Assembly: GCA_964016885.1 (NCBI GenBank)
Contig: OZ024743.1
Coordinates: 294,624,001 to 294,688,000, forward strand
Length of the DNA stretch: 64,000 bases
Source: Eledone cirrhosa
Lineage: Eukaryota
Direction: 5' to 3'
The notes under the pieces were generated by a model, which was given only the letters and a program-made list of their open reading frames with translations, was not told the DNA's origin and made no database searches. Positions 1 through 64,000 of this stretch are shown here, one piece after another. Within the stretch, counting starts at the first letter, position 1, and every line of letters begins with the position of its first letter. Position numbers and translations under genes: made by a program.

Positions 1-1190
1 TTGAAAGGTTAATAATAAAAAGCGGTTCCCAGCCCTTGGCCGCATAGGCAGCACCTGCTGCCTTTGAGCTAAGTACACCATGTCAATTATTTTGTTTAAA
101 AAGTTATATGGCACCTATTTTTCTCTAAGTATAAACATTACTTTTTACGATCCTCATTTTCACCGATAACAATCAGGTAGGGGAATAATTGTAATGAAAT
201 GTCTGTGAGAATAATTATTTAGATAAATTGAGGTAATAAAAAGTTTAGGGGCCATTAGTCTCAAGTTACAACTGGCACTACATTGTCAATAGTGTATTTT
301 CCGTCTTTACATGGTCCAACATGTAATTTATCTATGATTGCAGTGTGTGAAGTTAACAGCGTTTAGACTGCTAACTCGAGCAAGGGAATGACTTCCTAGA
401 GGCTCACTGTTCGACACGTAATCTGATTTCGTGGTCAATTGCCTGTAAAATTGTAATTTGCTTTAAGTGACTTTGCTCTCGACGTAAATCACGATTTCAA
501 GATATTTGAATAAGAGAACAAATTATCTATTGACGCATAGATTTCAAATGCTACATTACATAATTTTGCAGTATCCTTTTGGTAGGTTAGATGTCCCACT
601 TGCATTGTTAGTGTAGACGTTAATTTTATTGTTTTGTTCTTAGAGTTGTCATTAAAATATCTATTGTTGATGGCATTTTTTTGTTGTTTTGTTTTTTTTT
701 GCTACTTATGACATTGCATGTTTATTTTGAGAAAACTAAACTCAAAAGGAAACAACAGTCTATTAAACTGACTGGTAAGATAAAAACGCCGGAAGGATAA
801 AATATAAATACAACTAGATTTGAAACTATATCGTAAATCGTTGTTACTAAATATCAGAAGGCATTGTGTTCGTGATTCTAACAGTTCTGCTGATTGGTCA
901 CCTTTAATAATAGCTTCATTATTCGATCGTTGAACAGTTCTGGCAAAGGCCGCTATTAATCACAATAAATAAAAGTATGTAACAATTATAAAAAGGTTTA
1001 AATTAGTTGAATGAAATTTATAAAAACGCTGGCGTGTTTATACAAAAAATAATAGTAAGAAAAATACTTTAAATGCGAGACAGTAGTTACAAATACTGAA
1101 AAAGCTAGACTCTAGGAACAATTTTTCCTAAGCGTAAAACTAATGAGACTTTGTGGTTTTACATCTCTGTGTTTGTGTTATATATTCTTG

Positions 1191-1291
<101 letters not shown>

Positions 1292-1348
1292 CAACCAGCA
1301 GTATTCTTCTCACCCATATTGTCATATATATATATATATATATATATA

Positions 1349-3119
1349 GTAATAATAATAAATTTGAAGACTAAAATCCAAAGAGGGCTCGATAAGGATA
1401 AATATATATCAAATATATAAGAACCGTAGAGCAAATATTTATTAAAATAAAAGATTAAAGTTTAAGCAAAGAATCGCTGTTTTCACCCTTAACGGAATCT
1501 TCTGAAACTAAAAAAGTCACTCTGTAAACGCAGAAGTGGATATTTCAAAAAACGTAGCAACCGGAGGAAGACAGCAAGACGATACTTTGGTTCGTGGAAA
1601 CGTTCCCTGGCAAAGAACGGTAAAAAACGAATATAATACGTTATTAATAGGAGCGGTGAAAAACAATTACACGCAAAGACAGAATCACGTTTAAGGTATA
1701 AAAGAAGTCGTAGACTAATGTTCTCTTAGGTGGTTCATAGAGACGTTCTCTGGCAATGAACGGAAAAAACGAAGATAATACGTCATATGTGGAGCGTGGA
1801 GAACAATTGCAAGCAAAGGCAAAACCACGTAAATGGTATAGCTGAAGTCGTAGACTAAATTCTAACTAGGAAACCGAATGAATCTCCGCTTCAGAGTATA
1901 TAAATACACTACAGAGGTAATAGAAATTAAATAAATGCATACACGCATGCAAATACGTACATACACAAGCATGCGCAAAATACTCGCCATAGGTATACAA
2001 AACATCGCACATATAAACATGTGTGTGTGTGTGTGTGTGTGCGTGTATACAAATAATTAAATAATTAAATAAACGTATATAAATAAATAAATACGTATAT
2101 AACAAGCGCACACACATACCTACATGTAAATACACAAATGTGCGGAGACGTAAGTCAACCAAAACATAAAGTACACATATACACACACCCTACATACGTA
2201 CGAACCTGCATACTCACGCAGACGCAAAACTCCCGTATACACATAACCAAACCATATGTACCAGAATATATAGAAAATTTATACGCCATAACATAATCAA
2301 TCAAATATACGTATAAAAAAGTATACGTACCGTCACGAAACATACAGGTAATATATACTTACCTATGCAAATAAGTAATGGTATAAACAAAACATATACT
2401 TAGCTACCACATCAAGACGTAAAATATCCACGTACAGATCGAACTATCCGTTAGGGTATAATGTGGGGCTGTAATACAGGAAAGGTTTGTGCAATTTATG
2501 TTTACAAGCCGAAATTGCCTCAGATTTTTTGTTTAAGATGTGGTCTGTGGCTTAGAGTATTTCCAGGGCCTCAGCGGCGTAGAGGTCACATGGTCTTTTA
2601 TTTCCATTATACGATCTAGCCCTAGCTAGGATCACCCAGTGTAACTTATATTGGGTGTGGTTGTCTTTTAGACTCCAGATATAAGCTGAAAGTGACGTCA
2701 TATTCCTTCTTAGAGGGTAACGAAAAGAATGGGTATGCATGTAAAGACGTTGCATAAATCTATTGGCGGTTAACCCTATGTAGGCCCTACGGGACGTGGG
2801 TGTTTCAACCTTACATTTGTAGACAATCTTATTAGAGAGGCATTTCCTGGATTATACCATAAACGTGGTTCTGTCTTTGCGCGTACTTGTTTTTCACCGT
2901 TCCTATTAATGACGCATTATATTCGTTTTTTCCCGTTCTTTGCCAGGGAACGTTTCCACGAACCAAAGTATCATCTTCCTGTCTTCCTCCGGTTGCAACG
3001 TTTTTTTGAAATATCCACTTTTGCGTTTACAGATTGACTTTGTTAGTTTCAGAAGATCCCGTTAAGGGTGAAAGCAGCGATTCTTTGCTTAAACTTTAAT
3101 CTGTTATTTTAATAAATAT
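1349..3119 (-). mobile_element. 5'-truncated Penelope-like element: GIY-YIG remnant, 3' pLTR and upstream inverted partial pLTR
   Basis: Minus-strand GIY-YIG coding remnant at 2848->2451. Segment 2852-3119 is the reverse complement of about 1435-1702. Both ends abut (TA)n. Internal ~140-bp tandem duplication (1600-1720 and 1742-1860). Confidence 0.8.
2451..2848 (-). pseudogene. PLE GIY-YIG endonuclease C-terminal remnant
   Basis: Manual translation: KCLSNKIVYKCKVETPTSRRAYIGLTANRFMQRLYMH...TSLSAYIWSLK...CDLYAAEALEIL*...LNKKSEAISACKH. VY/YIG motifs and the LN..SE...C.H tail are typical of PLE endonucleases. One in-frame stop. Confidence 0.85.
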
Positions 3120-3130
3120 ATATATATATA

Positions 3131-3930
3131 ATGTGACAAAGGCAAAGGAAAAACGAGTGCTGTAAAAAATATTGTGTTGTTGAAAGTATGTGATAAAGGC
3201 CCATGGTGGTAAAATAAGAGAGAATGTTCAGGAAAAGATGAAGTCAAGAAGTGAATGATATGTAAAATAAGTGTGAAATAAAGTAAAATAAAATAAGAGA
3301 AATTGTTCAAGGTAAGGGAAAAGAAGAAATGAATAAAATAGGTGTAAGTATAAGTGTTGAATGTGTGATAAAGATCCATAGTGTTTAAAGTAAGAACGAG
3401 AGTTCAAGGTGTAATAAATGATAAGTATTGGATGTGTGAAAAGGAGAGAGTGTTCAAGGTGGGTAAGTGTCCAAAATGGTGTTTTTATACCGAGAAAGGA
3501 GGTGAGTTCTTATATGTGGGCAAATTTTGAATATCTCAGAATTAGAGTTAAGACAGGTGTTAGGAGATTTCAGATTCTCTAGAATTCTATATTTTTCTGT
3601 TACGCACACGGTATACCTTCTTGTGCCTTTAACATATTCTTTTGATTGGTCTAAGATAGACCAATCAGTTTCATATGGGATCCCACGCTCTTTCATCTCC
3701 CACATTCTATTTACCAGCGACGTGTGCATAGTATCTTTTTTTAAAGGTATCCTGGGTCATGCCCACATAACATTCTCCGGTAGAAGACTGGTTGGTTTAA
3801 ATAGGTCTCATGATTGCCTCATATACAACGGATTTGATGTTGCATTTGCCTTGCAAAGGATATTCACCTGGATTTCTGCATGAACATCCTGAGATTCTTC
3901 TGTCAGTTTTTACGGTGGTGATTTTCGAGA
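3131..3930 (-). mobile_element. Second PLE fragment (different family): GIY-YIG remnant plus 3' UTR
   Basis: YPLQGKCNIKSVVYEA...CYVGMTQDTFKKRY, then ORF 3454-3729 (WSILDQSKEY...CVTEKYRIL...LNSNSEIFKICPH). The 3' end runs into the (TA)n at 3116-3130. Confidence 0.8.
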
Positions 3931-5769
3931 TGAAAGTTTGTGGGGGGAGGAATTTCTCACCTCATAGTTTTACATAAAACTAATTCTAGTCCCTCAGTTC
4001 TCAAATATCATCAACACTGTTACATTTCTTTATGCATACGTACAATCAATAAAACATACACACACATCACATACACACAAACGCACACAAATTTAGCAAT
4101 TCATCCTAACCCAACCACCTCTGTAACACAATTAGCATATCATCTTATAATTAGAGGTAGTTAATAAATATTATCTCCTCATTGACGAAAGAACTCAATT
4201 GTTCATATCATTAACTTGCTGCTTGTTAAAATGAAAGTACAACAAACAAACAAGCGAAGAAATTTAATTCGATCTCCAGTAACATTAAACACGGGTTAAT
4301 CCTGAAGTTGCTCTCTCCACTACCGGCACAATAACACAGAATTTAAGTACTAGAAGTCACACTATTGATCAGACATGACCATGGATAAAACGAACTGCAG
4401 TAATTAACTGTGACATCTGAAATGATATTCATATAAGGAAAAGTGAGCCATGAAGCTCAAATAAACGGCCTTTCATCTAAGAAAAAAATTATAAATGCTA
4501 AAATTACGAAATACAATAAATTCTGAAATAATAATTAAAATAAATATAACTCCCAATTGCACACAAAAATGAACATGCAACAATTAGAATAAATTTGAAA
4601 TTATTGCAATGTGAGAATAATTGCTGTGCAGCCTTCTATTGCGATAATCATATTATTTGGATTAATTGCAGGTAGTATACAAAGAGGCGAATACATTTGG
4701 TTAACGGTAAATTGGAGTAATAAATGAATAATTGGCAGCATTGCTAGAATTATCACACCCGCTATTATTAGTGTCAAGATTATTATTACTGGAACGCTGA
4801 AGGATCTTCAGGGCATAGGCGGAAAATGTTTACAGGCATTTGTTCCAGCTCTTTAGGTACTGATTTCAATTTTGAATTTCATCCTTTTATTGTCTATAAA
4901 ATCTATCACCAGTCAAGTGCTAGAATCAATGTAATCAGGTTCCCCACATAACAAATATTACTGACTTTGTGCTTACATTTTAAATCATGTTTATCTTTAG
5001 TAGAAGGCTGAGAGATACATTAAAATATCGGACGAAATAACTTATGGTATTCTTTCCGGGTTCTTACATTCTGAGTTCAAATCTCAAATTACCATACGTG
5101 AGAGACATCCTAGATGAATACTCTAGTCATAATACAGCTTACCAGCTCTAGAGATTGACAAACATGTTTGATAGTGACTTGGAAGTAGCAGTGTGAAGGT
5201 ATGTGGGTTTGTGTTCGGGTATGCGGCACCCAATCTTAAAGTCATTAAATTCAGTGATGGTGGTACGTACTCTGCCTGAGAGAGACTAGTTATTTTACTA
5301 GCCAGCATCTACTGAGCTGGCAAAAATGATGTTTATCTGTAATTCAAATCACACGCGTTTGATGCACAATTCGATGCTCTGAATTTCTGAGAGAACTACT
5401 TTGAAGGTTCACACACGTTCCAGTAGCGTGCTTAGGCATATGAGCATTAATATCTCGACCAGGTTGATGGATTGTTTGAAATGAGATATACGCCGTAGGA
5501 ATCGATGGAGATCCAACAATTACTACAACAAATCAATCTTAGAACTGGAATATATCATCCACATGATTGGGTTTTAGTCTACGATGTACGACGGGGCTCA
5601 GTTAGATCAGAGTAAAGAACCCGATATGCTTTACTTTTGGTAGTTTACGGCAGTTCGTTAATCAGAGAGATGGGCTCACATATTGACCTCGAGATATTAA
5701 CGGATACAACTCATTAATTGCCATAAGTATATACTTTCGTCATTTCTTCTGTCACATGCACAACTGTTT

Positions 5770-6033
5770 AAAACTCTATTTGCCCCCACCCCTCTCTTTC
5801 TCCCTTCTGCATCCAACCCGCACACCGCTTGTCATATACACACTCCGAAAAATCTTTTCGAAAACTTTTTTTGAATTTATTCGGACCTTTATTCTGTTTC
5901 TCCATTGTGATCCTGTCTCTATTTTGTACTCCTGAAGAAGGACTTAAGCCCGACACGTCGAACTTTCTTTTCTCTTTCCAATATAAGCGTGAAACTAATA
6001 AGATTTTTTGTACTTCTGTTTGTTGTCTCCCTG

Positions 6034-6071
<38 letters not shown>

Positions 6072-6079
6072 CAGGGAGA
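5770..6079 (+). mobile_element. PLE-like 3' tail with degenerate hammerhead, ending in a (TA)n-centred palindrome
   Basis: CTGAAGA-aggacttaagccc-GACAC-GTC at 5932-5959 (GAAAC mutated). Pyrimidine-rich tail, then tctccctgaacaa(TA)n ttgttcagggaga. Confidence 0.5.
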
Positions 6080-6085
6080 TATATT

Positions 6086-6092
6086 GTGTGTG

Positions 6093-6175
<83 letters not shown>
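6086..6175. repeat. (GT)n microsatellite
   Basis: Direct inspection. Confidence 0.95.
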
Positions 6176-6176
<1 letters not shown>

Positions 6177-7206
6177 TGAGTGCGTGCCTGTGTGTGCGTG
6201 TCTTTATATGTGAGTAAAAGTATGGATGTATGAATCTATTATGTATGCATGTATTTATGTGTGTGCTAGCTGAGCTACCCGGTGATACCCGGGTATTTTA
6301 TGAAAGTTACAATATATTTGGCACACATTACAACATATATGACCATTCAAATATGCTGAATTTTAACCAAAGTAGGAATTATAGCAGAATATTTATTGCC
6401 GTTTGGTCAAAGTAAATCATCTAGATAAAAATATTACCTTTTTCCAATGGTGATTTTTTGAATACTGCTCCCTATTACAGTCAGCATATATAATGCTTTA
6501 CTCATAGATGAATCATTAGGTATGTTGTCAGTGAAAAGGGCTTGACCAAAAGAATACATTTAGATTTTTTTTATTTATCCTTTTCTTTCCTTTCTTTTTT
6601 CTTTTTTAGTCAATCTGAACCTCTGAAATTCAAATAACATGTAAAGACTATTTAAAAAACCATAAATAAAATAAGAAAATAAATTTAGCATTGGTTTACT
6701 TACACATTTCTGTAATTCGGAGAAAGTTTATTTCATTTTTGTACACTGTAGCTTTCACCAATCTTTGCCTCTATGGCAGTGGCATCTTGTTTGAGGGAGA
6801 TTTGTTTTCTATTTCTATTAGCTATACCAACAGTTATAGTGGTTCACATGACATACATAGATACATACACACACATGTATGTGTGAAAGACAGTTGCTGG
6901 TGATTTGAAATGGATTTTGTTAATATTTCTAGTAGATCGAGTTATCACATAGAACCATTTCTGTTTGCTTCATACATATATACATACCTGAGAAAGTAAG
7001 GTGGGATTTGAAGGAAATTTGGCTGCTATTTATACTCAACAAAATCCTCACTTATACTACTTTATATAGCAGAGGTACCCGGGAATGCCTGCATATTCTT
7101 CCAAAGTAACACCATGCAGTAAATTTGCGGCTTCAGAATTCCTTGCAAACTACATGACTAAAGAATTTGGATCTGTGTGTCATTGAATGAGGAATTACGA
7201 CATTGC

Positions 7207-9924
7207 TCATTCCAAAGCCTCTGGATAAACAACATTCTTGGTTTTACCCTGTGGTGCCACAATGAAGAGACAATCAGGGTTTCCAACCCTTGTTGTGCCA
7301 ACTTAGAGTTGACCATGTGAAAAGACGGGATCTGCCAGATTCAACCCAATGACTTTCAATGATTACCCTTGAGATTTATTTATGGTCATGGCAAAACTGA
7401 GCCTGATCGGAAATTGAAGTCTTTGAAATTCAAATAGCAAATCAGTTGGCTTCAGAGGTATTCTGGGAATGAAACAATTGCCACCATCAAATTTTTCTGA
7501 CATGATTGCAACTTCTAGAACATTGGACATCATATTTTTGATGATGAGTCTTGTGCCATTACAAAGATTTGGAGGATCGAGATTGCAAAATAACATAACC
7601 GATTGCTCCAAACTTCAGTATCAGGTCGTGTGGAGGAATTCCCGCTTGTTCAAGACTGTTCAAAAATTCAGTTGGATAGTTTACAACCTGGTCTTGAGAA
7701 GTGATTGTGTCAACTGATTTGTAGCATATTTTCTCTCCCGTTAACATCTCCAGCAGCCTTCTGTTGATTTCTTTCACAGCATCATTTTTCGGTGCTAAGA
7801 TTGCTCGTTCACAGAGCCATTTTGGATCACATTGCCTGGTCTGAATGTTTGGAAACACTCTGGCAATCAGTTCTTGTTCTGTGTCAATGATATGGCCAAA
7901 TGACAACTGAATATGGTCATTCGAGTCCTTTTCAAGAAGTCCATTTCCCAATTTAAGTAGTTGGATGGCAAACTCACTGACACCTTCGTAACCAGTTAAG
8001 TGCAATCGCATGGTGGTTGTAAAGCTCACCAGATGAAAGTGGGGCCAGAGATAGGATGTTTTCAGACATGCATTGATCTGACAGCTCGAGTCCCTCGAAG
8101 AATTACAGGCAGAGTTTGTCTGAAATCACCAGCAAGAACCATTGTCACTCCTCTCATTATGCATCTATTTCCTCTCAGATCCCTTATCGTCCGGCCCAAA
8201 ACTCCAATTTCTCCTTTATGGCTCATAGTAGCTTCATCCCAAATTATCATCTTGCATGTTTGCAGAAGCTTGCCTTTGGGTGAGCTCTTCTTGATGTTGC
8301 AAAAAGATCTATGGGCAGCTTAAACATGGAGTGTGCAGTTCTTCCACCATCCAGAAGTGTTGTTGCAATGCCACTTGAAGCCACTTCTGCCACTCAATAG
8401 TGATCATCCAAGCACTAAGCTCACCAAAGATTCTTCCTTCTTTTAGGAGCCAGATGAGTTTGTTTTGCTTTTCACGGGAAACCCGAGCAATGTGGTCATG
8501 TAAATGTAATGAAGAGATCTGGCCGACCAAATTTTCTGACATAGGCCATTGCATCTTGCGTACGTTCATGCATATAACGTGGTCCTCCCGTGAAGCTTGA
8601 TGGCAGTATGACTGGCTGGCCAATATTTCTTGAGTCAACATCAGAATTGATGGCATCTCTAAGGTGGATGTAGTTATCTGCCCTCAAATTAGTTTCATTC
8701 CTTCACAGAAATCCCAATCTTTCTGTTTCAATTTTGGCATACATGTCCACCATGAAATGGCTGGTTACTTCTTTGAATCGCAGAATTTCGTTGAAGTGAT
8801 CACGTACCATGAAATGTTAAGCATAGAATTCTTTGCAGCTGATTGATCGGCCAGTTTCTTGTCCCGTTCCTGGGCTGATCTGCCGTAGCTGAACATGATA
8901 CCCATCTTGACTATGCCAAAAGATGAGCGGATATTGGAGTGAATAATAGGCTCTATGAGTTTCACAAATTCGCTCCAAATGTCCACTTCGTTTTTGCAAA
9001 ACAATGTCACGTCGTTCAAACCATTATGAGTGCAACTTCATCAGTGACAGGTGCATTGAATCTGCATTCATGTTCTGAAACTGGGCGTTTGTCTGCTGAT
9101 GATTTTACGATCTCTGGTGTTGTTCATAAGCTCCAGTGCATATTTAAGTACACGTGATGTTGGTGAAGCATTTCTTGTAACTTTATGACTATGTAGAACT
9201 GCAATCCACCATGGACATTAGTACATCTTTGCTGTGCCATGAAGTAAACCTGCACAAATTTGTAAGGCTCCTGTGAAAGTGGCAGAAGGCCACACATTAA
9301 GTGATAACACTGTCCCTGAATTTTATAAGTTGTACAGAATCTAAAGTCAGTCATATTCCTGTCAGCCCCAAAAGATGTAATTTGAATTATATTTTATGAT
9401 GTTTTTATTGAAGTGTCGTGCTTCTGGTGTATGCTGAAGGAGCAGATTCTTCAGAAATTCAGGCGATTCTTGTATTGTTTCAAGTCTCACTTTGCCTTTT
9501 GAGAAGCATAGACTTGGTGTTTCTGCTGCCCACTTCTTGGCACCACAATACTGGCAGCATTTATTCATTTTCCCAATGTTGATTTGTGGATTACTGCTGT
9601 AGTCCTTTTGGACGTCATAAGAAAATGCACCCATCAGCCAGTTCATTTTACTTGTGGCTTGTTCTCCTGCTCGGGCAGTAGAACGATGTGCTTGATTAGC
9701 TTTTAGTCTAATTTGCTGCTGTTCCTTAATTTGTTGTTCTCGTGTAGCAGCAGTCTTTCTACCCTTTCATCCAAACGGTGTGTTCGTGCTAAAGCTGTTT
9801 GGGCTCTGTTAGCAGCTAGATGGGCATGCCGAACTTCTTCACTTTCTTCAGATCGCTGTGTCTTCTTTCTCTTAGCCTCTAAAGATGACCTTCTATATAA
9901 GGATCTGGAACGTTTTCTAGGCAT
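7207..9924 (-). pseudogene. Helitron RepHel (Rep + PIF1-family helicase), frameshifted and deleted
   Basis: N-terminal MPRKRSRS; Zn-finger-like CQYCGAKKW...CFSKGKV; Rep region PSSFTGGPRYMHERTQDAMAYVRKFGRPDLFITFT; helicase motifs VASSGIATTLLDGGRTAHS, IIWDEATM, LAGDFRQTLPV, LCNGTRL, QFPIRLSFAMTINKSQG, FSHGQL; ends KNVVYPEALE*. Confidence 0.92.
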
Positions 9925-9951
9925 TTGAAGTGATATTATTACACACCACAC

Positions 9952-10020
9952 GATAAAATAAAGTACCAGTAATGCACTGAAATAATTGCTGGCCTTGTGC
10001 CAAAAGTAGAAACAATTATT
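9952..10020 (+). mobile_element. 5'-truncated SINE inserted in the Helitron, with 17-bp TSD
   Basis: Matches the 3' part of the SINE at 34873. attattacacaccacac occurs at 9935-9951 and 10015-10031. Confidence 0.85.
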
Positions 10021-10489
10021 ACACACCACACTCTTTCCGAAATAGAAACAACTATAGAATGTATTGTTCACTCAGTAAAGTTGTTTTAAATGATCTCTTT
10101 ATAAGAATGTATATTAGGAGTAATTAATTTTAGACATACATTTGTAGAACATATTGGGATTTCAGATTGTATTCTGGAATTTTTTATCCAACATCCCCAA
10201 AAAAACGACAAACACTACAAAAAAAAAAATATTTTCAGTGTTAATTCAAATAACAGCAGAAAATAATATATTCAAATAATATCTTTTAAAAATACCGTTT
10301 TTTTTTGTTTGTTAAATAGATACATATATACAACTTCTATAAAAACATCGGTGATTTCTTTAGACATATGCTTTGATGATAACATATATCGTCTGCTAAA
10401 GAACGCCCCCCCCCCCCCCCATAACACACGCATATGTGTGTGTAAATGTATATATAAACGCGGACACACGTTCGGTAAAGAATCCCTCC

Positions 10490-11130
10490 AATCACCCTCC
10501 CTCTCTCCTGCCTCTTTACTTTTTTTCTGTCTCCCATCTTTTCTCTCCCCATCCGCCTCACTCCCTTTCTCTTTCTCATCTCCTCACTTTCTTCCTCTCT
10601 CTCATCCTCTACAGAATAGCAAACAAAAAATAAATAAAAGATAAATAACATTGGGAGAGTTAAGAAGTGTGTAAAAACAATAAATAAATAAAAGTTAATG
10701 AATGCTGGCCACTTTCCCGCTCTCTCTTCCATCCCATTACTCTATCTCTCTCTCTTTTTCTCTCTTACATCCCCCTCTCTCTACAGAATAGAGAACAAAA
10801 AATAAAGAAAAGATAAATAACGATAATGAAGCGGGACAGGTAAAAATTGTGTAAAAATAATAAATAAATAAAAGTTAAGAACGCTGGTTACTTTCCCTCT
10901 CTCTCTTTCATCGTCTTTCTCTCTCATCCCCTTACTCTCTTCCTTTCTCTCTCACATCCCCTTAGTCTCTCTCTCTCATCCACTCACCCTCTCTCTTTCT
11001 CTTTCATCCCCTTACTCTCTCACTCCCATCTCCCACTCTCTCTCTTTCTCTCTCATCCATTACTCTCTCTCTTTCTCTCTCCCATCCCTCACTCTCTTAT
11101 CTACAGACTGGAGAACATAAAAAAAACAAA
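10490..11130. repeat. CT-rich low-complexity region with ~170-bp tandem duplication inside the Helitron 5' region
   Basis: ctctacagaatag...gtgtaaaaa.aataaataaataaaagttaa...gctgg..actttccc at about 10607 and 10779, with a partial third copy near 11100. Confidence 0.75.
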
Positions 11131-11351
11131 ATGGATGGTCTCTTTTGATATTCATTAGAAAATAAGATAAATTGAATTTAAATGAATTCCTTGCTTTGCG
11201 AAGTAAAACTTTTTCAACCCTTACCTGTTCGAGTGTATAGTGAATATGTACATGTAATTTTGAGGAGTTTGGTCCGGTAGTTTGCTAGTTTTATGCTGAC
11301 ACACATAATCGTAAACTTGCATTTATATATAGATAGATAGATAGATAGATA

Positions 11352-11595
11352 AATTTCTTTATTAACCACAAGGGCACAAAAGAAGGGGACAAATACAAAT
11401 GGGGAGTTTACATACAGGTATATGAAAATAAAACTATTAATAAAATAACAAATAGCAATTGAAATCCCCAATAGGGGGGAGGCGTTACACAGGGGTTGTA
11501 CACACCCCGAAAAATTGTACAACCCTCATCTCCAGGAGTACCAAGAGTGAGTACTCCCCTCCTCTCTTCCTCTTTTCCTCAACCTACAGGCTTAT

Positions 11596-11596
<1 letters not shown>
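11352..11596 (-). mobile_element. Tx1-clade LINE 3' fragment (last ORF2 codons + 3' UTR) embedded in (TAGA)n
   Basis: Its terminus cccttgtggttaataaagaaa matches the Tx1 ends near 42000 and 47780. ctacaggcttata matches the ORF2 stop region at 48086. (TAGA)n on both sides. Confidence 0.7.
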
Positions 11597-11597
<1 letters not shown>

Positions 11598-11681
<84 letters not shown>

Positions 11682-11740
11682 GCATGTATGTATGCATGTA
11701 TGTATGCATGTATGTACGTACGTATGTATATGTATGTATA
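11598..11740. repeat. (TAGA)n followed by (TATG)n
   Basis: Direct inspection. Confidence 0.95.
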
Positions 11741-11977
11741 TGACGACAGCGATCTACTTCTCATATCATGATATAACTGTGACATACACATTCCGATATT
11801 TTAAGTAGAGAATTACATGTTTTAGGAATAGGTAAGAGAGCAAATAATAAAACTATTTATATATTTCTATTGTAATGAGATGTTAGCGAATTATTCTCGT
11901 AGCCTGATGTCTATGCCGACAACTAATGCGTGTCTCCATTTCATAATATATATAATATAGGCAGGACAAAGAATAGC

Positions 11978-13170
<1,193 letters not shown>

Positions 13171-13598
13171 ATATATATACGCACATAGATGTAAATGCAT
13201 TTCACATCAACAGGAAGAATATACATATGTATAATCTTCCTTTCGCACCAATAATGGCTTTATGTTATCACCATCCATCAGGCTGATAGTAATAATCTTT
13301 GTACGTCAACTTGGTGAAATGTTCAGATGATATGTGCTAAAAGATTTGATTTGAAATATGTGCTTCTTTACTAGCTGAATAGGGGATGATAGCTTTTTCA
13401 TTTTACACATGAATACACACACGTACATATATACATATATAGATACATATATACATGCATACATACGCAGATACATATATACAACTTACATAACAACTAT
13501 ATACATATATACATACATATACGCACATACATATATACAACTTACATAGCAACTACATACATATATGTTTACATACACCTACACATGCACGCATAAGC

Positions 13599-13637
<39 letters not shown>

Positions 13638-14123
13638 CGTGCGTATGTGTGTATGTGTGTGCGTGTGTGTGGGTATGCATTTTTGTATACATAATATATA
13701 TCATCATCACTCAACGCTGGTTATCCCTTCTAGGAAGCATTATATACATACTTACCTACTTGTGTACATATATACGTACATACATAAATATACGTGTATA
13801 TATATAATATATATATTATATAGATATATGTGCGTGTTTGTGAGTTTGTGCATATATCCGTTGTTTGGGTAGGTATACTTTTGCAAACATTGTACAATAA
13901 TGCATATAATTTCATCTAATCATTTATATACGTATTCAGACATTAAACTGGCACGTAGCCTTCACCACATACACCTGTGCGTATTACACGTTACCAAACA
14001 CTCCTCCAATCAGACGCATAATCAACGGATAATAATACAATACATAAGCAGAGAAAAGAAATGAAGAGAGACATAGAGAGCGCGTGTGTGTGTGTTAGAG
14101 AGAGTGAGAGAAATAGAATCATC

Positions 14124-14742
<619 letters not shown>

Positions 14743-15903
14743 CACATGAGGCTTAATAATTCACTATTACTACCATTTCAGTCATGCTGCTATAAGCGAT
14801 AGGTTATATAAGCCAATCATATACGTATTCAATTGTGATTTTCTTCTCATGAGAACCTCTAGATTTTCCAAAATTGATTCATGTAGTTATCATTTTTTTT
14901 TCTTTTAATGTAAAGGATATACCAGAATTTAGAATGTTTACCTATGTATATATATATATATATATATATGCATTCAAGCGTATCGACTACCTCTCTACTG
15001 TATACATTTTAGGTATAGAGCTCGGATCATAACATTTATGAAAATTAACTAATTTGTGATTATATATATGTCTGGGTATCGTTGTGTAGAGAGCGTTGTG
15101 TAGAGACCTAGTGATTATTGTATTCGGCTTACGATTCCAGGCATTCCCTTTGTTTTTGAGCATGGCGTTTTTTTTTTCATGCTTCTCCAGTCTACTCATC
15201 TGGCAAAATTGAGTTGTACTTTTAATGCAGGAAAAAACTACATCGGTTCCACAAAGTTGACAGCAACACCACAGACTGAAGTAAGACTTTAAGAAGACAA
15301 AACCAGCCACAGCACATTTAGGAATATATAAGATACAATACGAAAGTGCTCGCAGAGCTAACATACGCAATCTCCCTTCAAAAGCGTTAACTAAACTTAA
15401 TACGCCGGCACGAGGCTCGTAAATACAAGCCGCGAACCAGTCCATGATAGATGTACTAATCCTATACTAAACCTAGCCATAATCCTTTTAATTTTTAATT
15501 TGTAATTTGTAATTCTTTATCATTCAATTTTTATCCTATTTTTCCGAAATATGTTTACATTTCTTATTCATTTCCACTCCCTTTCATCTCATCTAAAGAA
15601 AAATAAAACAGAAAACCGAAAACGTTTAACATTTTAACAAGTTTTATTGCAATTGTTTGTTCCAGCTACGATCGTTCCTTCTTCTGTCTTCCCTCCAGCT
15701 CGCTATAGCTTACTCAACATTCTTTCAATCAGCACTTACGTAGCAATACCAGGGACTTCACGCAATGACATTGCCTATACAACCTAACATACCTATAAAC
15801 ATGTCGCTTGAGATAAACACACACTCACACAAACACACACATATGCGTATGCGTGAGTGTGTGTGTGCATGCACTAATTATAAACACACATGCTCACACA
15901 TGC

Positions 15904-16288
<385 letters not shown>

Positions 16289-16779
16289 CACATATATAAT
16301 GAAAATCCAAATCAAAATTAGAACCCAAGATTCTTGCTTGCTCCCCTCCGTCCATGACCACTGTGTTTATTAAGTGCCTATCCCAGTACTACATTATTCG
16401 GTGGGTCTATATGACGATTGGGAGTGATTTGGCTAATGTTTCTAACATACCTTTATAAAGCCGAAAATACGAGTAAATGGTATTGTTGTTCTAAAGAAAT
16501 GAAAGATGACTTTGATTAAAAATGCTTCAATAAATGATGAGCTGGAGCGAAGATTTCAAAATTTCGATTTATGATACTTCGGAATCTTTTCATAATTTCA
16601 TTAATAGAAAACATCAATGTAGGTTTGATGAAAATGAGAAAGATATTGGAATGCTAGTTAACGAAAGGAAATTGGCAAGGAACTGGAAGGAGTGAAATGT
16701 TGTTGAAGCGGATGAAGGCTAACTTACAAGGCAAGCATGAAATATGCATGGTGGAGAGGTAAAGCAAAGAAGATTCAGG

Positions 16780-18015
16780 TTGCAGCTGATGGTAGTTATA
16801 GAAAGCTATTCTACAGCTTACTACAAAGTCATGGTCCTTATTCATCTCTAATTGTACCTTTGAAATCACGGAATGGCACCAAATCCTTTAGAGATGGAGG
16901 AAACACTTCAATGAACCTATGAATATGGAGCGTTAATTGACTCAATTGTTAGTTCACCTACAAATGACGTACTAGCAGAAAGTTTTAGTTTTGTTATACC
17001 AACACATTCACTATTTGTATTGTATTTCTCTATGGATTTTTACGGTAATTATGGATTGAACCCATGGGTTTTTTATCAACTACCATTGGATGGGTTAGTT
17101 GTTTAACATCAGATGATTCGCTGCTAAAACCAAAGTGATCATTTTTTTAATATGTAAACTTTTGTATGCAGATGATTGTGATATTGTTGTTCCCACTGAG
17201 AATGGCATGGGGTGGCATGCAGTGCATCGGGTCTGACAATAAGTGTGGCCGAGACAGCTGTCATGTACCAACATGGATTCCACTGAGTCTAGCATTTATG
17301 TATATGACAAAACATTGAAATATGTGGACAAAGTTGTGTATTACGGCTGCACAGTTAACATGACAAACATCCTTGATGATGAATTGTCATTACGACTAAA
17401 AAAAGAAGAAATTATTTTCGTAAATTAGATGGGCGTTTCTCCTGTCGACGTGGGATTTGCAGATATACAATTTAACATGTACAGAACATGTGTATTTTTT
17501 TCAGTGTTGTATGCATGTGAAACTTGGGTCACATACCAGTGAAAGATTAAAATGCTTTTCATCAACAATGCGTAAGCCGAATACACAGTGTATATTGGCA
17601 ATCACACATGAGTGATGTTGAAGTAATGGACCGAAGTCATTTTGAAAATAATTCAATATAGATTGTGCTGGAACAGCGGTGTTTTAGGATTATCGTACTA
17701 GTAAAAAGCGAACGGCCAATACATAAACAAAAACTTAAATATAAAGACTGCATAAAAAGAGTTTTGATACAGAGTAGTTAATTATGAAGACATTGCCTTA
17801 GATATATCAGCTTGTTGGAAAATAATGTTTATAGAGAATATGAATTGAAAACAAATCTCGTGTGGAGCAGACAAATCAAAAAGAGGTTTGCGTAAAGGTG
17901 TAGACAATATTACATACTTGAATTTTCAGATTTTAAAAATGACTTTATGTGCAATGAGTGTCGTCGGATTTGCCTCAGTAAAAGTGTTCTTAGAAGTCAT
18001 CATAACAGCCACGTA
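16780..18015 (+). mobile_element. Decayed RTE-clade LINE (RT and C-terminal remnants)
   Basis: RWRKHFNE; LFNIR*FAAKTKV...LLYADDCDIVVPTE (about 17100-17200); GLTISVAETAVMYQ; VLYACETWVTY; C-terminal CNECRRICLSKSVLRSHHNSH (about 17950-18012). Confidence 0.75.
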
Positions 18016-19173
18016 AACAATGTTACCGATGATAATCAGGTTTTAAACGGGAATGGCTCTAAACAAAAAAATTTCAAAAGAGTGTATAAGCCCAGAAATA
18101 TTATGTTGAAATATGCTGCGTAAGGCATTATTTCGTTTTGAGTTGTTTGTCATCCTTTGCCCTTTATATAATTCTACCTTATTTTATATACACACATACA
18201 TATATATATACAGATACATATATATATATACACACATACATATATACAGTCAGTCAACGCGATCAGTCGCATAATTTGGCGTGGGAGACTATTTATTAAA
18301 TTTAAGATGAATACTATCTCCGACAGTAATGCCACAACTACAGTCATATTGAATAACTGGTTATTCTTCTAACTATATCTTCTGAAGACACCTTTTATTT
18401 GAATTCGTAGAGATATCCGACTAAATACATAATTCATTTTACAAGGATTTGCTACAAACAGCATGGCTGAACACAACATCAACAACAAAATTAAGGAAGT
18501 ATCGAAGACAACCAACAAGAAAGGTAAACAAACTTTATTCAGTTGTAGCTACAGAAGAAACCGAAATTATAAATCGCATTTCTCTTGGAGTTGCGAACTT
18601 ATTAATGATTTATTTAAATGTTATAAAATGGCAAAAAAAATCCCTCCATTGGCTATATGAACAGAATGAAGCTACACTGGGACGAAATGCACAGAGAGCT
18701 AAATTATTTCACAATAATTACGCCAACAAGCGACGTTTGTTGAACGTAAAAATAGGAGAAATAGTATTAAATGTAAGTCCCCCCACAACAAACATGTTAT
18801 CAACAACACGTGCTACAGATCGCCATGCTACTAGACTTCCTAGCAGCCAAGTCGAACAGCGTCTTGAAACAACTATGCCTGTAAGAAACTTGACACTACC
18901 TGTACCATCTAAGTCTACCTCGAATGCTGGGGAAAACACTATCGATAATAATAATAATCGAATGAATAATAATAATAATCGAAGAAATTTACACCACGTG
19001 TACCATCCGAGTCTACCTCGATTGTTGTGGAAAATACTATCGATAATGATAATAATCAAAAGTATAAACAATTGAAATTTTCCCCCAACGAAATCTTCCA
19101 GAGAGAAATTAATTCATGTATAAATATCTCTCTTGCTGAACGTATTAAAACGACAATGTTTAATAAAAAAACA

Positions 19174-19340
19174 AATAATTGTTTCTACTTTTGGCACAAG
19201 GCCAGCAATGTTTCAGTACATTACTGGTACTTTATTTTATCAACCTCGTAAGGATGAAAGGCAAAGTTAACCTAGGCGGGATGTGAACTCAGATCGTAAA
19301 GGGACGTAACTATGCTGGAAAGCATGTCCATCACTCTACC
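19174..19340 (-). mobile_element. SINE inserted in the R4 element ORF
   Basis: Reverse complement of the 34873 SINE. Imperfect TSD aaa.caaataat on both sides. Confidence 0.85.
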
Positions 19341-19820
19341 AAACCAAATAATGAAATATTACGTGTTATTGACGAAATAGGGGATGAATATTTACGACGA
19401 ATAAAACCCCAACATTTTGGCAAATCAACGCCTGTTTATATGCCTTAGAAACGACAGTGAAGCTTTATCTTGGTGATAGCAGATATATTAACAAGAACAG
19501 AACACCACCAAATATACCATCATATATAACTAAAACAGAAAAAAAAGATTGCTGACCTGCGAAAAACCATAGGATATGTTACAATGCTCCTTGCATGCAA
19601 ACAAACACAAAAAAAACTCAGTCCTCACCAACAAAGAGTGAAAAATAAAATAGAGACGATGTTTGGTAACAGTAGAACCAGAACTCTTCAATATTAGCTG
19701 ATCACCCTCAAACAAGAATTGAGAGCTGTTAGCGAAAAACGCCGATACCTGAAGAAGGTAGATGAAAGAAAAGTGCTTAATAAAAGATTCAGACGAAACC
19801 AAATATCAGTCTATTGAGAT

Positions 19821-21557
19821 ATGAAGAACAAAATAAGTGTCACTGAGGCCCCATCCCAGAAAGACATGGATTCCTTTTGGAGCAAAATCTGGGGTGAAGA
19901 GAAGAATTTCAACCAAGATTCAGTGTGGCTAAGAGAAATACGAAAGAACTATTGCTCCTACACTACAACAAAAACATACGAAATAAGTGAGGATACCCTT
20001 GAGACAGTGATAGAAAAACCCCAAGATAAGAAAACGCCAGGAAGAGACATAATTGTCGGCTACTGGTACAAAGAACTAATATTCTATCGGAGGTATCTTA
20101 CTGACCTCTACCAACAAGTTCTTAAGGGAGATACACTTATAGCAGAATGGCTGACATTAGCACAAACATTACTGGTCTCCAAGAACAAAGACACCCACTT
20201 GGCAAAAAACTACCGACCCAATGCATGCCAGAACCTGATGTATAGGATGTATACAGCCTGCCTGAACCTATTCCTCCAAGATCACTGTGAAAATAATAAC
20301 ATCATCACAGATGAACAAACAGCTGTAAAGAAAGGGGTTTGGGGATGTGCCGAACAACTCCTAATCAACAAAACTGCGATGTCGGAGGTGAGACAACTTA
20401 GGATGAATATCGCTACAGTCTGGCTGGACTACAGGAAAGCTTTCGATTCTGTTCCCCACTCTTGGATGATAGAGGCCCTCCAACTTGCTAAAGTCCCAGA
20501 CATTATTGTCAGAGCCATAGAGAGGCTGTCTTCTTCTTGGGCTACTATCCTAAGGTTAAAGACAAAGAAGGAGGACTCTATTTTCACTGATAAAATAAAA
20601 TATTGCAGGGGTATATTTCAGGGGGACAGTCTCTCTGTGATATTATTCATCTTGTCATTAAAGCCCTTGTCATTTCTGCTCAAGAAATGTGAGGGATACA
20701 TCATTGGCTCACAGGAAGACATAAATACGAACCTAAACCATAATTTCTTTGTGGACGATCTGAAACTCTATGCCAAAAACATGGATGGGATGAAGAAAAA
20801 TCTTGACCTGGTTACAACGTTCTTAAAGGATATAGGAATGGAATTTGGGCAAGATAAATGCTCATACATGACTGTAAAGCGGGGAAAAACAACGAACCAA
20901 TCTAGCAACATTGTCATCAATAATCTAACTGTTTCACCGATATCTGGTGAGGACTGCTACAGATACCTGGGGATAGATGAGAACATATCCTATAATGGTA
21001 TCTGTAATAAGGAACGCGTAACCAGGGAATACAACACCCGATTAAGAAAGATCTGGTCATCGGAACTCTCTGCGCAAAACAAAACAGTGTCTCATAATGT
21101 GTTTGCTGTGCCTGTCCTAACACCAACGTTTGGAACACTCAATTGGACGATAGACGAAATCCGAGCAGTTGATGTTGGAACTCGAAAAATTCTAAACAAC
21201 ACCGGAAACTTCCACATCATAATTTTCAGAGACCGCCTTTACTTGAAACGTAAGCAGGGAGGAAGAGGCCTAACAACAGTCCAGACAACATTTGAATGTC
21301 GCAACATTTCCCTCCGAAAACATCTACGAACCTCGAAGCGTAGGAGCCCGTTTCTCGAGCAAGTCTATCTGCATGAAACAGATAAGATCATGAGAGTTGG
21401 GAAGGAACTCCTCGAGAGATATTCCCTGTGTGATAATCAAAATCTCACATCCAGGGAAGTCGCTCAGCAGTATTGCAGTGAATCCATGGATGAAAATCTG
21501 CATGCTTATCAGCAAAAATATCGTGCATGGATGTGTTGCCAGGAAGCTCCAGAGTGA
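19821..21557 (+). pseudogene. Reverse transcriptase domain of the R4/Dong element (578-aa open stretch)
   Basis: KNYRP, WLDYRKAFDSVPHSW, RGIFQGDSLS, FFVDDLKLY, YRYLGI, DRLYLKRKQGGRGL. Flanking parts of the ORF are broken. Confidence 0.92.
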
Positions 21558-22531
21558 GAGTAATATAGATAAGTAAAGTAGTCTATATTGGACCAACAAC
21601 CACTATATTGGCTCCCACTTTGAAGGATACGCTTTTGCAATCCAAGAACAGGAGATTAACACGAAATACCTGATTCACAAAAGAGATAGGGATGCAGGCA
21701 AAATACCTAGATGTGATAACAAGTGCAGACTCTGCTGAACTAACATCGAGGATATCACCCATGTCATCAGCAGCTGTCCAAAGATATCATCGCGGTACTA
21801 TTTACCTATGAGGCATTATGTAGTGGCCAAAACACTGTACAATGCAGTTTGTAAAAAAGATAGCCCAATAATAAACACATTAAAAGCTACAGAAATATGG
21901 AAGACATCCATGTACATAATATGAAAGAGTACTGGTGGCATGTTCCAGTAAAAACCCCAATAAAATGCAGGCATAACAGACCAGATATTATGATATGGGA
22001 TAGGGAGAGGAAAGCATGCACAGTAGTGGAAATTAGCTGCCCAGCAGATGCCAATATAATATCAAAGATTAGTGAAAAGGAGAATATTTATGCAGAACTG
22101 ATGAGAAATCTGCAGATACTCCACCCTGATTACACATTCAGATTTATGCCTGTGATTATTGGGGCAGTGGGGTATATTAGTAACTGCCTCAGCACAAATC
22201 GGGAGAAGCTAGGCTTCACAGGAACAGAAAGAACACAACTAGTTAGGAAATTACAAGTACAATCCAGTAAAAATATGTAAAACATTCCAAAAATGTTGCA
22301 TCTAATAACTGCATATACACATGTACAGATACAAAGCATATATACATGCACACATACAACTCAAAACATCCACATCCACACATACAATAACATCCATATC
22401 TACACATGCATGCATACATAATCTACCTAGTTGATGTTGTGTAAATTCCAATGAGAGAGTCTTGTGTCTATGTTAGAAACCGACTCTCTCTCTATTGTGA
22501 AAAAATTTGTGAAATTATAAAACGAGAAGAA

Positions 22532-22681
<150 letters not shown>

Positions 22682-22849
22682 CGGGTAAACAAATTATTGT
22701 TATAGGTAGTCCACTTAGATGTAGTCCAGTTAGGGTACTCCGAGTAGTGGATAGTATTAACGCTTGGCTAAGTTTGACTGAACAAGACGTTTCCATAGCG
22801 ATGCTGCGAGTACACGGGGATTTCTATGTAGTTTACACCTGGAGTAATA

Positions 22850-23252
22850 ATAAATCAAGAAAGAAGAGTGACATGGTTTGCTATACAATAAGGTCTTTAT
22901 TCACATTGCTGACAATTGTTTCTCTGAACTGGTAGGTCTAGAGATCGCTACCTGCCTGGTTTTGCGTCAATCGATCACCAATACTATGTTATAACCAGTC
23001 TATTCATCAGAGCATGTGAGAATGAGGGGAATAAATAGGCATGGCTTCTATATATAGTATTGGCATTAAATCAGAACAATAATAACAGCACTCAAATAAA
23101 TTAGCTAGATAGTAAATAGTTAAAATAATCACAACATCGCAAAAACAGGCGGGTAGCGATCTTTAGACCTAGTTCAGAGAAACAATTGTCAGCAATATGA
23201 ATTAAAACTCTTATTGTATAGCAAACCATATCACTCTTCTTTTTTGATTTAT
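22850..23252. mobile_element. Inverted-repeat element (~115-bp arms) with hammerhead remnants
   Basis: 22850-22966 vs 23138-23252. The right arm has GAAAC-AATT-GTC. The spacer has a minus-strand CTGATGA at 23004-23010. Confidence 0.7.
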
Positions 23253-23260
23253 ATATATAT

Positions 23261-23872
23261 ATTAAAATAACAGATTTAAGTTTAAGCAAAGAATCGCTGC
23301 TTTCCCCCTTAACGGGATCTTCTGAAACCAAAAAAGTCAATCTGTGAACGCAGAAGTAAATATTTCGAAAAACGTTGCAACCGAAGGAAGACAGGAAGAC
23401 GATACTTTTGTTCGTGTAAACGTTCCCTGGCAAAGATTGGAAAAAAACGAGTGTAATACGATGAAAACAATTACACGCAAAGACAAAACCACGTTTATGG
23501 TATAAATGAAGTCACAGAAGAATATTCTATTAGGTGGTTTTGTCTGTGCGTGTAATTGTTCTCCACGATCCACATAATGACGTATTATCTTCGTTTTTTC
23601 TGTTCATTGCCAGAGAACGTCTCCACAAACCAAAGTATCGTCTTCCTGTCTTCGTTCGATTGCAACGCTTTTTGAAATATTTACTTCTGCGTTCACAGAT
23701 TGACTTTTTTAGTTTCAGAAGATCTCGTTAAGGGGGAAAGCAGCTATTCTTTGCTTAAACTTTAATCTGTTATTTTAATAAATATTTGCTCAACGGTTCT
23801 TATATATTTGATATATATTTATCCTTATCGAGGCCTCTTTGGATTTTAGTCTTCAAATTTATTATTATTACT
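23261..23872. mobile_element. ORF-less inverted pLTR pair of the same PLE family as 1349-3119
   Basis: 23261-23492 vs 23534-23779 are inverted. Both align by eye with 1440-1700. 23780-23872 is the reverse complement of 1349-1440. (TA)n on both sides. Confidence 0.85.
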
Positions 23873-23907
23873 ATATATATATATATTTATATATATATAT
23901 AAATATA

Positions 23908-23994
<87 letters not shown>

Positions 23995-24569
23995 ACTAGA
24001 AATTGATTGACATATATATATATATACCTAAAATAAACATATGAAACAATCAGTTGAAAGGACTTGACTGCTATTTCTAGTCGTCAATAACCCCATTCAC
24101 GCCACTGGGACGAAGCTGGCGCGATTTGTGTATATGTATTAAATGCAACACGTGCTAATAGTTAGTCACATATTTGAATTTGATGTGTAAACACAGATAG
24201 TTAAGTCTTCTTCCTTGTTGAAAATCCAAAATTTGATTACTGTCGTTTACCAATGGATTAATTGGTGAAATATATTTCTTTAAGGAAATATATACAAGGA
24301 AGATTAATCAATTTATAAGGTATCTATTTTTGAAGTTCTAGTTAAACTTGAATTAGTTACCCACATAGCTGTGTATGCTTACACACTTTTACAGATTATC
24401 CCCTGTGATTGTGTCATATGTTTATTTTATATATATATATATATATATGTCAATCAATTTCTAGTTGATATAAAATGCTCGAACCTATTCATTGGAATCT
24501 TGGAGCATATTTTACAATGGATATGGCGTATGTCTCTCTGACATGACACCCTTAATTTAATCTAAATTT

Positions 24570-24616
<47 letters not shown>

Positions 24617-24893
24617 CGTTTATTGATCGGTGACGCGCTATTCATTATTGATCAGCTCATGGTTCGATCTGTATCGATCTGGCCCGACTCTGGAATCAAA
24701 ATCTCGTCGGACCTATGCTGCTGTTCTAATGACAGAATATATATATATATTGATTTCCTTCGGATGAAATATTTCCAGTCCATTTCTATATTAAAGTTTG
24801 TATATACTCAACTGTGTATTGAGTACCTTACTTACTGTGGTTACCACTCATTGAACCCTGGACTCACACACCACTCGCACACACACACACACA

Positions 24894-24946
<53 letters not shown>

Positions 24947-24949
<3 letters not shown>

Positions 24950-25042
24950 ATTGTTTCTACTTTTAGCACAAGGCCAGGAATTATCCAGTACATTACTGGT
25001 ACTTTATTTTATCGACCCCTTAAGGATGAAAGGCAAAGTTAA
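24947..25042 (-). mobile_element. SINE, 3' half
   Basis: ttgtttctacttttagcacaaggccag...gatgaaaggcaaagttaa. Confidence 0.85.
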
Positions 25043-25414
25043 TGGCTATCAATATGACCAGCTATTGCGATCTCCTGCTTCCTTAAATATGGAGCCCAAC
25101 GCCCCAACAAAACCCCCATCATGGTCTCTCCGGTTGAGGAAAACATACGACAGTATAGCAAACCAAAAGCACACCTAGGAACCGGAAGTATGTCCACGTA
25201 CCATACTGCTGCATTAGTAACCGAAAACCTGTGACTTCTTCCGCCTATACTACACACATTCTATGAAAAGCCCATCGTCTGCTTGTGGCTCGAGGATATC
25301 CTTCATATAACATAGGATGATCATAGTTAACGGAAAAAGAAAAAAGAATATACGCAAAAAGTGCTTATAGCTCAACTCTCACAGTGACTGGAAAGCCACT
25401 TTCTAACTCTCTCT

Positions 25415-25530
<116 letters not shown>

Positions 25531-25592
25531 GAAGTATTTCCTTCGGAAAGCTACAGGAAAAAAGAGTGCTATATGTAGGCTACAGAGCTTAT

Positions 25593-25725
25593 TAGTTATG
25601 TAATAAACAATATAAGATAATTGTTTCATTTACCAGTGGTTTCTTGTAGGCAGATGTTATGTTATAATATGTGCCTTCAAGAAACCACTGGTAAATGAAA
25701 TAATTTTCTTATGTTGTTTATTACA

Positions 25726-25731
<6 letters not shown>
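25593..25731. mobile_element. Fold-back element (~68-bp arms, 3-nt loop) abutting (TA)n
   Basis: 25593-25660 pairs with 25664-25731 with few mismatches. Confidence 0.75.
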
Positions 25732-25800
<69 letters not shown>

Positions 25801-25817
25801 ATAATAATAAAATTTTA

Positions 25818-26696
<879 letters not shown>

Positions 26697-26800
26697 AGTA
26701 TATCTACCAACATATGTATACAGATGTATATCCATGCTAGCAAATATATATGTTATGTCTTAGTACCTTTGTGGGTCTATGCAAGGGGATACAGAACAAT

Positions 26801-27040
26801 TATATGAAAGACGTAAAATAAGAGAATTTTAAAATTAACTTACTTACTAAAATTTTCACTCCAACTAATTAGTTTCTGTAAGGGAATAAATATAGTTACG
26901 CAAAGCAACTATAGAGAATTCCTTGACGTAAGGATTTCTCTATAGTTGCGTTGCGTAACTATATTTATTCCCTTACAGAAACTAATTAGTTGGAGTGAAA
27001 ATTTTAGTAAGTTAATTTTAAAATTCTCTTATTTTACGTC

Positions 27041-27049
<9 letters not shown>
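26801..27049. mobile_element. Near-perfect ~250-bp palindrome abutting (TA)n
   Basis: Arms 26801-26924 and 26930-27049, loop gacgt. About 2 substitutions and one 4-bp indel. Confidence 0.8.
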
Positions 27050-27095
<46 letters not shown>

Positions 27096-27099
<4 letters not shown>

Positions 27100-27890
27100 A
27101 AAATATGGTTTGAGGAAGGCGAGTCTGTATGTTTATTGATAACAAGTGTTAGAAGGTAAGGCGACAACACTCGTTATCAGTAACTACACAGGCTCGCCTT
27201 CCTCAACCCATATTTTTGTATTTACAGCTGTGAGCTCCTCTCTACCTGTTTCGCTCGATTTGTTGTTCCTGGTCGGACTTATGTCGAATCACGCTTTTGG
27301 ATCAACTCCCCCCTCTCTCTCTATCTCTCTCTCTTTCTTTCTATCCATTGGCTTGTTTTTCGGTCTCGGTTGCACGTGCGTTGTAAACCCTTTTGGATTA
27401 ACTCCATTTTCCTTCTCCTCCCCCGTCTCCCTCTATCCCTCTTACTCACCCCCCCACCCACACCCCGTGTCTATCGCCTCTCACTTCCGATTTCTCCGTC
27501 TTTCTCTCTCTCTACACTTAATTTACTGAGAATAGCCACGGAAATACCTGCACCTCTGTTATTATGGCCACCGAACTTAAATCCAATGGCTTGGTTTAAC
27601 TTGATCTATTTTCTCTTCGGTTACTCACATACATGTGCCATTGTCCTGTGTTCCCCCTTCTATCGGTATGTTTACTTCATTTTTCCTCTTTTTCATCTTC
27701 CCTTTTTTTCTTTCTTTCTCTCTCTTCGCTATCACTTCTTTCCCTCGTGTCATATTGATAGATAAAAGGCTATGTGCGCGCTATGGATCGATGTTCTGTT
27801 TATAATGCGCCGAAACATCTAGGACCCATAGTAAACAGCTGACGAAGGGAAACTTTCCATTACGTTTGTGACGCCTTACCTTCTACCTAT
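27096..27890 (+). mobile_element. PLE-like tail with a 5' fold-back and a decayed hammerhead
   Basis: Inverted repeat 27096-27150 vs 27166-27220. Pyrimidine-rich body. ctatgg...GAAACatcta...ccatag at 27781-27831 and CTGACGA at 27839. (TA)n on both sides. Confidence 0.55.
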
Positions 27891-27901
27891 ATATATATAA
27901 C

Positions 27902-28042
<141 letters not shown>

Positions 28043-28181
28043 TTAGGTTTGTTGGTTCACCAATGGATAGAACTGGTCATTCTGTATGGTCAACCTCGAT
28101 GTAATATTAGGGAGAGCACTCGACGTAATGCAACTCACCGGTCTTTGCTTGTGTTGTTGGTGGTGCGAGTACGGAGTTAAT

Positions 28182-28590
28182 TATTATGAAATAAAAGGAG
28201 GCTGGACTGGTGTAATTCCTTAAAGGTTTATTATACTATGATTATTTCAATGACCGTGTTCAGTATGAATCCGGTGACAACATCGAGTATTCGAAATTCA
28301 ACATAGGAATATAATACACACAATCCATTGTCTGAAAAGGCAGAGAGACAAGAAGGCGGCCACACATTTAGCAGTTTCTAGTCAGGTCGGCCGCCTTCAA
28401 GTCGTACTAGAAACTGCTAAATGTGTGGCCGCCTTCTTGTCTCTCTGCCTTTTCAGCCCCATGGATTGTGTCTATTATATTCCTTTGTTAAATTTCGAAT
28501 ACCTGATGATGTCACCGGATTCATACTGAACACGGCCATTGACATGTTCATAGTATAATAAACCTTTAAGCCTCCTCTTATTTTATAATA
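28182..28590. mobile_element. Fold-back element (~185-200-bp arms) abutting (TA)n
   Basis: 28182-28382 vs 28406-28590. CTGATGA...GAACacgg.c hammerhead-like remnant at 28503-28537. Confidence 0.78.
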
Positions 28591-29312
28591 TATATATATA
28601 TATATATATTGAATCGTATAAATATTTTTTTATTCGCAGATATCTCCTCAGATAGCTCCTTAGTTTCTCAGATATGTGAGTATTTATGTGTAAACATTTA
28701 CACATAAAGACTCACGTTTCCAAGGAATTATTGATTAAAGGTTGTGATCCGATCGTGCTCGCTCGTACCTTGAGCTGATCGATAAAGGAACACGTGTCAT
28801 GTGTGAATAAATATGTATATTAGCCGTTGGTAATAACGGGTGTAAAACACCACCACGATAGTTAGACGTTTGTTACAGCATCAAGTGCTCAAAGCTGTGC
28901 ATCACCTGCCTTCACAGACCAAACAACTATTATATATATATATATGTGTCCCACCAAAATGTATAAACACTTTTATTAGAATGCTGTTGAAGTGTGTATA
29001 TATTTTTGGGACACCCTGTATATATATATGTGTGTGTGTGTGTGTGTACACTTATACAGTCATATGATTACTTTTCCTGTTTGTAAATTGCTAATGATAG
29101 TAAGCAACGATAATAACTAAATTTATTCTAATCTACTCGAGACATGATATTTATTGAAATATAATAATTTACTTTATCTAAATCAAACAAAACTAAATCA
29201 AACATAATTTATATTTATTTTCCACTAAAACTTAATAACCGATGATTTTAGTATGACTTTCTTGTTTTGTTATTATCTTTATAATCATGTTGTCAATAAG
29301 TTTAGTTTTTGC

Positions 29313-29500
29313 AATAATTGTTTCTACTTTAGGCACAAGGCCAGCAATTACCCAGTGCATTACTGGTACTTTATTTTATCGACCCCGTAAGGATGAAAGG
29401 CAAAGTCAACCTCGGCGGGATTTGAACTCAGATCGTAAAGGGACGTAACTATGCTGGAAAGCATGGTGTCTGACTCTCTACCGATACTGCCAATCCACTG
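29313..29500 (-). mobile_element. Full-length tRNA-derived SINE
   Basis: Reverse complement of the 34873 copy. TSD tgcaataat at 29310-29318 and 29499-29507. Confidence 0.9.
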
Positions 29501-32500
29501 CAATAATGTTGGCTGTAATACATTTCATTTTTTTCTGATGCCTCGCAAATCATTTTTCATCATCGTTTCTTCGGTGAAATATTCTTAAATCAAGATTTGA
29601 TTTAATGATATGTCATAAATTTACAATAGCGTTTAGTTCTGGAGATTGTCCAGACTAAAACAAAGTCTTAATTTCATGAGCATGTAGAAACTTTTTAATT
29701 AATTTGGCAAAATGAGAAGGAGCATTATCACGTTGGTATATTGCCAGTATATCTTCGTTGAGTTGGCTATTCAGTAAAGGGGAAAAGAAAATGCTTTTGT
29801 TAATTTCTTCTATATAATATCGTGCAGTGAGAGATTCAACGCAGAAAGTGAGTATCCGAGTACTTCGCCTGGGCGGAATACCATCACGCCATTATATTTC
29901 CACCCCTTAACTGAACCGAAATTTAATTAGATTTTCGCAAATATATGTGATGGTCATTCGGGAAATGTGCGATATTTTGAAGAACCAAGAAGATAACATT
30001 TTGGAAGAAAATTTGATTATTTTCTTTATACAGTTCGATAAATTGCTTTCAGTTAACATTGGCTTATTTTAAATAGTTGGAAATTTGAGATGCAAATGTA
30101 TTTCAGTTTCTTTCAGGTTAACCTTTCCGTGACTATATTTCTAATTCAATAACCTGCACCGGAATAAAAATTATATTTTTATTATAATGTAACGAATGGT
30201 TTTTATATTCAATTATATTTCAGAGTTTCAATTTAACTAGGGATCTTTTAAGTTTAATAATTTTAGGACGGATTATTACCAAAAGGTATTTAAGTTTTAC
30301 TGATGACAAGTATACTATACGGCAACCTCAGAGAATCTAGCCGTCACTACGTGTGTATACATATTAAGCTTAATGTAGATACATTGGAATGTCGTAAAGG
30401 CTGTATCTTTGATCTTTGTTTTTACAAACTTACTGTAAACAAAAAAAAAGCCATGAATGGTCGATTGTTTGAAAAATCATTGTTTTCTTCAGTAGCCACT
30501 CACAGATATCCATAAACAGAGGAAAGACCCCGTCACAAAGACGAGCGTTGCTCTTCAGGGCCAGAAAATGCTTCCCCCTCGAAATCGAAATATCCAAAAT
30601 TCCGGAGTTCATAACAGTTCATATATCGAACACGTTACTGTTACTACACACAGGCAAACCCATTCGACTGATCACATATACTAATATATGATTCAGAGAC
30701 GCCCCCTTCACTTTATGTCATTTCTGTCCCTACAACATAGGACTCGGTATTCCAGATGTGAATTGATTCGTACCAGCTCCAATCAGACATTTGTTACATC
30801 TCTCTATTCTCCTCTCACTGAACACGTGTAAACTTCCAAAGCTTCCCATCGTTATTACGCTCAGTTCTTCTTCCTCCACGTGTCGGTCATCTGGGATTAT
30901 ATCTTTCTACCTATTTTTCCTGCAAGTACATTAATACAATAGATTGCTTGCAAAGGTCATGGACTCATTCACTCCCTCTAGGTAGCACGGACGAAAAAAA
31001 TAATAAACAAGAAAAACGGTGACTATACGGAAATTGTTTCTAACTGAATGATGTGACACTAATATACAATGTGATCTTCCAATTCTTAAGACGTGTGATT
31101 TCGGGAAGATTTGTCTTCAATAGCTAGCAATATGTGTAACCGTACAGTGATATCGCTTTCGCTTTAATGTCTCGTAATAGCGCGTCAAGAAAACATTTCT
31201 TTCCGATGCTGGTCGTAAAATTCTTTAGTAAAAAGTGATGCACATCTTTCCATGACAATCTAGATATTTTCTTTCATACACCTATCGTTAAAGTCGTATC
31301 ATTTTTCTCGTGGAAGCGATTAAATCTGTTTCTTTTCATCCCAGAGTGCACTCTGATGATGCAGATATAATTTTAAAGGCCTTCGAGTAATTACCGACTC
31401 GTTTTTTTTATTTTCTAGACATATGAATACATATTCAAATATGTTTTTTTTATATGTTTTAATACGGTAGGATAGTGAGTATGATTTCAGAAAGATTTGT
31501 TTCATACATAGAACAAGTAGAGCAACATTAAACTGGCTTTCTGCTGTTTGAACTAGGGCCAGTATTTCGTTTAGTTGATTTTTCTCATTTTTCTGGACTA
31601 TTTTCTAACCATAATGGTTAATAATACATATTGCCTGCAACATTCTGTATTCCATAGCTTTGATCTTTGTCTTGAAGGTGAAGGACCTTTGGAAGTTGAC
31701 AAACGTTTACTTCCTTTCGTGAGAAGTATGGATTATAAAATAGATAAATAAAATGCATGACGTCAAAATGAAACAATGCATTACATAATTGCATAAAATT
31801 CGATGAAAAATAATATGAAATTTTAATTAGAGAGAAAGTTTGAACTGAAATTTTCATAGAAAAATCAGAGAGGAGGAGGAAAACTGAAGTCAAAGAACAA
31901 AGCCTTTAACAAGAAAACATTCTAAGCAGTTTTATTCAATAGAAAGACCTAATAATAAAACACGTTACTCACATAAAGCTCGTTATTAAATTTTAATACA
32001 AAACTAATATCCGCAGCAATTTTTGCATGCTTTTTAGAAAAAATATTGTATCCATGTTTTGGAAGTGCTTCATTGTTTTTATATATGCATGCATGTGTGT
32101 GTGTATGTATGTATGCATGTATGTATGTATGTATGTATGTAATATGTACGTGCGTGTATGTCTATATATATGTATGCATGCATGTATGTATCTTGTAAAA
32201 TATGCGTTTGTGTATATAAATTATATATGTAAATTCATATACATTGAATAGTGCGCACATAAATACACAAACGCATTCACATACCCACCCACAAACACAC
32301 ACCCACATACACACACACACACACATATATATATGTTTAGATGTATGTATGCATGCATGTATAAGTGTATGTGTGAGTAGATATATATATATATATAAAG
32401 GGATGTGTGAGTATATATATATAAATATAAAGGGATGTGTGAGTATATATATATATAAAGGGATATTTAATTTGTTTTAATTCAGCAAATATAATTATAA

Positions 32501-32536
32501 CAGATTCAAAGCACTCGACAGGATTTCTGGAGCATA

Positions 32537-32784
32537 ATATTAATGATATTAATAAATGGAAACTATATTTATAAAACCATATTTATTCTATTATATATAT
32601 TTCAAGGGTACCAAAACTTTGGCACGCTCTCGTCAGATAAAATGCAAAGTTTGTTTTATAAATTTTGACATACCCAGGAATGAGACCTTAACGGTTTAAG
32701 TTTTGTCTGGTATCCTTGAAATATATATAATAGAATAAATATGGTTTTATAAATATAGTTTCCATTTATTAATATCATTGATAT
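32537..32784. mobile_element. Inverted-repeat element (~77-bp arms)
   Basis: 32537-32613 vs 32708-32784. The spacer has a minus-strand CTGACGA (32630-32636). Short TA run on the right. Confidence 0.72.
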
Positions 32785-33214
32785 ATATAAAGAGATAGAT
32801 AGATAGCGAGAAGTGGAGGGAGAGCGAGCAAAGAGATTTGAAGTACACGTATTATATAACCTTAAGGGAGCAAAGTATTTGTGGTTTTGGCAGAAATACA
32901 CGGCTCAAAAACCTGCTGCAAATCGAAATGTTATGCCTCTAAATGAATAAAATTACAGCCGAGCATGCTTTATGCTTCCACTAATAATTTGAGGTCTCTT
33001 CTCTTTCTCGACGCTCTTACGCATGGCCTATTGGACGTGCAGGATGTGACATGTATAGGTAGTAGGGGTAGCACGACGGCTGAGTTGATAACAATCAAAA
33101 TATATCTCATCGGAATTTGAACGCAGAACACATGAACTACTATTGCCGAGCTATTTATCCGCTGCCAAATCTGTCATCTGCTACATCAACAGCTTGATAA
33201 GGGAAGAGTTGCGT

Positions 33215-33480
33215 TAAAGTCTGTCTCGAGCCCGGAGGCTCTTTAAACCGGTGTTTATCCCGGTTTCCGTGGCGTTAAGCAACTGAGAATACAAGAACAC
33301 GACGCCAGTCCATTTTAGGGTTTAATCCCCAGCTATTGCTGTTATTCATTTTCAGATGAATATACTGGAGTAACGTGAAATGAAATGTTTTGATCACAAC
33401 AACCGATTCAGCCTAGGATTCGAAGCTATGACGTTATGATCGGAAGTCCAATTCCCATACCACAAGGCCCCGCGGCTTCA
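33215..33480 (-). mobile_element. Old tRNA-derived SINE of a second family
   Basis: Degenerate A and B boxes on the minus strand near 33400-33475, followed by a catttcacgttactccagt core. Family assignment is by recall only. Confidence 0.55.
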
Positions 33481-34073
33481 CATGGAAGTTAAGTAGTTAA
33501 CTACTAAATGCATCATATAGCAGACCAGTATCATTTTCATTTCTCTGATTACTCTAACCGTCTGTATCAATTCCGTAACTGTTTTTTTTTCCTAATTATA
33601 ACATCGGCTTTATTTATCATGTTTTCCAGTCTACTTCATTTAGTGTCCAGCTGAGAATATTGTAGATAACCAAATACTTGTGCAGATTGTGTATTAATAA
33701 ATGTTACCACATCTTTCCTGTGTAAAAAAAGAAGCCGATCGTCAGATTGGACACATGAAACTATATTTCCTTTAATATTTCCGTTGCTGATATATTCTGC
33801 CTTTCACAACTCCTGGTAAAAAGCGCAAATAAAATTTAGAAGACAGTGCTAGATTGAATATCACAAAGCATCATGTTATACTCTTTTAAACATTCCTTCA
33901 ATCCACCGCTATTGAACTGGTACTTTAAATATTGACCCCAAATGTATGAGAAACAAAGTTGATCTGGGCGGGATTTGAACTCAGTGTGCAATCTGAACAA
34001 ATACCGAGACATATCGATGTATTGACAGAGTGGAACACACTTCAACAATATGTGTACCTGTCTTTTCCACACT

Positions 34074-34140
34074 AATTCAGACTGCCTGAAGAGGTCACAG
34101 CCAATAATAGCTGTCACCGAAATATTTATAGCAGAGAATT
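34074..34140 (+). ncRNA. Type I hammerhead ribozyme
   Basis: aattc..ctgc-CTGAAGA-ggtcacagc-caataata-gctgtcacc-GAAA-t-attt-a-TA-gcag.gaatt. Predicted cleavage after A34130. Followed by AATAAA and a short TA run. Confidence 0.75.
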
Positions 34141-34872
34141 TATAATAAACGAAGCCAAATTTTACATGTTCGACTTACTTATTATATATATATTAACGTG
34201 TTCGCTCCAACATAATTATGTACATACATACATGCGAATTTGATAACTAATAATATACGATATATTTTCGAATAGACATTTTAAATCCTGTAGCTATGAA
34301 TTTTAAAGACAGTATCTGGTGCCACCTATCGAGTTCCAGCAGAAGCAAAAGAAAGTCACTGACATCTGTTTCTGGTTTATTTGGGTGTTGTTAACGTAAC
34401 GGAACTCTTTACCTTGGTTCACATTTGAACTCAGATAGGTGCAAACATACTTGTAACGCTTATGTATATGGGCTGATTAGCCTTATTTCATACGGAGCTG
34501 TGCGAATTATTCACGCCAGAACCAGGTGCTCCTGATGTGTAAATGCTATTTTCGATTCGTATTTTGCGTTTAATCATCTAGTGAGAAGTTTGTTTTGTTA
34601 TTCATTATTTTTCTATTCTATTGTTTTACTACTTTCTTCGGAAATATTTTGTACTTTCGTTCAGTAATTGTATAGAATATGTGCAGTACAATTTACGTTA
34701 TCGAATTGTATTAAATATACGTTGTAAATATTAGTACTGTATGTTATTATACTTAAGGAAATTTGTGAGGTATCCCGGGTTTTTATGTTCGAGTTAATGT
34801 ACTTCAACCAAATGCATCGATTATTAATGTTTAAAATTTTACTCACAAAGTCGCATTATTTATTTTAAGTGC

Positions 34873-35225
34873 GGTGGATTGGCAGTATCGGTAGAGGGTC
34901 GGACGCCATGCTTTCCAGCAGAGTTACGTCCCTTTACGATCTGAGTCCAAATCCCGCCGAGGTTGACTTTGCCTTTCATCCTTACGGGGTCGATAAAATA
35001 AAGTACCAGTAATGAACTGGGTAATTTGCTGGCCTTGTGCCTAAAGTAGAAACAATTATTTATTTTAAGTGCGGTGGATTGGCAGTATCAGTAGAGGGTC
35101 GGACGCCATGCTTTCCAGCATAGTTACGTCCCTTTACGATCTGAGTTCAAATCCCGCCGAAGTTGACTTTGCCTTTCATCCAAACTGGTTAATCGCTGGC
35201 CTTGTGCCTAAAGTAGAAACAATGA
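34873..35225 (+). mobile_element. Tandem dimer of a tRNA-derived SINE with Deu/Nin-like core
   Basis: A box TGGCAGTATCGG, B box GAGTTCAAATCC, core GCCTTTCATCCTTACGGGGTCGATAAAATAAAGTACCAG. The second unit is internally deleted. Confidence 0.9.
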
Positions 35226-36225
35226 TTTATTTTAAGTGCTTTGTAGTTTGACAGACTCTCAATGTACTTTAGGGTGATATACTCGTTGGAAAGACGACAT
35301 CTATCAAGGTTCATACGCTTTTGCTTCTGGGATGAATTATATCTAGATAATAGCTTTGATCTAGTCGCCATTCCTTACAGGCACGCAATTTACTTATGCA
35401 GGATTTAATGTTTTATTTCATAACATTCTAATTCCTTTTATATGGAAACGTCTCTTTACTGTCCAAGGCAAATAGTCACCTATTCAATATGATCTTTGTA
35501 TATATTATGTATTTGCTAGAACTGAACAGACGGAAATGACTTAGATTAGTAGACTAGTATTTCATTATGCTGAGGGCAAATTCTAGTTTTATCAGGTTCT
35601 TTTTAGTAAATAGTTGTGGTAAAACCTTGACCTTGTGTAACTAAAATTAGCTCTTCTGTATTTACCATTATTACTTACATTTTGAGCTGTTGGTGGTTTT
35701 CGTAGCAGATAACGTCGACACTGTTCAATTCTACAGAAATTTTCTCAGAGAGGATTTTATAAAATGTTTTTGTTTTGTTTATTTTCCATTTTATAATATT
35801 TCTAATTGTCCTTTGTCTGCAGGTTGTTTTTTATTGTTTCCTTTCACATAATATAATTTAGTATTTTATGTTGATTCGTTATTCAAACAGACTTTCGTTC
35901 TCAGTGTATATATATATATATATGCATTACATTTTATTCTCCCCATGTGATCATGTTTCATTCATTCAGATATGTACAAAGCTAATAATATACCCACACC
36001 AAATGTAAAATGAATGCCCTCTAAAGTTGATAACAGGTCCAGGCTAGATATACCCACAAAACTGTTAATAAGCTCTGGTTAGTTGTGGAATATAAACCTT
36101 ATTTTAAACAGCATATTAATTATTTTAGTAATTAGTGCCAAATGCTTATGATTTATTTATATGTTACTAGTATATGAATGCCGCAAGTAAAATACCAGGA
36201 CAGAATAAAAGAATGAAAAATTGAG

Positions 36226-36358
36226 TCAAGTAGCCCATTTCAAAATTATGCAACCCCCTATCAAGTAGCCCATCTCAAAATAGTGCAGCCCTATTATGTA
36301 TCCCACATCAATATCGTGCAACACTATCAAGTGGCCCACCTCAAAATCGTGGAACCCT
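36226..36358. repeat. Minisatellite, four units of ~33 bp
   Basis: Approximate consensus tcaagtagcccayctcaaaatcgtgcaacccta. Confidence 0.8.
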
Positions 36359-37230
36359 CCAGTTCTGGTCTTGATATACGCAAATGTTTGACATAGTAGC
36401 TGCGTAATGCAGTGTTTTATTCATAGGCTTCATATCTGAACACTTTCATTGTACTTGACTTCATTATTCTAAATCTTTCTTTGTAACTTTTAGAATTTGC
36501 TTATGGATTTTAACATTAGTCTGCTTCTGCTGAAATAGCTTTGAGTAATGTACACTTACTCGCTATATTCTTTAGTGTATCCTTCATTGCTTTATAACAT
36601 ATGTGATAATTTATATATATATGAGTGTGTGTGTCGGTGTGTGCATGTATATGTGAGTGTGCATGTGTATTTGTGGTAGATTCTGTTGTAGATCTCTTGT
36701 TTAAATGTTAATTAAAGTACTTTTTGTGTGGAATACCTTTGCCAAAATTGTTCAATCCTATTTCCATTATCTGTAGGATATTTTATTTTCTAAATAGATT
36801 TAAATCATCCATTTAGTAACAAAATGGAATTTTAATTTGGCAAATTTGAGGAATGATTAATGAAGATAAGGTGTTTCTCCAAATACATTTCACTTCTTAT
36901 AGGGATGTTGTGGGTTATATTATCCTCTAGTCTCATAATGGTACACTTGTCTTCCGTTTCCTCATGACATGGTAGATATGCTATCTAAACATCTGTTATG
37001 GTTTACCTATATTTAATATCCTCAATGTCTAGGCAAGGATATTTTCGATACTATGTATTTGTATGCTGTCAAATATGCCATGCATATCAAGCAATGGAAT
37101 TCTGTCTTCAATAACCATTCAGTTTATATATAGCTGTGTCCTTAATTACAGCTATATCACACTTAACATACCTTCTGCTGCGCCTGTAAAATAGTTTTGT
37201 ATTACAGAATATCAGAATGTGACAGAGAAT
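36350..37230 (-). mobile_element. Highly decayed R4-like RT fragment
   Basis: In the expected order on the minus strand: LDMHGIFDSI (cf. IDYKKAFDSI), MDDLNLF (cf. MDDLKLY), VKHLRISRPE (cf. VDRLYLPR). Confidence 0.45.
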
Positions 37231-37674
37231 TTTGTGGTCAATCCTATCCTTTTCGCGCTCGTCCAGTTTCTTTACTGTTTCTGCGCGTCGCTTCCATCGC
37301 CATGGTCATTGTTGATGGTATTGTGCTACTGTCTCTATCTCTGTGTTTTCTAGAAGAACGCCCACATAAGTGATGTTTCTCCTCACACTTCAGATTTTTT
37401 CCCCAGCAGGTTGCCAGAGCACTAACTTGTTTGTCACCTCCTCCTTGTGCCTGATGCACTGGCCTCCGAGTCACATCCTTTTTTGTTGAACATTTAATGA
37501 AAATTATGGAAGATCTTTATAAGGTTTTGTATTTGTTAATTGAATTCTCCATTATACATTGAGTGTAATTCTACGCATTATGTTGTAGCATCCTTCTAAT
37601 TGAGGTCAAGGTGTGGTATATTGTAAATTGTTGCTATCCATGATATTAGATTATAGCTGTATGTATGTTAACCG

Positions 37675-37950
37675 GGGGTGGGTGATTAAGACGTTTACTT
37701 CGTAATTATAAGGTTCGATGCCACTACGGGGTACTTTGGGTAAGGGTCAATTACTATTGACTTCGATCGAACCTTTGGCGAAAAATTGGGTAGACAGGAA
37801 CTATTTGGAAGCCTGTAAGATGGACCGTACTTCTAAGTCAAAGGACCAACCTTGTCAACTTTCTATCACGCTAAATTATCCAGAGAATTACCATATGAGC
37901 ATACGTGTTTGTAAAATCCTCAGCCACATGCATGTACATTTCATCTTTGA
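37675..37950 (+). mobile_element. Old SINE-like repeat
   Basis: tRNA-like head (ggtgattaag...ggttcgatgcc) followed by a ctttgggtaag CORE-like motif. Heavily diverged. Confidence 0.45.
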
Positions 37951-39299
37951 AACCGACGGAAGTCTATTTGTATTTTTCCATCTATTTTTTCTGAATAATA
38001 TTGATTTTTCGACAAGTAATTAATGGAATGTTGATCCTGCCTTTCATAGGAATTCATCGAATAATGTTTGCTGTAGTTTCATGTATAATGGTCAAGTATT
38101 ATTCCCAAGAATCTGTCTTTCTGAGCCCCTGGTGTTTACTGATAGTTATCTCTAGATTTTGGTCGTATAATAATACATCTGAGTAACGCATTCATCATTA
38201 TGTCCATCGAAAAAAAAATATTTGCATGACGCGCTACGATTCCATTTATTTAATGTATTTACAAAATAAACATTTCAAAAAATGTAAAATAAAATACAAA
38301 TTCCCACAGATTCGCTTGGTATGTTTGTGCTAATTTTCTGTTTTATCTTTTCCATTCCTTTCGTATACATTATGGCCCTTTATTGTGTTGTATATTTCGG
38401 TTCCCAATTTTTTCTCAATACGATTACATTTGCATTCTTTCTATATTTTCGACTGTAGTGACATTGTTTCGAATGATGTCGTAGAATGGTGTAACACTTG
38501 GTTCAAATACATCATTTAAAACAGTTCTCATGCTTTTTGAAACAGCCCTATTCGTCATTTCTCTCTTGGGGGTAGTCGTATAACGATCCCTCTTCCATAT
38601 TCCATATATTATATTTCCTAAATATTAATCAGTTCTATATAGTCAGATATTCCTCAATGTTGACAATTCTGTTGTACTGTGTGCTGTTATTCTCTGCTTT
38701 TATGTATCATATCTGGAATATATATTTATAATGTCTGGTTATTCACATGGTTGATTACGAGGAATTTCATGCATGTTGTATTCTTCAACATTGTGGATTT
38801 TATATATTTTCGCTCTGTGACAGTTTTTCTTAAGTTTAATATCATTTCCATTTCGTGTATTATTATTTCATGTGTTGCTGGTTGGCTTTTGTGTTATATC
38901 CATTGTGTTTTGAATATTTATGTGTGTTATGTCTGCCAAATTATTACGTTGATTTACTTAGTTGTAGAAGCCTACGTCATTGTGCATCTAGTGAGCCTTT
39001 TTTTTATTGGGTTCTAGTTTATGTGTGTGATTTTTTTGTATCTGTATATCTCTGATATATTTGCTCAACTTATAATAAATATGTTCAATTCGCATTCGAT
39101 TTAGTTGTTCTTTTATATATAGTTATCCACTGTAATGTTGCTGAGTTTGGGTGTGTATTTATGAGATTATGTGTATGTGTGTATATGTCTAAGTGTGTGT
39201 ATTATGACTAGATACTGAAAAGAGTAGAAAAAAGCAATACCATGATCAGCCCTATTACATTAGGTAAATTGGGTCCAAACAATCACACAGTAATATATG

Positions 39300-39348
<49 letters not shown>

Positions 39349-39364
39349 CATATATATATACGCC

Positions 39365-39426
<62 letters not shown>

Positions 39427-40810
39427 CATTATCTTCATCATCATCATCATCGTTTAACGTCTATTTTTCCATGCCAAAATTTCAATTCATTAAATCAAGG
39501 CCAGAAGGAATTATTTTATTATTTAGAGTATTATTTAGAAGGAGGATAGCATTCATCACTCTTTTAAATGACACCTAGATTGGTAGGAAAGAGAGAAAAT
39601 GAATTGCTAAAGTCGGAAACGGGACTCAAATGCTTGCAGCTGACTGGGCTTTGCTAATTTCACCACGAAATCCCTGTGATACATAGCAAGAACCCGAATA
39701 TCATTATAAGTTCAATTTTACTATTTTCTTCGTTTATTAATTTTGGCTGATGCTAGGTTATGCTGTTGAAAAAATTGCAAAATATTGCATCCTGAATTTC
39801 ACTAACTGAATTCTGTGGTGTGTGCAGCATTGACTGTCGGGGATATAACATTCTGATTGCATGCTACATCTGATTCGTTACGTTGTAGAGATGTTTTGTT
39901 GTTTCATGTTTTACATTAGGTTATCTGCAGTTTGTTGTGCCGAATATGTTTTATTTGAATCGATTTGTTTTATTGACCATGATTATGAAAGTAATCGCGC
40001 TGCTAACTAACATGCAAATCAGACATCTATTAAGGTAATCTGCAGAACGATGGGGTCTGTATATGATCCCTCGAAATGCTAGATATGTCATCATGTATCC
40101 TCCAAATAAAATCTTACCACCGTAAAAAAAAATTGGATCATGTAAAATTAGTTACTATTAGTCACTAGGGTGTCTGATCGATGAGAGCAGAATAAGATCA
40201 AATCATGCCTTAACATCTAAAATGACTTCTGAAATTACAGGACAACAATAATCCTCAAGACTGACGCTTCAGAGGAGATCAAGCTGTTATATATATATGG
40301 CAAAAAACTGATTTAAGAGTTTTCTCCAACAACAACAGCAACAAACAATGGTGTCTGCAGCTCTTATAGTGACTCCAGGTGCAACTCTGGAGACGCAAAA
40401 TTGCTTCACCATCATCTCTAGCACTAGTTAAGTTAGCCACAACTAGCAATGTTCGTTGAAAATATCTGGTAAAAGAGAGAGAAAAAGAGACCAAATACCC
40501 AAGACAACCCCCCTCCCCCACCTCACCCCAAAAAAACAAGCACAGTCACCCTTTAACAACCTATAAGATGTTGCATTTATTGATCAGACGGAGGCCAAAC
40601 AGGGAACTGAAAACTTTGTGAAAAGGCATAAAAAATACATGAAAGAACTCGGACAATTAGAAAATAATGACGCTGGGTCCATCTCTCGAAAAGGGTGTAT
40701 CCTTCAATACGAACAAATCGATATTATGTGAAAGAGAATACATCAACCAGGAGCATAAGTCGTTCATATCATCTTTGATGTGAAGTGCACTCATTATTTA
40801 CTAATACCAA

Positions 40811-40950
40811 AGAGTCACGGCCCTTTATGGTCTGAGTTCAAATCCCGCCGAGGTTAACTTTGCCTTTCATCCTTACGGGGTCGATAAAATAAAGTACCAG
40901 AAATACACTGGGATAATTGCTGGCCTTGTGCCAAAAGTAGAAACAATTAA
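40811..40950 (+). mobile_element. 5'-truncated SINE with TSD
   Basis: B box, core and tail present. ttact.ataccaa at 40798-40810 and 40951-40963. Confidence 0.88.
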
Positions 40951-41490
40951 TTACTTATACCAATGCGCCAGAGGTACCTAAATGAGATAGACAAAGGGAA
41001 ACAAATGGGGTCGAATTTTGGGACTATCAGAAAGGCTGTTTTGTAATCAAATTTCATCGTAATATTTACGAGATTCTGTATATCAAAGATAAATAAGCCC
41101 TTGGCTAAAACTCAACAACACCGACCCAAGAATGTCTCATAGAATATTCTGAAATTTCTAATATAGAATTCTACTGGCAAAACCTTTAGACGTTGCATAA
41201 TCAGTAAACTAATTAACGCAGGTGGCAAACTCTCACCTATGTTTAAATAGTTTGACCATTTTAAATTGAATAATATTCATAATTTTTTTTATTGTTTTAT
41301 TATAAACTATTAATTAGTCTATCTAATTACTTGTATGTATTTTATATAGATATTTAAACTTGTCTTTCATCCATTCACTAATGTTTATATAACATGTCTG
41401 TCCCATCCCATTCATCTTTGAAAGACAACGAATATCTCATGTTTTGTATGTAATTGCTCTCAGTGGCTAAATAAAAGGAAAAAAGACCAT

Positions 41491-41561
<71 letters not shown>

Positions 41562-41634
41562 TTGCTGCTGTTTCTTCTGCTACCACTTCTACTACTGTTA
41601 CTAGTACTACTGTTGATGTTGTTGGGACTACTAC

Positions 41635-41675
<41 letters not shown>

Positions 41676-41680
41676 ATTCG

Positions 41681-41763
<83 letters not shown>

Positions 41764-41900
41764 CTACCACTACCACCACCACCACCATCACCACCAGCAC
41801 TATACCACTACTAGTACTACTTCTACTAGTCCTACTACTACTACTGCTACTACCTACCACAATCACCACCACCACTACCACTACTACTACTACTAGTAGT
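41491..41900. repeat. (CTA)n/(CCA)n trinucleotide tract
   Basis: Direct inspection. Explains the poly-S and poly-L ORFs. Confidence 0.95.
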
Positions 41901-42239
41901 AGTAGTATTAGTGGTAGTAATAATAATAAATGTGTTCTACTTTTGGCACAATATCAGCAATTACCCTATAATAATAATAACAATAATAATAATGTTTTCT
42001 TTATTAACCACAAGGGTTTACATAAGGTACACATTAAGGACAGTACAAGACAATACAGTACGGTACAAATGGGCATTTATGCGTGTAAAAAAACAGAGGA
42101 TGTAATAAAAAAATAACAATGAAAAATTCCCCAATTAGGGGGAGACTTCCGAGGGACATTTGTGGAGGAAGCCCATTAAAAGGCCACAGTGACCCTGACC
42201 ACCAGGGCAAGTGCCCCCGCCCAGTTTTCCACCTTTAAT

Positions 42240-45200
42240 TTACAGACACATACTCAGAGTAGGTCCACTCACTCGGGCCATACTTGCTTCTCTCACCCAT
42301 CTTTCAACATAATGCTGGGAAGAGAGCACTTCCCTCTCTACCCTGATTTTCCTTTTCAAATGAAATTTGAAAAAGTTAATCAGGGCATCACCGAAGAGGT
42401 AAGTGCTCGTCTTCAGCCCTTTCAAACGTGTCCGCCATACTATCTCTTTTTCCATGGCCACCAGTGAGATAAACAATTGCCTGCCCTTCCCGGCTAAAGG
42501 AAGAGGGCGGAGCAATCCTCACGATGGACTCAGCTGATAGCTGGATCCGTCCTACACGAGACAGCAGGTGTTCGACATAAACCCACAAGTCAGCAATGCT
42601 CGGACACTGGACGAGTGCGTGCAGGACGGTTTAGTCGCCCTGCACGCATCTCGAACATGCCCGGTTGACGGCACCTTCATGCCTGTAGAGTTTATCCCGA
42701 ACTGGCAAAGCCCCTCGGTAGCACTGCCAGGCCAGGGATTTCTGGAAGTTGTCCATAGGCCTCGGCCCGAAAGTCCTTCCGAAGAGATTGGCTAGTTGAT
42801 TTTCGTCGACGCCTAGAGTTTCTCCAAGTACGTCGTCGCTCTTCCCCTCCACTAATCCTCTATAGAACGCCAAGGTGGAGTTTCTACCGATCACATTGCC
42901 CGATTGGTCGAGGGCTGTGAGCGCCTGAAGACATTCCAGTCTCCAAGCGCTCCCTCTCGGTCTTCGCTTGACACAGGACTGCAGCTCTGTCAAGGAGACG
43001 AGCTGGGGAAAGACGCGTCTTGCAAACGGCGACCACACCTGATCATAGTCGAGGAAGAGGTGGAGATTTCGTATCCTGAGCGCGTGTCTGCGCATCATCA
43101 GCGACGGCATGCCCAGCCCTCCACGTAGCGGGTGTTGACAATAGATGGACCGCTTGACCATCGGAGCGCGTCCCTTCCACAAAAATCGTAAGAGCAAACG
43201 TTCCAGCGCAGTCAGGCGGGGCTTAGGACAAGGTACGATGGTCAGGCGGTAGCAGATGACGGACGCGATGTACGCGTTAGCCACCTCCGCTCGACCTTTC
43301 AGGGATAGCTTCCTCTCGGCCCATTTCTGGGTGAGAGAAACCACGCTGCTCGTCACCACGTCCCAGTTTTTGTCCGTCTGGAGGTCCGGACCGAACCAGA
43401 CCCCTAGCAATTTAACCGGTCCGTCCGTCCAGCGCCCGACGACGCTGTTGGGCGGCATGGACCTGCATCTCCAGGTGCCGAGCTGCAGGCCCACTGACTT
43501 TTTCTGGTTGATCATTGTTCCTGTCACCGCTTCGTATTCTTTTAGTGTAGTGCCGATCGCATCGATGTGTTTGGCGTTCGATACCACTACGGTGACATCG
43601 TCCGCATATGCTGACACGGATCTTCTGCATCCTAGTTCGCGGGGGACCCCAGCCCCCACCCCCAACGTGACCAGTTTATGCAGTAATGGCTCGAGAGTCA
43701 ATACGTACAAGAGGGACGAGAGGGGACATCCTTGGCGGACCGAGCGCATGATGTTGAACGGTTCTGAAAGGTGACCGTTCACTCTCACCACAGAGCAGAT
43801 GTCGCCGTGCATGGCATCGATCCATCCTCTGAAGACGGGCCCAAAGCCAGCTGCCCTCAGGACTGCCGCTAGGTAACGATGGTCGCTCCTATCGAAAGCT
43901 TTCGACTGATCTAAATTGATCAAGGTCCCACCCGTGTCAGGTTCCTTAGCTACCCTCTCTACGATGTATCGCATGAGGTGGAGGTTGTCGTGGATGGATC
44001 TGTCGGGAATGGCGCACGTCAGCGCCTCTCCCACCAGACCACCAACGACAAGCGCCAACCTCTTTGCTAGCACCTTGGCCAAAATCTTGAACTCTGTGTT
44101 TAGCAGAGTTATGGGCCTAAAATTATCTATGTTATCCCCCTTGTTCGGATCCTTTCTCAGCAGCGCCACAGCTCCTCGGCTCACAGAGCTGGGAATTCTC
44201 CCGTTCTGTTGCCAGTTGCAGTAGACGTCTGCCAAGAAGCATCCGAACAAGTATGGCATATGTACGTAAAGTTCATAGGGCAGACCATCCAAACCAGGCG
44301 ATTTACCCCTTGTGTAGCCAGTCATTGCCTCCCGTACTTCAGCGGCTGTTATCGGCATTTCGCAACACTCCGCCTCAATGGACGAGAGCCGCGGCAGTCC
44401 GTCGAGGTAGACACTAAAGTCGATCCCTCGATTCGGCCCGCCGCTGCCCCCGAACAGCTGGACGAAGTGTCGCTGGAAAGCTTCTCACATTTGCCCGGGA
44501 TCGAGTAGCATTCGCCCGTCGTGGTCCACCAAAGACCGGATCGTGGCTTTGTTGCCACGACGCGCATCCGCCACTCGGGTCCATTGAGCGGCTTTGGTCC
44601 CCTCGTGTCTGAGAGCACGCACCTTAGCTCTGACAACGCAGCCTTCGTGCTTTGCATTGAAGAATTGGTCAAGGGCCAATTTCGCCGCAAGTACGTCGGT
44701 CGCATTGCTCCCTCTGCCCTATTTTTCTCTATTGCTAAATCCTTACTAAATCTAATGGACTCTATTCTAATTGCTATGTTCAGAGCAAACCACTTGTTGT
44801 TGACGATGACCCTCGTCAACGCCCGCTTAACTAGTTCGCTAATCCGGTCTCTGTAGGTCTTGCGCGCTGGTAAGGACGCGTTTAGCTTCCAGTAGCCGGG
44901 TCCTAGTCTATGAAGCCTATCTAAGTCAAGCACAGAGATCACGAATTTGTGGTCCGTGTAGCTGACTATCTTGAATTGTGGACAGCCTATGCTAGACCTA
45001 TCTATTTCCCTAGAAAATACCCTATCTATATATGATCTGGATGACCCTATGCGATTTGTCCAAGTCCACATTTGCACATTCGGGAAATCCAATCGGTACC
45101 TGTCAGACAGTTCAAAACGCCTGAGTATGTTGTGAAGACTCTTGCACCATCCTCCCCTATTCACTAATCCCACACAGTCCAAGCGTGCATCTAAGATCCC

Positions 45201-45630
45201 GTTCCAGTCGCCCACTAACACTAAAGAGCGGGACGTTCCAAGAAAGGTCTCCAGACGCCGGAAGAAATCAGGCCGCCCTGCTCCTGTCGGGGCATAGACG
45301 GCCACTAACCTGAAAGCTTGCCCGTCTCCGCTGGTCACGTTCAGCACCACTAACTTACCTTCTGGGTCCAGGAAGATGGCCCGTATGCAAGATCCAAACC
45401 TCTCCGAAAAAGCACAGTAACTCCTCCCCCCCGATCCCGGACGGCTGGGAGATGCGTACACATCGTAGCCGCCGAATATCGGTGCGAAGGCCCGTGCTTC
45501 GGAGATTCTGGTCTCGCTGATGGCCGCTACATCTATGTTTAGTGATCTGAGGTCGTTGTGCAAGTGGCCCTGCTTCCATGACGACCCCAAGCCACGCGCA
45601 TTTATGCTGCCTATTCTGAGTGTTGAAATG
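42240..45630 (-). pseudogene. Tx1 ORF2: APE endonuclease, RT and C-terminal zinc finger, frameshifted
   Basis: IGSINARGL, AISETR, VAVYAP, LVGDWN, SYIDRV, YTDHK, YWKLN; KSPGLDG, NFRPITLLN, LDQSKAFD, SVRQGCPLS, AYADD, KLLGV; CSRC...HALVQC. Confidence 0.93.
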
Positions 45631-45654
45631 GAGTGGAAAAGATGGGAAAACCAC

Positions 45655-47527
45655 TTATCTTACTTCTCGTAGAGGAAGGACGGTTTCTCCATCCTTTTCA
45701 CTGCTTGTGGCCTCCTCAGGAAGGATGTCCTTATAAATCCTCCTGGGGAGTGCTTGTCGGAAGTCTCCGATGTCTTTGGGGAATTTTTGTTTTAGTATCA
45801 TGTACGTTTTCTGTGTGATGCGAGTGATTTGTATGTGTGGAGATGGTGTGAACTTTTGGGTTGTTGTGTAGTCTTTTTCTGTGATGCTGGTGTTGTGTTG
45901 GATGTAGTGTAATAATTGGTTGTTGTTCAAATTTAATGCTGTGTAGTGTGTATGGTTTTGGTTCTTTGTCTTGTTTGCGTTTGTTGTGGGTTTGTTTCTG
46001 TTTCGCTTTTTGGTGACTTTTGTGGTGTAGGTGATAGTGGTGGTGGGGTTAATGATGGTGATGGTGTTGGTGTTTGGGGTGATGGGGTTGGTGATGCTGG
46101 TGTGGATGGTGGCATATCTGTCCTAACTTTTTTGTTTGATAGATTATTTGTTTCCCCCTGTATTTTGTTTTTGGAGGGGGAAGGGAGAGATTTTTTTCTT
46201 TTTTGGTTTCTCTTTTTTTCCTGTTACCGTTCCCACTCCTCGTCGTCACAATCTGTCTCCAATTGTGTTAGGCCGGGGAGTGGAAAATCCTCCACAGGCA
46301 TTAGTTTTGGTTGTGGCGTGGTGGATGGTGTATTGCGCTGATGCTAGTTCTGGCTCGTTGGGTGGTGCTGGTGTTGGTTTTGCTACTGTTGCTGGGGTTG
46401 TTGCTGTTACAGTTTCTTTTGTTGTTGCTGATACAGTTGTTGCTGCCATCTCTTCTGCTGGTGGTGTTGATGGTTGAGTCACTGGGGTGGGTAGGAGATG
46501 TGGCCTCAACCTTTTAGCCTGAGAGCAGAAAGCCCTTAGGTGGGTTCCTTCACCACAAACGACACACCTAAGCCTTCTACCGTCGACGATTACGGTGAGG
46601 TGGCTGCCCTCAGTGAGGTCTATTACCTCTGGGATCTCCTCAATGCTTCTTCGGTCCGCTTGGATCAGGAGCTCCATCCCAGGTCCGGACCAGATCTGCT
46701 TTTCTTTCGCTATTTCGATTATCTTTGTGTTGGCTTCGATGCCGGCGAGGACGGCAGCTATTAGCCAGGAAATTTCGATGGCCGGTGGAACGTGGGTGAC
46801 CCTGATCTTTACGAGTCTCTGGCCACAATAGCTTGGGACGAGTGTGAAGTCATCACTTCTTAATGGGACCATGGAGTGTTGTCTAGCCTCCTGTGGTGTT
46901 TCAAAGTACACGTCCACGGTTCCATATTTCTGCCCACGTCTGATGTGGGTTTTCTTTGGCCACACATGTCCCAAAGCTCTTTGGATTTGGCACTCGGATG
47001 CCCGTTCCACTCGGCGCGATTTTATATTAATTGTTCGATAAGACACGGTGCATAGGCGCCGATGCTCCATTTTATTAGGTGTGGGGTGGGGGTGAGGCTG
47101 ACCCTGTACCCATCTTTCTTTACCATTTTTTTGGCTTCTAATACCTCCTGAGTTACTTGAAATGCTACGCACTCTTTTGTTACTCTGGCAAAACTCAGCG
47201 TGGTTTTCTTAATGTCATTGTTGCTGTTGTTGTGGTGGTGGCGTCAATGGTGTTCGGTGTGGAAGAATTCATTTTGGTTGAATTCATTTCGATATCACGA
47301 GTTAATTTATCTTTTTCTTTTGTTTCTGTTATCGCGGTGGTGGTGGTGGTGGCGGCTTTAACACCTGCAGTCATTGGTAAAGGCGGGAAATGAATATCTG
47401 GCTGAGACAAATTTAAAATATTGCTACTGCTTATATGTTTAGTGTTGGCAAACGTAGTAATATTTACAATAGTGGTGTCGGTGTGAGGTGTTAGTTTATG
47501 AGGAAAGTGTGACTCTGAGTCAGTCAT
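45655..47527 (-). pseudogene. Tx1 ORF1 (RRM-like domain + CCHC knuckle), fragmented
   Basis: ORF 46246-47172 contains GTVDVYFETPQEA and CVVCGEGTHLRAFC, followed by a P/T-rich tail. It lies directly upstream of ORF2. Confidence 0.8.
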
Positions 47528-47744
47528 GATTTTTCAAAGAAATTTTATTTGTTTGATAATTATAAAAAAGTTTAAATTTGGGGCTCAAGGCCCCAATATT
47601 TTTGAGTGTCCTATTCAGAAATCAATGTATGTGCACTTATATACAGTTAACAATAACAATTTTCGATAATTGGCAATTTTAAACAACTGAAAATAACAAA
47701 CCTTTGCAGAGCTCACGATGATACGATTTACTACGTAGGTCGCC

Positions 47745-47779
<35 letters not shown>

Positions 47780-48981
47780 TTTCTTTATTGGCCACAAGGG
47801 CTGACATCAAGAAAAACATTACAGACGGCACAGGACGGTACAGGATTGTACGATGTGTGTTTTGTTCGTGTAAAGAATTTTTATTATTTATATAAGAAAA
47901 GAAAAAGAAAAAGACATAGAAACATATATATATATATAAACAATAAAAATGAAAATTCAAACAATGAAAAATTCCCCAATATGGGGGAGACATCTGAGGG
48001 TTACTCGTGGCGAAAACCACACAAAAGACCACGCCACCCTGACCAACAGGGCAAGCGCCCTCTCTCAATTTTTCCATTTCTCAAACTACAGGCGTATATT
48101 CAGAGCGGCCCCGTTTACCATTCTCGCTACATTCAGCCACCTTTCAACAAACTTGCTAGAAGGCAGCACTTGCCTCTCCACCCTGATTTTTCTCTTCAAG
48201 TGAAACTTGAGTAAGTTAATTAGGGATTCGCCGAAGAGGAAAGTGTCTGTCTTTAACCCTTTCAACCTTGTCCACCATACAATCTCTTTCGCCTTGGCCA
48301 CCAGGCAGATGAAAACCGCCTGCCCTTCCTCCTCGAAAGAAGACGGCGAGACCATCTGCACAATATACTCAGTTGATAACCGGATCAGTCCTACACGCGA
48401 CAGCAACTGTTCGACATATCTCCACAAGTCAGCAATGCTCGGGCACTGAACGAGTGCGTGCACGACGGTTTCGTCGCTCTGCGCGCATCTCGGACAGGCT
48501 CGGCTGACGGCACGTCCGTGCCTGTAGAGCTTATCTCGAACCGGCAACGCTCTCCGGTAGCACTGCCAGGCCAGGGATTTTTGGAAGTTATCCATAGGCC
48601 CTGGGCTGAAAGTTCTCCGGAAGAGAGCAAACAGCTGATCTTCTTCGACGCCCAGGATCTCTCCGAGAACGTCGTCGCTCTTCCCCTCCATTAGTCCTCT
48701 ATAGAACGCCGAGGTGGATGTTCCACCGATACTGGTGCCCAGCTGGCAGAGAGCGGTGAGCGCCTGGAGACATTCCAGTTTCCAAGCGCTATCCCTCGCT
48801 CTTTTCCTGACCCAGGACTGCAGCCCCGTCAAGGATACGAGCTGTGGGAAAACGTGCCTGGCGAACCGCGACCACACCTGTTCACTGTCAAGGAAGCACC
48901 AGAGATGTGGCAGCCTCAGCACATTGTTGTGCATCATCAGCCATGGCATGCCCAGTCCTCCACGCAACGGGTGTTGACAGC
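47745..48981 (-). mobile_element. 5'-truncated Tx1 copy flanked by (TAA)n
   Basis: ORF 48086-48981 is closely similar to the C-terminus of the 42240 ORF2 (CQHPLRGGLGMP...CPRCAQSDETVVHALVQC). (TAA)n at 47745-47777 and 48983-49000. Confidence 0.92.
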
Positions 48982-49000
48982 AAATAATAATAATAATAAT

Positions 49001-52000
49001 ACCTCCTCTGGCCCCATCTCTTCTCCAATTGTGGACCTGGATGGTCACTTGATCAAGGATTGCCCCAACTCGATCCATCCAGATCCACCACCCAAACCAC
49101 CTCAAAAAGAAAAACCTAAAAGGATGAAATGGACCCGAGAAGAGTATAAAGAAGTAATATATGCATATTACTATGCATTAGGTTAGCCATCACAAGACAG
49201 ACACACTTTAAACTCCTACAAAATCTGGAAAACTTTGAATCAAGCTAGCAGACGTGATATGGATGGAAATAAGTTGGCAAATGGATGGAGGTATATCTTC
49301 AGAAATAATAGACTCACAGACACTGAACTAACTGCGATCAAGCAGGCTGTGGAGAATGAAATAAATATAAATGATGAAAGAACTGAAGAATCTCCTGGAG
49401 ATAGTAATGAGTCATAAGTCTTTACTGAAAGACCTCCATCTGACTAAATCACAAATAGGTTTGTAGAAATGAGAAGCCCTATTGAACCCGCTGAAAATAG
49501 CCAGGAGAGGGACATAGAAACAGTAATTGGAAACCAAACATCTGCTGAAAAATACAGGGAGACTATAAAGCAAAAAATACTGAATGAACTAGCAGTAGTA
49601 AGACATTCCAGTATAAATGATAGAGAACCACTTCAAAAATTCACAAATACAATCCAAAATAGAAAACAAATAATGATTGATAATTCTGTGACAAAAGAAA
49701 TCATAGAAGAACTAGAACCTGATCTTATTGAGTTAAATGAAATCATTTATGCATCTGCTAGAGTAATTGAAACAAGTTGTTTACCACCAAAAAAACAAAA
49801 AGTCGAACCTTCGAGGTAAACCAATTTGGAGGAATAGAATCGAAATGATGAGTAATATCTTTATTGAGTGAGTTAACCGCTGGAAATGATATAAGATCCA
49901 AGAAGGTAAGAAAGCTAAAGAGAACATATGGACTGTCTTCTAGAGAAGCAATAGTTTCAACAAAAGAATCTCTGAAACAAAAAGTCCAAGTAAAAGCCCA
50001 ACGAATTCGTAGATTCGAGAAGCGTAACAACTTCTACAGGCAAAATAAGTTGTTCTCACCCAATGCCAAGTCATTTTATAGAGAAGTAGGGAAGAAAGAA
50101 ATAATTATTGAAGTCCATAGAAGAAGATGAACACTTCTGGAGTTATATTTGGAGTGATGAGAAGACATATAATGCTAATGTAGATTGGATTGATCGCCTG
50201 GAAAAATCCTACACAAATTTAGAAGAACAGGCGTGGGAAGTCATCTCTATAGCTGACTTAAGGACAGCCCTCAATAGATCTCATAAATGGTAATCTCCTG
50301 GTAGAGCCAGGGTGCCAAATTTCCTGCTTTCCTCAAGCTGTTTCATGGAATTTTGAAAGATCAAAAAAATACACCTGATTGGATAGCAAGTGGCATTACC
50401 TACCTTCTACCAAAGAACAACGAAACCAAAGATCCAAAAATCTATCGGCCCATAACATGCTTGTCCACCACCTGTAAACTATTAACCTCTATTCTCATGG
50501 AAAAAGCATACGTGTTTTTGGAGAAGAACATTCTTTCCCCATTGAACAAAAAGGCTGCCACCGAGGTTCATATGGTTGCAAAGATCGACCTTTGATTAAT
50601 CGCATGATCCTTGAGAACTGTCATAATAAACACAGAAATCTCAGTTCTGCATGGATCGATTATAAAAAAGCCTTTGACAGCATACCACACTGATGGATTC
50701 TGAAATCACTGGACATCTTCGAAATCTCACCTGTGATCCTGAAACACAATATGTTATTATGGAACACACATCTCTAATTGTCTCACACCACGGGGGTACT
50801 GTGCTCTAGGAATATAAACATCAACTGTGGTATATTCCAGGGTGACTCCCTTTCACCCTTGCTTTTCTGCATAGCTTTAATACCCCTTACATCCGAACTT
50901 AATAGAATAGGGTACGGTTATATAATTGACAACAACAAAAATAAACCACCTAATTTATATGGATGATTTGAAGCTATATTGCAAAGATAATGACGAACTG
51001 GAAGGCCTTTTGCGGACAGTAAAAACGTTTAGCGATGACATCAGGATGGAGTTTGGACTTGATAAAGTGTGCAAAAGCCACTTTCAAGACGGGGAAGCTT
51101 ATCAACTAAGACTCAGTTGAAATGGATGCTGAAACAATCATAAAGTAAGTTGAGCAGGAACAAACGTATAAATACTTAGGGATTAATGAGGGCTCGAGCA
51201 TACAGCATGCAAGTATGAAAGAGAAGATAAGAGAAGAATATTACAGGAGAGTACGTGCAGTTCTGAGATCAGAAACGTAAAAAGGTGCTAGCCATAAATT
51301 CCTTAGCAGTCCCAGTTGTCACTTATAGCTTCGGTGTGTTGAACTGGAATATGAGTGAAATCAAAGGAATCGACTCCAAAGTCCGTATGCTACTGTAATA
51401 GGATGCATCACCCAAAAGCAGACGTGGATCGTCTTTACCTTCCTAGAACTCAAGGAGACCGTGGCCTGATCCAATTTGAACTTGCTTACAAGACCACCAC
51501 CATTGGACTGGCCAAATACCTTGAAACAACTAACGACTGTATGCTGAAACTTGTTGAAAAGCATGAGAGAAGTAAGAAGCTTCATTCTATCTTGAAGGAG
51601 AGCAAAACATGTGCTACTGATCTCATTCTTGATCGCCAGGCTGGACAGACTAAAGAAACTGTTGCAACTGATGCTGCTAGGCACATAAAATCACTGGCAA
51701 AAGCAAAAGGGTAGGGACAATTAGCATCAAATTGGGAGCAGAACCCTCTGCATGGCAAATATGTGGCCCGTAGCAAACAAGCTGATGTTGACCAAAAGCA
51801 CACCCATCAGTGGCTACATAGTTCAGGGCTAAAGGCGGAGAGTGAAGGCTTCATCTTAGCTGCCCAAGATCAAAGCTTATTGACTCGTAATTACCAGTCC
51901 AATGTGATGAGAAACGGAATAAACACAAAGTGCCGATTCTGCAATGCTGCGGTTGAAATAGTGGATCACTTAAGTTCTGGATGTAAAGTTTTAGCACCAG

Positions 52001-52610
52001 TAGAATACAAATATAGACATGACAGATTTGGCCATTATCTACACTGGGTAATATGTCGGCATTACAAAATCAAAGCTGAAGACAAGTGGTACAATCATCA
52101 CCCTGATGCTGTAACTGAAGGAGAAAAAATAACAATTCTCTGGGACTTTCCTGTACATACTGACAGGACCATAAAAGCAAATAGACCTGACATATTGTAA
52201 AAGATCAACATAACAAGGTCTATTTATTGATAGATATGAGCATCCCATGTGATCACAATATCGCGGCAAAAGAATTTGACAAGCTACGAAAATATAAAGA
52301 TCTGCTTATCGAAACTGAGAAAATGTGGCGCCTCAAGACCGTTACAATACCAGTGATTGTGGGAGGACTGGAAATAATGAAGAAAGGAACAGAACAAAAT
52401 TGTTTTGACTGGTACTTCACATGTATTGAGAAGAACACTATCTCTGTAAGATTGATATCCTTCCTTGTATTTACATATGCATATCCACATGTGTATATAT
52501 GTATACTGTTTTTTGGTGGTTTTTCTTTTTTATAAATCAATGTGCTGTATTAACTGGCTTACCAATGCACACCAGGTATTTGCCCTGGGTATTTTGTCTT
52601 TTCCTGGGGA
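49001..52610 (+). mobile_element. R4/Dong-clade RLE retrotransposon, decayed
   Basis: Starts after (TAA)n. MKWTREEYKEVIYAYY; YRPITCL; WIDYKKAFDSIPH; GIFQGDSLSP; YMDDLKLY; CRFC...HLSSGC; RHD; NRPDIL; IDMSIP. ORF ends at about 52447. Confidence 0.9.
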
Positions 52611-54845
52611 TTAAGGAACCAGAAAAGATACCTTCATGGCTAGTTAATGGCATTACATTCCTATTTCCGAAGAATGATGAGACAAACAATCCCTAACATT
52701 ACAGACCGATAACTTGCTTGACCACAATGTAAGACATTTTAACATCAGTCCTAACTGAATATACTTATGATCACCTGATAACAAATGATCTATTTCCCAA
52801 TGAGCAGAAAGGGTGTAAACAAGGCTCATATGGCTGTAAAGTTAACAAAATGATACTGGAAGATTGTCATAATAGAGACAAAAAATCTATCAAATACTTG
52901 GATAGATTACAAAAAAGCATTCGATAGTTTGCCACACAGTTGGATTGAAAAATATTTACAGATTTTCGAAATATCTCCCATTTTCAGGAAGTTCCTGCAA
53001 TTCAGTATGAAGACACTCCTTTTGAATAGTGAAAAAAAATCACTTGAAGCTGAAAAAGTTACTACTAATTGTGAAATTGTTCAGGGTGACTCTTTATCAC
53101 CGCTTTTATTCTGCATCGCACTTATACCATTAAGTAAAATGATGAGCAATTGCAAGGGCTATTATTCACTGTGAAGCAATTCAGTGATGACATTAAAATG
53201 GAGTTTGGACTAGATAAATGAGCCAAAGCAACGTTCACCAGATGAAAGTTCAGACATTAATCTTGATCGGGGGAATGTGATAAGAGAACTTGATCAAGAA
53301 AAAACTTACAAATATCTACGTGTTTATGAAGGAGACGGAATGAATCAAGTACTCGATAATGAGGGAAAGGATAAGGAAGGAATGTTACCGCAGAGTAAGA
53401 GCAATCTTAAGAAACGGAATTGAATGCAAGGAGCAGGATCGATGCCATAAACACGCTTGCCATACCAGTAGTAACCTACAGTTACAATGTCATCAACTGG
53501 TCAAGAACAGAGATCCGTAGGCTCGATACAAAAATTAGAAAATTCTTAACCATGCACAGAATGCATCACCCTAAGATAGAATATATCTCCCTAGGAAAGA
53601 AGGAGGACGTGGGTTAATCCATTTAGATATTGCGTTGAAAACTGCAACAATTGGATTATCTACTTACCTAAGGGAATCACATGATTGGATGATCAAACTC
53701 GTTTTGAAACACGAAAGCATCAAAATATCATACTCCATTACAAAAGATGCACAAAGATACATTAATGAACTACAAATTTCAGAAGTTCCATTTACTGCTG
53801 AAATGAAAAACACAGAAAAAGCAAAGCAGGTAAAAGTAACTGCTAAGAAAGAACTGTTACAGAAACTGGCTAAGAAATGGCAAGAAAAGCCTCTGTATGG
53901 AAAATACCCAGAAAAAGCTAATAATCCTAATGTTGACAAAACTTTAACCCATCAGTGGTTGGCATCCTCTGGACTGAAATCGGAGACTAAAGGACTGATT
54001 ATATCAGCACAAGATCAGTGTCTGCCAACAAAAAATTATCAAGCCAACATAATAACAAATGGATGCAACCCATTATGCCGTGTATGTAAAAAAACAACCA
54101 GCGACCATTTATCATATAATTTCAATGTGCAGTCCTATAGCTCCAACCGAATACCTAATCAGGCACAAAAGAGCTGCACAATACATACATTGGATAATGT
54201 GTAAGCATTTTGACCTGCCCCATCAAAAGAATTGGTTAGAGCAACAACCACCTCCCGTACTTGAAAAAGATCACATCTCAATCTTGTGGAACTTTAGCAT
54301 CCAAACAGACCGAAAAATAGATGCAAATCGACCTGATATAATACTGAAAGACTTTAAAAAGAGGGTATGCCTGCTCTTTGATATGTCCGTTCCAATAGAC
54401 AAGAATGTATCTATAAAAAGATGTTAAAAATTGAGCAAGTATAAGGACCTGGAGATAGAAATTGGAAAAATGTGGAAATTGTGGAAATTGAGAACTAAAA
54501 CAATACCAGCGGTTGTAGGCGCTCTTGGAATCATATCTAAGGGGTCTAATGATTACTTATCGCAAATCCCAGGAAACCCGCGTATAGGAGAAATACAAAA
54601 GAGAGTACTAATGGGAACTGCCCATATACTAAGGAAGATTCTGTCAATATATGTACATCACAAGTCTAAACACCTAAAGATGCATGTGTGTGTATGTATG
54701 TTCTTTCTTGAACATGGTGAACCTTGTTGTCTCTTGAGGTCACTGGTTGTGACTTGGTGATAACTCGTATAAACATAAAGAAAGATAAATGAATCAGTAA
54801 TAATATTAATAGTAATGATAGTATTAATAATAATAGTATTAACAA
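52611..54845 (+). mobile_element. Second, 5'-truncated R4/Dong element in tandem, with TAA-rich tail
   Basis: IPSWLVNGITFLFPK, AFDSLPHSW, VQGDSLSP, WLASSGLKSET, CRVC, NRPDIILKD, FDMSVP, HILRKILS. TAA-rich tail at about 54797-54845. Confidence 0.9.
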
Positions 54846-56053
54846 CAAAATGATTGTTGTCACCGTTGAAGTCAATTTTAGTCAATTTTCATTTATATCA
54901 TCATAGTGGTCATTAGATTTCTATACGTACAGCGGTGATAGATTCAAAACGCTACTTCAATCACTCATTTGGGAATACATGTTAATATAATAAAACACGT
55001 GTATAAGATCCTCACAAAGTCTAACAAAACTTGTAAACATATATACTTATATTAGTAAGCAGAGTATATAAATATATAAATATATAAAGAATATGTGTAT
55101 GAATATTCGTATTTAATTTGTTATATCTTGTTTCCTTTCAGACAGTCCATTGACCAAGAGAAAACCCATTAATATCGTATCTCAATGACAACGCAATATT
55201 CAATTTTATTTCCAGCAGATGTGCTGACTATTAAACGATGACAATGCATATATACATAGATACATACTTATATACATACAATACGTAGTTATGTATATAC
55301 TGAGAGAGAGAGCGAGAGAGGGAGAGAGAGAGAGAGAAACATACACACACACTCACACACACAGAATCGCACACAGCCACACGAAAACCTACGCACATTT
55401 ACATACATACATAATTACACACACACACACAATTATATATATATATACACACATATGTATTAACATATGTATATACAACGAAGCACACATCAATTTGTAA
55501 GGAATTTTGTACTTGTTATATATTATCTTTCTTTCTTTTCTCTAAATATTCAATATTTCAGTGATGGCTGTTGAATTCTCTCAAAGGAACCGACATGATA
55601 AATTCTCATTGTCAGGGTACATACGAAAAAAGCCGTATTTGGTTTATGCACACGTACACTTACACATGCATATACATATTAGATATACATATATCAAGAG
55701 ACCAACCAACCATCTACATATATATGTACGCAATCACAAGCAAACATTCTAAGTTTGAGTGTGTGTCTGTGTCGGTATGTGTGTGTGTGTGTTTGTATGT
55801 ATCCCTATAAAAAGAATAGTATTCTCTCAAGACTATCAAAAGCCAGCAACGGTTTATGTAATGGATAGATAGCACAACATTACAAATGGTGTTATTACAA
55901 ATGTATTGCTTTCTAAAAACATGGAAAAGACGTATACATCAAGACAAAAATTGATTGTGAGGCGAATATTGAAGCCAATTATAAGTATATTATACCTTGG
56001 AGCCAATGCATTGCGATTCATATATTTGTACATAGACATGCGCACTCATGTAA

Positions 56054-56147
56054 TTATATATATATATATATAATATATATATATGAATAGATAGATAGAT
56101 AACTAGATAGATAGATATATATATTTATATATATATACATTTATATA

Positions 56148-56193
<46 letters not shown>

Positions 56194-56249
56194 AAAAAAA
56201 TATATATATATATATATATTATTTATATATATATATATATATGTGTGTG

Positions 56250-56323
<74 letters not shown>

Positions 56324-56496
56324 CACACACACACATACAAAAACCCTTGTCATCCAGTTTTTAATGCTTCACACTGTATATGGCCTTATAGTACATATTT
56401 CATTTCATAGCGCCTTATGAGACCGTTGCATAATCGTGTCTTTAATACAACATATCTGAAAGAAAATGTGTTAGGTTGTTTCCGCCCCATATATAC

Positions 56497-56570
<74 letters not shown>

Positions 56571-56640
56571 TACACTCTCTCTCTCTCAATCTATCTTCTT
56601 TTCACCACATACATATATATATATATGTATATATTCTGAA
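56054..56640. repeat. (TA)n-rich low-complexity cluster
   Basis: Direct inspection. Confidence 0.9.
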
Positions 56641-57829
56641 GGCGTATATATGTGAGTGAAAAGAAGATAGATTGAGAGAGAGAGATATATATAGTGTGTG
56701 TGTGTTTGTGTCTGTGTGCGCGCGCACTTGTGTGTTTGTTTCTGTAAAAAAGAACGGTTGTTTATTTCCATTTGCCGTAAAATGCGTTTTAGTAAAATAC
56801 TGTTACGTAGAATTTACTAACATAGAATGTCCCAAAAGTTACATTGGTATTTGTAATTTAACTCGTATTTTTATGAGTAAATTAATATTATAACATAGAT
56901 ACGCTTTTATAATGTAAATTAATAACATTTAAATGCCAAAGAATAAATGGTATGATAACACATTTAAAATTTAATCATTTTTTTAAATACCTCGTTAACT
57001 TTGAGGAAACTGTAATATTATTTTAATCAAGATCTGAGTGAATTTTTCTGCTAGGATTTTCTATGTTCTAATTATCGCTCGCTTTCTTTCCAATTTAATC
57101 TAATCTTGTACCAAGGAAATATATTTTGCTGCTGAGTTTGTTCTTGTGGCAATTCACATTTCGATTATTGTCTGTTTTAATGATTGAGGCCCTACGCATG
57201 TTGAAATTAAAGCAGATACTACTTAGAAGAATAAATTAAGGTATTCAAAAACACGTAAAAACTGCTGAAATCTGTAGTAAACAGGATTTAAACAGTGCGA
57301 GCAGATATGTTACCCCCACTCATTGCCTAATTTCTGCTATGGCGGCAATTCCACCAGCTTTTTAATAATCAATGTGAAATTGCCGCCCCCAACTCGGCCT
57401 TATTCACCCGCATCGTCGCTCTATATGACCTACCCCTATCATCCTGTACGAAATCACTCTACTCGCCAGTATGCATTGAAGCCCTCCAAAATTGTCATGG
57501 AATTTCATAACTATTCATATCACCACTATCCACGTTCGATTCCGCGACACATTCTGTCATATCACACCACACATACCACACACAAACATATACACACATA
57601 CACGCATGGTTGCCTTCTTTTCAACCTCTTATTGTATTACACCTATGACTTCACATTTGGTATCATATCATACTTGTACTCACTCCCTATACACGTTTCG
57701 TGATATAGTGCGCCGCACCATAAGTTAGATATATCTCTTGAGTCGAGCCAATAACAAATAACCTCCCTAGTGTTGCTCCCGCCATAAAATGTACATAATA
57801 TACTTTGGAAGGTGTAAGATTGTATGTAA

Positions 57830-58030
57830 GCAAGTGGGGGTCACGGACAGATTTTGCGGGCAAAAGAAAAAAGACCGGCAGAAGACGCAGTGGCAGACTC
57901 CGAATAAGATGGCTGGATAACATTCATGAGTTCGGCTTAAGGTCTCACTTGGAACACGGAAATCCAGTTGGATCAAATGGAGACGGTTGCTTGTGACAGA
58001 ACACGCTGTTGGGCGTGTTTGAGGACTGGC
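57830..58030 (+). mobile_element. LINE 3' ORF remnant (RTE-like)
   Basis: GRRRSGRLRIRWLDNI resembles the GxRxRGRPxxRWxDxI C-terminal motif. Single motif only. Confidence 0.4.
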
Positions 58031-58169
58031 CTCATTTCACTACTTAAGTTTAAATTGGCTAAATAATAACAATGATAATAACTATTAAGAAGAAGATGTA
58101 ACCTCTTTTTCGTATCAACACTCAATGGGATGGGTCACGACCACCTCTTGCAAAAGTACGTTATCATTA

Positions 58170-58261
58170 TTAATTGTTTCTACTTTTGGCACAAGGCCAG
58201 CAAATACCCAGTGTATTACTGGTACTTTATTTTATCGACCCCGTAAGGATGAAAGGCAAAA
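58170..58261 (-). mobile_element. SINE, 3' half
   Basis: aattgtttctacttttggcacaaggccag...gatgaaaggcaaa. Confidence 0.85.
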
Positions 58262-61147
58262 ATGATATTGTTTCAGACTTAAAACAACCAAATGGTTTTG
58301 ATACAAATAACACACAATCAATAACAACAGCAACAACGAAAATAACAGCGATAAGGTTGAGAAAGACAATAACATTGACAATAACAATAACCGCCACAGC
58401 AACAATAACAGTAGCAACAGTATCGACGAAAACAACAATAATAACAGCCACAACAACAATAATAGCATCGACAGTATCAACGAAAACATCAATAATAACA
58501 ACAGCAACAACAACATTAACAGCTGCAACAGTACCAACGAAAACAACAACAATAACAACAACAAGAAGAATAGTAGCAGCAGTAGTGGCAGCAACAATAG
58601 TGCAGCCGAAAAAGGAACCATTTATTTTGCCGGGGTGACCAGGAATGTGGAGACGGTGATATCCACGGAGGAGGTGATGGCTGTCGCAAGAGCCATGGTG
58701 ACTAGAAAAACAAATCGACTCTTATTGAAATCTCCAGCCGAAATTTTAAAAGACCAACAGCTGCGCACGGTGACATACTGTACGATAAGCAAAAGAGTAC
58801 ATATGGTAGAAAGAGCAACGGAGGCTCAAATTCAAAAGGATTTGGTGTGCGTATGGGCACGCAAAACCCACATAACCTGAGGCAAAACGTATGTCACCGT
58901 GGACATGCTTTTTGCCACCCCACAAGAGGCGAAGTCTTACTCCTTGGGGTGACACTAAATAGTGAGGAGATAGTGTTTGTGCCCTCCTACTGCGGGGAGA
59001 ATATTTTGAGTGTCAAAGACCCAGGTCCCGCCCGACGTGCCCATACCTTAGTTGCACGCGTCTGCCCTTGCTGGAATCGAGGACAGGACAACCACGCTGG
59101 AAGTGCAGAGGATAGGAATGCAAATGCTAATTCAAACCGACCATAAGAATGGAAGGAAGGCGCCCAAAGTGTTATCTCTATGGGTCGAAGTGTCACCCCA
59201 AGGTCTTTCGCCCACAGAAGATAGCAAAGGAGAAACCCCCTCATTCCGACATCTGGTCCGCTGCTATCAGGAGCAGGGCAGGCAACAGAAGTGGCAGGTC
59301 CTTCTGCGGTGAGTAGGAGGGCAACGTACGTAGCAAGCATACCAAGATCACGGACAACTAAAACAGCGACTGCAATGGCGGCAACATCAACAGTCGCAGT
59401 AGGTACATCGGTGACAAAATCGCTGGAGCGGACACCACTACCATGGAATGTGAGACAGGGGTGGAGTGGCAAAAGGTCTGCCACAAAAAAGAAAAGCAAA
59501 AAAAGCCTTAGCTTCCCCTTCCAAAAGCAAGGGCAAATAAAGAGGGGTATAGGCTGCAAGGTGACTTGCAGCAAGACCACCACCATCACCATCACCACCA
59601 CAAGCAGCACCACCAACAATAACCACACCATCACCAGCATCATCACATACACCAACATCGCAAATACAACAAGGCACACACGCCCAACAACAGCAACAAG
59701 AACAGAGCTCCTCACCCCCACCCTAAAAAGTACCTAGCCATCAACAGTGCAAATAAAGAACCCATAGAACAAATAAAGCAGCACACAGACATTACACCTG
59801 ATTACACTAAGAACATTACCGAAATATATAAAAATCGTTGAGATCAAACTGGAACAATACAAGCATTTAAAACAAAAATTCCCCAACCGCGTTGGCGATT
59901 TCAGAAGGTCGTTCACCAAGAGAATATACACGTATATTATTTGTGACACACCCATGACCAGCCGAAAGGAAGGTTCGACTGTCCCTTTCCCACAAGATCA
60001 AAGTAAGTGATCCTTTCTCACTTACTCCGTTCCTCACCCATCATGAACGTACTTAGAATTGGCAGTGAAAATGTACGTGGCCTGGGGTCATGTTGTGTGC
60101 AGGGCCGTCTGCTTGACGACCTCAGGTCACGAAACAAAGATGTGGTGGCCATCAGCGAGACTAGAATTTCCGAATCACGAGCCTTCGCACCGACCTTCTG
60201 CGGCTATGATGTATACGCATCTCCCAGCCCTCCAGGAGCGGGGGACGGCTGTGCTTTTTTAGAGTGGCTTGGATCTCGCCATATGGGCCATCTTCTAGGA
60301 ACCAGAAGGTAAGTCAGTGGTGTTCAATGTGACCACAGCGAATGCAATGCTTTCAGGTTAGTAACCGTCTATGCCCCAAAAGGGGTAGGACGGCCAGATT
60401 TCTTCAGACGTCTAGAGATCTGTTTTGGAACGTTCCGCTCTTTAGTGTTAGAGGACGACAGAAATGATACCTGAGATGCACGCTGGCATTGTGTGGGGTT
60501 AGTAGATAGGTGAAGAGGGTGTAAAAGCCTCAACAACCTACTCAGAGGTTTTTAACGGTTTGACAGGTATCGACTATATTATCCAAATGCGCCAATATAG
60601 ACATGGGCAAACTGCCTCGGGTCATCCAGATCATATCTCGATAGGGTATTACGTAACGAAACAGATAAGGCTAGTGTAGGTTGTCCTCAATTTAAAGTAG
60701 TCGACTACACAGGCCTGAAATTTGTGATCTGTGAAGTTGATTTAGATAGACTCCATAGGCAAGGTCGCGGTTATTGGAAGCTGAACACCTCGTTCCCAGG
60801 GTTTACCCCTCTCGCCCCTCTTGTACGTATTGATCCGCGAGCCATTACTATACAAACTGGAGACGATGAGGAATGTCCCACGCGAACTGGGATGCGGGAG
60901 ATCTCTATCGGCTTGCGCCAACGACGTCATCGTGGTGGTGTCGAGCATCAGACACGTCGAGGTGCACGGCGCCTCTTTCAAGGTATATGATCCGGTAACA
61001 GGAAAAAGCGGTGGGCTTGCAGCTCGGCACCTGGAGCTGTAAGTTCATCCCGTCCGACAGCGTCGTGGGGCGCTGGACAGAAGGAACAGTTAAATTGCTC
61101 GGGATCTGGTTAGGTCCGGACCTCCAGAGGGAGCGAGGTGACGAGCT
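58262..61147 (+). mobile_element. Decayed Tx1 copy with large internal deletion and no 3' end
   Basis: ORF1 remnants (RTVTYCTISKRVHMVERATEAQIQ; FVPSYCG); ORF2 start VLRIGSENVRGLG...AISETR; YWKLNTSFP fused to QGLPLSPLLY at about 60795. Confidence 0.88.
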
Positions 61148-61197
61148 ATTTTAATTATAGGGGACTAGTGTGAGTTTTTCACTCAATATATACTACA

Positions 61198-61257
<60 letters not shown>

Positions 61258-61646
61258 AGTGGAAGCTTAATAAAATCAAAGCTTTGGCTGTGGCCAAGCA
61301 AAGTCGACCTACAATAAGGAATGAGTAGCAAAGCACTCAATAAAGGTAGGTCCTTAGAGTAATAATATACATTTAAATAGCTTGACAAATTGAAAATTGC
61401 GGTAGGCAAAACCCAACCATACAATACCAAAGTAACGAAAGAACTAATCAGGTTAAAAACATATCTGGACAGATCGGACGATATTCTGCAATACGTGCGA
61501 TATGTTTCTATGAATCGGAAACTTATATATACGTATATATATATATATATACGTATATATAACAAAGAAATTGTTGTACCAAACCAGGTGGATCATAATG
61601 GACCAGAGTACTCGATATACTTAGTGTAGTACAGTGGGTACCAGGA

Positions 61647-61748
61647 AAAGTGTCGGGACACTGACGGCTGAGCTCCGGCAGTTTCGACACCTAGATCCGA
61701 ACGGTTCTAGATCAGTTCGGAGCTTAGCTGTCGGGTTCCTGACTCTTT
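61647..61748. other. GC-rich ~100-nt hairpin with an antisense hammerhead-like core, between TA runs
   Basis: About 27-bp outer stem plus inner ctagatccg/cggttctag. Minus strand reads CTGAT..[stem]..gtgtc-GAAAC. Confidence 0.5.
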
Positions 61749-62531
61749 GCCTATATATATATATATATATACCTATACATACTCGTATTCACAGACGCAC
61801 ACAGTTGAAACATACATAAAATCTTACATATGCATACGCATTACCCCCGTCATCATTTTCATATTTCAGAAAATGAATGTTAAACTGAGACCTAAATGAC
61901 AAGTGAAGTATATTTAATATTTCAGAAGAATTGACATTTGGAAACTTATGAACTTCAAATATGATTTATTTGAAAATACTGATGAATTCAGATGTCAAGC
62001 CAGGGCAAATTCTTATCATTGACATCTACGAATACTTACTTGAAGATGTTGATAAGTTACTTGACATGTTAAATATATTCTGATTTATTTAATATCTAGA
62101 TAATTTTGTTGATTTGTGTCAGTTATATTAATTTCGCCTTATTTAGTTTAATGTTTTTTGCCTATTTTATTTGTATACCTATTTTAATTTTAGTTATTTT
62201 TTTAGTGATTTCATTTTCGTTTTGTTATTGGTGAAGTCATCTTATAAGTATTGATTTTTGTTTAAATATCTCCTCGTAGCAAAACGTAGACCTCATTTTC
62301 ATGTTCGCTTTTTTAATGTTTTGATTATATTCTCTTTGTCTCCGAGTTAGAAGATTTACATACAATATCGTAAACTATTACTAAAATATTGCCTGCCAAA
62401 TCTACTGATGTCCAAACTAAAAACTGTGATAGGTCTCGCAATGCCCACGTCGATGTTAGCAGAGGAAATGACCTTAAAGCATTTGTTGGATACGATTGGA
62501 ATACCCTTCCAAAAGAAATGATATATATGTA

Positions 62532-62622
<91 letters not shown>

Positions 62623-62668
62623 GCATACACACGTACACACACACACATATATTTATATACATATATAA

Positions 62669-62719
<51 letters not shown>

Positions 62720-63134
62720 TAATGGTAGCTAAGATGCTTCCATAGGCGGTATGCCGGTTGAGCACTCTATGCTCCAACGAAGCAGTGTAATATAGATTGG
62801 AGAACGAAATATCAGTGATGCATCGGAACTCAATTTATTGTGTGTTACAATTGTTTCCTCGGTGAACATCTTGAGGTGCGATCTGTGTGTGGATCTACCT
62901 GACTCTAGACTCGCAGGTTCCTCGGACATGTCCATTGATTTCGGAGCAAATCCTCTTTCTGCGGATTCTGACCCTACAGGTCTATATCGTCCACTTTCAT
63001 CCGCTTTGCGCGTCTTTGGATTGGTCACTGGTTAGTGACGTCATCATTATCTGACCACTGGTAACAGCCCGGTGACTGTCAGGGCGTGAGCTGTCACACA
63101 CCCACTGTCCCGTCGGCAAAATTACTGCTGTTTA

Positions 63135-63502
63135 TCAGCTCACACTCCCACTCGGACACACACAGATACTGACAGATACATACAGAGTAGCTTGTGTGCT
63201 TACGTTCACACATGCACGCTCAGAAGCATGCACACATATCCATGTGTACACACTCACACATAAATAGGCACACACATATACGCATACATAGACACAAAGA
63301 GGCACACACACACTCACGCGCGCGCGTGCATATACGCCCGCATATACAGACACACACACATACACATACACGCACCCGTTTACACATGCACACACACACG
63401 TACGCATCCGTACACATACTCGCACAGATATATATACATAAATACACATACATACACACATATGCACATCTGCACATATATATGCATAAATACACACGTA
63501 CG

Positions 63503-63534
<32 letters not shown>

Positions 63535-63780
63535 CACCTACCCACACGCCCACACACACGTACACATACGTCTACACACATAAACACACACATAGTTACA
63601 CATATATATGTATATATACACATACATACCTTTATATACTTTTTTCCCATACACGTGTGCATACACACACACACACACACACACACACAGAGAGACTCGC
63701 ACAAAGATTCTTACACATATGTATATATGTATATACATACATCTACACACACATTAAAAAAATATGCAAAAAATACATGT
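63135..63780. repeat. Degenerate (CA)n/(TA)n low-complexity tract
   Basis: Direct inspection. Confidence 0.9.
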
Positions 63781-64000
63781 AAACAATCATATAAAGATAC
63801 ACATTGGGCTGTACATGCAAAAATGCACCTTGGTGTACTTGCTTAGCTAAGCATTGTAGCTTCTTATCTACCTTAAGGGCGACGGCAAGGTCTTTGGCTT
63901 CTGTATTGATGTCGTGGTAGGACGTAGAGTTAGCCTTCTATATTTAGAGGTTATAGCGTTATGTGCCAAGTGGCTGTAAGTAGTGTTGTTGACTTCGTAA

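What the first reader, a model, noticed from the sequence alone, without database searches (positions are those of the whole stretch)
1349..3119. Linking element: the fold-back arms are the 3' end of a GIY-YIG Penelope-like element
Seen: here a GIY-YIG remnant plus 3' UTR (minus strand) is capped by an inverted copy of its own tail. At 23261-23872 the same tail occurs as an inverted pair with no ORF. This ties at least one palindrome family to PLEs and shows a size continuum from ORF-bearing to hairpin-only insertions, all bounded by (TA)n.
Basis: partly seen in the sequence, partly recalled or inferred. Interest (0 to 1): 0.7.

Follow-up and report, generated by a model that had tools for sequence, protein, structure and literature searches.

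The report
Hydra Penelope retroelement with inverted cap
This is a broken, 5'-truncated Penelope-like retrotransposon of the Hydra clade sitting in a TA repeat and capped by an inverted copy of its own near-end; the layout is already known, but its 609-nt and 24-nt relatives and the neighbouring palindromes suggest that such hairpins likely form when reverse transcription starts on both sides of one DNA cut.

Summary
Observation confirmed, with corrections. 1349-3115 (minus strand) is a 5'-truncated Hydra-clade PLE. It has a GIY-YIG remnant (2447-2851; fold matches I-TevI, Z 9.4), a 3' UTR, and an inverted cap (2852-3115) that is 93% identical to 1439-1701. The cap omits the last 90 nt, the PLE 'tail'. 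23263-23871 has the same build without an ORF. 25798-25821 is a 24-nt version: 10 nt of cap start plus 14 nt of tail end. The arms group by locus (6 sites against 0), so the caps are made per insertion and this is not a MITE. The arms carry a hammerhead-like motif with an unusual U4A core. Inverted 5' copy, tail, hammerhead and (TA)n target are all published for PLEs, including Hydra. Not found in my searches: all ten long palindromes here are one-sided (cap flush with TA, tail on the other arm), and 6 of 9 families share an RCTC motif 6-8 nt past the cap end. Best mechanism (about 0.6): priming from both strands at two RNA start sites. Fold-back is not excluded. No RT of this family lies in the window and no genome-wide test was possible.

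The parts
1325..1348 (.). (TA)12, target tract at the distal (tail) end of E1
1349..1438 (-). 90-nt tail, absent from the inverted cap; 88 of 90 nt identical to the E2 tail
1387..1432 (-). GCTC...GAGC motif starting 6 nt past the cap-end (proximal) site
1439..1701 (-). Tail-bearing arm: the part of the 3' UTR copied by the cap
1459..1509 (-). Hammerhead-like motif, core CAGAAGA; stem III altered in this copy, so it failed the scan and was placed by alignment to the cap copy
1588..1858 (-). Internal tandem duplication of about 140 nt in the 3' UTR (unit B 1588-1718, unit A 1731-1858, 80% identical)
1859..2446 (-). Upstream 3' UTR, rich in CA/TG simple repeats, starting at the ORF stop codon (2444-2446)
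2447..2851 (-). Hydra-type GIY-YIG endonuclease remnant, cut off inside the Cys linker, one internal stop, one conserved Cys lost
2852..3115 (+). Inverted cap (inverted 5'-truncated copy, inverted pLTR), flush with the TA tract
3045..3095 (+). Type I hammerhead-like motif, core CAGAAGA (U4A); predicted cut after 3090, 25 nt from the cap end
3116..3130 (.). (TA)7 tract at the cap end; also the 3' flank of the neighbouring element E3
23263..23539 (-). E2 inverted cap, flush with (TA)6 at 23250-23261; hammerhead-like motif at 23279-23329
23534..23781 (+). E2 tail-bearing arm; 6-nt overlap with the cap at 23534-23539; hammerhead-like motif at 23711-23761
23782..23871 (+). E2 90-nt tail, followed by (TA)n 23872-23991
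25798..25821 (-). 24-nt minimal member between (TA)34 and (TA)14: first 10 nt equal the cap's outer end, last 14 nt equal the tail end

Best explanation
This is a 5'-truncated Hydra-clade Penelope-like retrotransposon in a (TA)n tract with an inverted copy of its near-3' end, and the inversion likely arose at insertion, when the element's endonuclease would have cut both strands and each cut end would have primed reverse transcription on the element's RNA from a different start site. Shown by sequence: the domain, the head-to-head layout, a cap ending flush on TA, a 90-nt tail on the other arm only, and caps made separately at each locus. Inferred: (1) the RNA is a tandem or read-through transcript, so the tail is the start of the next unit; (2) a distal site at the tail end and a proximal AT-rich site 21-25 nt past the hammerhead cut site are the two priming points, and a few nt of TA pair with the template; (3) the RCTC...GAGY hairpin just 3' of the proximal site positions the protein; (4) the two cDNAs stop independently and are joined at short overlaps. 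How far each got sets the size: 1503+264 nt in E1, about 340+277 nt in E2, 14+10 nt in the minimal copy. The ORF-less hairpins would then be truncation products, not a separate mobile class.
For: Identity: 120 full-length relatives of the best long hit carry Craig's Hydra marks (RW[KQR] 100/120, DK[TS] 118/120, CxxCxxE 117/120, N..E..CxH 114/120, CxxC between the two Tyr motifs 0/79 scorable), and published Hydra ENs match the remnant by eye. Per-locus caps: 6 sites against 0, and 5 against 0 in the 155 columns outside the duplication. Asymmetry: 9 of 60 inter-TA segments hold a long inverted repeat; 8 of the 9 have one arm flush with TA, the ninth does after a 17-nt indel, and a tenth was added by eye. 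None of the 10 is symmetric. Template and TA flank share 1-5 nt at the cap end in 10 of 10. RCTC lies 6-8 nt past the cap end in 6 of 9 families (P about 6e-6 for an 18-nt window). Arms that are not nested: at 25851-26491 the tail-less arm is the long one, holding a hammerhead and about 245 nt that the other lacks, while the tail arm has 40 nt of its own and ends in a repeat of the long arm's first 30 nt. At 16009-16197 the cap has 5 extra nt that complete the ribozyme. In vitro, the Anolis PLE nicks and extends both strands and starts at two sites that bracket the tail (PMC11167929).
Against: E1 itself is nested and fits fold-back equally well. E2 is ambiguous: its tail arm is a mosaic of units A and B, which slippage, a snap-back patch or a later deletion could each give. 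Central deletion in a once longer palindrome could mimic arms that are not nested, and the 24-nt copy could be a collapsed palindrome. The RCTC motif was defined after seeing the tails; in the whole window the full motif gives 13 hits (10 loci, 4 of them used to define it) against a shuffle mean of 3.15 and a maximum of 8, so independent support there is thin. The eight other palindrome families have no ORF link in the window. The hammerhead fold is not the predicted minimum-energy fold in any of the four arms (z +0.45 to +1.07), and Rfam does not list it. The in vitro data come from another clade (Poseidon). No null was computed for the 1-5 nt overlaps.
Confidence: 0.6

Rival explanations
1. 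Same element, but the cap is made by fold-back or self-priming: one cDNA (or an antisense RNA, as Arkhipova 2013 proposed) turns on itself at a short inverted match, is copied back as far as the proximal site, and is joined to TA there.
For: E1 is nested. Short inverted overlaps sit at inner junctions (6 nt in E2, 5 nt at 26067-26071). The first 25 nt or so of the E2 tail arm look copied from the cap (B-type bases). It explains the shared private bases and the one-sided tail. Self-priming is the published hypothesis (PMC3846280).
Against: It needs one arm to be a subset of the other, which fails at 25851-26491 and, weakly, at 16009-16197 unless later deletions are invoked. A 14-nt first cDNA could not template the 10-nt cap of the minimal copy. 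It does not explain why copying stops 6-8 nt before a conserved RNA motif. Published Hydra consensi end near the same place (about 30-40 nt past the hammerhead) without a tail, so that site seems to prime on its own.
Confidence: 0.3
2. The inversion arose after insertion, by repair or replication template switching next to fragile (TA)n tracts, and has nothing to do with the PLE machinery.
For: Long TA tracts flank every case, and the arms share locus-private bases.
Against: The E1 and E2 caps end within about 4 nt of the same internal site, 90 nt from the end, and the minimal copy uses the same site. Nearby LINE and SINE-like repeats show no such caps.
Confidence: 0.06
3. A MITE with terminal inverted repeats, into which a PLE endonuclease fragment inserted independently at E1.
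For: TA targets, long inverted arms, and an ORF-less copy exist.
Against: Inherited TIRs should group left with left; 0 sites do, and 6 group by locus. One arm always carries an unpaired tail. The arms hold a hammerhead-like motif in ORF orientation where Hydra elements have theirs. Arm lengths differ between loci.
Confidence: 0.03

Closest known systems
Hydra clade of EN+ PLEs (Craig et al. 2021, PMC8557442), e.g. Penelope-13_HM and Hydra-1_Obim
   Same: C-terminal GIY-YIG without CCHH, with CxxC and CxH around the conserved E and N; type I hammerhead near the 3' end; (TA)n target; Penelope-13_HM is listed with a 5'-truncated inverted copy at its 5' end.
   Different: A different family from Hydra-1_Obim (other hammerhead and UTR, by eye). 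The 3' UTR here is about 1.1 kb with an internal duplication. The core is CAGAAGA, while the Hydra cores in their File S2 read CTGANGA. The tail is 90 nt, not the 30-40 nt they quote.
Penelope elements of Adineta vaga (Arkhipova et al. 2013, PMC3846280)
   Same: Head-to-head inverted pLTR, optional tail on one pLTR, overlap at the inverted junction.
   Different: Penelope/Poseidon type, with visible target-site duplications; interpreted as self-priming, which the non-nested cases here fit less well.
Poseidon PAc of Anolis in vitro (Frangieh et al. 2024, PMC11167929)
   Same: Two RT start sites that bracket the tail; both strands nicked and extended; AT-rich target; predicted dimer.
   Different: Another clade; its tail lies in the start of the ORF; in the parts I read it does not connect the two sites to the two arms of inverted insertions.
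Non-LTR retrozymes (Li et al. 2026 preprint, 10.64898/2026.07.22.740005)
   Same: ORF-less, hammerhead-bearing derivatives of PLE ends.
   Different: Those are tandem direct arrays; these are single head-to-head insertions. Only 25851-26491 hints at a permuted monomer of about 465 nt.
L1 twin priming (recalled, no call)
   Same: Two primers from one target break give an inverted 5' end joined at a short overlap.
   Different: In L1 the inverted part is a different, upstream stretch of the RNA; here both arms copy the same stretch, giving a palindrome.

Membership tests
EN+ PLE | GIY-YIG endonuclease | tested here: met
   Fold: I-TevI Z 9.4, T4 EndoII Z 8.0, UvrC Z 6.0, the top three of 48,161 chains. 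Pfam does not hit the remnant itself; 4 of 42 aligned members hit PF01541. Foldseek gave no E<=0.001 match, with T4 EndoII on top.
EN+ PLE | Telomerase-like RT in the same ORF | not testable with these tools
   The RT part is truncated away. A relative, P0042 (44% over the EN), has RT motifs upstream of a C-terminal EN.
EN+ PLE | 5' truncation with inverted pLTR and a tail on one end | tested here: met
   against the description in PMC8557442
Hydra clade | EN is C-terminal | tested here: met
   Stop codon and 3' UTR follow the EN; it matches profile positions 571-693 of 703
Hydra clade | No CCHH motif | tested here: met
   No Cys pair between the two Tyr motifs in the remnant; 0 of 81 scorable among its 150 best hits
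Hydra clade | CxxC and CxH flanking the conserved E and N | tested here: met
   CxH intact; CxxC has lost its second Cys in this copy, which is 99% conserved in relatives
Hydra clade | CxCx5C linker | tested here: inconclusive
   The cap junction cuts the linker in E1. CxCx4-7CP is in 111 of 120 full-length relatives, and a decayed form is in neighbour E3
Hydra clade | RWK and DKT motifs, RT phylogeny | not testable with these tools
   No RT of this family in the window; the motifs were counted only in relatives
Hydra clade | Canonical hammerhead near the 3' end | tested here: inconclusive
   Right place and topology in 3 of 4 arms by scan (shuffle rate 0.007 per kb), but the core has U4A in all four, and neither Rfam nor energy folding recovers it
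Hydra clade | Insertion into (TA)n | tested here: met
   3 of 3 family members have TA tracts on both sides
MITE / TIR DNA transposon | Symmetric terminal inverted repeats inherited by descent | tested here: not met
   One-sided tail; arms group by locus, 6 against 0
Non-LTR retrozyme | Tandem direct repeats each with a hammerhead | tested here: not met
   Copies are head-to-head; the internal duplication does not include the hammerhead
Naiad or Neptune PLE | CCHH motif (and N-terminal EN for Naiad) | tested here: not met

The most novel reading that the evidence does not exclude
Hydra PLEs insert by obligate two-ended priming: one RNP uses a distal site for one strand and a proximal site, fixed 6-8 nt upstream of a clade-wide RCTC...GAGY hairpin at the start of the 5' UTR, for the other. 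Every inverted insertion then has exactly one tailed arm, sizes run down to 24 nt, and each insertion regenerates TA targets, so the many unrelated-looking (TA)n-bounded palindromes of this genome are footprints of a large hidden set of Hydra families, not MITEs.
Probability: 0.4. Interest if true: 0.7.

Novelty: new member of a known kind. Interest (0 to 1): 0.4.

Why it matters
The element is an ordinary decayed member of a described clade, so the finding as written is not new. Its value is as a clean record of an open question that Craig et al. name explicitly: how PLEs form inverted structures and tails. The window gives countable predictions (one tail per palindrome, arms that need not be nested, a conserved hairpin beside the proximal site) that link the in vitro two-start-site result to genomic anatomy. 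If it holds, many short palindromes in TA-rich invertebrate genomes should be re-annotated from MITE or unknown to PLE.

Tried and rejected
Pfam on the three EN fragments: no GIY-YIG hit. Word-index search for longer homologues of the remnant: 0 of 47 candidates. PDB sequence search with the EN profile: only 2 designed proteins at E>0.3. Foldseek: nothing at E<=0.001. Rfam over 1-32000: no ribozyme among the 150 of 154 rows shown for E1 or E2; one sub-threshold hammerhead at 26217-26287, and mostly microRNA noise on simple repeats. MAFFT alignment of nine tails did not align the motif, because hairpin lengths differ (39% identity), so no covariance model was built. Search for an RT of this family in the window: none; a weak Hydra RT piece at 63839-63937 cannot be tied to it. 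Target-site duplication: cannot be resolved inside TA tracts. E3 as the missing part of E1: rejected, it is a second EN with no DNA match. E2 as proof against fold-back: rejected as ambiguous. The tail as coding sequence: no start codon or Hydra profile match.

Full report
Observation. Self-comparison of the window shows 2852-3115 as a 264-nt inverted copy of 1439-1701 (93.2%), and 23263-23871 as an inverted pair of the same sequence (89% over 340 nt). Both have TA tracts on each side. The four-way alignment shows that both caps stop at the same internal site, about 90 nt from the element's end. The last 90 nt occur only on the other arm and are 88/90 identical between loci. I call the loci E1 and E2.

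The ORF. The minus strand at 2447-2851 gives 135 codons with one internal stop. Pfam and a word-index search missed it. A full HMMER scan found 3442 relatives at E<=0.001. A model built on 42 sequences (41 of the 150 listed hits plus the query) matches the GIY-YIG nucleases I-TevI (Z 9.4, rmsd 2.3, 88 aligned), T4 EndoII (8.0) and UvrC (6.0) as the top three of 48,161 chains. The longest hit, P0042, is an RT followed by this EN. Of 120 full-length relatives listed, 100 have RW[KQR], 118 DK[TS], 111 CxCx4-7CP, 117 CxxCxxE and 114 the N..E..CxH ending, and 0 of 79 scorable have a Cys pair between the two Tyr motifs. These are the marks that Craig et al. give for the Hydra clade, and their Hydra EN alignment matches the remnant by eye.

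The arms. They hold a type I hammerhead topology 21-25 nt upstream of the cap end. The scan finds it in 3 of 4 arms; the fourth keeps the core but has an altered stem III. Shuffled segments give 0.007 such hits per kb. All four read CAGAAGA where the usual core is CUGANGA. Perreault et al. mention a U4C variant with reduced activity and have no occurrence of 'U4A'. Energy folding does not recover the fold and Rfam does not list it. It is probably weak or inactive; this is untested. In the Anolis element, ribozyme cleavage was not needed for insertion in vitro.

Not a MITE. Of 230 gap-free columns, 6 group the arms by locus, 0 by role and 1 across; outside the internal duplication it is 5 to 0 in 155 columns. 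So each cap was copied from its own locus's template, or homogenised with it later. A third member, 25798-25821, is 24 nt between (TA)34 and (TA)14. Its first 10 nt equal the cap's outer end and its last 14 nt equal the tail end. The family thus spans 1767, 609 and 24 nt.

The wider pattern. Of 60 segments between TA tracts, 9 hold an inverted repeat of 120 nt or more aligned; 8 have one arm flush with TA and an unpaired extension on the other. The ninth is flush after a 17-nt indel. A tenth, 23992-24572, was added by eye because its arms contain an internal TA run. Extensions are 67-176 nt, except one unresolved case of 669 nt. Short palindromes under that size were not analysed. None of the ten is symmetric; if each arm chose between two sites independently and equally, that has odds of about 0.001 (arithmetic). 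Hammerheads were found in three of the eight other families. In 6 of 9 families RCTC starts 6-8 nt past the cap-end site, and the other three have a near match there. The motif was chosen after looking, so its P of 6e-6 is optimistic, and the whole-window count is only modestly above shuffles once the defining loci are set aside. The better outside support is that 5 of the 6 Hydra consensi in Craig's File S7 show a GCTC-type motif, by eye: in the 3' extension (Hydra-2_Amil, Hydra-2_Ajap, Hydra-1_Crog) or at the very 5' start (Hydra-1_Ajap, Hydra-1_Obim). That suggests the tail is the start of the next unit's 5' UTR. At 25851-26491 the tail visibly ends in a repeat of the other arm's first 30 nt.

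Mechanism. Frangieh et al. showed that a PLE protein nicks and extends both strands and starts at two sites that bracket the tail. The simplest reading of the window is that one cut end primes at the distal site and the other at the proximal site, helped by 1-5 nt of match to TA (10 of 10), and that the two truncated cDNAs are then joined. This predicts that either arm may be the longer. At 25851-26491 (arms 98.7% identical) the tail-less arm is the long one and each arm has private sequence. At 16009-16197 the cap has 5 extra nt that complete the ribozyme. Fold-back or self-priming (Arkhipova 2013) needs nested arms. It fits E1, it can fit E2 (a mosaic of units A and B), and it survives elsewhere only with later central deletions, which are plausible in palindromes. 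I put two-ended priming at 0.6 and fold-back at 0.3. All of this paragraph is inference.

Unexplained. The E1 and E2 tails differ at 2 of 90 sites while the tail-bearing arms differ at 17 of 155 (Fisher p 0.013). Faster mutation in fold-prone arms, mixed templates or selection on the source tail are all possible.

What is known. Craig et al. state that PLE copies are often 5'-truncated with an inverted truncated copy at the 5' end and a tail on one end. They list Hydra elements, including one from Octopus bimaculoides, as TA-targeting and hammerhead-bearing, one with an attached inverted copy. The finding is therefore a new member of a known kind. The window looks like a cephalopod-type genome, but that is an untested impression. 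Searches returned nothing on one-tail asymmetry, a conserved Hydra tail motif or two-ended priming for PLEs. The library lacks most subscription papers, and I did not see Evgen'ev and Arkhipova 2005 or Arkhipova 2006.

What I saw of each paper. PMC8557442: abstract, passages, sections 3, 11 and 15, supplement parts 2, 52 and 53 of 59 and search excerpts. PMC11167929: parts 1-2 of 4 of the text; its supplements were not opened and Fig. S2 may bear on the tail claims. PMC3846280, PMC4209133, PMC3088659, PMC8969392: passages only. The 2026 preprint: part 1 of 5 and passages; its supplements are closed. L1 twin priming and the labels for the LINE and SINE-like repeats are recalled and come from no call.

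Verdict. Real, correctly read in outline, and largely explained by published PLE biology. Interest 0.4, carried by the mechanistic regularities rather than by the element; 0.7 if the two-site model and the conserved hairpin hold genome-wide.

Noticed in passing
3131-3952 (-): A second, frameshifted Hydra-type EN remnant (E3) of another family with its own 3' UTR, directly beyond E1's cap; the two share one (TA)7. No cap or hammerhead found.
   Followed up: partly
63839-63937 (-): Weak Hydra-type RT N-terminal fragment (tblastn E 3e-4, profile E 0.02), followed directly by CA-rich sequence and running towards the window end.
   Followed up: partly
22677-28587: Eight capped palindromes and the 24-nt minimal copy lie almost back to back, separated by TA tracts; each insertion may create targets for the next.
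   Followed up: partly
25851-26491: Young capped element (arms 98.7%) with a canonical hammerhead at 26229-26271 in the tail-less arm; its tail implies a permuted unit of about 465 nt, possibly a retrozyme-like non-autonomous RNA.
   Followed up: partly
16009-16197 and 24785-24858: A 189-nt capped hairpin centred in a hammerhead core, and an uncapped 82% copy of its tail; so not every insertion is inverted.
   Followed up: partly
22677-23249: Capped element with a hammerhead with a long loop II; the arms are 93% alike over about 112 nt and then differ over about 90 nt.
   Followed up: partly
61256-61533 (-): 278-nt segment between TA tracts with a full tail-type motif at 61360 and no cap.
   Followed up: partly
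32585-32643 (-), 34082-34134 (+): Two further hammerhead-like motifs outside palindromes.
   Followed up: no
1289-1323; 13112-13151: 35-nt and 40-nt unique islands between TA tracts; they may be minimal insertions of other families.
   Followed up: no
9951, 19168, 24950, 29313, 34855, 40811, 58169: Seven copies of a short dispersed repeat, 88-97% alike, SINE-like by recall.
   Followed up: no
19818-22277 (+), 42634-47208 (-), 48089-49177 (-), 51355-54201 (+): Several decayed non-LTR retrotransposon ORFs with RT and endonuclease-like motifs, read by eye.
   Followed up: no
7562-10071 (-): ORF pieces that look like a Helitron Rep-helicase, by eye and recall.
   Followed up: no
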